A stretch of DNA of 64,000 bases from Candidatus Aminicenantes bacterium (GCA_016933515.1 JAFGAV010000049.1:338-64337), one strand, 5' to 3'; shown: positions 1 through 64,000, counted from the first letter of the stretch. Numbers and translations: made by a program. Notes: generated from the letters alone by a model not told the origin.

Positions 1-99
1 GGAACGTGCTGAAATCCATAAGGTTAAGACGCGCCGCCGGGCCGGATTTCATTGACACCGTCCGGGGGCGATGGTAATATGGACGGCCTTATTGCGCCC

Positions 100-1178
100 A
101 TGAAGAAAAACTTCCTCCGATACGCCGTCGTCCTGCTCCTGACCGCGGTCCTCCTGTTTTTTTTCTTCCGCAGCGTCGACTGGAGCAGCCTTTTCGCCAG
201 CGTCACAAACGTCAACGTTTTCTTTTTCGTGCTCATGGTCCTCTTCGGCCCCTTCCATCTCGTCCCCCGGGCGTTCCGGTGGAAATATCTCATCCGGCCC
301 GAAAAAAAGGACGTGAAGTTCTACAACCTTTTCGCCGGCCAGGCCATCGGGTTCACCGTGACGCTTCTTCTTCCCGCCCGGCTGGGGGAGATCGTCAAGC
401 CTCTCTACCTGGCCCGGAAGGAGAAAATCAGCGAAGGGTTCGCCCTGGGCACGGTGGTCGTGGAGAGGATTTTCGACATCATCGCCATGGTGTTCCTCCT
501 GGCCGTCTTTCTCCTCGCCCGCCCCCTCTACGTCGCGCAATTCTCCGTCTCGGTCGACGCCTATTCCTGGCTGTTCAAACTGGGGATGCTGGGCCTGGCG
601 CTCGATCTGGTCATCATCGCCTTCGTGCTCTGTCTTCATTTTTTCCGAAAGACGACCCTCCGCATCCTGAACGCCGTGCTCAAGCCCTTTCCCCGAAAGT
701 TCGCCGACAAAGTCCGGTCTCTGGTCGAGGAATTCATCCAGGGATTGAGGTTTTTCCGGTCCTTCTTCGACCTCCTGCGCTTCTTTCTGCTGTCGGTCCT
801 GGTCTGGGCGTCCATCGTCGTTTACTACTGGATCTTTTTTCTGGCCTACCGCGAGGTGTTTCCGGTTTACACCGTCATCCCCTACGTCTTCGCTACGATG
901 ATCGGCGCCGCCATCCCCACGCCGGGCATGGCCGGCGGGTTCGATTTTTTCAGCAAAAAGGCCCTGATGACGCTGTACTTCAGTCCGCGGATACCGGCCG
1001 ACGCCTCAGCCGCGGTCCGCCTGGCCATGGAGCGGGACCTGTCCACCAAGGCGACGGGCATGACCCTCGTCGTCCACGCCGTTCAGGTGGTGATGACATG
1101 CCTGGTGGGATTTGTTATACTCTGGAAAGAAGGCTTGTCTCTCCTGCAGCTTAAGAAAATGGGCGAGGAATTCCAGAA

Positions 1179-1182
<4 letters not shown>
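100..1182 (+). CDS. Polytopic membrane protein, flippase-like / lysyl-phosphatidylglycerol-synthase TM-region (UPF0104-like) family
   Basis: ORF 52..1182. I prefer the ATG at 100 ([14 protein letters not shown]...), which opens directly into a hydrophobic helix. About 8 hydrophobic segments, with an internal [10 protein letters not shown] loop typical of this family. The stop overlaps the nrdR start (ATGA at 1179-1182). Confidence 0.5.
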
Positions 1183-1634
<452 letters not shown>

Positions 1635-1648
1635 CCAGGCCGCCCCTG

Positions 1649-2125
1649 ATGGTCCGCAAGAAGATCCCCGTCCTCCGGCAGGCATCCCTCCGTGTGGAAG
1701 TCGCAAGCGTTCCGGGCGGCGGAACGGCCCGCGCCGGCGCGAGACTGCCCTGGGAGGAGCCCTGGGCCCCGGTCATGGACGTCTGGGAAAAGGAAGACCG
1801 AGTGGTCATCGAAGCGGAGCTTCCCGGCGTCGAGCCGGCGGACATCTCTCTTCTCGTCCGCCACAACCGTGTCGAGCTCCAAGGCAAAATGCGCCGGGAG
1901 CGGCACAGGGAAACGGCCCGCTATCACCGCCTGGAAAGGCCGAGCGGCTCCTTCCGGCGGACCGTGGCCCTGCCCTGCGTCATCCTGCCGGACAGGACGC
2001 AGGCCCTCCTGGACAACGGCGTCCTGTCCGTCGTCCTGTTCAAGGCGGGCGGGGGAGAAGCGCGGAAGAACCGCCGCCCGGACCCGTCCCGAGAAACAAC
2101 CGCCCCGGAGAAGGAACATGGCTGA
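1649..2125 (+). CDS. Hsp20 / alpha-crystallin family small heat-shock protein
   Basis: WAPVMDVWEKEDRVVIEAELPGVEPADISLLV..NRVELQGK...YHRLERPSGSFRRTVALP...DNGVLSVVLFK matches the alpha-crystallin domain pattern. The 3' end overlaps the lon start by 8 nt. Confidence 0.8.
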   Translation: MVRKKIPVLRQASLRVEVASVPGGGTARAGARLPWEEPWAPVMDVWEKEDRVVIEAELPGVEPADISLLVRHNRVELQGKMRRERHRETARYHRLERPSGSFRRTVALPCVILPDRTQALLDNGVLSVVLFKAGGGEARKNRRPDPSRETTAPEKEHG

Positions 2126-4532
2126 AAAAGACAACAACGAAGAATCCCAAATGGAGGAGATCCTCGGGGACAAGGACCAGAAGCTCCAAATCCCCTCCAA
2201 GCTCCCCGTCCTCCTCCTCCGGGACATTTGCGTTTTTCCCTTCATGATCGCCCCGCTGTATGTCGGCCGGGAGAAGTCGAAGGCGGCCGTGGACGCGGCC
2301 CTGTCCTCGCACCGCATGATCCTCCTTCTGACTCAAAAGGATATGGAACTCGAGGATCCCAAGCGGGAAGACGTGTACGACGTGGGAACCGTGGCCCTGA
2401 TCATGCGCATGCTCAAGCTGCCCGACGGCCGCATCCGCATCCTGGCCCAGGGCCTGATCCGGGCCCGGGTCGCAACCTTCGAGGAGGAGGGCGGCCATAT
2501 GGCCGCTCAGGTCCAGGTCCTTCACGAAGCCGAGAGCCAGGAGAAATCGGTCGAGAACGAGGCCCTGGTGCGCAACGTGCGTTCAAGCCTGGAGAAGGCC
2601 GCCTCGCTGGGAAAGAACCTCCCGCCCGAGGTGCTCATCATCGCCGCCAACATCGAGGAGCCCGGCCGGCTGGCCGACCTCGTCGCGGCCAACCTCGAGC
2701 TCAAGGTCGCCGAGGCCCAGACCCTTCTGGAAGTCGTCGACCCTCTGCAGAGGCTGAAGAGCGTTTATGAGCACTTGACCCGGGAGCTCGAGCTCCTGGA
2801 CGTCCAGTCCCGCATCTCCACCGAGGCCAAAGGCGAGATGGACAAGATGCAGAAGCAGTACTTCCTCCGCCAGCAGATGAAAGCCATCCAGAAGGAGCTG
2901 GGCGAGGGGAGCGAGATCCAGGAGGAGATCAAGGCTTACCAGGACAAGCTCAAGAAGCTCAAGGTCGCCCCTGAAGTCCGGGAGGAGCTGGAGAAGCAGA
3001 TCACCCGCCTGTCCCAGATGCATCCCGAATCGGCCGAGACGGCCGTGGTCCGCAATTACCTGGACTGGATGTTTGACCTGCCGTGGAACAAAACGACCGT
3101 CGACAACCTCGACCTCCGCAAAGCCAAAGCCATCCTGGACGAGGACCATTACGGGCTGGAGAAGGTCAAGGACCGCATCCTGGAATATCTGGCCGTGCGC
3201 TCGATCTCCAAAAAGCTCAAGGGGCCCATCCTCTGCTTCGTCGGGCCTCCGGGCGTGGGCAAGACCTCCCTGGGCAGGTCCATCGCCCGCTCCCTGGGCC
3301 GCAAGTTCCACCGCATCTCCCTGGGCGGCGTCCGGGACGAGGCCGAGATCCGGGGGCATAGGCGGACCTACGTCGGGGCCATGCCCGGCCGCATCATCCA
3401 GGGCCTGCGGAGGGCCGGGTCGAACAATCCGGTGTTCATGATGGACGAAGTCGACAAGATCGGCGCCGATTTCCGAGGCGATCCCTCCTCGGCCCTGCTC
3501 GAAGTTCTCGACCCGGAGCAAAACAAGGATTTCCGCGACCACTACTTGGGCGTGCCCTTCGACCTGAGCCGCGTCATGTTCATCACAACGGCCAACCTCC
3601 TCGATCCCATCCAGCCCGCCTTCCGGGACCGGATGGAGATCATTCCGCTTCCGGGATACATCGAGGAGGAGAAGCTGCAGATCGCCATGCGGCATCTCGT
3701 CCCCAAGCAGCTCCGGGAGAACGCCCTGAGCCGGAAGCGCATCGAGTTCACCCGGGGGGCCATCCAGAAGATCATCAATGTCTACACCCGGGAGGCCGGG
3801 GTCCGGAACCTCGAGCGGGAAATCGCCGCCGTCTGCCGCAAAGTGGCCCGCAAGGTGGCCGAGGGAAAGAAAGGTCTGACCCGTATCACCTCCCAGAATC
3901 TCGAGCGATTCCTCGGCCCTCCTCGCATCTTCCGCGACCAGCTCCTCAAGGACGACCGCGTGGGCGTGGCCACCGGCCTGGCCTGGACCGAGACGGGCGG
4001 CGAAATCCTGTTCGTCGAAGCAACCAAAATGAAGGGCAAGGGCGGATTATCCCTGACGGGATCGTTGGGAGCGGTGATGAAAGAATCGGCCCAAGCCGCC
4101 CTGAGCTACGCCCGAGCCCACGCCCCGGAGCTGGGCATCGACGTCAAGATGTTCTCGGAAAACGACTTTCACGTTCATATCCCCGAAGGCGCCATCCCCA
4201 AGGACGGCCCTTCGGCCGGGATCACCATTGCCGTGACCCTGATCTCGGTCTGCACCGAAGCCAAGGTGCGGAGGGACACGGCCATGACGGGCGAGATCAC
4301 GCTCCGGGGAAACGTCCTCCCCGTCGGCGGGGTCAAGGAGAAAGTCCTGGCCGCGCAGCGGGCCGGAGTTTCCCGCATCATCCTCCCCCAGGCCAACAAA
4401 AAGGGCCTGGTAGACATCCCCAAAGCGCTTCGCAAAGATATCGAGTTCGTGTTCGTCGACAATATCCGGCAGGTGTTCGAGAACGCCCTGTCCCCGGCCC
4501 GGAAAACCCGGTCGAAAAAACGAAGGATTTGA
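2118..4532 (+). CDS. lon: ATP-dependent Lon protease
   Basis: ORF 1692..4532, but homology begins at the ATG at 2118 (MAEKDNNEE...[26 protein letters not shown], the Lon N-domain). Walker [10 protein letters not shown]. Catalytic Ser motif [12 protein letters not shown]. The upstream 142 codons overlap hsp20 in another frame and are Arg/Pro-rich junk. Confidence 0.95.
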
Positions 4533-4608
4533 TGAGGAGGACGGAGAGAACGATCCCGGCCCCGCGGCGTCGCGGCCGGAGGAACGGGAAAAAGGAAGAA
4601 GAATTCCC

Positions 4609-5622
4609 ATGATCGGCCCTCGCCTTGACGAGCCGGAGCTCATCGCTCTTCTCCGCGGACGATTTCTCCGCCGGGGGAGGGGCCTGGAGCTGGGAATCGG
4701 GGACGATGCGGCCGTCATCCGTTTCGGAGGCGAACGGCTGCTTCTGGCCAAGGACCTTCTCGTGGAGGGAGTGGATTTCCGCCGCGCCTGGCAGCCTCCC
4801 CGTTTTCTCGGACGCAAGAGCCTCAACGTCAATCTGAGCGACATCGCCGCCATGGGAGGCCGGCCTCTCTATGCGCTGCTCGGATTGGCGCTGCCGAAAA
4901 ATCTCGAGGGCCCCTGGGTCGAGGATGTTCTCCGCGGATTCGGCGAGGCGGCCGAGGAGCACGGTGTCCTTCTGGTCGGCGGCGACCTGTCCCGCGCGGA
5001 TCGGGTCATGATTTCGGTCACGATCGCAGGCCGGGCGGAGAAGCCCGTCCTGAGGACGGGCGCGAAGCCGGGGGATTTCCTCTTTGTCTCGGGGACGTTG
5101 GGCGACGCGGCCGGGGGGTTGCGCCTCTTAAAGCGGAAGAACGAAACGATCTTGAAGGACGCGGACGGAGCGCCGGCGGGAAAATCCCGCCGGCCGGGCA
5201 TCCGGCTGGTCGAGGCCTTCCTTGATCCTCAGCCCCGCGTGGCGCTCGGTCTGGAACTGGCGCGGCGGGGTCTGGCCTCGGCCATGATCGACCTCAGCGA
5301 CGGCCTGTCGGTCGACCTCGGACATCTCTGCCGGGAAAGCCGCGTCGGCGCCGAGGTCTGGGCTTCAAGCCTCCCCCTGTCCTCCGAGCTGCGGATGCTT
5401 TTTCCCGCTCCTTTGAACTTGGCCCTGCACGGCGGGGAAGATTTCGAGCTTTTGTTTTCCGCCCGTCCGGCCGGGGTGAAAGAGCTTCTGCGCCTCAGCC
5501 GCCGCCACCCCCTTTATCCCGTCGGCCGCGTCGTGCGCGGCGAAGAGATCATTCTCATCGGCTGCCGAGGCCGCCGGTCCCGTCTTCCCGAGCGCGGCTG
5601 GCGGCATTTCTCCTCCCGGTAG
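4609..5622 (+). CDS. thiL: Thiamine-monophosphate kinase
   Basis: [35 protein letters not shown] and a GGD..R..... AIR-synthase-like fold pattern. About 337 aa. Confidence 0.85.
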
Positions 5623-5623
5623 G

Positions 5624-5651
5624 GAGTGAACGGTCACTCTCATTTTTCCTT
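5624..5651 (+). terminator. Possible intrinsic terminator after thiL
   Basis: GAGTGA(5624-5629)-acgg-TCACTC(5634-5639), followed by tcatttttcctt. The stem is short (6 bp), so the call is weak. Confidence 0.3.
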
Positions 5652-5772
5652 AATTCTGTTGACAAACGAACGCCGGGGGCGTTAAAAAAAACCCAAAGCG
5701 GAATTTAAACTCATCCCCGGACGTCCGTCCGGGCGAGACGCTCCGGGGGGAGGAGAACCTAGGGAGGGACTC

Positions 5773-6963
5773 ATGAGAAGAGCGTTGATCATTTCAGCCG
5801 TTTTTTTCGTCTGTGTCCCGGCGCTCTTCGCCGGCGGCTGGAACAACACCCTGATCGGCTGCCGGGCCATCGCCCTGGGCGGCGCCTTTTGCGCCGTGGC
5901 CGACGACCCGTGCGCCGTTTTCTACAATCCGGCGGGTCTCGTGCTCCAGGAAAACCGCTTTCACCTGGCGCTGGACGGGTTTTATGTTTGGCCGACTCAT
6001 GAGTTCACCACGGTGAACGGCAACATCATTCAAAGCCGATACAACACCTCCCTGCCACAATTTTTCGCGACCTGCCGGGTGAACGACAGACTGACCGTGG
6101 GTTTCGGCATGTATACGCCCTATGCGGGAGGGGGCGTGGACTGGGAAAAAAGCGACCTGGGCTTCCCCCTGAAAACGGTCATGGGCATCGTCTCCTTCAC
6201 GCCCTCCCTGTCCTATCGGCTTGGTCCGACGCTCTCCGTCGGGATCAACATCAACTGGTATCGTGCCGTGTTCTCGATCGACACGGAGGTCGAACCCTAC
6301 GGTCCCTTGAGCTCCGAGGAGCAGGGCTCGGCTCTTTCCGGGGGGTTGGGCCTTCTTTTCCGGCCTTCGGAAAAGATCGCCCTCGGAGTCAGCCTCCGCG
6401 CGCCGGCCCGGATGAAGTTGACGGGCAAGACCCATATGCAATACGACATCTACCGCCTGAGCCTGAACTCGGATACGGCATTCAATCTCCCCTGGGATAT
6501 GGATATCGGCGCCGCATTCAGGGTGAGCGAGCGCCTGCTCGTTTCGGCCGGCGCGCAGTATTCGATGTGGTCGGCTCTGGACAAAGTCGAGAAAGCCGTC
6601 CGCGATGTTCCTCTGACCGGGGATATCCGGCTGGATGAACCCATGGGCTTCAGGGACATTCTCGTCCTTCGCTGCGGCGCGGAATACGCCTTTCCCCAGG
6701 GCCTGGCGCTTCGGGCGGGAGTGGGGCTCGACCGCTTCGCTTCGCCGGTCGAGGCGCTGACGCCGACCAACATCGACGTCGACAAGCTCACCCTGCTCGG
6801 CGGAATCGGTTACCGGGCCGGGAGGATGAAGATCGATTTCGCCTATGTTTACGGCATCGGCGAGGAGCGGGAGAAGGAGGTCCTCGTCATGGGCCTGCCC
6901 TTCAGCGAAAAGTACAATCTGAACGTCCGCGTCGTCGGATTGGGCCTGACCTTCGTTTTCTGA
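5773..6963 (+). CDS. Outer-membrane transport protein, FadL/OmpP1/TodX-like beta-barrel
   Basis: SD GGAGGG lies 5 nt before the ATG. Signal peptide MRRALIISAVFFVCVPALFA. NPAGL motif near the N-terminus (FYNPAGLV). Alternating beta-strand pattern and a C-terminal aromatic (…LGLTFVF). Confidence 0.7.
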   Translation: MRRALIISAVFFVCVPALFAGGWNNTLIGCRAIALGGAFCAVADDPCAVFYNPAGLVLQENRFHLALDGFYVWPTHEFTTVNGNIIQSRYNTSLPQFFATCRVNDRLTVGFGMYTPYAGGGVDWEKSDLGFPLKTVMGIVSFTPSLSYRLGPTLSVGININWYRAVFSIDTEVEPYGPLSSEEQGSALSGGLGLLFRPSEKIALGVSLRAPARMKLTGKTHMQYDIYRLSLNSDTAFNLPWDMDIGAAFRVSERLLVSAGAQYSMWSALDKVEKAVRDVPLTGDIRLDEPMGFRDILVLRCGAEYAFPQGLALRAGVGLDRFASPVEALTPTNIDVDKLTLLGGIGYRAGRMKIDFAYVYGIGEEREKEVLVMGLPFSEKYNLNVRVVGLGLTFVF

Positions 6964-6999
6964 ACGGCGCGTCTTTTCTTTCCTAAGGCCTCCGCCGGC

Positions 7000-8538
7000 T
7001 CATGGAATCGGGAGCGGCGAACCGAGCTTCCGGTAAAGATAAAACGTTTCGTCACCGACCACGGCTTTGCCCGTTTTTCCGACCTGCCGGAGCGATCGTG
7101 TGAGCAGCGAGAATTTGTTCAGCGGGTAGTTCAAAATGAGGAGAAAATTTCGCCCCGACTCGCGGCTCAGGCGTTCGGCGGCGCGGGTGATGTGGTTCAT
7201 GTCCGTATTGGATCGGACGGAGGGAGTGTTCAGCTGGTAGGTTCCCCACCGTTCTCCGCGGGGAAGATAAATCGGACGCTTGAGATGGACGGAAATCGAG
7301 GACATGACGTAATCGATGTCTCCTACGAGAATGTGGTCTTGGAGGCCGTTTCTTTCAAGGTATTTTGCCGTCCCCAGCCCGCCGGAAAACGGATGGCGGA
7401 TGTCCATGGCGGCGGCGTAGAGACCCGCCAGGGCCTGCACGGCGAGGACAAGGGTCAGGACGGCCGGCGCCGCCTTGTGAAAGGATTCGGACAGAGCGGC
7501 GAGACCTCGGAAGCCCGCGAAGGGGGCGGTGCCGTCCGACGGGGACGAGACGAGCCACAGGGCGGCCAGGAAGACGAAAAAGAAGAATCCGTGATGGCGG
7601 AGATAGCCGAAGTAATGGAAAAAAAAGAATGCGATCAGGGCCGCGGTCGCCGAGACATAGAAAACAAACGCCGGGAGGCGCCGGGAAAAAAGCACGAGGG
7701 CAGTCACCACAATCAAAGCCAGAAGCAGGTGGATGGTGACTGCGGTCGCCGGAAGGTGATTAAGAAGAGAGGTGTTCCAGAAACTCAGGTGCGGCTCGGG
7801 CAGGGGGAAAAACGCCTTGGGGATCGTCCGCAGGACGGGGAAGAGCGTCTTCGGATCGAAAACGAACGACATGTTGCCGGCATAGATCGATTCGGAATGG
7901 GGAAACGCCGAGAGAATCGATGTTCCGATCCCGGCCAGGCCGAGTCCGAGCCCCGGCCAGAACAGGCGCGGCGCGGCGGCCTTCCGGATGCCGAGGCGAT
8001 CGGCGGCCAGGGCCAGGATCAGGGCCGCGGACAGGATGATGGCGTGGATCGAGGTCAGAGACAGGAGGGCGATGCAGGCGCCGAGGAGGAGAAACCGATC
8101 GTGCCTTTGGGGATAGAAGAGGCAGAAAAGGAACAGGAACAGGATGCCGAGCGAATAATTCCGGGCGATGACTCCGTACTCGAAAAGGGCATAATATCCC
8201 AGAGCGAAAAAGATTTTGTTCAGGCGGGAAAAGGGGGCGTAACGGGCGAAGATCCATACCGCCGCCGCGGCGATCGCCAGATGGACGATCTGCATCGCCG
8301 CGGGCGAGGATGTGACCCGGGTCAGGAGGAAGAGGAGGAGATGCCAAAGAGGGGGATGGACGTCGTATCTGATCCGGAGGAGAAGGTCCGAAACGGTCCG
8401 GCTGTCCCTGGCCATGAGGAAGGTCTGGGCTTCGTCCCTCCAGATTTCGTGGCGGGCGGTGACGGCGCCGGCGACGAGAACATAGGCCAGGAGGATGAGG
8501 AGGGCAAAGGCACGCTCCGAGAGTTTCAAGCGGCGCAT
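7000..8538 (-). CDS. Large polytopic membrane protein, possible GT-C-fold glycosyltransferase
   Basis: 512 aa with more than 10 hydrophobic helices. An acidic WRDEAQTF motif in the first loop resembles the GT-C DE/DxD loop. A soluble C-terminal domain follows. The family was not recognised with certainty. Confidence 0.4.
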   Translation of the reverse strand: MRRLKLSERAFALLILLAYVLVAGAVTARHEIWRDEAQTFLMARDSRTVSDLLLRIRYDVHPPLWHLLLFLLTRVTSSPAAMQIVHLAIAAAAVWIFARYAPFSRLNKIFFALGYYALFEYGVIARNYSLGILFLFLFCLFYPQRHDRFLLLGACIALLSLTSIHAIILSAALILALAADRLGIRKAAAPRLFWPGLGLGLAGIGTSILSAFPHSESIYAGNMSFVFDPKTLFPVLRTIPKAFFPLPEPHLSFWNTSLLNHLPATAVTIHLLLALIVVTALVLFSRRLPAFVFYVSATAALIAFFFFHYFGYLRHHGFFFFVFLAALWLVSSPSDGTAPFAGFRGLAALSESFHKAAPAVLTLVLAVQALAGLYAAAMDIRHPFSGGLGTAKYLERNGLQDHILVGDIDYVMSSISVHLKRPIYLPRGERWGTYQLNTPSVRSNTDMNHITRAAERLSRESGRNFLLILNYPLNKFSLLTRSLRQVGKTGKAVVGDETFYLYRKLGSPLPIP

Positions 8539-8594
8539 CGTGGCGATCTAATTCTTTTAGTCAACAAATCCGAGAAAAATTTGAATTTTGAGAT

Positions 8595-8612
8595 CCGGAC
8601 CTCATGGTCCGG
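8595..8612 (-). terminator. Possible hairpin downstream of dapF
   Basis: CCGGACC(8595-8601)/GGTCCGG(8606-8612) with a 4-nt loop. On the minus strand the trailing sequence is only moderately U-rich (AUCUCAAAAUUCAAAUUUUUC). Confidence 0.3.
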
Positions 8613-8632
8613 GAGCCCGGAATCTCTCTTAT

Positions 8633-9529
8633 TTACAGTTTCGCTCGAAGGTCGGGCGTCGCCGGTCCGGTCAGCTTGGAGACGAGCCGTCCCTCGAAGA
8701 CGATCTCCGCCGGCCCGGACTGGAAGATCGAGTTCTTCGTTTCGTCCCAGTCGACGACGAGCGCTCCCAGACTGGTGCGGACGGTCACCGTCCGCCCGGT
8801 CCGCCCCTTGAGGATCGCAGCCGCCGCGGCGGCGCAGGCCCCGCTCCCCGAGGCCAGCGTCTCCCCCACGCCCCGCTCCCAGAAAAGGACCTCGATCTCC
8901 CCGCGGTTGATGACGCGGACGAACTCGATGTTGACCCGTTGGGGAAAGAAGGGGTGGGATTCGATTTCCCTTCCGATTTGATGCCACTCGATGCGCGCCG
9001 GAAAACGGTCCACGAAGACGGCGCAATGGGGATTGCCCATGGACAGCGCGGTTACGGGATAGGTCTCTTGATTGATGGACAGCGGGTAGTCGATGACCGT
9101 TTCGTGGCGGGCGCCGTCGTCGAAGGGAATGTCCGTTGCGGCCAGGCGGGGCGTGCCCATTTCGGCGCGGGTCTCGTAGCGATTCGCCGACGCCGAGAGG
9201 AGCTCGCATTCGCGCTCGCCGGACGGAGTGCGGAACAGGATGCGGGGGAGCAAGATCTTCTTTCGGTGGAACAGGTAGGCCGCCGCGCAGCGCAGACCGT
9301 TGCCTGAAATTTCGGGCTCGCTCCCGTCGGCGTTGAAAATCCGGAAATCGGCGCGGCCCGCTTCGCGGTCGGTGACAGTCGTCAGAAGCAAACCGTCGGC
9401 GCCCACGCCGGTGTGGCGGTCGCAAACACGCCACACAAAACCGGCGATCTCTGGAACGCCGCTCCAGTCCTCGCCGTCGACGAGGACGAAATCGTTGCCC
9501 AGGGCGTGGACCTTGACGAACGACATCAC
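8633..9529 (-). CDS. dapF: Diaminopimelate epimerase
   Basis: VHALGNDFVLVD, NADGSEPEISGNGLRCAA, MGNPHCAVFVD and ERGVGETLASGSGACAAA, which include both catalytic-Cys regions. The start is either GTG at 9529 (GTGA overlap with the htrA stop) or ATG at 9526. Confidence 0.92.
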   Translation of the reverse strand: MMSFVKVHALGNDFVLVDGEDWSGVPEIAGFVWRVCDRHTGVGADGLLLTTVTDREAGRADFRIFNADGSEPEISGNGLRCAAAYLFHRKKILLPRILFRTPSGERECELLSASANRYETRAEMGTPRLAATDIPFDDGARHETVIDYPLSINQETYPVTALSMGNPHCAVFVDRFPARIEWHQIGREIESHPFFPQRVNIEFVRVINRGEIEVLFWERGVGETLASGSGACAAAAAAILKGRTGRTVTVRTSLGALVVDWDETKNSIFQSGPAEIVFEGRLVSKLTGPATPDLRAKL

Positions 9530-11034
9530 GGCACGCGCAGGGTGACGATCGAATCCTGAAGGGCGCCTTCGGATTCGCGGCGGACAAGGAGCATCAAGGG
9601 GTCTCCGGACTCCGCGCGATTGAGGACGCTTTCGAACTCGGAAACGGCGGACAGCTTTTTCCTGTTGACTTCGAGAATGATGTCGCCCTGCCTGAGGCCG
9701 GCCCGGGCGGCCACGCCGTAGGACCGGACCTCCGTGATCAGCAGCCCCTCGGTCGTCCGGAAGCCGTGGCGCCGGGCGAGGGAAGGAGTCATGGGCGTCA
9801 ATGACAGGCCGATGTCCTTCTCGGGATCCACGGCCTGACTTTTCTTCCCCTCCTCATCGAGCTCGGCCAGAACGGCGGTCACGGCCTTTTCCTTGCCCTC
9901 GCGGATGATCGTCAGCTCGATGCGGGAACCGGGCAAGTTGTCCGCGATTTTGAGGCGAAGGTCGTTCATGTTTTCCACGGGCTGCCCGTTGACTTCCACA
10001 ATGACGTCGTAGGGTTTCAGCCCGGCTTTCTCCGCCGGGCCGCCCGCCTCCACCGTAGAGACCAACGCTCCTTTTTTGGTTTTCAGACCCAACGTTTCCA
10101 TGACGCCGTTGTCGATGTTCTGGATGCCGACGCCCAGACGGCCGCGGACGACGCGGCCTTTTTCCTTGAGCTGGACGACGACCTTCTTGGCCAGGTTGGA
10201 GGGGATGGCGAAGCCGATGCCGATGTTCCCGCCGGTAGGCGTCAGGATATTGCTGTTGATGCCGATGACCTCGCCCTTCATGTTGACCAGGGGGCCGCCG
10301 CTGTTGCCCCGATTGATGGCGGCGTCGGTCTGGATGAAATCCTCGAGCTGGGGCACGTTTCCGCCCACGCCCAGCTGCCGTCCCTTGGCGCTGATGATGC
10401 CGGCCGTCACGGTGTGGTCCATCCCCAGCGGGTTTCCGATGGCCAGAACCCATTCTCCGACCCGAACCTGGGCCGAGTCGCCGATTTCGGCGAAGGGAAA
10501 ATTCCTGCCTTCGACTTTCAGGAGGGCCAGATCGGTCCGGGGATCCGTTCCTTTGACTTTGGCCTCATAATCTTCGCCCTGGACGGTGGTCACCTTGACC
10601 GAGGCGGAATTTTCCACCAGATGGTTGTTGGTCAGGACGAATCCGTCTGAGGAAATGAAAAAACCCGTTCCCTGCGCCTGAGCCCGGAACTCGCGCGGCT
10701 GGCGCGGACTGCGGGGCTGGCCGAAAAATCTCTCCCAGAAATCCTCAAAAGGCGAGTTCATGTCGAACTCAAAACCCTCCTGGCGGACGACGCGCTCGCT
10801 TTCGATTTTGACCACGGCCGGGCCGACCAATTCGGCCACCCGCGTGAAGTCAAGGTCGGGCTTCGGCGTGTCTGGCGAGGCGAAGAGGTCGGAGTTGAAA
10901 CGCGGCTTTTTTTCGTCCAAAAACGAGGCCCGACCGGGCGTCTCTTTCTCGGGCATGAGCAGCAGGACATATCCTGCGGCCAGGAGCCCGATGAAGAAGC
11001 TGGCCAAGGCTATCCATACGACCTTTTTCATCAT
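9526..11034 (-). CDS. htrA: Periplasmic serine endoprotease, HtrA/DegP/DegQ family (trypsin-like domain + 2 PDZ)
   Basis: GGAGG lies 5 nt upstream of the ATG. N-terminal membrane anchor/signal. TNNHLV (His), catalytic Ser in GNSGGPLVN, and two PDZ-like segments (…GALVSTVEAGGPAEKAGLKPYDVIVEVNG… and …GLLITEVRSYGVAARAGLRQGDIILEVN…). Confidence 0.92.
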   Translation of the reverse strand: MMKKVVWIALASFFIGLLAAGYVLLLMPEKETPGRASFLDEKKPRFNSDLFASPDTPKPDLDFTRVAELVGPAVVKIESERVVRQEGFEFDMNSPFEDFWERFFGQPRSPRQPREFRAQAQGTGFFISSDGFVLTNNHLVENSASVKVTTVQGEDYEAKVKGTDPRTDLALLKVEGRNFPFAEIGDSAQVRVGEWVLAIGNPLGMDHTVTAGIISAKGRQLGVGGNVPQLEDFIQTDAAINRGNSGGPLVNMKGEVIGINSNILTPTGGNIGIGFAIPSNLAKKVVVQLKEKGRVVRGRLGVGIQNIDNGVMETLGLKTKKGALVSTVEAGGPAEKAGLKPYDVIVEVNGQPVENMNDLRLKIADNLPGSRIELTIIREGKEKAVTAVLAELDEEGKKSQAVDPEKDIGLSLTPMTPSLARRHGFRTTEGLLITEVRSYGVAARAGLRQGDIILEVNRKKLSAVSEFESVLNRAESGDPLMLLVRRESEGALQDSIVTLRVP

Positions 11035-11190
11035 GAAACCTCCAAATCTTGTTTAAGAATAACAATTTAGCACATCCGCCGGCCTTTGACAAATCGGCCG
11101 GCGCCGCTTAAGAAAAACATCCGAAAACGCACCGGGGTTGCGTCCCGCCGTCGAGCGGGTTATCATCCCCACGAGTCCGAGAGTGCCGTC

Positions 11191-11847
11191 ATGAAGCTGA
11201 AAAGAGGATTGCTCGTCGTCCTGGAAGGGATCGACGGCTCGGGCAAGACGACCCAAGCCCGGCGGCTGGCCGGCGCTCTGCGCCGGGCGGGAGTGGACAC
11301 GGCGCTCTTCCGCGAGCCCACGCGCGGGCCCTGGGGCCGCATGATCCGGCGGCTGGCGCGCCGGCCGCGCTCCCTGAACGCGGAGGAAGAGCTGTTCCTT
11401 TTCCTTTTGGACAGGCGGGACAATGTCGAACGGAACTTGAAACCCGCTTTGCGCCGGAAAAAAACGATCGTTCTGGACCGGTATTATTTCTCCACGATCG
11501 CCTACCAGGGGGCGAGGGGAATCAGCCGCGATCGGATCCGGCGCCTGAACGAGCGTTTCGCGCCGCCTCCGGATCTGGTTTTCATTCTGGACGTTCCGCC
11601 GGGAAGAGGCCTTGGGCGGATCACCGGCCGGCGCAAGCGGGAGCCTCTCTTCGAGCGGAAAAGCTATCTCCGCCGCGTCCGCCGGAATTTCCTGGATTTT
11701 CGCGGGCCGGCTTTTGTCCATCTTGACGGCCGCGGCGATCCGGGTGTCCTCGCTCGAGACATCCGCGGCCGCGTCTTCCGCCTCCTTCATAAAGCGGCGT
11801 CGAGCGGAAGCCGGGGCGGTCCCGCCGTCCTCGATCGATCGAGTTGA
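11191..11847 (+). CDS. tmk: Thymidylate kinase
   Basis: ORF 11086..11847. ATG at 11191 gives MKLKRGLLVVLEGIDGSGKTTQARRL (P-loop), then DRYYFSTIAYQG. About 218 aa, the canonical size. Confidence 0.88.
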   Translation: MKLKRGLLVVLEGIDGSGKTTQARRLAGALRRAGVDTALFREPTRGPWGRMIRRLARRPRSLNAEEELFLFLLDRRDNVERNLKPALRRKKTIVLDRYYFSTIAYQGARGISRDRIRRLNERFAPPPDLVFILDVPPGRGLGRITGRRKREPLFERKSYLRRVRRNFLDFRGPAFVHLDGRGDPGVLARDIRGRVFRLLHKAASSGSRGGPAVLDRSS

Positions 11848-11902
11848 GCCCGGCAGGCGCCGCGGTTTGTCTTCGGCCGCGATTCTGTTGTATCCTTAAA
11901 AC

Positions 11903-14326
11903 ATGCCCGAATGGAGACCATGGGTCTTGAAAATCAGGATCCGCAAGCCCAACCGTGAAAACCGGGAGAAAATTTTCCGGATCCTGGGACAAGCCTGTCT
12001 GTTTCTTCTGGCCGCCGGCCTGGGAATGGGATTCGGGACCTATTACGCCATCACCCGGAATCTGCCTGAAGTCGGCGAGCTCGAACACTTCGAGCCTTAC
12101 ATCATCACCTCCGTTCTGGGGGACGACGGCCGGGTCGTCAAGGAATTCGCCGTCGAGCGCCGGCTCGAGGTGCCGTACGAGAAAATCCCCGACGTCCTGC
12201 TGAAGGCCATCATCGCCACCGAGGACCCCCGCTTCTTCAGGCATCGGGGTGTGGACCTTATCGGCATCCTGCGCGCCGTCAAGGAAAACGTTTTCGGCCG
12301 GCGTCAAGGAGAGAAGCTCCAGGGAGGAAGCACGATCACCCAGCAGCTGGCCACTTCGCTTTTTCTCCGCCGCGAGATCACGCTGAGGCGCAAGCTCAAG
12401 GAAGCCGTCCTGTCCCTGAGGATCGAGCGCCGCTATTCGAAGGAAAAGATCCTGGAGATGTACTGCAACCAGTTCTATTTCGGACACGGAGTGTACGGCG
12501 TCGAAACCGCTTCCAACCTCTTTTTCGGCAAGAGCGTCGCCGACGTGACTCTCGAGGAGGCGGCCATGCTGGCCGGCATCTTTCGCGGTCCGTCGATCTA
12601 CTCCCCCTACAACGCCCCGCAAGTCATGCTCCAGCGCCGCAACCATGTCCTCAAACGCATGCTGGAACGCGGGGACATCACCTCCGCCCAGGCCGAGGAG
12701 GCCATGAACATCCCTTTGGCCGTCCTTCCCCTCAGGCGCACGTCTTCGGATTTCGGAGCCTATTTCTTCGAGGAGGTCCGCCGCTACGTGGAAAAAACCT
12801 ACGGCTATGACGCTCTCTACCGACAGGGCCTCCGAATCACCACGACCTTCAACGCCGAGATGCAGACTTACGCCGAAGCGGCCGTAGACCGTCAGCTGCG
12901 GACCATCGACAAGAGGCTGGGCTGGCGGATGGACAAGCGGAATCTCCTCGAGGAGGAGCGGGATATCGAGGACGTCTGGCTGGAGTCCTGGACGTCGTCT
13001 CTTCTCGAATCCGAGACGGTGGAGGAGGGGGTGGCCCTTGCCGTGGACAAGAAAGAAGCGATCGTCAGGGTCAAAAAATATCGGGGCCGCCTGACCAACG
13101 CGGGCATCGCCTGGACCAAGTCCCGGGATCTCGACCGGCTTTTCAAGCCGGGGGACGTCATCCAGGTCGCCGTCCGGTCCGTGGATGAGGAGAAGAAAAC
13201 TTTTGAAGCCTCGCTCGAGCAGGAGCCCGAGGTCGAAGCGGCCTTTCTGGGCATCGTTCCTCAGACCGGTCAGATCAAGTTCATGGTCGGAGGACATTCC
13301 TTTCGGAAATCCGAATTCAATCGAGCCACCCAGGCGCTGCGCCAGGCCGGTTCGGCCATCAAGCCCATCCTTTACACCGCCGCCCTGGACAACGGTTTCA
13401 CCGCCGCTACGCGGATCATCGACGAGCCCACCGATTTCGAGGATAAGTGGACCGGAGAAACTTGGTCCCCGCCGAATTACGACCAACTGTTCAAGGGTGC
13501 TGTGACCCTGAGGAAGGGTTTGGAGGAATCGCGGAACATCGTCACCGCCAAGATCCTGGAGTCGATCTCGCCCCAGACGGGAGTGAATTACTGCCGGAAG
13601 TTCGGGCTGACGTCGCCCGTCTACCCGTATCTGTCCCTGTCGCTGGGGACGTTCGAGGTCACCCTCCTCGAACTCGTCTCGGCCTACACCGTATTCCCCA
13701 ACAGGGGAGTCCGGGTCACGCCTCATTTCATCACCCGAATCGAGGACAAGGAGGGACATCTCCTCGAAGAAACCACGGTCGAGGCCGAGGAAGTTGTTTC
13801 GCCCCAGACGGCATTTCTGACGACCTACCTCATGCAGGGCGTCATGGGCCCCGGAGGAACAGGCTGGTCGGCGACACCCTTGACGCGGGACAAGCCCATG
13901 GGCGGAAAGACCGGGACGACGGACGAATACTCGGACGCCTGGATGGTGGGTTTCACCCCCTCGCTCTGCGCCGGCGTTTGGTTGGGGCGGGACACGAAGA
14001 AGGAGATCGCGCCCCATCACTCCGGCGCCGTGGCCGCCCAGCCCATCTGGAACGAATTCTTCAAGCAGCTGATTGAAGCCGAAAAGGTCAAGGCCGCCGC
14101 CGAGGGCAAGACGGTTCCCCGAGAGGAATTTGCTGTCCCTCCCAACATCCTGTTCGTCGACATCGACAAGAAAACGGGCTTCCTGGCCACGCCCGCCTGC
14201 CTCTGGCCGTTTCGGGAAGCCTTCCTGACCGGCACGGAGCCGACGCGCTTCTGCACGATGGAAGACCACATGATGATCCTGGATTATTACGGGCTGGACA
14301 AGGCTAAGGAAGAACAGGAGCCATAA
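11903..14326 (+). CDS. mrcA: Bifunctional class A penicillin-binding protein (PBP1A-type transglycosylase/transpeptidase)
   Basis: GT51 motifs EDPRFFRHRGVD and GGSTITQQL. Transpeptidase motifs SAIKP (SxxK), SRN and KTGTT. An N-terminal membrane anchor is present. Confidence 0.92.
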   Translation: MPEWRPWVLKIRIRKPNRENREKIFRILGQACLFLLAAGLGMGFGTYYAITRNLPEVGELEHFEPYIITSVLGDDGRVVKEFAVERRLEVPYEKIPDVLLKAIIATEDPRFFRHRGVDLIGILRAVKENVFGRRQGEKLQGGSTITQQLATSLFLRREITLRRKLKEAVLSLRIERRYSKEKILEMYCNQFYFGHGVYGVETASNLFFGKSVADVTLEEAAMLAGIFRGPSIYSPYNAPQVMLQRRNHVLKRMLERGDITSAQAEEAMNIPLAVLPLRRTSSDFGAYFFEEVRRYVEKTYGYDALYRQGLRITTTFNAEMQTYAEAAVDRQLRTIDKRLGWRMDKRNLLEEERDIEDVWLESWTSSLLESETVEEGVALAVDKKEAIVRVKKYRGRLTNAGIAWTKSRDLDRLFKPGDVIQVAVRSVDEEKKTFEASLEQEPEVEAAFLGIVPQTGQIKFMVGGHSFRKSEFNRATQALRQAGSAIKPILYTAALDNGFTAATRIIDEPTDFEDKWTGETWSPPNYDQLFKGAVTLRKGLEESRNIVTAKILESISPQTGVNYCRKFGLTSPVYPYLSLSLGTFEVTLLELVSAYTVFPNRGVRVTPHFITRIEDKEGHLLEETTVEAEEVVSPQTAFLTTYLMQGVMGPGGTGWSATPLTRDKPMGGKTGTTDEYSDAWMVGFTPSLCAGVWLGRDTKKEIAPHHSGAVAAQPIWNEFFKQLIEAEKVKAAAEGKTVPREEFAVPPNILFVDIDKKTGFLATPACLWPFREAFLTGTEPTRFCTMEDHMMILDYYGLDKAKEEQEP

Positions 14327-14356
14327 AAAAACTCCCGGGAGGGGACTCCCGGGAGT
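14324..14356 (-). terminator. Strong intrinsic terminator between convergent genes, with the U-tract on the minus strand
   Basis: ACTCCCGGGAG(14331-14341)-gggA-CTCCCGGGAGT(14346-14356) forms an 11-bp perfect stem with a 4-nt loop. The A7 run at 14325-14331 reads as a U-tract immediately after the hairpin on the minus-strand transcript of the 14381-16237 gene. On the plus strand no U-tract follows. Confidence 0.75.
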
Positions 14357-14380
14357 CGAAACGACCGCGGGGAACCGATT

Positions 14381-16237
14381 CTAGTTTTTCTTGCGCGCGC
14401 TCGACGAGGAGCGGCTTGAGCCGCTCGACGATCTCGCGGAGGAAGAAGATCCGCTGCTTCGCGAGCTCGCAGAGGACACGCGGCTTCCTGATTTTGAAGA
14501 GGATCCGCTGCTTCGCGAGCTTATCGCCGACCTTGAACTCGATCCCGAAGCGGATGAGGACGAAGAGGACGAACTCCGGTTGAGGATCCGGTCGTAAATT
14601 CTGCCGAGGGAAGGGACGGATCTCCAGGAAGACGACCGCCCCTCGGTCCGGCTGCGCGCGCTCTCCGTTGAGGAGGGGTAGCCGTAGGAATGGCTCCGGA
14701 GGGAGGCGTTTCCGCCCTCCGATTCATCGTTTTTCTTGCGGATTTTTCTTTCTCCGGAAGAGGAGTCCGTCTTCACGCTCTTTCCCTGGGGCTCGGTCCT
14801 CGAGGGCCGCTCTGAGACGCGGGGAGAAGAGCGGTCGGAACCGGTTTCCTTACCCGCGGGAGGCGATTTCTCCCCGCTTGGGGAGGATCCATCGACGCGC
14901 CCGCGGACGGTTGCGCCTCGATCGGCCTCAGTCCCGGCGCTCGATCCGCGGCCTTTGATGACGCGCTCCTCGGGAGACGTCACGTCCCGGCTCCGAAGAA
15001 GAACCCGGTTCCCTTCGAGTTTTTCTACGGCCACGCCCCTCACCGACTCGGGTTTCGGGGCCAGGCGGACGTCCGCGCTCATGGCGATTTTTCCTCCGTC
15101 GCCGATCACATCGGGAGGAACGACAACCCGAGTCACGTCGGGAGCTTGGAGCTGGTTCTTGCGGACGACGGTCAGGGCTCTGGAGTGGCGCGGGTAATCG
15201 CCGTGGTAGCGGTCATAATACCTGTTGTGAAGGATGACTCCCGGGTATCCATACCAGCTCAACGGCGCCCAGCCGTAATAGTCCCAGCCCCACCACCAGC
15301 TCACCCAGGCCGGGCCCCAGACGTTCATTGGAATCCAGTACCAGCCGAAGGAGGGGTTCCATTGCCAGCGACCATAGTGAAAAGGCGCCCATCCCCAGGG
15401 ATCGAAACTGATCCACGTCCAACCGCAGAAGGGTATCCACGTCCAACGGCCATGGTAATAGGGCCGCCAACCGGCAGCCATGCCGCGGGGAATCCAGATA
15501 TGGCCGTAAGGCGCCAGATAGCTCCAGTCGCCGTAGGCGTCGAGCTCAGGCTCATACTCCCAGAGTTCCTCGGGGAGGTAGCGGCCGGCCGCCTCTCTGC
15601 CGACCAGAGCTTCGCGCCCGGCGTTCCATTCGTCAAAACCGTCTTCGAGCGAGGCGGTGAACCGGCCGGGGCGCGAAAGGAATCGTCCGGCGGCCGCTTC
15701 GATCTTCTGCCCGGCGCCGAGGATGTTCGATCCCTCGCCGCCCGCGACTTCCACGGTCCCCTCGAAGACGAGGATGGAGGTCCTGTCGTTCTCCAAAACG
15801 TCCACGCGGACCAGGCCTTTCTCCAGGACATAGACCGAGGCATCGGCAGTGTGAATCTCGACGGCTTTTTCCCTCATGAGGACATCGAGCGACACATAGA
15901 CGCTGCCCGCCCAGACTTTGATCCGAGTGATGTCCGCGCTTCTATCCGGAAAGTTCTGGAAATCGACCTTGGTGTCTCTATCCAAACGGATGTGGTTCCG
16001 CCGTCCGAGGGACACTTCCACCCGGCCGTCCGCCGTGGCCAGACGGTCGCCCGAGGAAACGGGCATGTTGATCTGGCATTCTTCATAGCCCAGATCCGCC
16101 GCCCGCTGGAGGTAGGCCGTGCCGCTGAGATGGTTCAGTCTGGCGACCGAATCGTTGGTATAGGGAACTTCGTCCTGAGCCAGGACAGGAAACGCCGCCA
16201 ACATCAATAGGCTTGCCATTATCGACAGTTTCTTCAT
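14381..16237 (-). CDS. Secreted FecR-domain protein with a Trp/Tyr/Gly-rich repeat region and a poly-Ser tail
   Basis: Signal peptide MKKLSIMASLLMLAAFPVLA. FecR-like beta-sandwich region (…GDRLATADGRVEVSLG…VFEGTVEVAG…). Then WGWAPFHYGRWQWNPSFGWYWIP…WVSWWWGWDYYGWAP (YxWGxW-type repeats). The C-terminal ~70 aa are almost pure Ser/Arg/Gly (SSRSSGSSS repeated). Confidence 0.65.
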   Translation of the reverse strand: MKKLSIMASLLMLAAFPVLAQDEVPYTNDSVARLNHLSGTAYLQRAADLGYEECQINMPVSSGDRLATADGRVEVSLGRRNHIRLDRDTKVDFQNFPDRSADITRIKVWAGSVYVSLDVLMREKAVEIHTADASVYVLEKGLVRVDVLENDRTSILVFEGTVEVAGGEGSNILGAGQKIEAAAGRFLSRPGRFTASLEDGFDEWNAGREALVGREAAGRYLPEELWEYEPELDAYGDWSYLAPYGHIWIPRGMAAGWRPYYHGRWTWIPFCGWTWISFDPWGWAPFHYGRWQWNPSFGWYWIPMNVWGPAWVSWWWGWDYYGWAPLSWYGYPGVILHNRYYDRYHGDYPRHSRALTVVRKNQLQAPDVTRVVVPPDVIGDGGKIAMSADVRLAPKPESVRGVAVEKLEGNRVLLRSRDVTSPEERVIKGRGSSAGTEADRGATVRGRVDGSSPSGEKSPPAGKETGSDRSSPRVSERPSRTEPQGKSVKTDSSSGERKIRKKNDESEGGNASLRSHSYGYPSSTESARSRTEGRSSSWRSVPSLGRIYDRILNRSSSSSSSSASGSSSRSAISSRSSGSSSKSGSRVSSASSRSSGSSSSARSSSGSSRSSSSARKKN

Positions 16238-16351
16238 GGCCTTTTCTCCTTACGTTTCATTTTAGAGCAAAATCCATGCCAGCGCGTTAATGGCAGAAAA
16301 GGCGAAAATCATGCCGCCCCCTGTCCTCATTAGATGACGCTTGCCCGGGTT

Positions 16352-17398
16352 TCAGACACAGGCTTCCAGCTTCCAATAACGGCTCAAGTGTGCGGCTGCG
16401 GGAGCAATCTCTCTGAGGGTTGCCGGCGAGGGGGAGGCCTCAACGGGGATCGGAGGGGAGGCGCCGTTCAATTGGAGAAGAACGTGCTTTACGCCGTCCC
16501 TGAGTCCGGGCAGGTGGTAGCCTCCTTCCAAAGTGAACAGGAGGCGCCCCCGGCACATCTCGTCGGCCAGGGCCATGATTTCCGCGGCCAGAGCCCCGAA
16601 CCCTTGGGTGCTGAGGTCCATTCCGCCCAAGGGGTCGCCTCCGTAGATGTCGAACCCGGCTGAGACCAAAATGAACTCCGGCCGGAACTGCCGGGCGATC
16701 GCGCCGAGGATTGTGCGGTAGATATGGAGGTAATCGCCGTCGGTCTTTCCGGGAGAAAGAGGGATGTTGACCGTCTTGCCCGCGCCGGCACCGCTTCCTG
16801 ATTCGGTCCAGTGGCCCGTTCCGGGGTAGTAGGGAAACTGGTGGGTGGAGAAATACAAGACGTCGCCCCGTTCGTAGAAGGAATGCTGCGTCCCGTTGCC
16901 GTGGTGGAGATCCCAATCGGCGATCAGCACGCGTTTGAGGCCCCGTCGTCGGACGAGATGCTCGGCCGCCAGGGCGATGTTGTTGAAGATGCAGAAACCC
17001 ATGGCCCGCCCGGCCTCGGCATGGTGGCCGGGAGGACGGACGAGCGCGAAGGCGTTGCGGACTTCTCCCCGAAGGACGGCGTCCGAGGCCTCGAGGAGCC
17101 CGCCCGCCGCCAGGCGCGCCGCCTCCCACGTCCGCGCCGAGGCCGCCGTGTCCGGATCGAGAACGACCATGGCGCGGCCCGACGTGCGCTCGATGAAGGC
17201 GATGTAGTCCGGGTCATGGATGAACGCCAGCTCCTCGAGCGTCGCCGCCCGGGCCGGAATGTCCGCCAGGTTCGCCGGCCCGTCTTTGTCGAGCATTTCG
17301 TAGACGGCTTCAAGACGCAGCGGGCTCTCGACATGGCCGGACCCCATGGTGTGTTCCAGGAATCGCCGGTCGCGGACGATGCCCGTCGGTTGGAACAT
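16352..17398 (-). CDS. Histone-deacetylase-family amidohydrolase (AcuC / acetylpolyamine-deacetylase-like)
   Basis: PPGHHAEAGRAMGFCIFNN, DWDLHHGNGTQ and LEGGY motifs of class I/II HDAC-like Zn hydrolases. Confidence 0.88.
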   Translation of the reverse strand: MFQPTGIVRDRRFLEHTMGSGHVESPLRLEAVYEMLDKDGPANLADIPARAATLEELAFIHDPDYIAFIERTSGRAMVVLDPDTAASARTWEAARLAAGGLLEASDAVLRGEVRNAFALVRPPGHHAEAGRAMGFCIFNNIALAAEHLVRRRGLKRVLIADWDLHHGNGTQHSFYERGDVLYFSTHQFPYYPGTGHWTESGSGAGAGKTVNIPLSPGKTDGDYLHIYRTILGAIARQFRPEFILVSAGFDIYGGDPLGGMDLSTQGFGALAAEIMALADEMCRGRLLFTLEGGYHLPGLRDGVKHVLLQLNGASPPIPVEASPSPATLREIAPAAAHLSRYWKLEACV

Positions 17399-17451
17399 GG
17401 CGTGCTTCTCCCTCGGCCGGACCGCGGCGGCAGCGCCCGCGCCCGGCGCCT

Positions 17452-19155
17452 CTATGTTTTGGCCGGAAAGAGCTTGGCCAGGTCTTCAGGTTTCGGCTTC
17501 GGCGAGAGAAGGCTGCCGAAGATGAGCGCCAGCAGGGAGACGGCCAGGGCGGGGTAGATGCTCGGAACGCCCCACGGGTCGCCCTGCCGGAGAACCGAAG
17601 GAAAGGCGTTGGGGATGACGAGCTCGAAGACAACGGCCATGAGCGCGCCGCTGGTGATCGACAGAATCCCGCCCGTCTTCGTGGCCCGTTTCCAGGTCAG
17701 CGCCGCCAGCAGGGCCGGGGTGATGGCCACGCCGTACATGGTGTAGGCGAAGTAGGCGTAGCGGAGCACGGAAATCCGGGAATGGAGCACTGTGGGAATG
17801 AAGATCATCAGGAACGCGCACGTCCCCAGGATGACGATGAACACCTTCTGCAGGGCGACGAGGCGCTTTTGGTCGGCGTCGGGCTTCAAGAATCGCTGAT
17901 AGATGTCGCGCATGATGTTGGTCGAGGGAGAGAGGAGATAGTTCATGCCCGTAGACAGGACGACGGCGCAGGCCGCGCCAAGAAGCAGGAGTCCGGCCAG
18001 AAGCCCCACGATGCCCATGGTGCCGATGTCCCGGGCCGCCTGAAGCACAACCGAGGCCGGATCGATTCCGGCGCGCACGCCGGCCGCATCAGCCTCGGTC
18101 CGGACCGCGCCGAACGCCTTCTCAAGATCGGCCCGCAGGCCTTCCGCCTGGCCGGGTTTGACGTTCGCCGATTTTTCGAGCTCCCCGGCCAGGACCAGGG
18201 AGCGGGGCAGGGCGTCGTCCGCCCGTATCGTCCCGCTCGCCACCTCGCTCTTTACGCGTCCGGCGATTTCAAACGTTTTGAGATCCTTCCAGTGGGCGGC
18301 GGCGGAATAGATGGCGATGGCCACGACCAGCGTCTCCACGAGGATCGTCCCCACGATCCAGATCCCGACCGCTTTCTTGGCCTCCCGCGGCGTCTTGGCC
18401 GAGTAGAACTTCTGGTACATGGATTGCACGCCCAGAAGAAGCATCATCGTCGCCAGGAAATAGCTGAGGGCCTTGAGAAAGGGGTACTGGCCGAAGTCCG
18501 AGGAGAAGACGGCGAAATGCTGCACCGGCAGCGCGGCCGCCGCGGCCGGAAAACCGCCGGCGAAAACGACGATGAACGGCAGCGCGACGCAGCAGGCCAG
18601 GAGGATGATGATGCCGTTCGGCAGATCGGTGTGGGCCACGGCCATCATCCCGCCCAGAGCGGTGAAGAGGATGACGAACAGAGCGGCGAGCGCCTGCCCC
18701 ATCTCGACCGACAGGCCTCCGTCGGTCACGATGTTGAGGATGTAGCCGCCGGCCCGGAACTGGTAGGAGACGATGGTCGTGAAGGCGATGATCAAAGCCA
18801 CGGCGCCGAACAGGCGGGCGAACTTGCCGTAGCGGACCTCGAGGATGTCGCCCACGGTGTACTGGCCGAAGGTCCGGATCTTGGCCGCCAGAAAATAGAT
18901 GACGGCGATTCCGACCCAGGCGCCGGCCGGAAGCCACAGGGACGACCATCCGGCCTTGGCCGCGTATTCCGCGCCGGCGATGAACGTCCCCGAGCCGATC
19001 CAGGTGCAGATCAGGGTGAAGACCATGACCGTCAGGCTGAGCTTCCGCCCGGCGACCATGAAATCCTCCTGGCTCTGGATGCGTTTCGCCCGGAGGAAGT
19101 TGAACGCCGTCAAGACAAGAAGATAGCCGAGGATGATGAACAGATAGAGCGACAT
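17452..19155 (-). CDS. Sodium:solute symporter (SSF) family transporter
   Basis: ORF 17452..19359. I prefer the ATG at 19155 (MSLYLFIILGYLLV…), preceded by AAGGAGG. About 13 TM helices and SSF-like FMVAGRKLS. A ~90-aa hydrophilic insertion (…AGRVKSEVASGT…AARDIG…) sits before the last TM bundle. Confidence 0.8.
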   Translation of the reverse strand: MSLYLFIILGYLLVLTAFNFLRAKRIQSQEDFMVAGRKLSLTVMVFTLICTWIGSGTFIAGAEYAAKAGWSSLWLPAGAWVGIAVIYFLAAKIRTFGQYTVGDILEVRYGKFARLFGAVALIIAFTTIVSYQFRAGGYILNIVTDGGLSVEMGQALAALFVILFTALGGMMAVAHTDLPNGIIILLACCVALPFIVVFAGGFPAAAAALPVQHFAVFSSDFGQYPFLKALSYFLATMMLLLGVQSMYQKFYSAKTPREAKKAVGIWIVGTILVETLVVAIAIYSAAAHWKDLKTFEIAGRVKSEVASGTIRADDALPRSLVLAGELEKSANVKPGQAEGLRADLEKAFGAVRTEADAAGVRAGIDPASVVLQAARDIGTMGIVGLLAGLLLLGAACAVVLSTGMNYLLSPSTNIMRDIYQRFLKPDADQKRLVALQKVFIVILGTCAFLMIFIPTVLHSRISVLRYAYFAYTMYGVAITPALLAALTWKRATKTGGILSITSGALMAVVFELVIPNAFPSVLRQGDPWGVPSIYPALAVSLLALIFGSLLSPKPKPEDLAKLFPAKT

Positions 19156-19166
19156 GGTTGCCTCCT

Positions 19167-20663
19167 TCAGTCGGGGCGTTTTTTTCGGAACAGCCGGCCG
19201 AGCTTCAGCCGGAAATAGACCCAGCCCATGACGGCGTAGCGCCGGGCGTCGGCGAGGGAGCGGGTTTGCTTCAGAATCTGGGGGACGCGGCGCAGGACGG
19301 ACGGTTTCTTTCCGGCGGAGAACGTCCAGCGGAAAACAAGCTCGGAAATCTGCCGCCAACTCAGGCGGTCGACAAAGAGCGGCACGTCGCCTTGGGCCAT
19401 GGGCAGGGTGACGATCCGGGAAAAGTCCTTCTTGGTCCAGGAAAAGCCGGCGGGCAGGACGCCCGTCTCCCGAGCCGTTTTTTCCAGGGGCGTGCCGGGG
19501 TAGACGTGCAGGATGGCGATCGAGCCCTCGATGCGCCCCCGGTAGCGCTCAATGGCCTCGATCGTCTGCCGGGCTTCCTCCCACGTCTCGGTGGGATGGC
19601 TGAAGATGAAAAAAACGTTGGGCACGACCTCGAGCTCGTTGCACCAGCGAACAAGGTTGTGAAAGTCCCGAATGTCGATCTTCTTGCCGATGATCTCGTT
19701 TCGCACCCGTTCCGATCCCGCCTCCAGGCCGAACGACAGGTGGAACAGGCCCGCCTGTTTCATCTTGGCCAGAAGCGGCCGGGTCATGATGTCCATGCGC
19801 ACGTCGCATTTCCAGAAAACGCCGAGCTTCCGCGCCAGGAGAAGGTCGCAGAGGGCCTCCACGCGGCGGGGGTCGGCGTTGAACGTGTCGTCGTAGAAGA
19901 AGATGACGCGGACGCCGTAACGTTCGACGAGACTCTCGATTTCGTTGACGACGTTCTCCGGGCTCCGCATCCGGACACGGCGGCCCCAGTTGACCGGCGT
20001 GGCGCAGAAATTGCAGTTGAAGGGACAGCCGCGGGACGTCATGATGTTCACCGCCGGCAGGGGGCCGTAGCCTGGAACCTCGAAGGTGAAATGGTATTTT
20101 TCGAAGGGGATGAGGTGAAAGGCGGGAGGGGGAATCCCGTCGAGGTCGGGGATGTGCCGGCGCGGGCGGCTCGAAACGGGGCGTCCGTCCGCGCCGCGGA
20201 ACACGAGGCCGTCGACCTGCTCGAAAACATCGGGGCCGGGCGGGGCCGAGGACAAAGCCCGGCAGAGGTCGGCCATCGTCTGTTCGCCCTCGCCCCGGAC
20301 GACGAGGTCGAGCTCCCGGAGATGCTCTACGGTGTCCTCGGCGGCCATCGACGCGTGCGGTCCTCCCATGACCGTCAGCGCCCCGGGCCGCGCCTTCTTG
20401 GCCCGCCGGATGAGCTCGAAGCTCTGAAAGCGGTTCTCGGTGAAGGACGTGACGCCCACGATGTCGGGCTCGTAATTGCGCACCTCCCGCTCGATGTCCC
20501 GCCATCCGAGCTTCAGCACCTCGGCCGGAACGACCCGGACATCGACGCCCTCCTTCTCCAAAGCGGCGGCGATGTAGAGAATGCCCAGCGGCGGCATGGA
20601 CGAGCCTTTGGTCCAACGCTCGGCGGCGTAGCCGCCCGGGGGGATGAACAGCTGGACCCTCAC
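19167..20663 (-). CDS. B12-binding-domain radical SAM enzyme (class B radical SAM, substrate unknown)
   Basis: GTG start at 20663, 4 nt after the smc stop. N-terminal B12-binding-like Rossmann (…LFIPPGG…PPLGILYIAAALEKEG…DIVGVTSFT…). Radical SAM cluster motif TSRGCPFNCNFCATP. Confidence 0.8.
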   Translation of the reverse strand: MRVQLFIPPGGYAAERWTKGSSMPPLGILYIAAALEKEGVDVRVVPAEVLKLGWRDIEREVRNYEPDIVGVTSFTENRFQSFELIRRAKKARPGALTVMGGPHASMAAEDTVEHLRELDLVVRGEGEQTMADLCRALSSAPPGPDVFEQVDGLVFRGADGRPVSSRPRRHIPDLDGIPPPAFHLIPFEKYHFTFEVPGYGPLPAVNIMTSRGCPFNCNFCATPVNWGRRVRMRSPENVVNEIESLVERYGVRVIFFYDDTFNADPRRVEALCDLLLARKLGVFWKCDVRMDIMTRPLLAKMKQAGLFHLSFGLEAGSERVRNEIIGKKIDIRDFHNLVRWCNELEVVPNVFFIFSHPTETWEEARQTIEAIERYRGRIEGSIAILHVYPGTPLEKTARETGVLPAGFSWTKKDFSRIVTLPMAQGDVPLFVDRLSWRQISELVFRWTFSAGKKPSVLRRVPQILKQTRSLADARRYAVMGWVYFRLKLGRLFRKKRPD

Positions 20664-20667
20664 CGTC

Positions 20668-23600
20668 TCAGGCTCCGTTCCTCTTCTCGCCGGCGTCCTT
20701 CTTTTCCAGCTTGACCGACAAGACGTTGGTGATGTTGGGTTCGGACATGGTCGTGCCGTAGATGAAGTCGGCGACCTCCATAGTTTTGTAATTGTGAGTG
20801 ACGATGATGAACTGGGTTTCGCCCTTGAGCTTTTTCATGAGTTCCAGAAAGCGGGTCAGGTTGACCTCGTCCAGGGCGGCGTCCACCTCGTCCAGAAGGC
20901 AGAAAGGGGTGGGTTTGTAGCGGAAAAGGGCGAACAGGAACGCCAGGCTGGTCAGGCTCTTCTCTCCCCCGGAGAGCAGGGTCAGGCTCTGGAGCTTCTT
21001 GCCCGGCGGCTGGGCGGCGATGTCCACGCCGCTTTCCAGGGGATTCTCAGGATCGGAGAGCTTGACCTCGGCCGCGCCGCCGTTGAACAGCAGGGTGAAG
21101 ATCTGCTGGAAATTTTCGTTGACCTTGCTCAGGGCGGTGAGGAACATCGCCCGGCTCTCGTCGTCGATTTTGTGGATGGCTTCCTTGGTGTCGGCGATCG
21201 AAGACCGCAGGTCGTTTCTCTGTTTGACCAGGAAGTCGTGGCGTTCCTTGTGGGACCGGAATTCTTCTTCGGCCATGAGGTTGACGGCCTTGTATTTCTG
21301 CAGGTCTTCCTTGGCCTGCTCGAGCTCGTCCTCGACCTCGGAGCCCCCGACCGCCTCCTCGGGAAGGTCGGACTTGACCTCGGCCAGGGATTTTTTGAGC
21401 TCCTGCCAGCAGGTTTCCTCGAGGTTGACGAGGTCCCTCTCGATTTCGGCCTTGGCGACCTCTTTTTTGACTCTTTCCTCCTTGAAGGTTTCCATCTCCG
21501 CGCGGAGGAGGCCGACCCGTTCCTCGATTTCGTCTCGTTTCTTGACCAGATCGGCATGGGCCGCTTCTTCACGGCCGACGTGCGCTTCCTGTTCGGCCCG
21601 CTCGCGCTCCGCGGCGGCGGCGGCTTCTTCGAGGCGGAGGATGTTGTCTCTGACCCGGCTCTCTTCCTCGTCGCAGAGCTTGATGTCTTCCTCTGCGGCG
21701 CGGAGCCGCGAGAGCGTCGCTTCCCTGCGGGAGGAGAGAGACCGGGACTGGCGGGTCAGCCCCTCGAGCTTTTCTTTGACCACATCCAGCCCGGCGCGGA
21801 TTTCGAAGGCGCCCTTTTCGGACTGATTCGCTTCCCGGCGCACGGAGCCCAGGCCCGATTCGCGGCTCTGCATTTCGGCGCGGAGCCGGGACTCTTCTTC
21901 TTCCCGAGCCGCGATGTCGCGGCGTATTTCCTCGAGGAGCGGCTCGAGCTCCTTCTTCTCGGCGGCAAGGATGTCGAGCTCTTTCAGGAGAAGACGGCTT
22001 TCGCCGTCGGTTGCGTCTCTATCCGCCTGGAGAATGGTTTTCCGGCGTTCGGCGGCCTGAAGGGATTTCTCGGTTTCGGCGCGCTCGGCCGCGATGTCCG
22101 CCGCGGCGGCTTCGAGCGCTTCTTTCTCTTTTTTCCTGTCCTCCAACCGGACAGAGAGAGCGGAGAGCCCATTTTTCAGCTGGCCGACCTCCTCCTCCAG
22201 GTCCCGGGCCTCGCGGCGGAGGGAAAAAAGCCCCTCCTCCGCTCGCCCCGTCTTCAGCAGCCCCGAGGGAAGGAGGAGGCTTCCGTCGGCCGTGAGATAA
22301 GCGCCCTCGGGATGACGGAGCCAGAGAGAGACGGCCGTTTTGAGGTCGTCGACGACGGCCGCGTCGCGGAGGCGGTCGAGCAGGGCGTTCGCTCCCGGCC
22401 GAAGGCGAACCCGTGACTTGAGACTTCCTGAAACTCCCGGCTCGCCGGACGCCGGGTGGTTGTTCTCTTCCGTCCGCGATGGGCCCTGAAGAAGGAACAG
22501 GCCTTCGGGCCGTCCGGAGTCGAGCGAGGAAAGGAATTCCCCGGCATCCACTATAACGGCCGCGGATTCTTCTTTCCAGAGAAGATCGAGGAGAGAAGAG
22601 GTTTCGGCGTCCGCTTCGATCAGGTCGACAAGGCGCCGCCGTTCCGGGGCGTCCGGCCCGGGGCCGGGCCCTCCGGAACGGGCTTCAAGGAGCTTGGCCA
22701 GCGTTTCCAGGCGGATCGACGCTTGAGTGAATTTCTCCCGGGCTTCGGTCCACTCGGCCTCCAGAGCGTCCGACTCCCTTCGGAGGGACGAAAGCGTCTC
22801 GGCGGCCGCGGCGGCGTCTTCCTCAAGGCGGCGGAGCCGGGCGGAGCGCTCGGCGATGTTTTCGTCGAGGCTCCGAAGATGCGCCTCCTGTTCCTCGATC
22901 CGGGAGCGCACGGCGGCCAGCTTTTCCTCGAGCTTCTCCTCCTGGCGCAGAAGGAGCTCGTTCTCTTTCTCTCGTCGGGCCCTTTCGTTCTTGAGCTCCG
23001 TGGCCCGGGCCATGAGGGCCAGGTGCTCTCCGCGGAGCGTTTCGAGCTCCTCGGCCTCGCCGGCCAGGCGGGCGCGGTATTCCCGGACGCGCTCTTCGGC
23101 CGCGTCTCCGTCCTTCCGAAGGCGGGCCAGTTCGCTCTCGAGCGATTCCCTCAACGAGGAGACTTCGGATTCCTCGTCGTCCATGAGCGCGCGGTCACGG
23201 CGCCTCTCCTCGATGTCGAGACGGGATCGCTTCCGCCGCTCGTCGAAGAAGCCGAGTTTTTTTCTCTCCGCTTCGGCCTCGGCTTCAAAGCGGGCCGCCC
23301 GGGAGCGGAGCTCGTAGAGGGTCTCCTGTTCCTTTTTCAGGGCCTGCTCGAGATCCCACGCCTCTTTGCGTTTGCCGACCAGGTCTTTCTCCGCGACGGC
23401 CAGCCGGGTGAGGGCTTCTTTTTCGCGGAGGATGAATTCGTTGTACTGCCGGAAGGCTTCGGACTGGCTGCGTTCGAGCTGGATCAGGCGGCGCCGGAAA
23501 TGGAAGGCGGTCAGCTCCCGGATGCGCTCTCTCAGCCTGCGGTAACGGTTGGCCGCCTGGGCTTGCCGCTGAAGGGAATTGCGGGCCCGGCCGACCTCGT

Positions 23601-24174
23601 CGATGATGTCTTCCAAACGAAGGAGATTCTGCTCCGAGTTTTCGAGCTTGTTCTCCGCCTGGCGTTTTTTGTCCTTGTAAAGGGCCGTCCCGGCCGCCTC
23701 TTCCAGGAGGAGGCGTTTCTCGTTCGGCTTGGAGGTGACGAACTGGCCGATCGTTCCCTGCTCGATGACGAAGTACTCCTTCTCTCCGATCGAACGCTTC
23801 CACAGTTCGTCCTGGATGTCCTTGAGGCGGACCGCCTTGCCGTTGAGGCGGTATTCGCCTTCCCCGGAGCGGAAGACGCGGTGGGAGATGACGAGATCCT
23901 CGACGGGGTCGTGCAGGGCGATCGTGACGTCGGCCATGCTCTGGGGCGCTTTCTTGGCGTTGCCGTTGAAAATGATGTTGTCGATTTTCTCCCCGCGGAG
24001 CGAGCGGACGCGCTGTCCGCCCAGGACCCACAGCAGGGCGTCCACGATGTTGCTTTTCCCCGTGCCGTTGGGGCCCACGATGGCCGTGATGCCGGGATGG
24101 AAGAGAATCCGGGTCCGTTCGGGGAAGGATTTAAATCCCTGGATGTCGAGCTTTTTGATGATCGAGCCGCTCAT
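20668..24174 (-). CDS. smc: Chromosome segregation protein SMC
   Basis: 1168 aa. Walker A GPNGTGKSN. Long heptad coiled coils flank a hinge. Signature LSGGEKSLTSLAFLFAL. Walker B FCLLDEVDAALD. Confidence 0.95.
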   Translation of the reverse strand: MSGSIIKKLDIQGFKSFPERTRILFHPGITAIVGPNGTGKSNIVDALLWVLGGQRVRSLRGEKIDNIIFNGNAKKAPQSMADVTIALHDPVEDLVISHRVFRSGEGEYRLNGKAVRLKDIQDELWKRSIGEKEYFVIEQGTIGQFVTSKPNEKRLLLEEAAGTALYKDKKRQAENKLENSEQNLLRLEDIIDEVGRARNSLQRQAQAANRYRRLRERIRELTAFHFRRRLIQLERSQSEAFRQYNEFILREKEALTRLAVAEKDLVGKRKEAWDLEQALKKEQETLYELRSRAARFEAEAEAERKKLGFFDERRKRSRLDIEERRRDRALMDDEESEVSSLRESLESELARLRKDGDAAEERVREYRARLAGEAEELETLRGEHLALMARATELKNERARREKENELLLRQEEKLEEKLAAVRSRIEEQEAHLRSLDENIAERSARLRRLEEDAAAAAETLSSLRRESDALEAEWTEAREKFTQASIRLETLAKLLEARSGGPGPGPDAPERRRLVDLIEADAETSSLLDLLWKEESAAVIVDAGEFLSSLDSGRPEGLFLLQGPSRTEENNHPASGEPGVSGSLKSRVRLRPGANALLDRLRDAAVVDDLKTAVSLWLRHPEGAYLTADGSLLLPSGLLKTGRAEEGLFSLRREARDLEEEVGQLKNGLSALSVRLEDRKKEKEALEAAAADIAAERAETEKSLQAAERRKTILQADRDATDGESRLLLKELDILAAEKKELEPLLEEIRRDIAAREEEESRLRAEMQSRESGLGSVRREANQSEKGAFEIRAGLDVVKEKLEGLTRQSRSLSSRREATLSRLRAAEEDIKLCDEEESRVRDNILRLEEAAAAAERERAEQEAHVGREEAAHADLVKKRDEIEERVGLLRAEMETFKEERVKKEVAKAEIERDLVNLEETCWQELKKSLAEVKSDLPEEAVGGSEVEDELEQAKEDLQKYKAVNLMAEEEFRSHKERHDFLVKQRNDLRSSIADTKEAIHKIDDESRAMFLTALSKVNENFQQIFTLLFNGGAAEVKLSDPENPLESGVDIAAQPPGKKLQSLTLLSGGEKSLTSLAFLFALFRYKPTPFCLLDEVDAALDEVNLTRFLELMKKLKGETQFIIVTHNYKTMEVADFIYGTTMSEPNITNVLSVKLEKKDAGEKRNGA

Positions 24175-24356
24175 AGGATTTCACTTGGGACACGGACCTG
24201 TTGTTCGTTTTCGGAAAATCCGAGCCTTATTGTAAACAAAAGACGGGAGCGCGTCTATACTTTGCATTGAATCAAATTCAAATCTCAAAAAAATCGAGAT
24301 CCCGGATGCTCCAAGCCTCTTTGGGGCCGGGTGCCGGGCCTCAAAAAAGTGGAAAG

Positions 24357-24386
24357 TGGAGACGCGACCCCGTTTTCCGGTATAAT
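24357..24386 (+). promoter_or_regulatory. Candidate sigma70-type promoter for tRNA-Thr
   Basis: Perfect TATAAT at 24381-24386, 8 nt upstream of tRNA position 1. The weak -35-like TGGAGA at 24357-24362 gives an 18-nt spacer. Confidence 0.4.
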
Positions 24387-24394
24387 AAGGCCAC

Positions 24395-24467
<73 letters not shown>

Positions 24468-24589
24468 CTCACTTTTTTCCCGCGAACGCCGTCGTACGCG
24501 CCGAGGGGCCGTCTCCGATGCGGACAAAATCGGAAAATTCTGGAGGGGAAGCGGAAGTCTTCATGTTGGCCTGACACTCCTCCCGGGAG

Positions 24590-24617
24590 TTGACTCAGAA
24601 GAATAAACTCTTAAAAT
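24590..24617 (+). promoter_or_regulatory. Candidate sigma70-type promoter for the OMP paralog pair
   Basis: TTGACT(24590-24595), 16 nt, TAAAAT(24612-24617). GGAG lies 7 nt before the ATG at 24641. Confidence 0.45.
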
Positions 24618-24640
24618 ATTGGCTTTATCGGAGAAATCGA

Positions 24641-25522
24641 ATGAAGAAGCGCATCGCTTCCCTGGTGATGGGTTTTTTGACGGCCGCCGCGCTCCCGGTC
24701 GGCGTCGGGGCGCATGCTTCGGCCGGCGCTTTCGGCCTGCGGATTTACGGCGGCTTGGGCCGGGTGGAGGGAGGCGATTTCAACTCCGGCCAGAAGGGTT
24801 GGGCGGATTTCTACAGCCTCGTCTTCGGGCTGTTATCCTATTCCCCGGAGGGCGGGATCAAACCGGCCCGGATGGGACCGAACGCCGGGGCCGAGCTGCT
24901 TTACCGGTTCGCTCCCCGCCTGAGTATCGGGCTCGGCGTCGGATTCATCCGGGCGTCGGAGACATCGGGTGTATCGTTCACTCCGGCCGCTTCCGGCTTG
25001 TCCGCTTTGACATACGAGGCCGAAACCGCGATCAGCGCCGCGCCGGTGACGGTCAGCCTTCACTATGCCCTTCCCATCGGAGGGAGGATTTCGTTCGACG
25101 TTCACGGCGGCCTGGGCCCCTATCTGGCCTGGGGCGCCGCCTCGCAGAAATTAACCGACGCATCAGGATACTGGACGCTCGATGAATACCGGGTCCACGG
25201 GGGAGGCCTGGGCTTCCATGGGGGGCTGGGAATGGAATGCGCTCTCAGCCGCCGATTGGCGCTCTTCGCCGAGGCCCGGGGACGGTGGGCTTCCTTCGCC
25301 AATTTCAAGGGCGAGGTGACCATGTCGGACAGCACGGGCTGGTCCGATGCCGTCAGCGGTTTTCTGTGGAGCGAGAATGTGGACCTCAGCCCGCTGGGCT
25401 CCTGGCGGATTTTCGAAATCGCCGACACCGAGCCCGCCGGCTTCGGCATCAGCGACGTGCGGAGAACCCGGATCGATTTCAGCGGGCTGTCTCTGGCCCT
25501 GGGGATAGTCGTCCGTTTGTAA
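24641..25522 (+). CDS. Outer-membrane beta-barrel protein (paralog 1)
   Basis: ORF 24590..25522, with ATG at 24641 giving signal peptide MKKRIASLVMGFLTAAALPVGVGA. LRIYGGLGRVEGGDFNSGQKGW motif. Alternating amphipathic strands. Ends …LALGIVVRL. Confidence 0.6.
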   Translation: MKKRIASLVMGFLTAAALPVGVGAHASAGAFGLRIYGGLGRVEGGDFNSGQKGWADFYSLVFGLLSYSPEGGIKPARMGPNAGAELLYRFAPRLSIGLGVGFIRASETSGVSFTPAASGLSALTYEAETAISAAPVTVSLHYALPIGGRISFDVHGGLGPYLAWGAASQKLTDASGYWTLDEYRVHGGGLGFHGGLGMECALSRRLALFAEARGRWASFANFKGEVTMSDSTGWSDAVSGFLWSENVDLSPLGSWRIFEIADTEPAGFGISDVRRTRIDFSGLSLALGIVVRL

Positions 25523-25539
25523 GACTTGAGGAAACGCCC

Positions 25540-26421
25540 ATGAAAAAAACGATTCTGTCCTTCATCCTGGCCGCATGTCTTTCCGTCTCGGCCTTTGCGT
25601 CCCCGGCGGACGAGACGGGGCCGGGAGTCCGGACAGGGCTGCGCCTTTACGGCGGCCTGAGCACGATGAACGGCGGCGACTTCAACACGGGCCTCCGCGG
25701 TTGGCTCGATTTATGGGCGCACGCGGGCTCCCTGTGGGGTGTCCGGACGGACGTGGAGGGGAGTCCCGGCGGATGGGCGACCTCCGTAGGAGCGGACGTC
25801 CTTTTTCCCCTGACGTCCTGGCTGTCCTTCGGAATGGGCGCCGGTTGGGTTTCGGGGCGCGCCGACTGCCGGTCGGTCGCCGATGGAAACGGAGATGTCG
25901 TCCCCACAACACAGAATATCGAGATGTCCCCGCGGGCTCTGCCCGTGCGCGCCGGATTTTTCGGCCGCATCCCGCTTTCGGGCCGTCTCGCTCTCGGCCT
26001 CAACGCCGGAGCGTCCTATTATTATGTCGCCCAAGCGCAGGCCGTCTATCGCCGGGACTGGGAGGACTACTGGGAAGAGGATCTCTTCGACCTGAAATCA
26101 AGCGGCTGGGGGTATGACGGCGGGCTGGGCCTTGAATTCAGGATGAGCCGCCATGTCGCCGTGTTTTTCGAGGGGCAGGCCCGTCGGGCGAGGTTCTCCA
26201 AGTTTTTCGGGACCCTTGATCGTTCCTCGAGCGAGGCCGGAGAAACGAGCCGCGAGGGAACGCTTTACGCGATCGATTTCAGCCTCGGTGACGGCGAAAT
26301 CTTCCCCCTGGTCGACGTCCTCTCCCAGCCGCCCGCGGGGCCGGCTTTCTCCAGGGCCGCGGAGGCCGTGGTGGACTTCGGCGGCTTCGGTTTCCTCGCG
26401 GGAGTGCTCTTCAGGATCTGA
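25540..26421 (+). CDS. Outer-membrane beta-barrel protein (paralog 2)
   Basis: ORF 25237..26421, with ATG at 25540 giving signal peptide MKKTILSFILAACLSVSAFA. LRLYGGLSTMNGGDFNTGLRGW parallels paralog 1. Ends …LAGVLFRI. Confidence 0.6.
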   Translation: MKKTILSFILAACLSVSAFASPADETGPGVRTGLRLYGGLSTMNGGDFNTGLRGWLDLWAHAGSLWGVRTDVEGSPGGWATSVGADVLFPLTSWLSFGMGAGWVSGRADCRSVADGNGDVVPTTQNIEMSPRALPVRAGFFGRIPLSGRLALGLNAGASYYYVAQAQAVYRRDWEDYWEEDLFDLKSSGWGYDGGLGLEFRMSRHVAVFFEGQARRARFSKFFGTLDRSSSEAGETSREGTLYAIDFSLGDGEIFPLVDVLSQPPAGPAFSRAAEAVVDFGGFGFLAGVLFRI

Positions 26422-26488
26422 AGCATCCGCTCGGCTCGAAAATATCCATACCGCGGCCCCCGGGCGGGCCCGAAAGGAGACAAGACAA

Positions 26489-27202
26489 ATGAAAAAGACA
26501 CTGGCGCTCGTCGCATCTCTTCTGATTCCGGCGTCCTTCGCCGCGGCGGACTATTACGTCAAGTCCAAGACCCACACGGACGCCTACTCCATGATGGGGC
26601 AAAGCCAGCCGGCCAAAGACGGCGTTCAGGAGCAGTGGATCGGCCCGGACCGCTTCGCCTACATCAGCCCTGAAATGTCCGTTCTCATCGACCTGAAGAA
26701 AAGCGAGGTCGTGTTCATCAACCACAAGAGCCGGACCTACACCCCGGCTTCCCTGCCGCTGGACATATCCAAGATCCTTCCCCCCCAGATGGCCCAGATG
26801 GCGGGGATGATGAAGATGACCGCCTCCGTCAAGCCCCTGGAGACGACGAAAAAAATCGGCTCCTGGACGTGCCGGGGATATGAGGCGGCGATCACGATGA
26901 TGATGCCGATCACAATGACCGTCTGGACCTCGACGAATGTTCTCTTTGATGTCTCTCTGGTCATGGACAAGTATATGAACAGCGTCCTTCAGGGGACGAT
27001 GATGCTGGACGAGGCGACGGTCGCCGAGTTAAAGAAAATCAAAGGCTACTGGATCGCCTCCGAGACGGTCATAGACATGATGGGCGCCAAGGTGCGGTCG
27101 ACTTCGGAGGTCGTCGAGATTTCCGAGAAAACCCCGTCCGCGGACGTTTTCAAAATTCCGCAGGGCTACGCCAAGAGCGACACCCTGGCCATGACGAGGT
27201 GA
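26489..27202 (+). CDS. Secreted Met-rich protein, DUF4412-like
   Basis: ORF 26153..27202, with ATG at 26489 after AAAGGAGA. Signal peptide MKKTLALVASLLIPASFA. Many Met residues (…QMAQMAGMMKMT…ITMMMPITM…). The C-terminal …VFKIPQGYAK is typical of the DUF4412 family. Confidence 0.5.
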   Translation: MKKTLALVASLLIPASFAAADYYVKSKTHTDAYSMMGQSQPAKDGVQEQWIGPDRFAYISPEMSVLIDLKKSEVVFINHKSRTYTPASLPLDISKILPPQMAQMAGMMKMTASVKPLETTKKIGSWTCRGYEAAITMMMPITMTVWTSTNVLFDVSLVMDKYMNSVLQGTMMLDEATVAELKKIKGYWIASETVIDMMGAKVRSTSEVVEISEKTPSADVFKIPQGYAKSDTLAMTR

Positions 27203-27203
27203 A

Positions 27204-28931
27204 TCAGCGGACGGCGAGCAGGGCGAGCGCGGCGAGGACGCTGAAGACCGCCAGGATAATCGAGACCAGCGTCCGGGTCGAGGGCCGGTGGCGGTCCTGG
27301 GCGTATCCGGCCTCGACGCCGCCGCGCGCGGGTGCCGGGTAGGGATTGCGGCTCAGGGCCGCCAATCCCCGCACGGCGGCCAGGGAGGCCCGCGCCGTGC
27401 CGTCGAAAAATCTTCCCGTCGTGTCGACGAAAAGAAAGCGGAAGAACGCCGCCGGACGGCGGAAAAACCAGTCGAAATCAAGGACCGTCCCCGCGTGCGG
27501 CTCGAGAAGCCGGCGGCACATCCAGAAAGCCGCCAGGGTGAGGACGAGAAGCTGGACGGTTTCCGACAGGTGGACTCTCGAATAAGGGTGGTAATCCGCG
27601 GCGTAAGGCAGCCAGCGGTAGAGCAGCCCGGGCTTGATGCCGTGGAGAATGCAGACCGCAGCCGTCACTCCCATGGCCAGATACATGTTCCAGGGCGCCC
27701 GCTCGGGTTTCAGGCCCCGGTCGCGGGAGAACCAGGTGAAAACGGGAAGCTTGAGTCCGACGCTTAAAAACGTCCCCACTGAGGCCAGGAGCATAAGAAG
27801 CGCGGCCGCCTGACGCCCCGCTTCTCCGGCGGCGCTCACGGTTATGGACTTGCTGATGAAGCCGTTGAAGAAAGGCACCCCGGAGATCGAGAAGGCGGCG
27901 ATCATGTACAGGATGAGCGCCGCGGGCTGGCGTTTTCCCAGGCCGCCCAGCTCGCTCAGGTTCCGGCGGCCGGTCGTGTGAAGGACGAGGCCGGCGGCCA
28001 TGAACAGCAGCGCCTTGTAGAGAATGTGGCTGAAAGCGTGGGCCGTCGCGCCGTTGAGGCCCATTTCCGTTCCCAGGCCGACGCCGGCCACCATAAAGCC
28101 CACCTGGCTGACGATGTGATAGGCGAGGATGCCGCGGATGTCGTCGGACAGGACGGCATAGACGACGCCGTAGAGGGTCATGGCCACGCCCGCCCAGATC
28201 AGGACGTCCCAGCCGGGGAACATGCGGGCCAGGGCGTAGACGGCCGCCTTGGTCGTGAAGGCGCTCAGGAACACGGCGCCGGTGACCGTGGCCCGGGGAT
28301 AGGCGTCCGGGAGCCAGGTGTGGAGGGGGACGACCGCCGCGTTGACCGCCACGCCGAGAAGGATGAGCCAGGCGGCGGCCGACGAGCCCGGAGCGAAGGC
28401 GGAGATTTCCAATCCGCCGCCGTTTTGCGCCCCCAGAAAGAATATTCCCAGCAGAAGCAGCCCGCCGCCGAAGAGGTGATAGAGAAGGTACCGAAAACCC
28501 GCCCGGCGCGCTTCTCGGTTCCGTGCCGCCCAGACGAGGAAGGTCGAAGCCGCGGCCATGGCCTCCCAGCAGACGAAAAAGGTAAAAAAGTCTCCGGCGT
28601 AAACCGCTCCCAGGGCGCCTCCGGCATACAACAGCGCGGCGCACTGCTGGCCCGTGTCGCGAAGGTGAAGGGCGTAGAGTCCGCCCGCGGCGGCGATGAA
28701 CGCGAAGATGATTCCGAACAGGCGGCTGAGGGCGTCCGCCCGGCAGAGGATGAGTGTCTGGTCCAGGAAGCGGACGTCGCACCGTGCGCCGTCCGGCAGG
28801 GCGAACACGAGCGCCAGGGAGGCGAGAGAAAAAAAGACGAAGGCCGCGGCCCGAACCCGGCGGCGGAGGAGAGGCAGGATAAGAGCTCCGGCCCACAGAG
28901 CCGCTCCGGGAGGGATCACGATCTCAGTCAT
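27204..28931 (-). CDS. mrpD: Mrp/NuoL-M-N family proton-conducting antiporter subunit (longest copy, MrpD/MrpA-N-like)
   Basis: 575 aa with about 15 TM. It has the characteristic core of the proton-antiporter M family (…WLPDAYP.ATVTGAVFLSAFTTKAAVYAL…HAFSHILYKALLFM…). Last gene of the operon. Confidence 0.75.
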   Translation of the reverse strand: MTEIVIPPGAALWAGALILPLLRRRVRAAAFVFFSLASLALVFALPDGARCDVRFLDQTLILCRADALSRLFGIIFAFIAAAGGLYALHLRDTGQQCAALLYAGGALGAVYAGDFFTFFVCWEAMAAASTFLVWAARNREARRAGFRYLLYHLFGGGLLLLGIFFLGAQNGGGLEISAFAPGSSAAAWLILLGVAVNAAVVPLHTWLPDAYPRATVTGAVFLSAFTTKAAVYALARMFPGWDVLIWAGVAMTLYGVVYAVLSDDIRGILAYHIVSQVGFMVAGVGLGTEMGLNGATAHAFSHILYKALLFMAAGLVLHTTGRRNLSELGGLGKRQPAALILYMIAAFSISGVPFFNGFISKSITVSAAGEAGRQAAALLMLLASVGTFLSVGLKLPVFTWFSRDRGLKPERAPWNMYLAMGVTAAVCILHGIKPGLLYRWLPYAADYHPYSRVHLSETVQLLVLTLAAFWMCRRLLEPHAGTVLDFDWFFRRPAAFFRFLFVDTTGRFFDGTARASLAAVRGLAALSRNPYPAPARGGVEAGYAQDRHRPSTRTLVSIILAVFSVLAALALLAVR

Positions 28932-29169
28932 CGTCGTAGTACCGCGCGTTTTTTCTCAGAAAGGCCCGCCCCAGCCCGAGGGCGAGCGCGATGAGGGCCA
29001 GGCAGCCGATGAAGCCGAAGAGTGCGAAAAATCCGGGGATCGATTCCCACCACGAAACGTGACGGCTTTCCCCGGGCGGGTGAAAAATCTGGAAAGCCAG
29101 GGAGAGAAAAACGAGGCCGGCGAGCGCCGTTGCGAGAGCCGCGCGCAGTATGGTTCTCACGATCGTCAT
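28924..29169 (-). CDS. Small 2-TM membrane protein embedded between MrpD paralogs
   Basis: ATG at 29169 overlaps the upstream stop (GGATGA). 81 aa: MTIVRTILRAALATALAGLVFLSLAF…IPGFFALFGFIGCLALIALALGLG…YYDDD. Its stop region overlaps the next start by 8 nt. Family not recognised. Confidence 0.45.
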   Translation of the reverse strand: MTIVRTILRAALATALAGLVFLSLAFQIFHPPGESRHVSWWESIPGFFALFGFIGCLALIALALGLGRAFLRKNARYYDDD

Positions 29170-30647
29170 CCTCCGAAAATCCCGGCCGCGACGCGGCCGG
29201 CCAGGCGGTGGAACGTTCCCGGGAACAATCCCAGAACCAGGGTGAGAACGGCGGTCAGGACGAGCGGCACGACCATCCATGGAGACGCCTCGCGCCGGCC
29301 TTCAAGGCCGCTGCCCCTACGGAAAAAAGAGCGCTGGACGATGGGCAGAAGATAAGCGGCGTTGAGGAGCCCGCTGAGGATGAGAACGCCGGCCAGGAGC
29401 GGCCGCCCCGTGCCGACCGCGGCCGAGCCGAGAAACCACTTGGAGAGGAAACCGTTGAGCGGCGGGACGCCGCACAATCCCAGGGAGCCGAGGGTGAAGG
29501 CGGCCATCGTCCAGGGCATGGCCTTGCCTATGCCGTTGAGCTCCGAGACGTTTTCCCGATGGAGACGGACGTAAATCGCCCCGGCGCAGAAAAAGAGCGT
29601 GATCTTCATCGTGGCGTGAAAGGCCAGATGGAGCAGGGCCCCGATGAGCGCCGGTCCGGAAAGGAGCGCCGTTCCGAGGATGATATAGGACAGGTGGGAA
29701 ACCGTCGAGTAAGCCAGCCGGCGTTTGAGGTTGTCCTGTCTGAGAGCCAGGAGCGATCCGACGAGAATGGTCGTCACGGCGAAGACGATGAGCACCGTGT
29801 CCAAATGAAAACGGCGGAGCAGGTCGGGCCCGAAGACGAAGGCCACAACGCGGACAAGCCCGAAGACGCCCGCCTTGACCACGGCCACGGCGTGGAGCAG
29901 GGCGCTGACCGGCGTCGGAGCGACCATGGCCGTCGGAAGCCAGCTGTGAAGCGGCATGACGGCCGATTTGACTCCCACGCCGCCCAGGAAGAGGAGAAAA
30001 AGCGGCACGGCGGTTTTCCCCGCCAGCGCCGCTCCGGAAAAAATCCCGCCCGGCTTGAAATCGAGATCGCCGACGAGAAGAAAGGACCATGCGGCCGCGG
30101 CGATGAGCAGCACTCCGGCCGACAGGGTGAAGGCCAGGTATTTGCGGCCGGCGCTCACCGCCTCGGGCGTTTCCTTGTGAATGACCAGAGGATAAGTGGC
30201 GATGGTCAGGATCTCGTAAAAAAGGATGAAGGTCACCAGGTTGGCGGCGAAGGCGATGCCCACGGTGGCCGAAAGGCAGACGGCGAAAAAGGCGAAGTAG
30301 CGGGTCTGTTTATGCTCGTTCAGGCCGCGGGTGTAGCCGATGGAATAGAGAGAGGTCAGAATCCACAGGCCCGAGGCGACCAGGGCGAAAAGCACGCCCA
30401 GAGGATCGGCCCGCAGCTCGAGGCGAACCCCGGGGACGATCTCGAAGAGATCGAAAACCGCAATCCGGCCGCGGAGGGCGCCGGGAAGAAGAGCCAGGAC
30501 CAGGCCGAACTTGGCCGCCGCCGCGGCCAGCGTCCAGGTTTCGCGGAGGCGCGGACTTCGGGAGCTGAGAAGAATGAGCGGCACGGCGGCCAGCGAGACG
30601 AGCACGGCCAGAAGGGGAAGAAGCGACGGGGCGGCCGGGGCGCTCAT
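29166..30647 (-). CDS. mrpD: Mrp/NuoM-N family antiporter subunit (MrpD-like, copy 2)
   Basis: 493 aa, about 14 TM. …HSWLPTAMVAPTPVSALLHAVAVVKAGVFG…LAYSTVSHLSYIILG…HATMKITLFF… 4-nt overlaps at both ends. Confidence 0.8.
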   Translation of the reverse strand: MSAPAAPSLLPLLAVLVSLAAVPLILLSSRSPRLRETWTLAAAAAKFGLVLALLPGALRGRIAVFDLFEIVPGVRLELRADPLGVLFALVASGLWILTSLYSIGYTRGLNEHKQTRYFAFFAVCLSATVGIAFAANLVTFILFYEILTIATYPLVIHKETPEAVSAGRKYLAFTLSAGVLLIAAAAWSFLLVGDLDFKPGGIFSGAALAGKTAVPLFLLFLGGVGVKSAVMPLHSWLPTAMVAPTPVSALLHAVAVVKAGVFGLVRVVAFVFGPDLLRRFHLDTVLIVFAVTTILVGSLLALRQDNLKRRLAYSTVSHLSYIILGTALLSGPALIGALLHLAFHATMKITLFFCAGAIYVRLHRENVSELNGIGKAMPWTMAAFTLGSLGLCGVPPLNGFLSKWFLGSAAVGTGRPLLAGVLILSGLLNAAYLLPIVQRSFFRRGSGLEGRREASPWMVVPLVLTAVLTLVLGLFPGTFHRLAGRVAAGIFGG

Positions 30648-32152
30648 GGGAAAACGATCTCCAGGCCGGGCGGCAGGAACCGGACGAGCAGCCCGTTGAC
30701 GATGACGGCGTTCAGAAGGCCGATGACGATCAGGGATGCGGCCAGGACCAGGGTCGGGAGGAGCATGGAGGGAGCGGCTTCGGTCCGGCCTTCGGCCTCC
30801 CGGCCTTCATTGTCCCGCAGGGCCGGCCTCAGGTAAAGCCTTTCGATCACCCGGAAAAAATACACGGCGTTGAGCAGGCTGCTGGCGAGGATCACGGCCA
30901 GGAAGACCCAGCTCCGGTTGCGGATCGTTCCCAGGGCCAAGTACCATTTGCTGAAGAAGCCCACCGTGGGCGGCAGTCCGATCATGGACAGGGCGGCCAG
31001 GGTGAAGGCGGCCGACGTCCAGGGCATGCGCCGCCGCGCTCCGCTGTCCAGGGCCCGGATGCGGGAATGGCCCAGCCGCAGGCGGAAATTCCCGGCCACG
31101 AGGAACAAGCAGGCTTTCATCAGACCGTGATTCAAGACGTGGAGAACAGCGCCCAGAAGGCCCAGCGAGTTGGCCAGGCCGATCCCCAGGCCGATGTATC
31201 CCACCTGGGCGATCGAGCTGAAGGCCAGCATGCGCTTGAGCTCGTCCTGGGCCATGGCCATGATCGAGCCGTAGAGAATGCCCGCCGCGGCCAGCCAGGA
31301 GACGACCTGGGCCAGCGGCACGGTGCGGGTGACGAAGTTCACCCCGAAGACGAAGAACAGGACGCGCAGCAGCCCGTAGGCTCCGATCTTGGTGCCGATG
31401 GGGGCCATGAGAGACGACGTGGCCGTCGGGGCGTATGTGTAGGCGTCCGGTAGCCAGCCGTGCAAAGGGAAGAGGGCCATCTTTATGCCGAATCCCAGAA
31501 CCATGAAACACAGGGCGACGATGATCTCCGGCCCGGCTCCGACCGCCGGGAGGATGGCCTTCAAGTCGGCCATGTTGAGCGATCCGCTGTTGATGTATAA
31601 GAAGCCCACGCCCAGGAGGTAAAAGCCTCCGCCGACCATGCCGATCACCAGGTAGCGAAAGGCCGCCACGGGCGACTTGCGGTCTCCCACGGCGATGAGT
31701 CCGTAAAGGGCCAAGGAAGCGATCTCCAGAAAGACGTAAAGGTTGAAGAAATCGCCGGTCAGGACGATGCCGTTGAATCCCGACATCATGAGCATGACCA
31801 GGGCGTAATACGGGACGTGCTTTCGCTCGGGAAGCTCGGCGGCGACGGTCAGGTGCGAGTGGACCAGGACGACCAGGGCCGTCAGGTTGATGACCGCGGT
31901 GATGAAGGCCGACAGGGGGTCGAGGACGTATTCGATGCCCAGGGGAGGCGGCCAGCCGCCGAAACGGTAATGAAACGTTCCGGACTCGAGGACGCGGAAA
32001 ATGTTCCAGACCGACACGGCCGCCGCGGCGGCCGCGGCCGCTATGGCCAGGACCCAAGCCAGACGCCGGACCTTGAAGGCCGCCAGGGGGATGATCAATG
32101 CGGCGAACAGGAAGATCAAGGGGGCGAGGGCCGGGGCGTTAGTCGGGATCAT
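30644..32152 (-). CDS. mrpD: Mrp/NuoM-N family antiporter subunit (MrpD-like, copy 1)
   Basis: 502 aa. …HGWLPDAYTYAPTATSSLMAPIGTKIGAYGL…LAFSSIAQVGYIGLG…HGLMKACLFL…. Confidence 0.8.
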   Translation of the reverse strand: MIPTNAPALAPLIFLFAALIIPLAAFKVRRLAWVLAIAAAAAAAAVSVWNIFRVLESGTFHYRFGGWPPPLGIEYVLDPLSAFITAVINLTALVVLVHSHLTVAAELPERKHVPYYALVMLMMSGFNGIVLTGDFFNLYVFLEIASLALYGLIAVGDRKSPVAAFRYLVIGMVGGGFYLLGVGFLYINSGSLNMADLKAILPAVGAGPEIIVALCFMVLGFGIKMALFPLHGWLPDAYTYAPTATSSLMAPIGTKIGAYGLLRVLFFVFGVNFVTRTVPLAQVVSWLAAAGILYGSIMAMAQDELKRMLAFSSIAQVGYIGLGIGLANSLGLLGAVLHVLNHGLMKACLFLVAGNFRLRLGHSRIRALDSGARRRMPWTSAAFTLAALSMIGLPPTVGFFSKWYLALGTIRNRSWVFLAVILASSLLNAVYFFRVIERLYLRPALRDNEGREAEGRTEAAPSMLLPTLVLAASLIVIGLLNAVIVNGLLVRFLPPGLEIVFP

Positions 32153-32519
32153 GTTTCAGTTTTTCCAGGAGTTCGTTTTCGTCGAGCGTCCGAAAGCGGC
32201 GCCAGATCATGATGATCAGGGCGAAGGCGACGCCCGAGGTGGCCACCCCGACGACGATGGCCGTCAGCATCAGGCAATGGGGCAGGGGATTGATGTACTT
32301 CGTCACGTCGGCCGCGCCCAGGGCCGGGTCGAGGATGGGCACGGTCGCATCCCACTTGGAGGCGCTGGCCACGAAAAAGAGAATGATGGCCACCTGGAGA
32401 ATCGACATGCCGATGACCTTTTTGATGAGGTTCCTCTTGAGGATGATGCCGGCGAGGCCGATGGTCATCAACAGGAAGATGAACCAGTAGAAATAATGGC
32501 CCACCAGGAAATCACGCAT
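32139..32519 (-). CDS. mrpC: MrpC / NuoK-like antiporter subunit
   Basis: 126 aa, 3 TM. …GLAGIILKRNLIKKVIGMSILQVAIILFFV… matches the MnhC/NuoK pattern. Confidence 0.75.
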   Translation of the reverse strand: MRDFLVGHYFYWFIFLLMTIGLAGIILKRNLIKKVIGMSILQVAIILFFVASASKWDATVPILDPALGAADVTKYINPLPHCLMLTAIVVGVATSGVAFALIIMIWRRFRTLDENELLEKLKHDPD

Positions 32520-32949
32520 CGGGCTCTCCCTCGAGCAGGTCGTCGTAGATGGCCACCAGGACGGCCATGACCGCCAGCCCGACGCCGATCTCGACCGACA
32601 GGATGCCCCACGAGCGGCGGAGAGGCGCGAGGGCGGAGAAGGGGATGAAGCCGTAGTTGAGAAACGCTCCTCCCAGGATCAGGGCCGCCAGACCGGTGCC
32701 GTAGTAGATGAGAACTCCCAGCGAGGCCAGGGGCGTGCCCAGCCGGCGCGGAAATTGGCTCTGGCCAAGCTCGGACCCTAGAGACAGGCGAAGAAGGATG
32801 ACGCTCGCCGCCAGGAGCGTCCCGCCCTGGAATCCGCCTCCCGGGCTGTAGTGGCCGTGGAAAATGACGTACAGCCCGAAAAGCATGATGAAGGGCGCCA
32901 CGAGGGACGAGATGAGGTCGATGATGGGATTGTTCTCATTCCTTCTCAT
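32512..32949 (-). CDS. MnhB-domain antiporter subunit (MbhF-like)
   Basis: 145 aa. …FIMLFGLYVIFHGHYSPGGGFQGG… is the MnhB-domain hallmark (GH..PGGGF.GG). Confidence 0.75.
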   Translation of the reverse strand: MRRNENNPIIDLISSLVAPFIMLFGLYVIFHGHYSPGGGFQGGTLLAASVILLRLSLGSELGQSQFPRRLGTPLASLGVLIYYGTGLAALILGGAFLNYGFIPFSALAPLRRSWGILSVEIGVGLAVMAVLVAIYDDLLEGEPDA

Positions 32950-33247
32950 GGCCGCTCCTTTCCCTTCGCAGGAGAAGGTAGCAGATCAGCCCGGCGGTCA
33001 GGATGACCGTCTCCTCGCCCAGAGTGTCGTAGCCCCGGTAGTCGGCCAAAATGGCCGTCACCATGTTGTCGGTGTGCGCCTCCTCCTTGGCGCGGCGGAT
33101 GTAGTGCGTCGGGGCGTTGGGCGTCCCGGCCGGGCTCGACTCCCGGTTGGTGACGCTGAGGGCGTCGCCCCGGTTGGGAAAACCCGTCGCGGCGTAGATG
33201 AGCAGGCCGCAGAAGGCGACGAGGACGAGGACGTTCGCGGCTTTCAA
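32936..33247 (-). CDS. MnhB N-terminal-part protein (MbhE-like)
   Basis: 103 aa. …NMVTAILADYRGYDTLGEETVIL… is the N.VTAIL.DYRG.DTLGE motif found at the front of MrpB/MrpA-C. The called start is TTG at 33247 and overlaps the upstream stop (TTGA). No in-frame ATG is near. Confidence 0.6.
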   Translation of the reverse strand: MKAANVLVLVAFCGLLIYAATGFPNRGDALSVTNRESSPAGTPNAPTHYIRRAKEEAHTDNMVTAILADYRGYDTLGEETVILTAGLICYLLLRRERSGHEKE

Positions 33248-33489
33248 TCCGAGCTCCTGCGGGTCGTCTTGAAAATGAGAAGGAGCAGGAGAACGCCGGT
33301 CACTCCGCCGCCGACCGTGGCCTCGGTGAACCCCACGTCCACGGCGCCCATGGCCGCGTAGAGCAGGGCCGAGATGAAGCTGAATACCGTGAGCGAAACC
33401 ACGGCCGTCAGGAGATTTTTGATCATCAGGGCGGTCACGGCGGTGATGAGCAGGACGAGGAGAAGGACGATTTCAAGCTCGGGGTGCAT
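33244..33489 (-). CDS. DUF4040-type MrpA C-terminal fragment (MbhD-like)
   Basis: 81 aa, 3 TM. …AVVSLTVFSFISALLYAAMGAVDVGFTEATVGGGVTGVL… is typical of DUF4040. The ATG immediately follows the mrpG stop (TGAATG). Confidence 0.7.
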   Translation of the reverse strand: MHPELEIVLLLVLLITAVTALMIKNLLTAVVSLTVFSFISALLYAAMGAVDVGFTEATVGGGVTGVLLLLLIFKTTRRSSD

Positions 33490-33831
33490 TCAGTCCTCTT
33501 TTTTCTCTTCCGGGGATGTGCCGGAATCATGGCGGCGGAAGCGGGGCTTGAGCCCGATCTGGAATGCCGCCCGGGCCAGGGCGTGGGTGGCGGTGGGATT
33601 GGTCAGGCCGACAAAGGTCAGGATGAGAAGGAGTTTCGCCGAGTTCAAAGTGAACCCTTCGACGAGGATGAGTCCTAGGACGAGGAGCATGACCCCCAGG
33701 GTGTCGCTCTTGCCCGTGGCGTGGCAGCGGGAGTAAAAATCGGGGAAGCGGAGGAGGCCGATGCTGCCGACGAGCAGGAAGAAAGAGCCGGCGGCCAGGA
33801 CGACCAGGGCGGCGACGTGGAGCCCGCTCAT
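33490..33831 (-). CDS. mrpG: MrpG / MnhG antiporter subunit
   Basis: ORF 33490..34092, with ATG at 33831 (ATGA overlap with the mrpF stop). MSGLHVAALVVLAAGSFFLLVGSIGLLRFPDFYSRCHATGKSDTLG… is canonical MnhG. Confidence 0.8.
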   Translation of the reverse strand: MSGLHVAALVVLAAGSFFLLVGSIGLLRFPDFYSRCHATGKSDTLGVMLLVLGLILVEGFTLNSAKLLLILTFVGLTNPTATHALARAAFQIGLKPRFRRHDSGTSPEEKKED

Positions 33832-34103
33832 TTCTTCTCCTTGCCCGAGGTAAGGTATTTGGCGATGGCGATCGTGCCGATGAAGTTCAGGACGGCGTAG
33901 GCCAGGGTGATGTCGATGAACATGTCCACCCGGTCGAAGATGAAGCCGATGAGAAGAATGAGAACCATGGTTTTGGTGCCGATGGCGCTGGCGCCCAGCA
34001 TGCGGTCGGGAAGCGTCGGGCCGGCGATGACGCGGTAGAGGGGCAGGGAGATGACGACCGTCAGGGCCGCGGCCAGAATGACGAAAAACCAATATTCAAA
34101 CAT
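33828..34103 (-). CDS. mrpF: MrpF / MnhF antiporter subunit
   Basis: 91 aa. …LPLYRVIAGPTLPDRMLGASAIGTKTMVLILLIG… is canonical MnhF. Confidence 0.8.
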   Translation of the reverse strand: MFEYWFFVILAAALTVVISLPLYRVIAGPTLPDRMLGASAIGTKTMVLILLIGFIFDRVDMFIDITLAYAVLNFIGTIAIAKYLTSGKEKK

Positions 34104-34662
34104 GGCGCGCCTTGTGGAAGATCTTGACCTCGGACACGATGTCGGCGGACTTGTCTCCGTAGAGCCGGGCCACGTGGCGGGGGAGCGAGCCGTCGATGAG
34201 GCCGGCGTGGGAGGCCTCCATGAGGGAATGGACCAGGAACTCGTCGTCCTTGATGCGCAGGGTGAGCGTTCCGGGAGTGAGGGTGATGGAGTTTCCGAGA
34301 ATGACGCGGGCGGTGATGTTGGGCAGCCGGACCCGGAACCGGACCAGGCTGGGATTGATGGGCATGCGGGGGTGGAGGACGGCGTAGGCGACTTGAAGGC
34401 TTGACAGGACGATTTGTTTCAGCAGCCAGGGGATGTAGCGCGCCAGGCGGACGACGCGAAGCGAGCGTCCGGCGGCGATGCCCTTGTCGAAATAGAGATG
34501 TCGGTTGACCCGGACATGCATCAGCGTCACGAGAAGCGCGGAGAAAACGCCGGCGCTTACGTGGAAGAGGTCGATACGCCCGCTCAGGAGAAGCCACAAT
34601 CCGAGGAGCACCGCGAACTGGAGGAGGGTCCCCTTGAGAAAGGCTTTTTTCACGCGTGACAT
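34096..34662 (-). CDS. mrpE: MrpE / MnhE antiporter subunit
   Basis: ORF 34096..34686 begins at a GTG. The ATG at 34662 (MSRVKKAFLKG…) is an alternative, and neither has a clear SD. …LWLLLSGRIDLFHVSAGVFSALLV… and …NSITLTPGTLTL… fit MnhE. First gene of the operon. Confidence 0.7.
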   Translation of the reverse strand: MSRVKKAFLKGTLLQFAVLLGLWLLLSGRIDLFHVSAGVFSALLVTLMHVRVNRHLYFDKGIAAGRSLRVVRLARYIPWLLKQIVLSSLQVAYAVLHPRMPINPSLVRFRVRLPNITARVILGNSITLTPGTLTLRIKDDEFLVHSLMEASHAGLIDGSLPRHVARLYGDKSADIVSEVKIFHKARHV

Positions 34663-34748
34663 CCGATGCCGGGAATAAGAAAACACTTACTTAGCACAAG
34701 AAAATCCCCTTGTCAAAAAAGCGGATTCGGCCGCCTAGGCCCGGCGGC

Positions 34749-35300
34749 CTAGTACCGGAAAGCATACCCGATGGACAGGCGGGGGATCGAACGGCCGTCC
34801 CAGGGAATGTAGAGGATGTGGGCGTTGAAGCGGATGCCGGAGCGGTCGTCGAGCTTGAAATGGAAGGCGGTCAAGGGGCCGACATAGACTTCGCTCGACG
34901 GCGAGGAGGTGATTTCTCTGAGCTCGTCGTTTTCCCGGGTTTCCGAGACGTGCATGATTCCCTGCGACAAACCGATGTCGAGAAAGATCCGCCCCGCGGC
35001 GAGCTCCAGGCGGAAGAGAAGGCTGAGACCGGCGCTCAAGGCGGTGCTGGTGACGGCCACTCCGGGCGTGTGAGAAGGCTCGGCGGGGTCGTAATAATAA
35101 CAGAGCTCGGGCTCGAGGCGGAGGCGGCTCTCGTTCCCGGTCGGGAAGTTGAGGCTTAAGCCCCCGACGAGCGTCGAACCGAAATCGCCCAGTCCGCTTC
35201 CCAGACTCATGGACAGTTCCCGATCGGACGGCGTCTCGGCGCTCAGGCCGAGCGCCGAGACCAGGATCGCCGCAGCCCAGGCGGCAAAAAGGCGTTTCAT
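34749..35300 (-). CDS. Small outer-membrane beta-barrel protein (paralog A)
   Basis: Signal peptide MKRLFAAWAAAILVSALGLSA. 183 aa with an alternating strand pattern. C-terminal …SIGYAFRY (aromatic terminus). Confidence 0.55.
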   Translation of the reverse strand: MKRLFAAWAAAILVSALGLSAETPSDRELSMSLGSGLGDFGSTLVGGLSLNFPTGNESRLRLEPELCYYYDPAEPSHTPGVAVTSTALSAGLSLLFRLELAAGRIFLDIGLSQGIMHVSETRENDELREITSSPSSEVYVGPLTAFHFKLDDRSGIRFNAHILYIPWDGRSIPRLSIGYAFRY

Positions 35301-35412
35301 CGTCTCTCAAGACCTCGCGCGTTGATAAGAGGAAGACGATACATGTTTTCGAAGGAAAAAATCAACCCGTTTTTCGCGAGCGCCTGCCGGACCGCCCGAC
35401 CGGCGAAGGCGC

Positions 35413-35991
35413 TCAGAACGCGGCGAAGACGGCGGCCGACAGGCGAAGAACGAGCCCGTCCCCTCCCGAGAGGACATGCTGCCGCGCTTCGAGACACAGC
35501 CCGGCGCGCGTCCCGAAAGGAACGAGGATCCCCCCGAGCAGAACGGCGGCGAGCCTTCGACGCGACTGGATTTCTCTCTCGGCGGGCGGCCGATCGGTCA
35601 GAATCGAGAGAAAGAAGGCGCCGGCGCCCAGGCCGATGTAGGGCGTCACGGGCCCGCCGGGCTCCCGGAGAGCGAAGAGCCCCGAGAGCGACAGCCCCAG
35701 CGCGGCGCTGCTGCGGTGATAATCGGGCGGCGGATTCGGTTCGTCTTCTGCGGGATTGAAGTGATAGGCGAATTCCGCTTCGGCGGAGAGCCTCGAGGTG
35801 ACGGGGAACACGGCGGACAGGTTGAATGCGGGACAGGAGTTGAAGGCGCCGAGGGACATTCCCAGGCCGAGGCTCAAGCGGCGCTCTCGGCTATCGGCCG
35901 TTTTGTCTTCTCCCCGGTTGACCGCGGCCGACCACGGCGCGCCGACCGCCAGGAGCGTTCCGAGGATAAAAAGAGCGGCCGGCTTTTTCAT
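35413..35991 (-). CDS. Small outer-membrane beta-barrel protein (paralog B)
   Basis: Signal peptide MKKPAALFILGTLLAVGAPWSAA. LSLGLGMSLGAF and EAEFAYHFNPAEDEPNPP parallel LSMSLGSGLGDF and EPELCYYYDPAEPSHTP in paralog A. Ends …AAVFAAF. Confidence 0.55.
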   Translation of the reverse strand: MKKPAALFILGTLLAVGAPWSAAVNRGEDKTADSRERRLSLGLGMSLGAFNSCPAFNLSAVFPVTSRLSAEAEFAYHFNPAEDEPNPPPDYHRSSAALGLSLSGLFALREPGGPVTPYIGLGAGAFFLSILTDRPPAEREIQSRRRLAAVLLGGILVPFGTRAGLCLEARQHVLSGGDGLVLRLSAAVFAAF

Positions 35992-36007
35992 CCCTCCGGC
36001 CCCCCCA

Positions 36008-36874
36008 TCATCTTCCCGTCGCCGTGTAATCCCATTCCGACCCCAGAAGGCTGTGGGGGATGAGATAGACGACGAGCATCAGCACGGCCGCGCCCAAGAT
36101 CCAGAAGCGCGTTCCCCGGCCTTTCCGGCCGAGGACGATGGCCGCCAGCCAGCCGAGGAATACGATGAGCGTTTTGTTGTCCGTCAGGTCCGTGCCGAGG
36201 GGGAAACCCGTCCAGTAGGCCCCGAAAGCATATTTTTGCATAAGCGGGCCGAGGAAAAAGCCGCCGAGAAAAAGCAAGAGGAGCGTCCAGAAGGCCAGGG
36301 CCCGGGGTTTTCCGTCCGGCCGCAGCGCCTCCAGGCCGGCGGCCACGCCGAACAGCATGGCCAGGAACATGACGAGGATGTGGGGAATCATGATCCAGGC
36401 CGGGACATCGCCTCGGAAACGGATGATGACCGGCCGGCCGCCGTTCAGCGCGGCGCTTTCGGCGCCGCAGGACAGGGTCACTTTGTAGGCCAGCTTTCCG
36501 GCCGGAGGCGCCAGGCCGTTCCCGCCGCCCGGCCAGGACAGGGGGGCGGTGAGGGCCGGAACGGTCTTTTCTCCTCCGTGCTTTAAAGACGCGCGCTCGA
36601 AGGTCATCTCCACAGTCCGTTCCGGATTCCAGGAGACTCCCTTTTTAAAGCGCGCGTAGGCGACCGTGCCCGTGACCCCGGAATTTTCCGGAACGGGGAC
36701 TTTAAGCTTGAAGGGACGGACGTTGACTGCGCTGCGGGTCAAACGATAGGAAAGGGTCCGGCCGCACAGGGTTTCCCGGCCCCGCAGCGGATAGCTGGGT
36801 CCGGTCCGCCGCTGATAAACAGCCGTGACCAGGGTGAGTGCTCCGGCCAGGAGCCAGAGCGCGATTCTCTTCAT
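36008..36874 (-). CDS. Hypothetical membrane protein (N-terminal anchor, extracytoplasmic domain, C-terminal 4-TM bundle)
   Basis: 288 aa. MKRIALWLLAGALTLVTAVY anchor, a ~150-aa beta-rich region, then 4 hydrophobic helices. Family not recognised. Confidence 0.4.
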   Translation of the reverse strand: MKRIALWLLAGALTLVTAVYQRRTGPSYPLRGRETLCGRTLSYRLTRSAVNVRPFKLKVPVPENSGVTGTVAYARFKKGVSWNPERTVEMTFERASLKHGGEKTVPALTAPLSWPGGGNGLAPPAGKLAYKVTLSCGAESAALNGGRPVIIRFRGDVPAWIMIPHILVMFLAMLFGVAAGLEALRPDGKPRALAFWTLLLLFLGGFFLGPLMQKYAFGAYWTGFPLGTDLTDNKTLIVFLGWLAAIVLGRKGRGTRFWILGAAVLMLVVYLIPHSLLGSEWDYTATGR

Positions 36875-36875
36875 C

Positions 36876-37571
36876 TCAGCTTTTGACGTCCAGGCCTCCC
36901 ATGACGACCGATCCCCGAACGAAAAGCGTCGCCCGGGCTTCCGCGTCCGGAAGCGAGGCCGTTTTGTTTTCGACTCCGCCCAGAACGGGCGAAATGTCCA
37001 CGACGACCTTCCAGTTGCGCGGCACCTTGATGTCGATGCCGCCCATGAAAACGTTCACGTCGATGGTCGCCTGCCCTTTGTCCAGGGCGGCGTCCCGAAG
37101 GTCGATGTCGAGACCTCCGAGGACGGCCGAAGCGCGTCCGCCCCGGAAGGATTGAGACGTGACGACGCGGTTGATGCCGCCCAGAACGACGGAGGCCTTG
37201 AGGTCGTCGGCCGTGACGGCCGGTCCGGAAAGAGATCGGCGGCGAAACAGAGGGCCGAAAATCAGCCACAGGCCGACGATGATGATCACCGTGGGCCAGA
37301 CGTAGACCCAGACGTTCCGGGGAAGGTGTCCCAGGTTCCGGAGAAGGAAGATCAATCCCAAAGCGATCAGGAGGAAGCCGGGAAAGACGTCCCGGTAGCC
37401 GCTGCTTATCAGCTGCCAGAGCCCGATGATGATGAGGATGACCGGCCAGAACGTCCTGAAAACGTTATGGGTGCTGACCTTTCCCAGGTTGCCCAGGAGA
37501 AAGATGACACCCACGACCACGATGATGAGCCCCCAGATGAAACGGTCTCCTCCGCTGCGGTTTGTCGACAT
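36876..37571 (-). CDS. LiaF-like / DUF2154-type envelope-stress membrane protein
   Basis: 4 N-terminal TM helices (…WGLIIVVVGVIFLLGNLG…). The C-terminal beta-helix-like repeats …VFMGGIDIKVPRNWKVVVD…VMGGLDVKS are typical of the LiaF C-terminal domain. Its stop lies 1 nt before the next gene's start. Confidence 0.55.
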   Translation of the reverse strand: MSTNRSGGDRFIWGLIIVVVGVIFLLGNLGKVSTHNVFRTFWPVILIIIGLWQLISSGYRDVFPGFLLIALGLIFLLRNLGHLPRNVWVYVWPTVIIIVGLWLIFGPLFRRRSLSGPAVTADDLKASVVLGGINRVVTSQSFRGGRASAVLGGLDIDLRDAALDKGQATIDVNVFMGGIDIKVPRNWKVVVDISPVLGGVENKTASLPDAEARATLFVRGSVVMGGLDVKS

Positions 37572-37803
37572 GGCCAGTCTCCTTTCTTCCTTCGGATTCG
37601 ATCGCGGATTTTATATCAAAAAACGCCGTGGACAACAAGAAATCCGTCCTGCCGGGCGATTGCGGGTGTTCAGGGAATAGAGCGGGAATCTTTTTCCCCG
37701 GAACTCGATTTCCGTCTTCGTCGCGGCCGCGCGGGCTCCTTTCCGATCGCTCGGGCGGCCGCTTTCGCCGCCTCCGGCCGAATCCAAGAACAGCCGGCCG
37801 CGA

Positions 37804-38829
37804 TCACGCCTCGAACCTTGTTTGCAGGACCATCTCTTTGACCGCCCGAATGTCCTCCCGGACACGGTCCTCGCAGACTTCGGGCCAGTTCTCGTCGTTC
37901 AGGATTTCGATCTCGCCGGCCTTGAGCCGCTTTTCGGTCCCGGCCACGAGTTTCAGGATCCGGTCCCACTCCTCGAGCGGCATGTCGGGGAATTTCTTGA
38001 GGAAGGACCGGTTCGAGACGGGGAGAAGAAAACTCCCCCCGTGGTCCTCGACCGTCAGGTTGATGGGACGACCCGTTTCCCCGAGGAGCCGGAATATGCC
38101 TGCCAGATCCACGACGCCCCTGCCGGCCGGCGCGGTGAAGGACAGCATATTGATGTCGTAATGCATCAGGCCGCCGTCCTTGACGTGGGTGGTCACCACC
38201 CAGTCCCGGACGCGTGAGGCCGCCGACAGCGGGTCCTCGAGCATGGTCAGGAGGTTCATCGTGTCCAGGCAGATCCCGAGGCAGTCTCCCGGCGCGGCGC
38301 CGCACATGTCGAACAGCCGGAGGAGCTCGAAAGTGGTGAATTCGAAATGCGTCTCCAACGCGAGGGCCACTCCGTTGTCTCGAAGCATGGGCAGCTGGTC
38401 GCGGAGGGCGCGGGCCGTTTCCTTGAGATACGTCTCCGTCGGGGGATTTTCTTCCTTCCAGCGCATGAGGCCGCCCGAGTACGAGCGGATCGTGGACGTT
38501 CCGAGCCGCCGGGCCTGCTCGGCCGCGCGGCGGTTGCCGTCGAAAATATCCTTGGGCGCGTTGGTCGCGAGATCAAGGGGGATGTGCTGTCCGCCTCCCC
38601 ATTCGAGGTACAGGCGCATGTCTCGGGCTTGGGCGGCCAGGTCGTCGAGCAGGCCGGGATCCGGATCGCCCTTGTCCTCGGGCCAGCCCGCGGAGAACTG
38701 AACGCCCTGGGCGCCGTTCCGAACGGCCCACTCCAGGACTTCGAAATGGGAGAGGCCGAGAGGCTGGAGGCAGTGGCTGTCGATCCCCACCTTGAAGCCC
38801 GGCATCGTCGTTTGCCTGTCCGGCTTCAT
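37804..38829 (-). CDS. Sugar-phosphate isomerase/epimerase (xylose-isomerase-like TIM barrel)
   Basis: 341 aa. …VALALETHFEFTT…LGICLDTMN…VVTTHVKDG… is the pattern of the AP-endonuclease-2/xylose-isomerase-like TIM family. Confidence 0.6.
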   Translation of the reverse strand: MKPDRQTTMPGFKVGIDSHCLQPLGLSHFEVLEWAVRNGAQGVQFSAGWPEDKGDPDPGLLDDLAAQARDMRLYLEWGGGQHIPLDLATNAPKDIFDGNRRAAEQARRLGTSTIRSYSGGLMRWKEENPPTETYLKETARALRDQLPMLRDNGVALALETHFEFTTFELLRLFDMCGAAPGDCLGICLDTMNLLTMLEDPLSAASRVRDWVVTTHVKDGGLMHYDINMLSFTAPAGRGVVDLAGIFRLLGETGRPINLTVEDHGGSFLLPVSNRSFLKKFPDMPLEEWDRILKLVAGTEKRLKAGEIEILNDENWPEVCEDRVREDIRAVKEMVLQTRFEA

Positions 38830-39018
38830 ATTATACGAAGTCGCGAAGAGAGTTTCTACTTTTTATTCGTTTTGAGTCGGATAATGAACCTGGAAACCGC
38901 ATCCGGACAGGAAGCTGGCGCCTCGACCCTCCCTTCCGGCCTGATCCGTGTAACACTGCCGCAGCCGGATTTTCAATCCTTCCGGTTTTTTTGCTATATT
39001 AGGCCCGGGTGATAGGCA

Positions 39019-40143
39019 ATGAAGTCCCTGGTCGGGGGGAAAAAGATCTGCCTGGCGGCCGCGCTCCTGTTTCTGTTTGCTCCGCCGGCCCGGGGGAGCG
39101 GAGAGGCGAGGACCGAAGCGGAGAAGCAGGATAAGGCCAGAGTCGGCGCCGTCGTCCTCCCGGTCCTCTTCAACATGCCGGAGACGCAATGGGGGGGAGG
39201 GGTGGGTGGCCTGCTGACCTACAGGCCGGCGGACAGCAAACCGGATTCCAGGCCGTCATCGCTTTATTTTTACGCCGTCTATACCCAGCTCAAACAGTTT
39301 GCGACCAAGTGGGAGCCCGAAGCCTATTTTCGAGGAGAATCCTTCTTTCTCAAAGGCAAAATTCTGTTCGAGAGATATCCCGAAAAAACGTGGGGCCTGG
39401 GAAACGAAGCTCCCGCGGAGCGTGAGGAGGATTTCACTCCCCGGACCTTTGTCCTGGAGCTGTCCTTTCAGAAAAAACTCTGGACGGCCGGCAATCTCTA
39501 CGCCGGCCCGCTCTATCAGTTCGAAAGCTACGCCATCCTGAAAACCGAGCCGGGCGGTCTGCTCGATTCCGGAACCTGGCCCGGAGCGTCGGGCGGGACG
39601 AGCTCCGGCGCGGGTTTCATCATCAATTGGGACACGCGGGACAATGTCTTTTTCCCCGAGCGGGGGATGTACTGTCAGGTCTCGGCGGTCCTGAACAGCG
39701 GGCTCCTGGGGAGCGGTTTCAACTACGCTTCGCTCAAGCTGGATTTGAGACGGTATGTCTCCCTCCTGTCCTCGCACGTCTTGGCCCTTCAGGCGCTCTA
39801 CCAGGCCGTCGTCGGAGAGCCGCCCTTTAAGAGCATCCCCAAACTCGGCGGCGACAGCATCATGCGGGGATATTATTCCGGCCGTTACCGGGACAGGCAT
39901 CTTCTCGCCTTCCAGGCCGAATACAGGCTTCCCGTGTGGTGGAGGTTCGGCCTGGTCGGGTTCGCCGGCCTGGGCCAGGTCGCCGAACGCCCGGGACGTT
40001 TCGGTCCCGAGGGCATGAAATGTTCCGCGGGGTTCGGCGTCCGCTTCAAGATCGCGCCGAGCGAGGGGACGAACATCAGGCTTGATTTCGCCTGGGGAAA
40101 GGGGACCTCGGGCTTTTATTTCACGGCCGGCGAGGCCTTTTGA
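39019..40143 (+). CDS. Omp85/BamA-family outer-membrane protein (surface-antigen D15 barrel, no obvious POTRA)
   Basis: Signal peptide …KICLAAALLFLFAPPARG. …GGDSIMRGYYSGRYRDRHLLAFQAEYRLPVWWRFGLVGFAGLG…RLDFAWGKGTSGFYFTAGEAF is a typical Omp85 C-terminal barrel. Confidence 0.65.
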   Translation: MKSLVGGKKICLAAALLFLFAPPARGSGEARTEAEKQDKARVGAVVLPVLFNMPETQWGGGVGGLLTYRPADSKPDSRPSSLYFYAVYTQLKQFATKWEPEAYFRGESFFLKGKILFERYPEKTWGLGNEAPAEREEDFTPRTFVLELSFQKKLWTAGNLYAGPLYQFESYAILKTEPGGLLDSGTWPGASGGTSSGAGFIINWDTRDNVFFPERGMYCQVSAVLNSGLLGSGFNYASLKLDLRRYVSLLSSHVLALQALYQAVVGEPPFKSIPKLGGDSIMRGYYSGRYRDRHLLAFQAEYRLPVWWRFGLVGFAGLGQVAERPGRFGPEGMKCSAGFGVRFKIAPSEGTNIRLDFAWGKGTSGFYFTAGEAF

Positions 40144-40159
40144 GTCCCGGAGGAGCGGC

Positions 40160-41179
40160 ATGAATTCCCGAGAGAGAGTGACGAGAACGCTCGCCTTCCG
40201 CTCGCCCGACCGCGCCCCCCGACAGCTTTGGCTGCTGCCCTGGGCCGAGGAGCGCTATCCCCGGGAAATCGCGCGCCTCAGGGAACGTTTCCCCGACGAT
40301 ATCGTGACTTCGCCTCCGTTTTTCCGCGATCCGCCCGCCACGACGGGGGAGGAGCACGGCCCGGGGACGTATGTCGACGAATGGGGCTGCGTTTTCGAGA
40401 ACATCGAGCGGGGGATGATCGGCGAAGTCAAGAGTCCCGTGGTCAGGACTTGGAGCGATGCCGAGCGCGTAAGGACGCCCGAGGAGCGTCTGAGCGTCGA
40501 CGCCGGCCGCGTGAACGGCTTCGTCTCCGGCACGGACAGGTTCGTCCTGGCGCCCACGCGCGTGCGGCCCTTCGAACAGCTCCAGTACCTCCGAAGGCCG
40601 GAGAATCTCTTCCTCGACCTGGCCGAGAGGCCGAAGGAGCTCTTCAAGCTTCTCAACCGGATGCACGATTTCTACAAGCGGGAGCTCGAACTCTGGGCCT
40701 CGACCGATGTGGACGGCCTTCAGATTCAGGACGATTGGGGCGGACAGGACGCGCTCCTTGTCTCGCCCGCGCTGTGGCGCGAAATCTTCAAGCCTCTCTA
40801 TCGCGATTACGCCGCAATCGCCCGGCGCCGCGGAAAATATCTCTTTATGCACTCCGACGGCCAAATCACCGACATCATCGAGGACCTGGTCGACGTCGGT
40901 GTGGACGCCCTGAACAGCCAGCTCTTCTGCATGGACATCGAAGACCTCGGCCGCCGCTTCGCCGGACGGCTGACCTTCTGGGGCGAGATCGACAGACAGC
41001 GGCTGCTGCCGTCGGGAAGCGTCGAAGAGGTCCGCGCAGCCGTGCGCCGCGTTCGGCGGGCTTTTTGGAGGAACGGCGGAGCGATCGCCCAATGCGAGTT
41101 CGGGCCCGGCGCCCGCCCGGAAAACGTCGAGGCCGTCTTTGAAGCCTGGGAGGAGCCTATTTCCAAAAATCGCGTGTGA
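40160..41179 (+). CDS. Uroporphyrinogen-decarboxylase (URO-D) family protein, MtaA/CmuA-like
   Basis: ORF 40082..41179, with ATG at 40160 after GGAGGAG. MNSRERVTRTLAFRSPDRAP…, …DDWGGQDALLVSP..WREIFKP.Y…, …FMHSDGQITDIIEDLVDVGVDALN…. The 3' end overlaps the convergent trkH 3' end by 23 nt. Confidence 0.6.
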   Translation: MNSRERVTRTLAFRSPDRAPRQLWLLPWAEERYPREIARLRERFPDDIVTSPPFFRDPPATTGEEHGPGTYVDEWGCVFENIERGMIGEVKSPVVRTWSDAERVRTPEERLSVDAGRVNGFVSGTDRFVLAPTRVRPFEQLQYLRRPENLFLDLAERPKELFKLLNRMHDFYKRELELWASTDVDGLQIQDDWGGQDALLVSPALWREIFKPLYRDYAAIARRRGKYLFMHSDGQITDIIEDLVDVGVDALNSQLFCMDIEDLGRRFAGRLTFWGEIDRQRLLPSGSVEEVRAAVRRVRRAFWRNGGAIAQCEFGPGARPENVEAVFEAWEEPISKNRV

Positions 41180-42591
41180 AGAGCACGAGCACGGTATAGA
41201 TCTCGAGGCGGCCGGCCAGTATGCAGAACGACAGGAGACATTTCCCGGCCAGAGGGATGGCCTGGTAATTGGCCGCCGGCCCCCCCCCAATCCCGGGCCG
41301 ATGTTGCCGATCGAGGCCGTTACGGATGAAAAGGCCGTGACAAGGTCGAAGCCCATCAGGGTCATGATCAGCGTGGAGAGGATCAACAGGCCCCAGTAGA
41401 GCAGCAGGAAGCCGAGGATATTGATCACCACTCCGGGAGGAACGGTCCGTCCGTCGATGCGGACCGGGATCACGGCCCGGGGATGCAGCAGCTTCTTCAA
41501 TTCGGTCAGTCCCTGTTTGAAGAGGATCATGATTCGGAGGACCTTGATGCTGCCGCCCGTCGAGCCGGCGCATCCGCCGATGAACATCAGAAAGAGCAGG
41601 ATGAGCTGGGCGGACGAAGACCAGCCTCCGAAATCGGCCGTCGTGAATCCTGTCGTCGTGGTGATGGATACGGTTTGGAAGACGGAATAGCGAACGGCTT
41701 CGCCCGTCCGGTAGGCTCCGGCGGCAAGGTTGTTGACCGTCAGAAGCGCCCCAAAGACAGCGAGGATCACAAGATAGAACCGAAATTCCTCGCTTTTCCA
41801 GTAAGCCGAAGGCTTTCCCCTCAGGCTGTGATAGTGAAGAGAAAAATTCGTGCCGGCCAGGAGCATGAACACGACGACCACCGCTTCGACGAAAAGGCTG
41901 TGAATTCCGGCGATGGAGGCCGTCCGTGTCGAGAACCCCCCCGTGGCCATGGTTCCGAACGTCTGGCAAAGCGCCTCGTGAAGGTTCAGGCCTCCGAGAA
42001 GGAGAAGCAGGATTTCGAACACGGAGAGAAGGACGTAAACGCCCCACAGCGTCGAGGCCGTCTGTCGGACACGAGGCATGATCTTGTCCGGCACGGGCCC
42101 GGGGATTTCGGCTTTGTACAGCTGGCTGCCGCCGGCGCCGATCATCGGAAGAATGGCCAGCGAGAGCACGATGATGCCCATGCCGCCGAGCCAGTGGGTC
42201 AGAATCCGCCAGAACAGAAGTCCGTGAGGCAGGTCTTCGACCGTGACGAGGACCTTGGCCCCGGTCGTCGTGAACCCGGACATGCTCTCGAAAAGGGCGT
42301 CGGCGAACGAGGGCAGGGCCCCGGAGAGGACAAACGGCAGGGCGCCGAACGCCGCGACCATGAGCCATCCGAGAACGACGACGGCGAAACTGTCCCGAAC
42401 CAGGAGTTTGCCCTTGGGGCGGAAAAGGAGAATGAGCGTTCCGCCCGAAGCCAGGGTCAAAGCCGAAGAGAGAAGTATGGCCGAAAGATCTTCGCCGCCG
42501 TAATGCCAGGCGAAAAGGGCCGGGACGGCCATGAACAGGCCACGAAAACAATGATGAAGCCGAGGACGCGGCCGATGATCGGGATGTTCAT
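41157..42591 (-). pseudogene. trkH: TrkH-family K+ transporter membrane subunit, interrupted by two frameshifts
   Basis: The homologous protein is spread over three frames:
- (i) ATG at 42591: MNIPIIGRVLGFIIVFVA…
- (ii) From 42532: MAVPALFAWHYGGEDL…SGFTTTGA…STTTGFTT…GGCAGSTGGSIK…ASIGNIGPGLGG
- (iii) Ending at 41157: …GPAANYQAIPLAGKCLLSFCILAGRLEIYTVLVLFTRDFWK*
Shift 1 is near 42540-42546 (GGCCTGTTC). Shift 2 is inside the C9 (G9 on the coding strand) run at 41282-41290. Confidence 0.8.
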
Positions 42592-42607
42592 GGCTCCGTT
42601 GCGTGTC

Positions 42608-43750
42608 TCAGCCCGAAAAGAGCTTGTCGATGTCGGGCAGAGCCCGGGGGAGAGAGAAAATGATCACGTGGTCCTCCGGTCGGATGCGCGTGTCCCCGAC
42701 GGGAATGGTCACATCGTCTCCGCGGGTCACGGCTCCCACGATGGCTCCCTTGGGGAAACGAATCCGGCTCAGCGGTTTGCGGGTGATGGGGGATTCGGCA
42801 TGGACGAGGTATTCGACGGCTTGAGCGTCCAAGCCCGAGAGAGAGGCCAGGGCGACGACGTCGCCCCGGCGGATGAGCCGCAGGATGGCGTTCGAGGTGA
42901 TGATATTCGTATTTACCGCGGCATTGACGCCGATCGGGGCCATGAGAGGCAGATATTCCCGGCGGTTGACCATGGCGATGGTCTTGGTCACGCCGAGGTG
43001 CTTGGCCAGCAGGCTTGTCAGAATGTTGGTCTCCTCGTCGCCCGTGGCGCTGACGAGGGCGTCGGTCTCCAGCACTCCTTCCGTGGCCAGAAGGTTGAAG
43101 TCGCGGCCGTCGCCGTGGATGACGAGGGTCCGGTGCAGTTCGTCGGCCAGCTCCAGCGCCCGGTCGGCGTCGGAATCGATGAGCTTGATGGTCAGGTCCT
43201 TCTCTCCGTCAAGCAGGCGGGCGGTGGCCCGGCCGACCCGGCCCCCGCCGAGGATCATGATCTGTTGCAGTTTTTCGTCGGACTTGCCCAGGAGGGCGAC
43301 GAAGTCGTGGATGTCGTCAACGCCGGCGATGACGAACAGCTGGTCCCTGTTCTGGAAGGTTTCGTTTCCCCCGGGAATGAGGGTCTCTGTGCCTCGGAGG
43401 ATGGCCACCACGCGGAAAATGCGTTCGGGGAATTCCCGGCTGTCCGCTTCTAGAGTTTTGTGCACCAGGGGGCAGGTGGCGTCGATGCGGACACCGATGA
43501 GCTGGACCCTGCCGTCGGCGAATTCCAGGACGTCGGTGGCTGCGCTGCGCTTGATGAGGCGCACGATCTCCTTGGCCGTCTCGAACTCGTGTTGGATGGC
43601 CAAGTCCACGCCCCAGTCGGCGAGCGTGAAACGCGGCGCGTTCTCAAAGTGGATGGGATTGCGGATCCGAGCGATCTCCTGCTTCACATTGTAGCGGGAG
43701 GCCATCGCGCAGGCCAGTACGTTCTGCTCATCGTTTCCGGTGCGGCCGGC
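42608..43750 (-). pseudogene. trkA: TrkA (RCK/NAD-binding K+ uptake regulator) lacking about the first 70 codons
   Basis: Homology starts at …TGNDEQNVLACAMASRYNVKQEIARIRNP… (equivalent to about residue 75 of full-length TrkA). It continues through RCK_C, the second Rossmann (ILGGGRVGRATARLL) and the second RCK_C to …IDKLFSG*. The first GxGxxG Rossmann half is absent. The EamA gene's TAG stop (43759-43761) sits directly on the breakpoint. The first in-frame ATG is at 43705. Confidence 0.75.
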
Positions 43751-43758
43751 GAGCCGGA

Positions 43759-44655
43759 CTAGAGCGCCGAGGCCAGGAACGCGCCCGCGGCGGCCATGAC
43801 CACGGCCAAAGTTTTGAGGGGCGCGTGTTTTTCGCGGAGAAAAAGCACGGCCATGAGGAAGACGAAAACGATGTTCAGTTGGTTCAGGGCGGAGGCGATG
43901 GACGCCTGGGTGTATTTCATCCCTCCCAGCCAGAACAGGAGGCTGAGATAAGTGCCCAGGACGGCGGCCGGCACCAGGACCTTCCAGTTCGATCGCCGAA
44001 GAAGGGGTAGAATCAGGCCTCTGCGCCGGGGATGGAACGCGATCACGGGGACCAGAAAAATCAGCCCCCCTGCGACGCGGATGTTCGTCGCCCACAGAAG
44101 AGGGAGAGCTTCCAGCCGGCGCTTGATCATGACGATGCTCAGCGCCGTGAACAGCTGTGCGAGAACGCCGAGGGCGATTCCCATCCAGAGCTTTTTCTTG
44201 GGGAGAGGCTGTTCGCTTTTGTGGTAGCTGATGATGAGGACGGCGGCCAGGATGAGGAGCACGCCTACCGTCTGGGCGGGGCTCAGGCGTTCGCCCAAGA
44301 GCGTCAAAGAGAGAATGATGGTGAAGGGGCTGTAGAGCGCGGCGACCACCGTGGCCGGACTGGCGCCCAGGGCGTTGAGGCTGAAGAAATAAAGCGTGTC
44401 GGAGACGCCGAGGCCCAGAGCGCCGCTGGCCAGGATGAGGAAATAGTCGCCGGCACCGAAACGGGGCAGGACAGCCTGCCCTGCCAGGAGCATGGTCAGG
44501 GTCAGGAGGGCGACTCCCAGCATGTTCTTGAACAGGTTCAGTCCGAGGGGCGGCACGTTCCGGCCGGTCACCTTGAAAAGAATAATGGCTCCCGCCCAGA
44601 ACAGGCCGGAAACGAGAGCCAGAATCTCTCCGAGGTACGGCATAACGGCGGGCAT
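43759..44655 (-). CDS. EamA/DMT-superfamily transporter
   Basis: ORF 43759..44700. ATG at 44655 (MPAVMPYLGEILALVSGLFWAG…) is preceded by GGAG. 10 TM in two EamA repeats. Confidence 0.7.
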   Translation of the reverse strand: MPAVMPYLGEILALVSGLFWAGAIILFKVTGRNVPPLGLNLFKNMLGVALLTLTMLLAGQAVLPRFGAGDYFLILASGALGLGVSDTLYFFSLNALGASPATVVAALYSPFTIILSLTLLGERLSPAQTVGVLLILAAVLIISYHKSEQPLPKKKLWMGIALGVLAQLFTALSIVMIKRRLEALPLLWATNIRVAGGLIFLVPVIAFHPRRRGLILPLLRRSNWKVLVPAAVLGTYLSLLFWLGGMKYTQASIASALNQLNIVFVFLMAVLFLREKHAPLKTLAVVMAAAGAFLASAL

Positions 44656-45214
44656 TGTACTCCATTTGCCTCTTCGCTTCCACGATGACCGTCGGCGCAA
44701 GCGACGGGATGACTGGATGCGGTTCCGTCTTCAAAACGCGGCGGGAGGCCGGCAGGAAGGGCGTCGAGGCCTCCGCGGGTCCCATCGCTTCGGCAGCTCC
44801 GGATATCTCGGTCGGTTTTCGCGTGCCTGTCCGGAGACAGCTTCTTTTTACCCCGCTGTTTCAAGGAGGGTGCAGGGGAGGGGCATATCGTTTCATAGAG
44901 CCTCAATCCTCCCTCCCGGCCTCCCATATGGCCACAGGTCACGGACGGCGGCGCATCATGGCCGCGTTCGCGACGGTCCCCTTTTTTGACGGGCGCCGAA
45001 AAGATATGATTTACTTTGGGGTCTGCGCCCCGAGGATCAAGCGGCGGCCGTCGAGGGCTTGCCGCGCCGGCCGGTCCGCTTGGAAAGACAAGCGCTCCTG
45101 CCGGGCTCGGGCCGGGAGGAGCGCAGGACAACCCCGGGGCGGGACCTCTTCTCGACTTCGCGGTGAGGAATCTCCGGCAGAGGCGATCGGTTAGAGAGGG
45201 AGGAAGGAAGCAAC

Positions 45215-46240
45215 ATGGAGCGGCGGGACATCCGGGACCTGGAGTTCGAAGATCTCCGCCGGGAACTCGAATCCTGGGGCGAGCCGGGCTACAGGGCCGG
45301 GCAGGTGTTCGCCTGGCTCTACCGCCGCGGCGCCCGCGCCTTCGAGGAAATGAGCGACTTGGGACGGCCGCTGCGCGAGGCCCTGGACCGAAAATTCGTC
45401 CTGAAAGGCTTCGAGGAACTCTCGCGGCAAAGAGGCGGTGACGGAGCCGAGAAATTTCTGCTGCGGCTCGAAGACGGCCGTCTCATCGAAACCGTCCTCA
45501 TCCCCGCGCCCGGACGGGCCACGGTCTGCGTCTCCACCCAGGTCGGCTGCCGGTTCGGTTGCGTTTTTTGCGCCTCGGGCATGTCCGGTTTCACACGAAA
45601 CCTGACCGCGGGCGAAATCGTGGGGCAAATACTGCATGTCCGGCAGGCGATCGGCCGGCCGGTGACCCATGTCGTTTTCATGGGCATGGGCGAGCCTCTC
45701 GACAACTGGGAAAACACGGCCCGTGCCGTCCGGACGCTCAACGCGCCGTCGGGTCTGGGCATCGCCGCACGCCGCATCCTGATTTCGACATGCGGGCTCA
45801 TCCCGGGCCTTCCAAAGCTCGCGGCGCTCGGCCTCCAGGTCGAGCTGGCCGTGTCGCTGCACGCCGCCTCGAACGCGCTTCGCGACCGGCTCGTTCCCAT
45901 CAACCGGAAGCACCCGCTCGACAAGCTCGTCCCCGCGCTCCGCGATTACCGGAAGGAAACGGGCCGTCTTGTTACGCTGGAATACGTTCTGATCAAAGGA
46001 GTGAACGATTCGCCGGCCGAGGCCGGGAGGCTGGGCGCCTTGGCCCGCCGCGTGGGCGCCAAGGTCAACATCATTCCCTGCAGCCCCGTCGAGGGTTTGA
46101 AGTTCGAACCGGTCTCAAGGCCCGAGGCCGTCGCTTTTCTTCGGCGGGTGGAAGCCCGGGGCGTCCGCGTTTCGCTCCGCAGGTCCAAGGGCGGAGAGAT
46201 CCGCGCAGCCTGCGGCCAGCTCGCCGGCCGCGCCCCTTAG
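45215..46240 (+). CDS. rlmN: 23S rRNA/tRNA (adenine-C2)-methyltransferase RlmN (radical SAM)
   Basis: …WGEPGYRAGQVFAWLY…, …STQVGCRFGCVFCASG… (CxxxCxxC), …MGMGEPLDN…, …IPCSP… and the C-terminal catalytic Cys (…IRAACGQL…). Confidence 0.92.
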   Translation: MERRDIRDLEFEDLRRELESWGEPGYRAGQVFAWLYRRGARAFEEMSDLGRPLREALDRKFVLKGFEELSRQRGGDGAEKFLLRLEDGRLIETVLIPAPGRATVCVSTQVGCRFGCVFCASGMSGFTRNLTAGEIVGQILHVRQAIGRPVTHVVFMGMGEPLDNWENTARAVRTLNAPSGLGIAARRILISTCGLIPGLPKLAALGLQVELAVSLHAASNALRDRLVPINRKHPLDKLVPALRDYRKETGRLVTLEYVLIKGVNDSPAEAGRLGALARRVGAKVNIIPCSPVEGLKFEPVSRPEAVAFLRRVEARGVRVSLRRSKGGEIRAACGQLAGRAP

Positions 46241-46267
46241 GGTTGATCGTTTTTTTTCGTCAAAATC

Positions 46268-46295
46268 TTGACATAAATTATAAATTATATATAAT
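46268..46295 (+). promoter_or_regulatory. Consensus sigma70 promoter with an embedded AT-rich palindrome (likely ArsR-type operator)
   Basis: TTGACA(46268-46273), 16 nt, TATAAT(46290-46295). The spacer and -10 contain ATAAATT-ATAAATT direct repeats and the 12-bp palindrome ATTATATATAAT. This is the most AT-rich patch in the window. Confidence 0.6.
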
Positions 46296-46324
46296 ATATA
46301 ACTTATTCTCCATGTGAGGCGTTT

Positions 46325-46615
46325 ATGAAAAAATCCATTCGTGCCTATGCTTCGTCGGCCCGGAAGCTTAAAGCCATGGGCCATCCGGCGCGCCTGGGCC
46401 TGCTTGCGGAGCTCGCCCGTTCGGAACGGTGCGTCGGCCGTCTCCAGAGCTGCCTGAATCTGTCCCAGCCGCACGTCTCCCAAAGCCTGAAAATCCTCAG
46501 AGCGGCCGGGATCGTCGCCGGCCGAAGGGACAAGAACCAAGTCTGTTACAGGATCGTGGACCCCGCGGTCCGGCGCATCCTGACCGTCTTAAAAGTCAAG
46601 GAAACCCTCTCATGA
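46325..46615 (+). CDS. ArsR/SmtB-family winged-helix transcriptional regulator
   Basis: 96 aa. …LKAMGHPARLGLLAELARSERCVGRLQSCLNLSQPHVSQSLKILRAAGIV…RDKNQVCYRI… matches the ArsR HTH pattern. The stop overlaps the next start (ATGA). Confidence 0.8.
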   Translation: MKKSIRAYASSARKLKAMGHPARLGLLAELARSERCVGRLQSCLNLSQPHVSQSLKILRAAGIVAGRRDKNQVCYRIVDPAVRRILTVLKVKETLS

Positions 46616-46956
46616 GCACTTTAGAAGATATAAAAGAGATCGATTTCGAGAAGCGCGTCATCGAGTCGGACATTCCCGTAGTGGTGGATTTCTGGGCGCC
46701 CTGGTGCGGGGCTTGCCTCATGATGTCGCCCGTGCTCGAGTCCCTGGCGGCGGAAATGGAGGGTCGGGTCAGGATCGTCAAAGTCAACACCGACGAGAAT
46801 TTCTCTGTGGCGAGGACATACGGCATTATGGCCATTCCCACGCTGATTCTCTTCAAGGGCGGGCGGGAAGCCGATCGCCTGACCGGATTGGTTCCCCAGA
46901 CCGAGCTTAAAGCCTGGGTGAACAACTCGATTTCCATCGAGCTTCACTCGTCGTGA
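46612..46956 (+). CDS. trxA: Thioredoxin with an atypical WCGAC active site
   Basis: ORF 46429..46956, with ATG at 46612. …VVVDFWAPWCGACLMMSPVLE…KVNTDEN…YGIMAIPTLILFKGG… The canonical WCGPC has Pro replaced by Ala. Confidence 0.85.
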   Translation: MSTLEDIKEIDFEKRVIESDIPVVVDFWAPWCGACLMMSPVLESLAAEMEGRVRIVKVNTDENFSVARTYGIMAIPTLILFKGGREADRLTGLVPQTELKAWVNNSISIELHSS

Positions 46957-48650
46957 CGCCTCGGGGCGTTCGGCCGGGCGTAGAGAACCCCGTCGGCGAG
47001 GCGGTGGGGTTTGAGGCCTTCAGGCAGGGCCTCAACCTCCTGAAAACGGATTCCGCGCTCAGCCAGCAAAGCCCGCGTTGAGGGAAATGCCCCGGTCACG
47101 AGCAGGATGGGCCGATCGGCCCGGGCCAGGCGGTCGAGTTTTCTCCGGAGGAGAAGAGTGCGGCCCGTCTGCTGAACGGTGTTCGATCCCAGAACGAGGC
47201 CGAGGTTCATCACGGTCAGGACGAGGAGGACGGCGACTCCCCACCGGACGGCTTTCCGCCGCGGCTTGAGACGGCTCAAGAAGAAAAGGAAAATCAACGG
47301 CAAGAGCCAGGCTTGAGGCGTCAGGCGCGCCCACCAGCATTGAGGATTGACGGCGATCGTCAGCGCCACCAGCAGAACGAATCCGAGATGCGGCAGCGAG
47401 CGTCTCCCCCCCAGGAAAAATCCGACTGCGGCGAACGGCACGAGGAGCAGGACAATCCCTCCGAACAGCGGCCCGAAACCGCCGGCCCGGATCGTCGTGT
47501 TGCCGAACGACGCCACCTCGCCGGCCGTGACGGTGAAGGGAAGTTTTCTCCGAGTCGGTTCCGGATAGGGCACGTAGTCCGACCGAGACGTCAGGGAGAT
47601 AAAGAACTGTTCGAACCGGTTCTTGTCCGCCAGATTCGGGGGCGTCGACAGAAAGCGTTTCATGTCCTCCTCGCCGAAAGACCGCGGCCCGTAAGCCGGG
47701 TGGAGGGGGTGGCCGAAGTGCTTCCAGTTCGTGATGTACGGATTGTAGCCGACCGCGCCGAATCCAATGATCCCCGACAGCAGGCAGACGGCTCCGGCGG
47801 CGAGAAGACGGCGGCCCTGTCTGAGAATCAAAAAGCCGGCCAGCAATCCGCCGGAGAGGAAAAACGCGTATCCCAATCCGGGGAATTTGGTGTTGATGGT
47901 CAAGACGAGCGCCGGCCCCAGAACCGCGAGCGGCCACAGGCCTTTCTCCCTCCACAGGGCGAGGATCAGAGCGAACAGGCCCGTCAGGAGAGAGGCCATT
48001 TGGCCGTCCACATAGTAGGAGTGGAGCGTGCAGATCGTCACGGGATTGAGGGCGGCCAGAGAGGCGAAGAGAAGAGCGCTCCGGAGGCGAAGGCCGGCGA
48101 ATCCCAGCAGGGCGTAAAGGGACAGGGCGAAGGCGGAATACAGAAGCAGGATGTTGAATGCCTTTCCGGACTCGATCCGGCCGGTCGCTTTGACGAACGC
48201 CGCGGCGGTCGTTTCGGCGGACTTGGGGAAATGAACCGTCCAGGGCGAGCGGGGGAGCGGTTCATAATCGAGGCTCCGCCCGTCCGGTTCCAGGGGGCGG
48301 GCGACGGGATTCCAGCCCGTGGCCATTTGGATGAGCGTGTTTTGATGATACGCCCTTCCGTCGTAAGACGTGTCGATAAACGCTTCGGCCGCGAAAGCCG
48401 CCGCCGGGGTGAGGACGACGACCAAGCCCAGGCTCGAGGCAGCGACGGTTTTCGCGGCGGCCGGGCTCAGCTTCACGGCGCCGACGATCAGGAACGCCGC
48501 CGCCAAGACGAACCCCGAGAGGATCTGCCACCGGGAAAGAGGAACGCCCAGAGCGAAACCGATCACGGACAAGCCTAAGGTCGCGGCCGGCCAGACGATG
48601 AAAAAGGAGCCCGTAAGAAAAAGACAGGTTCGGAAGCCGTCTCTGTTCAT
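46944..48650 (-). CDS. Large polytopic membrane protein (unknown; possibly GT-C-like)
   Basis: 568 aa with more than 12 hydrophobic helices and a soluble C-terminal ~90 aa. No motif I can name. The 3' end overlaps the convergent thioredoxin 3' end by 13 nt. Confidence 0.35.
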   Translation of the reverse strand: MNRDGFRTCLFLTGSFFIVWPAATLGLSVIGFALGVPLSRWQILSGFVLAAAFLIVGAVKLSPAAAKTVAASSLGLVVVLTPAAAFAAEAFIDTSYDGRAYHQNTLIQMATGWNPVARPLEPDGRSLDYEPLPRSPWTVHFPKSAETTAAAFVKATGRIESGKAFNILLLYSAFALSLYALLGFAGLRLRSALLFASLAALNPVTICTLHSYYVDGQMASLLTGLFALILALWREKGLWPLAVLGPALVLTINTKFPGLGYAFFLSGGLLAGFLILRQGRRLLAAGAVCLLSGIIGFGAVGYNPYITNWKHFGHPLHPAYGPRSFGEEDMKRFLSTPPNLADKNRFEQFFISLTSRSDYVPYPEPTRRKLPFTVTAGEVASFGNTTIRAGGFGPLFGGIVLLLVPFAAVGFFLGGRRSLPHLGFVLLVALTIAVNPQCWWARLTPQAWLLPLIFLFFLSRLKPRRKAVRWGVAVLLVLTVMNLGLVLGSNTVQQTGRTLLLRRKLDRLARADRPILLVTGAFPSTRALLAERGIRFQEVEALPEGLKPHRLADGVLYARPNAPRRHDE

Positions 48651-48854
48651 CGGTCGGTTCGGAGGAAGCGTTCCGGGAGGTCGGTCTCGTTCGGCCGGCC
48701 GATTTTGGAGTCAACGCGGAAGGCTCGGATTTCTCCGAAGAGATCCGGCTCGGACTTTCCGGCCGCCGGGGAGAGAAGGAATTCGCTGCGCCGGACCGGA
48801 TCGAGGCGGGCGTTGCGGCCGGGAGAAATTTTGCGGACGGACAAGGATACCTTT

Positions 48855-49505
48855 TTAAAGGGACGCTGTGAGCCCGGGAAAAAACAGGGAGGCCAGGCTG
48901 AACCCGGCCAACAGGAAAAGGACGAAGGCCAACCCGTGAAGAATTTTGCCGAAAGTCGCGGGATGGAGCTGGTGATGATGGCGGTTGACATACCGCACCA
49001 GGAGGAAATACCACAGCACGCTCCCAAGCCCCACGGCCAGGGCGAATCCCCAGGCGTCGGGAGAGCTCGCCACCCAGCGGTGAGCCGTGACCAGGCCCGC
49101 CGTCGCCAGCCAGAAGCCGTAGAGGGCGGGATTGGAGACATAGAGCAGGAACACGGCCATGATGGGGCGGGCCGAAATCCTGGCCGGGCGGTTGGGCCAG
49201 CCGGATGCGGCCAACGCCCTGCCCTGAAGAATGAGCCGGATGCCGATGCCGGTCAAGAGGAGGGCGGCCACGACCTTCATGATCGTGGAATAACGCGCGA
49301 TGAGATCGACTACGCGCTTGATGCTCAAGAGAAACGCCAGACAGAAAAAAACGTCCAGTACGGCCGCCGTAAAACCGCCCATCAGTCCGTGAACGAAGTC
49401 GCGCTTCAAGGTGTTGGAGACGACATAGATGTTGATCGGCCCAAGGGGGATGGCGGCTATGAAACCGACGACGACTCCCATAGCGATCAGGGTGACGATG
49501 TGCAT
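48855..49505 (-). CDS. LysE/RhtB-family amino-acid exporter
   Basis: 216 aa, 6 TM. MHIVTLIAMGVVVGFIAAIPLGPINIYVVSNTL… is typical of the LysE family N-terminus. Confidence 0.65.
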   Translation of the reverse strand: MHIVTLIAMGVVVGFIAAIPLGPINIYVVSNTLKRDFVHGLMGGFTAAVLDVFFCLAFLLSIKRVVDLIARYSTIMKVVAALLLTGIGIRLILQGRALAASGWPNRPARISARPIMAVFLLYVSNPALYGFWLATAGLVTAHRWVASSPDAWGFALAVGLGSVLWYFLLVRYVNRHHHQLHPATFGKILHGLAFVLFLLAGFSLASLFFPGLTASL

Positions 49506-49642
49506 TTCCTAACCTGCGCGGAAACCGCCGGAGGGACGGGGAGGCGGCGCTTTCGTCTCCGGCATGGTCGGAAAAGACCCTTTTTTCAGGCCGGCCGGGA
49601 ACACGGCCGTGGGATTTTTCGGGGGGGCCAGCCGGCGCGGAA

Positions 49643-49885
49643 TCAAACCTTCGGCATGTCGGTGATTTTCTCTTCTTCTTCCTCGAGCTCCATTTCCAGG
49701 CCGAGGAGCTTGGCCGTGCCTTCCAGGACCAGTTTGTAGGTTTTTTTCTGCTCCTGGAGGGCGGCCAATTTTTCCCTCACGAGTTGCAGCTCTTTTTCGA
49801 TTTGAGCGTCCAGAGCGGCCAGCTGCTTCCGGACCTCCTGCATCGTTTTCCGATAAAGGGCTTCTTGGTCGGTGTTGAGTGCCAC
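49643..49885 (-). CDS. Small coiled-coil protein (hypothetical)
   Basis: ORF 49643..49981 would overlap the TonB-like gene. GTG at 49885 is preceded by AAGGAG with a 7-nt spacer and lies 9 nt after the TonB stop. 80 aa with heptad-like …VRKQLAALDAQIEKELQLVREKLAALQEQKK… and an acidic tail. Confidence 0.4.
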   Translation of the reverse strand: MALNTDQEALYRKTMQEVRKQLAALDAQIEKELQLVREKLAALQEQKKTYKLVLEGTAKLLGLEMELEEEEEKITDMPKV

Positions 49886-49896
49886 GGACGTTCTCC

Positions 49897-51138
49897 TTAA
49901 TCTTGGATGGCAAAAGTCATAATCACAGGAATCCAGACCTTGACATACGTGCTGTCCTTGACTGCGGGTCTGTATCGCCATTTCATGACCGCGTCCCGTG
50001 CGGCCTTTTCGAATCCGTAGGGGCCGCCGCTCGTCTTAAGCACTTCCGTCCTGACGACGGCTCCCGTTTCGTCAATCAAGGCTTTGATCGTCACCGAGCC
50101 CTCGGCCTTCATCCGGAAAGCCAGAGGCGGGTAGACGGGTTCGACCCGGCGCACCAGGACGGGGGTGGTGTCGACCACGGTGATGTCCACGAGTTGGCCC
50201 AGCGTGGTTTTCGGCGCGGCTCCCTCTCCGGCGGTCGTTCCGGAAGGCGCGGCGGTCGTGGGCTGGGTGCGCGTGGGCTTGATCTCCTGGACTTTGACCG
50301 CATTCGGATCGACCGGCACGAGGGGAGCGCTCGCGGCATCCGGGCCCAGAGACGCTTCGGCTGCCGGCCTTTTTTCCGAAGCCGGTCCGCTGGCGGCCGC
50401 TTTTTCGGCCGGAGGCGTTTTGACCTTGACCGGCGGCTCGGACGCCTCCTCGGACGCGGGGACGGTCTCGAGAATGTCCGTGGAGACCGTGGCGTCCGAC
50501 GCGGGCTCGACGGCACTGACATCCGGCTTGACGGTCGTGGCGGCTTGACGCGTATCCTTTGCCGGCTCTTTCTTCCCGCCGACAAACAATAAGATGATCG
50601 CGAGGACGGCGATCAACGCCCCACCGGCGATGATCGGCACGATGGGCTTGGCTTTTTTCTTTTCAGGCTCGGCATAGCCGCCGAGGAGAACGTCTTCTTT
50701 TTTAGGAAAATCCGGAAATTCTTCCTTTTTTTTCTCTTTTTCTTTTTCGATTTTCGGTTCGACTTTTTTCGGCGGGGACTCGGGTTTGAAGATTGAAGGC
50801 TCGTCTTTTTTGAAGGAGGGTTCCGGTTTGGCGGGGGGTTCCTTGAGCCACGATGAGGAGTCCACTTTGGCGGGCTTTTCCGGAGGCTTGATTTCGAAGG
50901 CATCCTTTCGGGCCGGCGGTTCCTTTTTTTCGGCGGGTGGGAACTTGGACGGCTCGGTCTTGCCCGCCCGATCCAGGTCGCCCAGAATCTCCTTTCTCTT
51001 TTCCGGCTCGATCCCCAGACCCGATAAAGTGCTCTTCAAAAGGTCTTCGACCGTTTTATCCACGCCCTCGCTGTCTTTGTGTTTTGGGGACCCTTCCCCT
51101 TTCAGAAGGTCTTTCTCTTTTTTTTCGTCATCACTCAT
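49897..51138 (-). CDS. TonB-family protein with a long N-terminal Lys/Glu/Pro-rich extension
   Basis: C-terminal TonB_C domain (…VEPVYPPLAFRMKAEGSVTIKALIDETGAV…AVMKWRYRPA…). The single TM (PIVPIIAGGALIAVLAIILLFVGG) is only at about residue 170. It is preceded by a highly charged KEKEKKKEE/PPEKP region. Confidence 0.75.
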   Translation of the reverse strand: MSDDEKKEKDLLKGEGSPKHKDSEGVDKTVEDLLKSTLSGLGIEPEKRKEILGDLDRAGKTEPSKFPPAEKKEPPARKDAFEIKPPEKPAKVDSSSWLKEPPAKPEPSFKKDEPSIFKPESPPKKVEPKIEKEKEKKKEEFPDFPKKEDVLLGGYAEPEKKKAKPIVPIIAGGALIAVLAIILLFVGGKKEPAKDTRQAATTVKPDVSAVEPASDATVSTDILETVPASEEASEPPVKVKTPPAEKAAASGPASEKRPAAEASLGPDAASAPLVPVDPNAVKVQEIKPTRTQPTTAAPSGTTAGEGAAPKTTLGQLVDITVVDTTPVLVRRVEPVYPPLAFRMKAEGSVTIKALIDETGAVVRTEVLKTSGGPYGFEKAARDAVMKWRYRPAVKDSTYVKVWIPVIMTFAIQD

Positions 51139-51385
51139 GTTATCCCCTGTCCCTCTCTCTAATGCCGACTCGGTTGTCCCCTTCCGCCGCGCAAAATGTC
51201 AATCTTTCGCCTCTCATTTGAACCTGCCCGTCTCTGCGGAAAAAGACTTTTCCCAAGCCACTAACATATATTTCACTTGAGGGTTCATCCGTCAATCACC
51301 CCTAAAGGTGATTTAGGGGATGAGATTCCATCCCCTTCCGGACCCGCCCGAGACGGTCTCATGCACAGGCGAGTGCCGAAAATTG

Positions 51386-52051
51386 TCAACCCTGAGTTTG
51401 TTCCTTGGCGGCTTTTTTCAGCTTTTCGTTGGCCATGATGGCGATATCCACCCGGCGGTTAAACTGGCGTCCTTCCTCCGTGTCGTTGAGCGCGATAGGC
51501 TGCATCTCGCCGTATCCGACCACGGTGAAACGGGGCGATTTGACCTCCAGCATCGCCAGGTGAGCGGATACGGATTCCGCCCGCGACTTGGACAAATTCA
51601 TATTGTATTCTTCGGAGCCCGTGGAATCGGTGTGGCCTTCGATGAGGATGTTGGTGTCCTCGTATTTGTTGAGGATGCGGGCCAGTTCCGTCAGATTTTC
51701 CTTGCTTGCCGGGCGCAGCTCGGATTTGTCCACGTCGAACAACAACCCCGATTCGAATGTGATTTTGATGCCCTCTCCGATGCGCTCAACCTTGGCGCCT
51801 TCGATGTCCTTCCTGATCTCGGCCGCCTGACGGTCCATGTAGTTCCCGATAAAGGCGCCGGCGGCCCCGCCCACGGCCGCACCGATAATGGCTCCGGCAA
51901 TGGTGTTGCCCGCCGCACGGCCGATCACGCCTCCGACCACGGCGCCCGATCCGGCTCCGATGACCGCTCCCTGTCCGGCTTTGTTCATGGAACAGCCGGT
52001 GGCGGCCAAAAGGAATGCAGCGACAAGGCCGAATGTGACGATTTTTTTCAT
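51386..52051 (-). CDS. OmpA-family lipoprotein (glycine-zipper + OmpA C-terminal peptidoglycan-binding domain)
   Basis: ORF 51386..52147, with ATG at 52051 after GGAGGAGG. Lipobox …LLAATGCS. Gly-zipper GAVIGAGSGAVVGGVIG…IGAAVGGAAGAFIG. OmpA motifs …GHTDSTGSEEYN..LS..RA…NRRVDI. Confidence 0.85.
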   Translation of the reverse strand: MKKIVTFGLVAAFLLAATGCSMNKAGQGAVIGAGSGAVVGGVIGRAAGNTIAGAIIGAAVGGAAGAFIGNYMDRQAAEIRKDIEGAKVERIGEGIKITFESGLLFDVDKSELRPASKENLTELARILNKYEDTNILIEGHTDSTGSEEYNMNLSKSRAESVSAHLAMLEVKSPRFTVVGYGEMQPIALNDTEEGRQFNRRVDIAIMANEKLKKAAKEQTQG

Positions 52052-52198
52052 CGGTTTCCCTCCTCCTTGTGATTCGTGAATCAAGTCCTCTTTAATAAAA
52101 TAAGGCAGGCGGGGACGAAAAGCAAGGCAGGAGGACGCCTGATCCAAGAAGGAAAACAGCCCCGGCGGCTTTCCCCTCCTCGGCCGGCGTTCCGTCGT

Positions 52199-53104
52199 TC
52201 AACAGTTTTGAGCGAGCGAGGACAGGAGGTTCTGAAGATCCGCCCGACAGCCCCGGGGAACGTATCGGCCGATCGCGCCCCGGACGCGGCCCGCCGGCGC
52301 CGGGGCGTAGCGCCATTCCGCCATGCGGATCTTATCGGCCTCGATCTCCAAGGCCGTCACCGTCCGAGGAATGACTCCGCTCCCGGGGTTGAGGTAGTGC
52401 GGCCGGCCGGGGGCCGGAAATACCGGGCGGTGGGTGTGGCCGGTGACGGCCGCCAGGCGCCGTTTTTCGGCCCAGGAGGCGATCGTCCGCTCGAATCGAA
52501 ACCGTCGTTTCGGATTTTGGCTGACGCTCAATCGATTCTTCAAACCGAGGGTGCTCTGCAGGGAACGCCAGAAGAAGCGGATGAACAGCCGGCTCAGGGG
52601 AAAGAGAAACGTGCTGAGAGCGTCGACTTGATGGCCGTGAAAAAGGAGCATCCTGTCTCCCAGGAGAACGCTTTCCCGGACAGTGAGATCCTCCCACAAA
52701 CCCGGGAGGCGTTTCCGTGCTTCGGCCAACTGCCTGTTTCGCCATCGGAGACTGTTCATCTGAAGATTGTGGTTGCCGACCAGATAAATCAGGCGGCCGT
52801 CCGCATGAAAGCGTTCCAGGAGACGGAAGACGCGTCCGTAGGTTCGGACGATGAGCGCCAGCCCGCCGTTTTCGATCAGCTCGTCGCCGTCGCCGATTTC
52901 GATATACGTGAACCTCCGGCGATTGTAGTATGTGAGCGCCGCCTCGAACAGGCGCCGGTTGACGCGAAAATCGTCGGCTCGATCGCCCGTTCCGCGGTGC
53001 AGGTCGCTGAACAGGACATACCGCGCTTTCGCGTCGAGAGGAAGGCGCAGTCGGGTGCGGCGCAGAAGCCGGTCGAGAGCGGACGAGGCGGAGAGCAGAA
53101 TCAT
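52199..53104 (-). CDS. Calcineurin-like metallophosphoesterase
   Basis: ORF 52199..53395, with ATG at 53104. Motifs SDLHRG, GDGDEL, GNHN, HGH and GHTH appear in canonical order. Confidence 0.75.
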   Translation of the reverse strand: MILLSASSALDRLLRRTRLRLPLDAKARYVLFSDLHRGTGDRADDFRVNRRLFEAALTYYNRRRFTYIEIGDGDELIENGGLALIVRTYGRVFRLLERFHADGRLIYLVGNHNLQMNSLRWRNRQLAEARKRLPGLWEDLTVRESVLLGDRMLLFHGHQVDALSTFLFPLSRLFIRFFWRSLQSTLGLKNRLSVSQNPKRRFRFERTIASWAEKRRLAAVTGHTHRPVFPAPGRPHYLNPGSGVIPRTVTALEIEADKIRMAEWRYAPAPAGRVRGAIGRYVPRGCRADLQNLLSSLAQNC

Positions 53105-53234
53105 CGGTCCGTGCGCTATTCTAAGAAATCGCGGGGAGGGATTCAAGGTGCGTCTCCCTTGTTTTTTCCGCGTGAATATTCTATGGTTTCTTGCGCGGCC
53201 CGAAAATCTGCTTTTTTGCTCAAGGAGGGACGAA

Positions 53235-53840
53235 ATGCTGAAAAGAATCCTTGTCCCGGCGGCCCTCTGCCTGTTTCTGGCCTCCTGTGCCTTGAGGATG
53301 TTTCCTCCGGCATTCGACCTCGGGCCGCTGCAGCGCATCGGTCTGGCGGAGTTTTCCGTCGAGAAGGCCGAAGGCCCCCTGGGGCGCATGGCCACGCAGC
53401 AGTTCCTGGAAGAAATTCTGCGCTGGCAGAGGGTGGAAGTCGTGGATCTGGGTCCTCTTGAGGAGGCTCTGGGATCCGTGGGCGCCGACCGGCCGGACCG
53501 TCTTGCCTACCAGGCCCTGGGAGACCGCTACGACGTGGCCGCCGTTTTCACGGGCCGAATCCTGATCTCGGACATCCGGCCCGAGATCGATCTCCGGAAC
53601 ATCTTGCGTCGGCTGAGCGTCCGGGCCAGGTTCAACATCTTCATTTCGGCCACGCTCGTTTCCACGGATTCCGGGGGGGTGATGTGGACGCGTTCCACCG
53701 AAAGAGAAGGGGAAGCGGCCCGGCTCGGCGTCGGTCCGAGAGGAGTCTTTGATTTCGGACTTCGCGATCAGGAAGAAAACCACCGGCGCATGCTTCAGCG
53801 GATGGTTCGCGACATCACTCGGGATTTCCGTCGCCGTTAG
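53235..53840 (+). CDS. Lipoprotein, function unknown
   Basis: ORF 52932..53840, with ATG at 53235 after AAGGAGGGA. Lipobox …LCLFLASCAL. 201 aa. Family not recognised. Confidence 0.45.
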   Translation: MLKRILVPAALCLFLASCALRMFPPAFDLGPLQRIGLAEFSVEKAEGPLGRMATQQFLEEILRWQRVEVVDLGPLEEALGSVGADRPDRLAYQALGDRYDVAAVFTGRILISDIRPEIDLRNILRRLSVRARFNIFISATLVSTDSGGVMWTRSTEREGEAARLGVGPRGVFDFGLRDQEENHRRMLQRMVRDITRDFRRR

Positions 53841-53973
53841 GTTTTCGCCCGCGCCGCCCTGTTCTCGCCCGATAGACGGTTTCGATTCCTTCCTGTTTCT
53901 CTGAAGTGCGGCGGTTGCGTGAGGGCGGCTGGACGGGACGTCTCCCTCAGGGGGCCGGATCCTTGCGGCGGCC

Positions 53974-55188
53974 TCAGTCTTTGTTCTCCTCCTCGACGGT
54001 TTCCCGAAGGCGTTCGAGAAGGCCGGGCACGGCGGAGGAGATGCGGTTCCAGTTGGGGATCAGCGGGGAATAGAGGGGGTTGTCCAGGAAATCCTGTCCG
54101 GCCATCTGCAGGGCCCGGGTGAAGGCCTCGACCGTGACCATCTCCTGATGAACGTCGAACTTCAGGCCGTTGATGGCGGCGTCGTCTCCGTGGCGGCTGA
54201 CCATGTCCTTGGCCGTGCGCAGGTAATTCGTGACCAGCGTCCTCATCGCGCTCTCACTGAGGACGATGCCTTCCACGGCCAGGTTGCGGAAAATGGACTT
54301 GGCGATGTCGATGGCCATCTTCATCAGCCCCGTCCGGGGATCGTCGGCCGAGAGGGACTGGTGCTTGTGCTCGTAGGTCTCGCACAGCTCGACTTGGCAG
54401 ATGCGCTTCAGAGAGTAATTGCGGTAGACCTCGGCCAGCGTTTCGATTTCCAGCCCCCAGTCGCTGGGGATGCGGTTGATGCGGGCCAGCTCGGTCAACA
54501 TCGAGAACTCTCCGGCCAGGGGATATCGGAAACTGTCCAGATACACAAGGAAGGGGAGATGGCCGAGCAGCCGGATCAGACTTCTGATGACCGGCGTGAC
54601 GAACAGCCGAGTGACGCGGCCGTGCATCCGGTCGGTGACCCGGGCGTAGTACCCCTTGCAGAAGGAATGATCCATGGCCGGCGAGGCGACGGGATAGCAC
54701 AGCCTGGCCAGGAGCTCGCGCGAATGGTTGACGATGTCGCAGTCATGAAGAGCGACGACTCGGCTTTCATCCCGGGCGAGGATGTAGCCGTAGGCCGTCC
54801 AGGCCGAACGGCCTTTGCCGTCTCCTCCGGCTGACAGCCCGTGTTCCTCGAGGCTTCGATACAGGGCGTTGAACGACGGCCCCGAGGCCCAGATGATGCG
54901 GTGGCGCTGGGGGAGGGCGGAGAAAAAGGCTTTGGCTCGGCGGAAATGGGATTCCTCGGAGGTCCGGCCCAGCGTGATGACGATCTCATTGAGATAGCGC
55001 ACCTCCTTGAGGTTTTTCATGATGACCGCGATGGCCGGCGAGTCCATCTCCGTGGGGGTGATGGGCAGCACGAGGGCGATGGGATTGTGACGGTTGAAAC
55101 CGGCAAGCTCCTTCTCGATCCTCTCCACGTCGGTCGGGCCGAAACGGTGGAAAGTGGTGATGACTCCGCTCTGGTGCAGGTCGGCCAT
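53974..55188 (-). CDS. Glucosyl-/mannosyl-3-phosphoglycerate synthase-like retaining glycosyltransferase (GpgS/MpgS family)
   Basis: 404 aa. …IALVLPITP…, …GDGKGRSAWTAYGYI…, …VALHDCDI…, …HGRVTRLFVTPVIRSL…, …YPLAGEFSMLTELARINRIPSDWGLEIETLAEVY…, …QVELCETYEHKHQ… This parallels the conserved blocks of GpgS/MpgS enzymes. I cannot decide the donor sugar from sequence. Confidence 0.65.
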   Translation of the reverse strand: MADLHQSGVITTFHRFGPTDVERIEKELAGFNRHNPIALVLPITPTEMDSPAIAVIMKNLKEVRYLNEIVITLGRTSEESHFRRAKAFFSALPQRHRIIWASGPSFNALYRSLEEHGLSAGGDGKGRSAWTAYGYILARDESRVVALHDCDIVNHSRELLARLCYPVASPAMDHSFCKGYYARVTDRMHGRVTRLFVTPVIRSLIRLLGHLPFLVYLDSFRYPLAGEFSMLTELARINRIPSDWGLEIETLAEVYRNYSLKRICQVELCETYEHKHQSLSADDPRTGLMKMAIDIAKSIFRNLAVEGIVLSESAMRTLVTNYLRTAKDMVSRHGDDAAINGLKFDVHQEMVTVEAFTRALQMAGQDFLDNPLYSPLIPNWNRISSAVPGLLERLRETVEEENKD

Positions 55189-55212
55189 GAAGCCCTCCTT
55201 TGCGGCGAGATT

Positions 55213-56049
55213 TCAGTCCCGGCCCGAAGCCTCCGGCCCGATGAGATGAAAAACGGCCTCCCTCCAGCCGGCCGGCCCGGGGCCGGGCGCGAGGATGAGT
55301 CCGGGGAGATCGATCCCGGGCTCAAAAGCGCCGTCGGGCGCCGGCAGAAGGACCGGAATGTCCGATTCCCGGAGGAGAGGAAAATCGTTCGGGCCGTCGC
55401 CCAGGCCGATGACGCGAACCGGCCCTTGATCCCTGACGAACATTTCCTTCAACCGTCGGACGGCCAGGCCCTTGTCGTGTGGGCCGAGGAGATGATGAAA
55501 ACGGCCGCCCGAGACGATCCGCCATCCCGAGGCCTCGGCTTTTTGCTTCAGGAGGGAGAGGGCCGCGTCGTCGTCGGCGAGGATGGGCTCGTCGAACTCC
55601 CGCTGCCGGGCGAGCCGGGCCCGTTCCACGGAGAAGCCGCACAGCCGCGCCACCTCCTCGTCGGACATGTCCCCGAAACCCCGCACCCGGTCCGGCCGTT
55701 CCGCCTGAAATTCGGACAGAAACGCCCTGAGAGCGGCGTAAGGGACTCCGAGTTCCAGAACCTCGTACCCCTCCCTGTCGACGGCATGGGGAATGTCGAA
55801 GGAAAATGTGCCGTGGGGGACATAGACAGCCCCGCCGTTTTCGCTGATAAAGGGATGCCGGTTTCGCAAGGACCGGCGCAGGGGTTCGATTTCCGCCCGG
55901 GTCTTGCTGCTGCAGATGATGAGAGGGATGCGCCTCTTCTCCAGCGCCCGGAGGGCGGGCCGGGCTTCGTCGAAGGAATACGTGACGGCGTCGAGCAGAG
56001 TCCCGTCCAGGTCGGTGAAAACGAGAAGGGTCTTTGCCGCCGTTCGCAT
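55213..56049 (-). CDS. Mannosyl-/glucosyl-3-phosphoglycerate phosphatase (HAD-IIB, MpgP/YedP family)
   Basis: …LLVFTDLDGTLLD… (motif I), …LIICSSKTRAE… (motif II) and …GLGDGPNDFPLL… (motif IV). Overall collinear with the YedP/MpgP family. It lies 24 nt upstream of the synthase gene. Confidence 0.8.
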   Translation of the reverse strand: MRTAAKTLLVFTDLDGTLLDAVTYSFDEARPALRALEKRRIPLIICSSKTRAEIEPLRRSLRNRHPFISENGGAVYVPHGTFSFDIPHAVDREGYEVLELGVPYAALRAFLSEFQAERPDRVRGFGDMSDEEVARLCGFSVERARLARQREFDEPILADDDAALSLLKQKAEASGWRIVSGGRFHHLLGPHDKGLAVRRLKEMFVRDQGPVRVIGLGDGPNDFPLLRESDIPVLLPAPDGAFEPGIDLPGLILAPGPGPAGWREAVFHLIGPEASGRD

Positions 56050-56143
56050 TCAACGAAGTCCGTTTCCCCTCGGCCGTCGTCCGCCCGCTCCTCCCCACGA
56101 CGCCGCGGCGTCGCTCTTGGGAACCGGGCGCTTGCGCGTCTGT

Positions 56144-56171
56144 TTGAAAAACCAAACGCTGGCATTATAAT
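56144..56171 (+). promoter_or_regulatory. Candidate promoter for the GT2 gene
   Basis: TTGAAA(56144-56149), 16 nt, TATAAT(56166-56171). About 95 nt upstream of the ATG at 56269. Confidence 0.5.
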
Positions 56172-56195
56172 AATTTCTTCCTGCGGACTTGTCAA
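56167..56195 (-). promoter_or_regulatory. Candidate promoter for the phosphatase-synthase operon, sharing its -10 with the plus-strand promoter
   Basis: On the minus strand: TTGACA(56195-56190), 17 nt, TATTAT(56172-56167). The -10 hexamers of both strands fall in the same ATTATAATAAT core. Confidence 0.5.
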
Positions 56196-56268
56196 AGTCC
56201 CGGATCTGAGGTTCCGGCCGCCGGGCGGCATCCGGCCCCCGGAAACGTTGCGAAGGGAGTTGTTCGCT

Positions 56269-57525
56269 ATGGGCTACAACACGGCGTTGCGCGGCTACAC
56301 GGCCAAGAGGCTGGAGGAAATCGGTTCGGCCGATCTTCTGGTCGGCATCCCCTGTTACAACAACGAGCAGACGATCTCTCACGTCATCCAGACGGTCACT
56401 CACGGGTTGGCCCGTCACTTCGGCGGCCTCCGCTGCGTGATCCTGGTCGCCGACGGCGGTTCGACAGACGACACGCGGGAGACGGCCAGGGATTTTCAGA
56501 TCAAGCCCTGGCAGGAAAAAGTCGTCTCGATCTACCGGGGGCCGGCGGGCAAGGGCACGGCGCTGCGGTCGGTCTTCGAGGCGGCCGACATGCTTAACGT
56601 CCAGGCCTGCGCCGTAGTGGACGCCGACCTGCGGAGCATCACCTCGGACTGGGTGCGCTGCCTCCTCGATCCCGTGCTCGAAAAAGGCTACCAGTTCGTC
56701 GCACCGGTGTACCTCCGGCACAAGTACGACGGGACGATCACCAACAACATCGTCTACTGCCTGACCCGGGCGCTTTACGGCCTGCGCGTCCGCCAGCCGA
56801 TCGGGGGAGACTTCGCCTTTTCGCGCGATGTGGCCGAATTTTTCGCCGGCAAGCGCGTCTGGGAAACGGACGTGGCCCGCTACGGGATCGACATCTGGAT
56901 GACGACCATGGCCATCACGTCCGGTTTCAAGGTCTGTCAGTCCAACCTGGGAGTCAAGATCCACGACGCCAAGGATCCCGGCCAGCATCTGGGTCCGATG
57001 TTCCGGCAGGTCATGTGGGTTCTTCTGTCTCTGATGGAGGAATTCGAGGGTTATTGGAAAGCCGTCCGGGGCAGCCGTTCCGTGGAGACGTTCGGGTTCG
57101 AGGGGACTCTTCGGCCTGAGCCCATCGAAGTCGATCTCTCCGGGATCGTCGAACGGTTCCAGACGGGATTCGGCCATTTCGGATCGCTGTGGAAGGATTT
57201 GTTCTCCGCGGACTGCTTCGAGGAGATTCGGAGGGCCGCCGAACTCAAGGCCGGGGAATTCACCTTCCCCCTGGAGACCTGGATCCGGATCCTTTACGAG
57301 CTCGCGGCGACGTTCCACGCCTGGAAGCGCAACCGTTTCAAGATCGTGGAGATCGTCACTCCCTTGTATTACGCCCGGGTGGCGTCGTTCGTCCGCCAGA
57401 CCCTGGACATGAGCTCGGAAGAGGCGGAAAGCCTCGTCGAGGATCAGGCGCTGAAGTTCGAGGAGGAGAAAGACTATCTCATCCGCGTCTGGGACGAGCG
57501 CCGGGACGTCGCCGAGCCGCAATAG
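56269..57525 (+). CDS. GT2-family glycosyltransferase, candidate glycosyl-glycerate-type synthase
   Basis: ORF 54841..57525, with homology starting at ATG 56269. …LLVGIPCYNNEQTISHVIQ…VADGGSTDDTRE…GKGTALRS…AVVDADLRSI…QPIGGDFAFSRD… (GT-A fold, DxD). The upstream 476 codons are antisense to the two preceding genes. Assignment to glucosylglycerate / mannosylglucosylglycerate synthases is by context and vague recollection only. Confidence 0.55.
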   Translation: MGYNTALRGYTAKRLEEIGSADLLVGIPCYNNEQTISHVIQTVTHGLARHFGGLRCVILVADGGSTDDTRETARDFQIKPWQEKVVSIYRGPAGKGTALRSVFEAADMLNVQACAVVDADLRSITSDWVRCLLDPVLEKGYQFVAPVYLRHKYDGTITNNIVYCLTRALYGLRVRQPIGGDFAFSRDVAEFFAGKRVWETDVARYGIDIWMTTMAITSGFKVCQSNLGVKIHDAKDPGQHLGPMFRQVMWVLLSLMEEFEGYWKAVRGSRSVETFGFEGTLRPEPIEVDLSGIVERFQTGFGHFGSLWKDLFSADCFEEIRRAAELKAGEFTFPLETWIRILYELAATFHAWKRNRFKIVEIVTPLYYARVASFVRQTLDMSSEEAESLVEDQALKFEEEKDYLIRVWDERRDVAEPQ

Positions 57526-57618
57526 GATCGCGCGGCGGCGAGGAGGAAATGTCCGGCCTGGCCGCGGGGACAACCGCCGCTTCGCCGAAGGTTTCTATGG
57601 CGGGGACTTCCGTTTTTC

Positions 57619-57647
57619 TTGACAGAGATGAACCGATAACATATCAT
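57619..57647 (+). promoter_or_regulatory. Candidate promoter, with an overlapping inverted repeat, for the opine-DH / mutase-like / AsnB-like cluster
   Basis: TTGACA(57619-57624), 17 nt, TATCAT(57642-57647). The inverted repeat CCGAT(57633-57637)…ATCGG(57646-57650) straddles the -10. The outer GATGA…TCATC arms (57627-57631 / 57660-57664) flank it. Confidence 0.45.
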
Positions 57648-57727
57648 CGGCTCTCAGATCATCGCCGGTCTTAAGCGTGGCGCTTCTCGGCCGCTCGGGG
57701 ACGAAAAACCGCTGAAAGGGTTTAAGG

Positions 57728-58849
57728 ATGACCATTTTGACGTCTTGTCTCGAGGGAAAGAAGCCGAATTTCTGCGTGCTGGGCGCGGGGCACGGCGGCA
57801 TGGCCATGGCCGCGCACCTGTCTCTCCTGGGATTTACGGTGAACCTGTTCAACCGCACCGAAGCCCGCATCGTGCCCGTTCAGCAGAGAGAAGGCATATC
57901 GCTTTCGGGAGAGATCGAGGGATTCGGCCACGTGCGGATCGCGACTTCCGACATCGCCGAAGCGCTCGAGGACAGCGATATCCTCATGGTCGTCGTTCCG
58001 GCCGTAGGGCATCGTTATATGGCCGAAGTCTGCGCGCCCCATCTTCGAGACGGACACGTCGTCGTGCTCAACCCGGGCCGGACCCTGGGCGCCCTCGAGT
58101 TCAAACAGGTTCTCAAGGAAAAGGGCTGCCGGGCGGACGTCGTCATCGGGGAGACGCAGAGCCTTCTTTACGCCTCCCGAGCCATCGGTCCCGGAGAAGT
58201 GAGGATTTTCCGCATCAAGAACTCCGTTCCCCTGGCCACGATCCCGGCCCACAGGATCCCGGAAGTTCTCAAGGTCGTCCGGCAAGCCATTCCCCAGTTC
58301 GTTCCGGGGACCAACATCTTCAAGACGAGCTTCGACAACATCGGCGCCGTCTTCCACCCGGCCATAACCATCCTCAACGCCTCATGGATCGAAGAGCGAG
58401 TGGATTTCGAGTTTTACATGCAGGGGATCAGCGCCTCGGTCTGTCTCATCATGGAAAAGATGGACGAGGAGAGGGTTGCCGTCGCCGAAGCCCTCGGGAT
58501 CCACGCCTTGACGGCACGGGAATGGCTCTACCGCGCCTACCACGCCACAGGAAAAAACCTTTACGATGCCATGATGGACAATCCCGGCTACCGCGACATC
58601 ATGGCCCCCAAGACCTTGAAGGTCCGCTACATCACCGAGGACGTTCCCATGAGCCTCGTCCCCATGGCGTCCCTGGGTCGGATGCTGGGCGTTCCCACGC
58701 CGACCATGGACACCTTCATCCACCTGGCCTCGGTGATCCATAATTGCGATTACATGACCGAAGGCCGGACGGTCGAGCGCCTGGGCATAGACGGCATGTC
58801 GATCAAGGATCTGCGGCTCCTGGCCCTCGGCGAGGAGACGTCGCCGTGA
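57728..58849 (+). CDS. NAD(P)-dependent opine (octopine/nopaline) dehydrogenase-family oxidoreductase
   Basis: N-terminal Rossmann …FCVLGAGHGGMAMAAHLSLLG…. …ILMVVVPA..H…, …GETQSLLYASR…, …NIGAVFHPAITILNASWIE… is collinear with the opine dehydrogenase family. 373 aa. Confidence 0.65.
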   Translation: MTILTSCLEGKKPNFCVLGAGHGGMAMAAHLSLLGFTVNLFNRTEARIVPVQQREGISLSGEIEGFGHVRIATSDIAEALEDSDILMVVVPAVGHRYMAEVCAPHLRDGHVVVLNPGRTLGALEFKQVLKEKGCRADVVIGETQSLLYASRAIGPGEVRIFRIKNSVPLATIPAHRIPEVLKVVRQAIPQFVPGTNIFKTSFDNIGAVFHPAITILNASWIEERVDFEFYMQGISASVCLIMEKMDEERVAVAEALGIHALTAREWLYRAYHATGKNLYDAMMDNPGYRDIMAPKTLKVRYITEDVPMSLVPMASLGRMLGVPTPTMDTFIHLASVIHNCDYMTEGRTVERLGIDGMSIKDLRLLALGEETSP

Positions 58850-60504
58850 AGGCCGGGAAAATCCTGGGCGCGTCTCTCGGGGCCTGCGTTCACGTCGCCG
58901 GCATCCAGGGATTTCTGAGAATGTGCGAGGAGGAAGGATACGAAACGGTCTTCCTGGGTCCGGCCGTCTCTCCACGGGCTCTTGCCGAGGCCGTGGACAA
59001 GCACAGGCCCGGGATCGTCGCCGTGAGCTACAGGCTCACGCCCGAGGCGGCCGAGCCCCTGTTGCGGGAACTGAAGAGCCTCCTCGGGGACAAGATCCGG
59101 TCCGGTCTGCGTTGCGTTTTCGGCGGCACGGCCCCTGTGGCTGCGGTGGCGGAGCGAACGGGGCTTTTTGAGCGCGTTTTTTCCGGAACGGAATCCCCGG
59201 ACGAGATCCGTTCTTACATCAAGGGCGAAAAACCGCGGGCCGGAGTCGGAGACTATCCGGCCGACCTGGTCGGCCGGATCAGGCGATTCCATCCGTTTCC
59301 TCTCATCCGCCACCATTTCGGGAGGCCGACGCTGGAAGAGACCGTTGCCGGGGCGGAGCGGATCGCGGAGGCCGGCGTCCTGGATGTCCTGTCCATCGGT
59401 CCGGACCAGAACGCCCAGGAGAGTTTTTTCCGGCCCGCCGAGATGGAGCCCGCCCAGGACGGAGCCGGAGGCGTTCCCCTGCGCCGTCCCGAGGACCTGG
59501 AAGCCGTTTATCAGGCCGTCCGCCGGGGAAATTTTCCTCTGGTCCGCTGCTACAGCGGCACGCGCGACCTCGACAAATGGGCCGAAATGAGCCTCCGGAC
59601 GATCAATATCGCCTGGGCGGCCATCCCCTTATGCTGGTACAGCGATCTCGACGGCCGCTCGAACCGGCCTCTCAGGGAGGCGATGGCAGAGAATCTCCGC
59701 GTCATCCGTTGGTACGCGGAAAAAGGGATTCCGGTTGAAGTCAACGAGTCGCACCAGTGGAGCCTGAGAAACGCCCATGACACGCTGGCCGTAGTCATGG
59801 CTTTCCTGGCCGCTTACAACGCCAAGGCGGCGGGCGTCCGCCATTATGTGGCGCAATACATGTTCAATACGCCCGCCGGAACGTCGCCGTCCATGGACCT
59901 GGCCAAGATGCTGGCCAAGATCGAGCTCATCGAAGGGCTGGCCGATAAGAGCTTCTCCGTATTTCGGGAGGTCCGGGCCGGGCTTTCGAGCATGCCGGCG
60001 GATTTCGCGGCCGCCAAGGGCCACCTGGCGGCATCGGGAGCCGTCAGCATGTCCCTGGATCCCCATATCTACCATGTGGTCGGGTATAGCGAGGGCGATC
60101 ACGCCATCACGGCCGACGAGCTCATCGAAAGCTGCCGGATCGCCCGCGGTGCCGTCGCGCTCTGCCTCCTCGGCCTTCCCGACCCGTCCTGCGACCCGGC
60201 CGTTCAGGAGAGAAAGGCGGAGCTGATCGCCGAAGCGCATGTGCTTCTCGATGCCTTGAAGGAGCTCGGACAGAAAGAAAGCGGAGACCCGTGGACGAAT
60301 CCGCGGGTCCTGGCGGAAGCGGTTGAAAAGGGGGTTCTGGATACGCCTCATTTTAAAGCGCACCGCTTCGCCCGCGGCCGCGTCGTGACCCGCATCGTCG
60401 GGGGGGCGTGCCGGGCCGTCGATCCCCGGACGGGCGAGCCGATTTCGGAGACGCAGCGCCTGGCCTCTCTGGGGAGAGACGACGACGCCGCTCGGGGCGG
60501 CTGA
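58846..60504 (+). CDS. Fusion of a B12-binding domain with a glutamate-mutase E-subunit-like TIM barrel (putative cobalamin-dependent mutase, unknown substrate)
   Basis: GTG at 58846 overlaps the upstream stop (GTGA) and follows GGAGA. The N-terminal ~130 aa are flavodoxin-like, with …GASLGACVHVAGIQ… (CxHxxG in place of DxHxxG). The rest aligns by eye with GlmE blocks: EKPRAGV, …AGVLDVLSIGPDQNAQE…, …FPLVRCYSGTRD…, …NESHQW…, …LAVVMAFLAAYNAKAAGVRHYV…. No searches were run. Confidence 0.45.
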   Translation: MKAGKILGASLGACVHVAGIQGFLRMCEEEGYETVFLGPAVSPRALAEAVDKHRPGIVAVSYRLTPEAAEPLLRELKSLLGDKIRSGLRCVFGGTAPVAAVAERTGLFERVFSGTESPDEIRSYIKGEKPRAGVGDYPADLVGRIRRFHPFPLIRHHFGRPTLEETVAGAERIAEAGVLDVLSIGPDQNAQESFFRPAEMEPAQDGAGGVPLRRPEDLEAVYQAVRRGNFPLVRCYSGTRDLDKWAEMSLRTINIAWAAIPLCWYSDLDGRSNRPLREAMAENLRVIRWYAEKGIPVEVNESHQWSLRNAHDTLAVVMAFLAAYNAKAAGVRHYVAQYMFNTPAGTSPSMDLAKMLAKIELIEGLADKSFSVFREVRAGLSSMPADFAAAKGHLAASGAVSMSLDPHIYHVVGYSEGDHAITADELIESCRIARGAVALCLLGLPDPSCDPAVQERKAELIAEAHVLLDALKELGQKESGDPWTNPRVLAEAVEKGVLDTPHFKAHRFARGRVVTRIVGGACRAVDPRTGEPISETQRLASLGRDDDAARGG

Positions 60505-60628
60505 CGCGCTCCTTCCGGGTGGATGGGCATGGCCTTGCGATAAAGACAAGGAAGATAAACATGAGAAAGGACGATACGTGATAGGGAAAATTCTGAGAGA
60601 ACATCGCGCCGGGGCAGGAGATTGAACC

Positions 60629-62092
60629 ATGGCCGGTATCGCAGGAATTGAAGGACCGGGAGCGAGGGCTCTCGTCGAGTCCATGCTCGACGCCGTAGCC
60701 CACCGCGGACCGGACGGCCGCAGCGTGCATGCCGGAGACGGATTCGCCTTCGGGATGATCGCTTTGACCGCCGGGCCGAACGCCGCGGCCGAACCCCTGA
60801 ACCGGAAAGGAACGACCGTCGTCTGGGACGGAGAGCTTTACAATTTTCAAGAGCTTCAGGCGGCTTCGGGCTTCGAAGCCGTTTCCGATGAAGATCTCAT
60901 CCTGAGGCTCTACACCGAGGAGGGTGCCGGTTTCCTGGGGCGGCTCAACGGCCCGTTCGCCCTGGCGATCCGCGACGGCGACCGGACCGTCCTGGCCCGC
61001 GACCCCATGGGACAGGCGCCGTTGTATTGGGGCGCTCTCGACGGCCGGATCTGTTTCGCCTCGGAAATGAAATCCCTCCAGAAGGCCACGGAGGATATCA
61101 ACGCCTTCCCGCCGGGATACGTTTTCGACGGCGAACTCCGGCGGATCGAGATCGATGCCGGAGAGCCGGCCGTGCCGGAACATCCGGATGCCGCCGCCGC
61201 GGGGTTGCTCCGGCTCCTGGAGCGGGCTGTGGAAATTCGTTCTGCCGGCGGCCGTCCCCTCGGAAGCTGGCTCAGCGGAGGACTCGATTCGGCGACCATG
61301 GCCGCCCTGGCTTCCCGCTACCGGTCGCCGCTTCTGACGTTCTCCGCCGGCATGGAGGGCGCCCCCGACCTGTCTTTCGCCAGAAAGACCGCCGCTTACC
61401 TCGGCACGGAGCACCATGAGGTCCTTTACGGGCTCGAAGACATGCTGAGAGTCCTGCCCCGCGTCATCTACCATCTCGAATCCTTCGACGCGCCGCTCGT
61501 GCGGAGCTCGGTGGCCAATTTCCTTGTGGCCGAGCTGGCCTCAAAGCACGTCCGGTCCGTTCTTTCGGGCGAGGGCGGCGACGAGCTTTTCGCTGGCTAC
61601 AGCTACCTCAAATCGCTGTCCGGAGAAGAAATGCCCGCCGCTCTGTCCGACGCGCAGAAGGCCCTGTCGAACACGGCTCTGCAGAGAGTGGATCGGATGG
61701 CCGCCGCCCACGGCACGAGAGCGCGGACGTGTTTCCTCGACCCGGAGGTCGCGGCATACGCCAACGCCGTGCCCGCGAAATGGAAAATCCATGGAGAGGG
61801 GAAGGTCGAAAAATGGATCCTTCGCCAAGCGCTTGAAGGCCGCCTGCCGGAAGAAATCCGGATGCGTCCCAAGGAAAAATTCTGGTCGGGTTCGGGGATC
61901 GAGGGGAAGCTGGCCGAAGTCGCCGAATCCCAAATCGGCGACGACGCCTTCGCCGCCGAGAAGAAGATTGCGCCCGGCCTTCTCCTGACCTCCAAGGAGG
62001 ATCTTTTCTACTACCGTATCTTCCGCGGCTTTTTCCCCTCTCCGAAGGCCGTTCAAGCCCTGGGCGTGACCCTGCATCGGCAAGGGAACTGA
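60629..62092 (+). CDS. Asparagine-synthetase-B-family adenylating enzyme lacking the N-terminal Cys nucleophile
   Basis: GGAGA lies 7 nt upstream. An in-frame TGA two codons upstream fixes the start. The N-terminus is MAGIAG (canonical MCGIxG). The Ntn-like domain is retained (…NGPFALAIRDGDRTVLARDPMGQAPLYWG…). PP-loop SWLSGGLDSATMAAL. …LSGEGGDELFAGYSY…. Confidence 0.8.
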   Translation: MAGIAGIEGPGARALVESMLDAVAHRGPDGRSVHAGDGFAFGMIALTAGPNAAAEPLNRKGTTVVWDGELYNFQELQAASGFEAVSDEDLILRLYTEEGAGFLGRLNGPFALAIRDGDRTVLARDPMGQAPLYWGALDGRICFASEMKSLQKATEDINAFPPGYVFDGELRRIEIDAGEPAVPEHPDAAAAGLLRLLERAVEIRSAGGRPLGSWLSGGLDSATMAALASRYRSPLLTFSAGMEGAPDLSFARKTAAYLGTEHHEVLYGLEDMLRVLPRVIYHLESFDAPLVRSSVANFLVAELASKHVRSVLSGEGGDELFAGYSYLKSLSGEEMPAALSDAQKALSNTALQRVDRMAAAHGTRARTCFLDPEVAAYANAVPAKWKIHGEGKVEKWILRQALEGRLPEEIRMRPKEKFWSGSGIEGKLAEVAESQIGDDAFAAEKKIAPGLLLTSKEDLFYYRIFRGFFPSPKAVQALGVTLHRQGN

Positions 62093-62096
62093 TCCC

Positions 62097-62118
62097 CTCC
62101 CGTCCTCCGGACTGGGAG
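62097..62118. terminator. Possible bidirectional terminator hairpin between convergent genes
   Basis: CTCCCGTCC(62097-62105)-tcc-GGAC-t-GGGAG(62109-62118) forms a 9-bp stem with one bulge. It is followed by cgtctatttgcctttg on the plus strand. Confidence 0.35.
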
Positions 62119-62121
62119 CGT

Positions 62122-62721
62122 CTATTTGCCTTTGCGCACCATGAGCATCCGGCCCAGGATGCCCAATCGTCCGCTCGGCGGGGCCAGGGGATAGACTCCT
62201 TTTTTGGCCCGGCGGACGTCTTCGACTGTGTAGAACGCTTTGGGGTTGATGGCCTGGATGATCGCGACGAGCTCCGGAAGGTCCTTGCGCTTGATGATGG
62301 TGAAGATCACCTTGACCGGCCCCACCGCGCCTTCTCCCTCGAGGACCGTCAGCCCGTATCCCCGGGCTTTCAGCTTGGAGATCATCTCTTCGGTGCCCGA
62401 TTTGGCGATGACGCGGACGACCTGCATGCCGATGGCCAGCCGGTTCTCGATGGCCATTCCGACGAAATTGCCGCCCGCGAATCCGGCTGCGTAGGCGATG
62501 TAGCATAAGGGATTGGCGAGGTTCTTGAAGATCTGGCTGATGGCCAGGAGCCAGATCAGGACTTCGAAGAATCCCATGAGGGGGGCCAGAAACCTCTTGT
62601 CACGCGAAATGAAAATGATCCTTAACGTCCCCAGGGAGACGTCGATGATGCGGGCGGTGAAGATCAACAGAGGGAGGACCACCCAGGGGAACAGCGGCGA
62701 ATTAGAGATCTGTTCGAACAT
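62122..62721 (-). CDS. UPF0316-family membrane protein (DUF5698 + DUF2179 domains)
   Basis: 199 aa. …LIFTARIIDVSLGTLRIIFISRDKRFLAPLMGFFEVLIWL… plus the C-terminal ferredoxin-like …GYGLTVLEGEGAVGPVKVIFTIIKRKDL…INPKAFYTVEDV…. Confidence 0.7.
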   Translation of the reverse strand: MFEQISNSPLFPWVVLPLLIFTARIIDVSLGTLRIIFISRDKRFLAPLMGFFEVLIWLLAISQIFKNLANPLCYIAYAAGFAGGNFVGMAIENRLAIGMQVVRVIAKSGTEEMISKLKARGYGLTVLEGEGAVGPVKVIFTIIKRKDLPELVAIIQAINPKAFYTVEDVRRAKKGVYPLAPPSGRLGILGRMLMVRKGK

Positions 62722-62873
62722 CCTCGGTTCTATCCTTCGTTCTTGCTTCTCGTGCCTCCCCGCGGGACAAGCGGACCCGCGGTTGCGCGTCTTTCAGAAT
62801 GCCGCATCCGCCCGAAAAAGGCAAACGAATCCCTTTTATATGCTCCAGGCGGAAATCCGGATGTTCATCGGGC

Positions 62874-64000
62874 CTATCCGGTCGGAGGGAGGGCGCGGCT
62901 CGACCGGCGTGCCGTTTCCAGGATTTCCCGGAACCGATCGGTGTCCCGTATGGAGTCAAGATCTTTGTCCGTTTCAAGAATCCCGGCGTTCGACAGCCCC
63001 TTGTCCACGGCCGTCCCCAGAAAGTCCAAGGCCCGTTTCTTGTCGCCCATCAGGGCGGCGACGCAGGCTCGGTTGTAAAAGAGGAAAATTTCCCAGGGCA
63101 GACCCTCCTCGCAGGCCTCTATGGCCAAATCGAAGTAAACGGCGGCGCGGTCAAGATCGCCCCGGCCGTATAGCTCGCTCGCTCTGGCCTGAGCGTTGTA
63201 TAGAAAATCGAAGAGAAGCCGCGAGGCCAGGCTCCGGTCCTCGAGCGTTTTTTTGTTTTTTGCGTCTTTTTTCAGAAAGGGAATCCCCATCGCTCTGAGC
63301 GCCGCGTCGACCGCGTCCCGGCCGCCGAGCGCGCCGCTTTCCACGGGCCCGAAAGCGCGGCCGAATCTCGAACGAAAGTCCTCAGCCCGCTTGTCCCGCT
63401 TTTTCTCGGCGGCCAGGAATTGCGCATATTCCTTGCGCGACCTGAGCTCGTCGATGCGGGCCTGGAGATTGGGGATGTCCCGGAGCCCTGCCGCCAGGCG
63501 TCCGGCGGCTTCGAGCCGGTCGGCGGCCCAAAACACCCTTCCCTCTCTTTCGAAGGACAGGGCCTCCTCGAGTTCACGTCCGATCACCTCGTCGGCCAAG
63601 GCCTCGTCTTTTGGCCGGAGGCCGGCCTTCATGGACGTGACTTCGAGCCATCCTACGGCCCGCAGGCAGCTGGCGGCAGCCGGCCAATCGTGCCGTCCTT
63701 CGAAAAACAGAAACCGGTGGGGGATGCCGGACGGATCGAACGCCAGGTCGAGATTTTTCATCTCTCCGTAGTTGAAATCCGAAAGCCCCGTCAGGCCGAA
63801 ATAAGACCCCGCTCCGAGATCTTCGGGCTTGAGACCCGACTGGAGACCGGCCCCGCAGCCGACCACCCCGGCGATTCCCCGGCCGGCGAGCCGGGGAAAG
63901 ATCGAGGCGATCCGGGCTCCGCCCGAAAATCCACCGGCATAGACGCGCTGCTCATCGACGGGCAGTCTGCGCCGGGCGTCGGCCCACACGGCCAGCGCCG
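62874..64000 (-). CDS. Alpha/beta-hydrolase (esterase-like) domain fused to C-terminal TPR-like repeats; 5' end outside the window
   Basis: The frame stays open to the window edge, and the listed start at 63989 is a GTG. Nucleophile elbow …VYAGGFSGGARIA…. The C-terminal helical repeats (…AVYFDLAIEACEEG…FLFYNRACVAALMGDKKRALDFLGTAVDKG…) are TPR-like. Confidence 0.55.
   Translation of the reverse strand, partial: ALAVWADARRRLPVDEQRVYAGGFSGGARIASIFPRLAGRGIAGVVGCGAGLQSGLKPEDLGAGSYFGLTGLSDFNYGEMKNLDLAFDPSGIPHRFLFFEGRHDWPAAASCLRAVGWLEVTSMKAGLRPKDEALADEVIGRELEEALSFEREGRVFWAADRLEAAGRLAAGLRDIPNLQARIDELRSRKEYAQFLAAEKKRDKRAEDFRSRFGRAFGPVESGALGGRDAVDAALRAMGIPFLKKDAKNKKTLEDRSLASRLLFDFLYNAQARASELYGRGDLDRAAVYFDLAIEACEEGLPWEIFLFYNRACVAALMGDKKRALDFLGTAVDKGLSNAGILETDKDLDSIRDTDRFREILETARRSSRALPPTG

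Follow-up and report, generated by a model that had tools for sequence, protein, structure and literature searches.

A predicted B12-dependent operon for opine-type solute synthesis in Candidatus Aminicenantes and other anaerobes

Introduction

What could an opine dehydrogenase, a B12-binding protein resembling glutamate mutase, and a homologue of asparagine synthetase produce together? The question is raised by three adjacent genes near one end of a 64-kb window (the whole stretch of DNA analysed) from a Candidatus Aminicenantes bacterium. The original prediction had pointed out that no characterised pathway with this gene set was known to it, and none was found in the literature; a literature search for expression or metabolite data on the cluster found nothing either. 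What is already known is the gene pair, described in 2009 with an unknown role, and the dehydrogenase subclass, studied in vitro without genomic context. The pair, Hore_09740/Hore_09750 of Halothermothrix orenii, was presented as a putative operon, characterised only as having an unknown role and belonging to hot anaerobic habitats, and its B12 protein was likened to methionine synthase (Mavromatis et al. 2009, PMC2626281). Gene for gene this is the pair studied here, a dehydrogenase and a B12 protein (H. orenii has the orthologue P0420, and locus L169 the same gene order), but the mutase fold, the AsnB partner and the osmotic context were not recognised in that paper. The dehydrogenase subclass is represented by the mODHs, which were assembled from hot-spring reads and studied as biocatalysts, apart from any genomic setting or role in the cell (Telek et al. 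2024, PMC10787698).

The reading developed below is that the operon probably makes a new small organic solute from glutamate and pyruvate, by way of a vitamin B12 enzyme of an undescribed family. That the three genes form a single biosynthetic operon, most likely for a small nitrogenous organic solute serving osmotic adaptation, is proposed at somewhat less than even odds.

Results and Discussion

Organization of the locus

All three genes are on the + strand. Gene 1 (57728..58849, 373 aa) codes for a predicted NADPH-type opine dehydrogenase of the acidic-amino-acid (mODH) subclass, gene 2 (58846..60504, GTG start, 552 aa) for a predicted AdoCbl-dependent mutase of an uncharacterised family, and gene 3 (60629..62092, 487 aa) for a predicted AsnB-type adenylating amide synthetase with an inactivated glutaminase domain. 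The layout is as first described: genes 1 and 2 overlap by 4 nt (GTGA at 58846-58849), the GTG start of gene 2 lying on the stop of gene 1, and the spacing between genes 2 and 3 was again measured as 124 nt. Homologue alignments back the start codons chosen for genes 2 and 3. The gap of about 200 nt noted ahead of the co-directional trio is a leader of 202 nt, counted from the end of the preceding gene at 57525, and it does carry TTGACA-17-TATCAT, a sigma-70-like promoter candidate on the + strand (57619..57647, with TTGACA at 57619) that matches the consensus at 11/12 positions. A promoter scan of the 5.5-kb region returned 2 sites, compared with 0.6 expected from shuffles, while an Rfam search of the leader and intergenic regions matched no family.

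The dehydrogenase

Judged by its sequence, gene 1 is a genuine opine dehydrogenase. The GAGHGG Rossmann motif and the opine dehydrogenase-like blocks seen originally are borne out by the N-terminal motif VLGAGHGG, by a match to Pfam Octopine_DH (PF02317) at 1.2e-48 (165 bits, with a cut-off of 30), and by a full-length alignment to the Arthrobacter opine dehydrogenase (ArODH, 1BG6) at 1e-81 and 39% identity. Three sets of functional residues are shared with ArODH and the mODHs. The catalytic His/Asp/Arg are represented by H210, D305 and R300, which align with the catalytic H202 and D297 and with the substrate-carboxylate Arg R292 of ArODH; the His and Arg are found in 133/133 mutase-linked homologues and the Asp in 132/133. 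The Arg-111/Gly-198 pair corresponds to R118 and G206, both kept in all 133 of these homologues. The third is the NADPH marker Arg-35, equivalent to R43, which is present in 67/68 homologues of the operon's cluster type.

A double-mutant swap at ArODH positions 111/198 switched specificity to L-Asp/L-Glu with pyruvate (PMC10787698), and the characterised mODH-45, -47 and -48, which are 46-52% identical to gene 1, use Asp better than Glu (PMC10787698). This preference fits an aspartate-like substrate such as 3-methylaspartate, a compound that was not among the mODH substrates assayed in that study. The preference predicted for gene 1, an acidic amino acid with pyruvate, is carried over from these published experiments on homologues. 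A further difference is that gene 1 is the obligate partner of a B12 mutase, whereas the genomic setting of the mODHs was not given.

The B12 protein

Gene 2 combines a B12-binding Rossmann domain (approximately residues 1-112) with a GlmE-like TIM barrel and C-terminal domain (approximately residues 150-552). The former exceeds the gathering cut-off of Pfam B12-binding (8e-11). Matches to Met_asp_mut_E (PF06368), sub-threshold or at threshold, occur in many gene 2 homologues, among them P0139, a relative at 44% identity, with 27.5 bits; gene 2 itself reaches 17.2 bits (cut-off 26.6), over profile positions 157-391 only. With an AF2 model of gene 2 (pLDDT 85), the top PDB matches in Foldseek were 1cb7_B (E 2e-14) and 6h9e_B (1e-13), at TM 0.56-0.64, and after GlmE came OAM, MCM and KAM, i.e. 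only AdoCbl isomerases. Alignment to the GlmE family with hhalign gave 70% probability (E 4e-5) for a span that covers only residues 324-535 of gene 2 on GlmE 237-439; it includes a GVLDxPF motif common to both, and places E416 of gene 2 on GlmE E329/330. The suggestion that a B12-binding domain is joined to a region resembling the glutamate mutase E subunit consequently stands at the level of fold (1cb7_B) and profile (hhalign), but not at that of the Met_asp_mut_E model, which stays below its cut-off. Profile and structure searches placed gene 2 among the AdoCbl isomerases, GlmE being nearest, and in no unrelated characterised family.

Compared with GlmS/GlmE of Clostridium cochlearium (1CB7/1CCW/1I9C), gene 2 has the same Rossmann module, the same His16 position, and the same TIM barrel with C-terminal domain, and its wider family is likewise associated with the GlmL reactivase. 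It differs in being one polypeptide, in S-E order, and the structure-based identity is 17-18%. Invariant in the gene 2 family are G12-x-C14-x-H16-x-x-G19, S61-Y-R-L and F92-G-G. The DxHxxG cobalamin signature is incomplete, with the Asp replaced by the invariant Cys14 while His16, Gly19, SxxL and GG are kept; paralogous subfamilies retain D-x-H-T-x-G. In the substrate half of the barrel no alignment with GlmE was obtained, single-sequence alignment leaves the β3 region ambiguous, and the family invariants R144, R155, R234, Y236, R271 and E298 have no set correspondence to GlmE Arg66, Arg100, Arg149 and Glu171. This means that the substrate of the mutase is a guess.

Gene 2 was also considered as a canonical glutamate mutase, an assignment that was rejected given the sub-threshold Pfam score, the unalignable substrate half and the change from Asp to an invariant Cys. 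Gene 2 lacks several defining traits of glutamate mutase, so that any substrate named for it is putative. The genetic linkage differs as well: the gene 2 family is linked to an opine dehydrogenase and never to methylaspartate ammonia-lyase. Neither GlmL nor methylaspartate ammonia-lyase was found when both were sought in 80 related genome loci. GlmL is fused or adjacent in a sister subfamily only, where methylaspartase is absent too; there, distant relatives of gene 2 are fused to the reactivase, and a separate GlmL lies nearby in L103-105.

The AsnB homologue

Gene 3 is, as far as its conserved residues predict, an AsnB whose glutaminase site is dead but whose adenylation site is intact. Its AsnB-type character, SGGLDS motif and MAGIAG N-terminus were all present as reported, with Pfam matches to Asn_synthase (2e-65) and GATase_7 (4e-21). 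It passes TIGR01536 (286 bits, cut-off 267), and falls below PRK09431 (387 bits, cut-off 499); the AsnB and AsnO equivalog cut-offs are both missed. Of the structures compared, E. coli AsnB (1CT9) is closest at 4e-64, with β-lactam synthetase at 4e-25 and CarA at 7e-15. The Ntn-amidotransferase and PP-loop adenylating architecture is shared with AsnB, and the adenylation site is intact, with SGGLDS, SGEGGDE and E348 conserved. Unlike AsnB, the glutaminase site has Cys1 and Arg49 changed to Ala and Asn74 to Asp (Asp98 is kept), and the segment is deleted in most gene 3 orthologues. The Thr-Thr that binds Asp is likewise replaced, x-L-V-R-S standing in place of T-T-I-R-A (Thr322/Thr323 lost), a change common to all cluster-linked orthologues.

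Cys1 is absent from about 40 of 50 cluster-linked AsnB orthologues, in which the glutaminase site is destroyed or deleted. Eight cluster-linked orthologues have a complete site (Cys1, Arg49, Asn74, Glu76, Asp98) together with the same altered synthetase-site signature. This combination implies that NH3 is transferred and a carboxamide formed; the lactam product once envisaged is disfavoured on the same grounds. Gene 3 is comparable to AsnO (TIGR03104), the NAGGN amidotransferase, since it would likewise close solute synthesis by amidating a carboxylate. Amidation is also suggested by a variant locus, where an ATP-grasp ligase is fused to the mutase and the next gene encodes a class-I GATase/C26 protein.

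Distribution and gene neighbourhood

The conserved gene set is widespread, occurring in about 500 species, mostly anaerobic, and genes for coping with salt stress usually lie beside it. Among 80 species-level genome loci the dehydrogenase is present in 79, almost always directly upstream of the mutase, and the AsnB homologue in 58 (by tblastn), lying directly downstream in 46 of the 77 loci with called genes. The loci come from at least 12 phyla, so that the co-occurrence survey proposed at the outset did find the trio together across many of them. None of the outcomes named beforehand as counting against the prediction was observed. Hosts are Acidobacteriota/Aminicenantes, Bacteroidota, Ignavibacteria, Planctomycetota, Bacillota, Desantis-, Fraser- and Firestonebacteria, Hydrogenedentota, Armatimonadota, Nitrospirota, Deltaproteobacteria and Asgard archaea. 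The pair is also present in the cultured halophilic anaerobes H. orenii and Anoxybacter fermentans, and in Halanaerobiales loci it is followed by a Crp-type regulator, without AsnB.

Immediately upstream of the operon, and outside it, are a GpgS-like synthase (53974-55188, − strand; NCBIfam NF040724, 338 bits, below cut-off), an MPGP-family phosphatase (55213-56049, − strand; TIGR01486, 239 bits, above cut-off) and a GT2/MGS_GT-like glycosyltransferase (approximately 56269-57525, + strand; Pfam Glycos_transf_2, MGS_GT); an Mrp antiporter is found elsewhere in the window. In the closest relative, L088, this compatible-solute adjacency is not conserved and the locus has no osmotic neighbours. 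Across the 77 loci, neighbours include MscS (20), an SLC12-like permease (12), MarC (9), an OtsA-OtsB fusion (7), ClC (7), Na+/H+ exchangers (6) and a GT2-HAD (MGS_GT) gene (5), although related Bacteroidales with shared synteny contribute many of the osmotic-neighbour counts, which are consequently not independent. Osmotic-stress neighbours (MscS, OtsAB, GT2-HAD, ClC, Na/H, CCC) nevertheless recur in at least nine phylum-level lineages. An osmolyte role, at first rated as weakly favoured, is considerably strengthened by the recurrence of MscS, OtsAB, GpgS-type, Na/H, ClC and CCC neighbours; a metallophore, another early option, finds no support, as no CntL/nicotianamine-synthase-type, TonB or metal genes are nearby.

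To our knowledge, NMR surveys of organic solutes in Petrotoga and Thermosipho, genera named as carriers of the pair, have reported no opine-type solute, which speaks against the osmolyte role. In its favour, the authors of the H. orenii genome could identify no pathway for making glycine betaine or ectoine, and their only candidate for solute synthesis was a sucrose-phosphate synthase (PMC2626281).

A proposed pathway

What the analysis shows directly are families and folds, conserved residues, gene linkage and neighbourhoods; from these we infer what the mutase acts on, in which order the steps run, what is made, and that it serves as an osmolyte. Gene 2 would act as an AdoCbl-dependent, base-off/His-on carbon-skeleton mutase with a glutamate-mutase-like barrel, converting a glutamate-type into a 3-methylaspartate-type skeleton, its substrate being L-glutamate, in free form or as the glutamyl half of an opine. 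Gene 1 would use NADPH to join pyruvate to the acidic amino acid through its amino group, giving an N-(1-carboxyethyl) derivative, and this coupling would pull the otherwise unfavourable equilibrium of the mutase. Gene 3 would adenylate the side-chain carboxylate and then form a carboxamide from free ammonium, which would remove one negative charge and make the pathway irreversible. The product would be of the N-(1-carboxyethyl)-3-methylasparagine type. Dehydrogenase and mutase would constitute an obligatory, reversible core, with amidation as an accessory that is gained and lost. A diverged version of this core, fused to a GlmL reactivase and mostly without the NADPH marker, seems to serve a related route that other organisms run catabolically. 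The overall reading, from glutamate through a 3-methylaspartate-type skeleton and an N-(1-carboxyethyl) opine to an amide used as osmolyte, is given a probability of roughly 0.4. The predicted product without the amide would have a net charge of -2, an uncommon value for a compatible solute.

Alternative explanations

Marine invertebrates deprived of oxygen reoxidise NAD(P)H with opine dehydrogenase, which condenses pyruvate with an amino acid. A fermentative redox valve of this kind, with the mutase supplying or regenerating the acceptor from glutamate and the opine excreted or stored as an end-product, would suit hosts that are nearly all fermentative anaerobes, a MarC membrane protein that follows AsnB in nine loci and could export the product, and the Crp/FNR-type regulator placed after the pair in Halanaerobiales. 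It is unlikely, given that the NADPH marker is nearly invariant in the cluster type whereas glycolytic redox balancing uses NADH, that an ATP-consuming amidation would be wasteful for an end-product, and that the neighbours are osmotic rather than glycolytic or fermentative. No more likely is catabolism or salvage, in which the dehydrogenase would oxidatively cleave an imported opine-like compound and the mutase turn the released branched amino acid into glutamate. Both core reactions are reversible, and the GlmL-fused sister subfamily adjoins transporters, peptidases and an amidohydrolase; its loci encode an RpiR regulator, an SBP_bac_5 ABC transporter, a TRAP transporter, C45 and C26 peptidases and the amidohydrolase. 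Next to the pair in the window and the 80 related loci, however, there are no uptake systems or hydrolases but an ATP-dependent amide synthetase, and gene 1 has the NADPH marker that most transporter-type enzymes lack (Pro at this position in 51/65 dehydrogenase homologues).

A bioactive metabolite is a distinctly poorer explanation, whether gene 3 cyclises the β-carboxylate of an N-substituted aspartyl group with its secondary amine into a monocyclic β-lactam or the opine is a staphylopine-type metal chelator. Carboxyethylarginine is the substrate of β-lactam synthetase, and CntM-type opine dehydrogenases make metallophores; the β-carboxylate/secondary-amine geometry of an N-alkyl-aspartate matches that of carboxyethylarginine, and gene 3 lacks Cys1, as do β-lactam synthetase and CarA. 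Yet the eight same-signature orthologues with a full glutaminase site deliver NH3, gene 3 is far nearer to AsnB than to either lactam-forming enzyme, no resistance, nicotianamine-synthase-like, TonB or metal-transport genes are linked, and the broad, single-copy spread across phyla is unlike that of a specialised natural-product cluster. Least probable of all is that gene 2 is a corrinoid-dependent methyltransferase that methylates or demethylates an amine, for example in making or degrading a betaine-type solute. Database names for gene 2 ('methionine synthase', 'MtgC-like') point that way, its B12 domain is nearest in sequence to the corrinoid proteins 4jgi, 1y80 and MttC (NCBIfam MtgC, 21.6 bits), and TIM barrels also form the catalytic modules of methyltransferases. 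In corrinoid methyltransferase proteins, however, a helical cap domain precedes the Rossmann domain, and since the B12-binding match begins at residue 4 of gene 2 there is no room for one. Further arguments against it are that the top Foldseek matches are all AdoCbl isomerases with no methyltransferase barrel, that profile homology to GlmE, PF06368 matches in homologues and GlmL-reactivase fusions all indicate a mutase, and that no RamA-type activase or partner methyltransferase is linked.

Biological significance

More tentative than the pathway itself is the proposal that gene 2 founds a new AdoCbl mutase family, with Cys-x-His in place of Asp-x-His and always working with an acidic-amino-acid opine dehydrogenase, and that its product belongs to a new class of compatible solutes, opine-type, N-carboxyethyl, branched and amidated. 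If this is true, such solutes would be made by abundant uncultured anaerobes among the Bacteroidales, Aminicenantes, Ignavibacteria, Asgard archaea and Halanaerobiales, and other organisms would consume them through a mirror-image catabolic module. The availability of vitamin B12 would then be a determinant of salt tolerance in anoxic sediments.

Operon structure

Three genes follow one another on the forward strand of the window: gene 1, for an opine dehydrogenase (57728–58849, 373 aa); gene 2, for a B12-domain protein with a GlmE-like barrel (58846–60504, 552 aa, GTG start); and gene 3, for an AsnB homologue (60629–62092, 487 aa). The GTGA shared by genes 1 and 2 comprises the stop codon of the one and the start codon of the other, gene 3 follows after 124 nt, and the starts of genes 2 and 3 are backed by homologue alignments. 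The leader before gene 1 is 202 nt long (the preceding gene ends at 57525) and carries a promoter candidate, TTGACA-17-TATCAT (57619–57647, forward strand, 11/12 match); where 0.6 promoter-like sites would be expected in 5.5 kb, the scan gave 2. ORF calls and promoter scan agree with the co-directional trio behind a gap of about 200 nt described in the original prediction, whose sequence-level observations, including the 4-nt overlap and the 124-nt gap, were confirmed in every detail. Neither the leader nor the spacers of the operon match any Rfam family, and searches for riboswitches or leader RNAs (by E-value over 52–64 kb, and at the gathering threshold over the whole window) returned one tRNA only. 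A gene for a DUF5698/DUF2179 membrane protein (62122–62721, reverse strand) is convergent to gene 3; a counterpart (14594–15193) lies downstream of and convergent to the trio in L088, the locus of the closest relative, with one extra gene between. This proximity is probably synteny only.

Opine dehydrogenase

The assignment of gene 1 to the opine dehydrogenase family is borne out by a Pfam Octopine_DH match (1.2e-48) and an end-to-end alignment with the Arthrobacter enzyme ArODH (1BG6; 1e-81, 39% identity), in which the catalytic residues H210, R300 and D305 prove to be conserved. Telek et al. (2024, PMC10787698) characterised six enzymes of a hot-spring subclass (mODH), outside their genomic context. 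With pyruvate as the partner, L-aspartate is the preferred substrate of these enzymes and L-glutamate comes second; reciprocal double mutants established that Arg at ArODH position 111 and Gly at 198 fix this preference, and the same study showed NADPH use to be marked by an Arg at position 35. Because all three determinants are present in gene 1 (R118, G206 and R43), and it is 46–52% identical to mODH-45, -47 and -48, it is placed in this subclass. R118 and G206 are invariant in 133/133 dehydrogenases that adjoin a gene 2-family mutase. Judged from sequence, gene 1 likely couples an acidic L-amino acid to pyruvate with NADPH, giving an N-[(R)-1-carboxyethyl] amino acid.

The B12-domain protein

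The only significant Pfam match in gene 2 is an N-terminal B12-binding domain (8e-11). Met_asp_mut_E scores 17 bits, under the cut-off, and PDB sequence searches with the single sequence and the family profile matched corrinoid B12 domains only, not GlmE. An AlphaFold2 model (38 homologues as input, pLDDT 85) has a Rossmann domain (about residues 1–112), a linker, an eight-stranded barrel and a C-terminal domain. Its top match in a Foldseek search of the PDB is glutamate mutase E (1cb7_B, E 2e-14, TM 0.56/0.63), followed by ornithine 4,5-aminomutase, methylmalonyl-CoA mutase and lysine 5,6-aminomutase. With a GlmE family profile, for which the glmS-glmL-glmE genes of E. coli O157 Sakai served as reference, hhalign gives the gene 2 superfamily a probability of 70% (E 4e-5), over gene 2 residues 324–535 and GlmE 237–439, that is, the C-terminal half only, with the substrate-binding half unaligned; against a single GlmE sequence hhalign gives 2%. 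The profile alignment contains a common GVLDxPF motif and sets gene 2 E416 against GlmE E329/330, the adenosyl-ribose ligand. The predicted likeness to GlmE thus stands at the level of fold and profile, but not by the Pfam model.

An exhaustive search yields 773 representatives at 50% clustering, and the nearest relative of gene 2 is from an Acidobacteriota MAG (84% identity). The family has an invariant signature, G12-x-C14-x-H16-x-x-G19, S61-Y-R-L and F92-G-G, in which Cys always replaces the Asp that glutamate mutase has in DxHxxG, whereas distant paralogues of about 620 aa retain D-x-H-T-x-G. Such paralogues (P0176, P0202, P0213 and similar, about 600–636 aa) have the same B12-domain and barrel architecture; they have no NCBIfam match, and none in Pfam that exceeds the cut-off. 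Some of the 773 representatives (P0154, P0158) carry GlmL/MutL, the reactivase of glutamate mutase, as a fusion, and one (P0139) a GshB/RimK-type ATP-grasp ligase. Together, the fold, profile, signature and GlmL fusions place gene 2 among the AdoCbl isomerases, where glutamate mutase is its nearest kin although gene 2 itself falls outside that enzyme.

AsnB homologue

Gene 3 resembles E. coli AsnB most (4e-64) and is much less similar to β-lactam synthetase (4e-25) and CarA (7e-15); it scores above the TIGR01536 cut-off and below the AsnB equivalog model. It retains the PP-loop and Glu348, but three glutaminase residues are replaced (Cys1 by Ala, Arg49 by Ala, Asn74 by Asp), in keeping with the Cys-less AsnB-type enzyme that had been predicted, and the aspartate-site sequence T-T-I-R-A reads x-L-V-R-S. 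Related loci supplied 50 AsnB homologues, of which 49 are cluster-linked. Cys1 is missing from about 40, most of these with the Asn74–Asp98 segment deleted, and in eight the glutaminase site is complete and L-V-R-S is present nonetheless. An unlinked AsnB paralogue in one locus is without this signature. Since L-V-R-S occurs with and without the glutaminase site, the same synthetase site would be fed by glutamine-derived or free ammonia, which argues for a carboxamide product of gene 3, not a lactam.

Distribution and gene neighbourhood

Homologues of gene 2 form >7,400 clusters at 90% identity, and relatives occur in 498 of 185,579 species-representative genomes. In the best 80 loci of these 498 genomes, the dehydrogenase is present in 79, nearly always immediately upstream of the mutase, and an AsnB homologue in 58, as the next gene after the mutase in 46. 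Hosts belong to at least 12 phyla, Asgard archaea included, and the cultured ones are Rosettibacter primus, Halothermothrix orenii and Anoxybacter fermentans. The trio thus co-occurs in other genomes, a point that the original prediction had wanted checked, and we have high confidence that it is a genuine, conserved functional unit. The amidation step is accessory, since among closely related loci of Bacteroidales, whose flanks are identical, the one difference is whether an AsnB gene is there. Loci without AsnB have no consistent replacement third-step enzyme among their neighbours, which include Lrp/PyrD synteny, DapF/aminotransferase, IorA, an RraA-like fusion and a Crp regulator. One single-contig locus (L171, 35–4463) encodes an opine dehydrogenase, a mutase that continues C-terminally into an ATP-grasp ligase of the GshB/RimK type and, after it, a Peptidase_C26/class-I GATase; the ligase and the GATase may be a non-homologous amide route replacing the AsnB step, or a ligase/hydrolase pair. 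In two other loci without AsnB (L065, 12822–14147, and L075), a gene that follows the mutase fuses a hexulose-phosphate-synthase/OMP-decarboxylase-like domain, recognised by eye, to an RraA-like domain (HMG/CHA aldolase or oxaloacetate decarboxylase family), and might act on a (methyl)oxaloacetate-type intermediate.

About 1,000 ORFs adjoining the cluster in 77 loci were clustered and representatives annotated. Genes with osmotic roles recur: MscS channels (20/77), an SLC12-like permease (12), MarC directly after AsnB (9), an OtsA-OtsB fusion (7), ClC channels (7), Na+/H+ exchangers (6) and GT2-HAD proteins resembling mannosylglycerate synthase (5), counts that are partly non-independent, as many come from related Bacteroidales. 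Independent examples are found in Deltaproteobacteria (trehalase, OtsA, CBS, Na/H), Desantisbacteria (CBS, Na/H, MscS), Fraserbacteria, Planctomycetota, Ignavibacteria, Clostridia and Nitrospirota; this recurrence in unrelated lineages favours the osmolyte option of the original prediction. In the window, divergently arranged genes upstream of the trio (53974–57525) encode a glucosyl-3-phosphoglycerate synthase resembling GpgS, with a score under the equivalog cut-off, as well as a phosphatase of the MPGP family and a second glycosyltransferase, of GT2/MGS_GT-like type. This set suggests glucosylglycerate or mannosylglucosylglycerate synthesis; its adjacency to the trio is absent in L088. A complete Mrp/Mnh-type multisubunit cation/proton antiporter operon (27204–34686, reverse strand; three Proton_antipo_M, MnhC-like Oxidored_q2, MnhB and MNHE subunits) gives these 64 kb a second system for salt/pH homeostasis, in a region of strong GC and AT skew.

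A sister subfamily fused to GlmL

In a subfamily 33–35% identical to gene 2, proteins of about 1,225 aa join the B12 domain and GlmE-like barrel to the GlmL reactivase (e.g. 10001–13672 in L098). By tblastn, 67 of 80 metagenomic loci sampled (L089–L168) have a divergent opine dehydrogenase, 24–28% identical to gene 1 and directly upstream of the mutase in 52. Neighbours include RpiR regulators (28 loci), SBP_bac_5 ABC transporters (binding protein in 27, other components in 26 and 23), C45 peptidases (15), C26 peptidases, TRAP transporters and amidohydrolases. The sister dehydrogenases keep Arg118 and Gly206, but the NADPH-marker position is Pro in 51/65, versus Arg in 67/68 of those from AsnB-type loci. 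Methylaspartate ammonia-lyase accompanies neither locus type (80 loci each), and no GlmL was found next to the 80 AsnB-type clusters. We read the two enzymes as a reversible core, anabolic in AsnB-type loci because of NADPH, ATP-driven amidation and osmotic neighbours, and catabolic in sister loci because of uptake systems, hydrolases and the reactivase.

Proposed pathway and alternatives

In the favoured order, the mutase would interconvert glutamate and 3-methylaspartate, an equilibrium that favours glutamate; the dehydrogenase would pull the reaction by NADPH-dependent coupling to pyruvate, an aspartate-type substrate being in line with the preference of characterised homologues for a four-carbon aspartate backbone; and AsnB would amidate the β-carboxylate. 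With this order the pair alone could give a defined product. Alternatively, the dehydrogenase might act on glutamate first and the mutase on the opine, with the same product. We infer every step, and give the full model a tentative probability of about 0.4.

A fermentative redox sink fits less well, as does a catabolic role for the window trio, with its NADPH-type dehydrogenase and AsnB. The lactam that the original prediction had allowed for is down-weighted, as the synthetase-site signature also occurs in the eight orthologues with intact glutaminase. A corrinoid methyltransferase, to which the corrinoid B12-domain matches of gene 2 might point, is down-weighted as well, there being no methyltransferase barrel among the top Foldseek PDB matches of the model. 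A metallophore product and chance adjacency of the three genes were considered and likewise given little weight beside the pathway from glutamate to an amidated opine.

Novelty and implications

The enzyme superfamilies of the trio are already known. The pair Hore_09740/09750 of Halothermothrix orenii was recorded as a putative operon of unknown role (Mavromatis et al. 2009, PMC2626281), and full-text literature searches found no paper on the trio, in accord with the earlier statement that no pathway with this gene set had been characterised. What appears new is that the B12 protein is recognised as a family of GlmE-like mutases bearing a Cys-x-His motif, and that an opine dehydrogenase of the Asp/Glu type is its universal partner. 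The specialised AsnB partner, osmotic context and anabolic/catabolic duality likewise appear new.

For B12 enzymology, a new substrate would be of interest, as would the change in the cobalt-ligand dyad. To our knowledge, only about a dozen types of adenosylcobalamin isomerase are known. The pathway would provide a physiological role for the mODH enzymes, so far characterised only as biocatalysts, and the 2009 question on Hore_09740/09750 becomes directly testable in cultured organisms. If true, the model gives a further pathway, and probably also a new solute, to lineages whose salt strategy is largely unknown, uncultured anaerobes and the Halanaerobiales among them; for the latter, 'salt-in' versus organic solutes is still debated. 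The paired anabolic and catabolic versions suggest a public-good metabolite exchanged in sediments.
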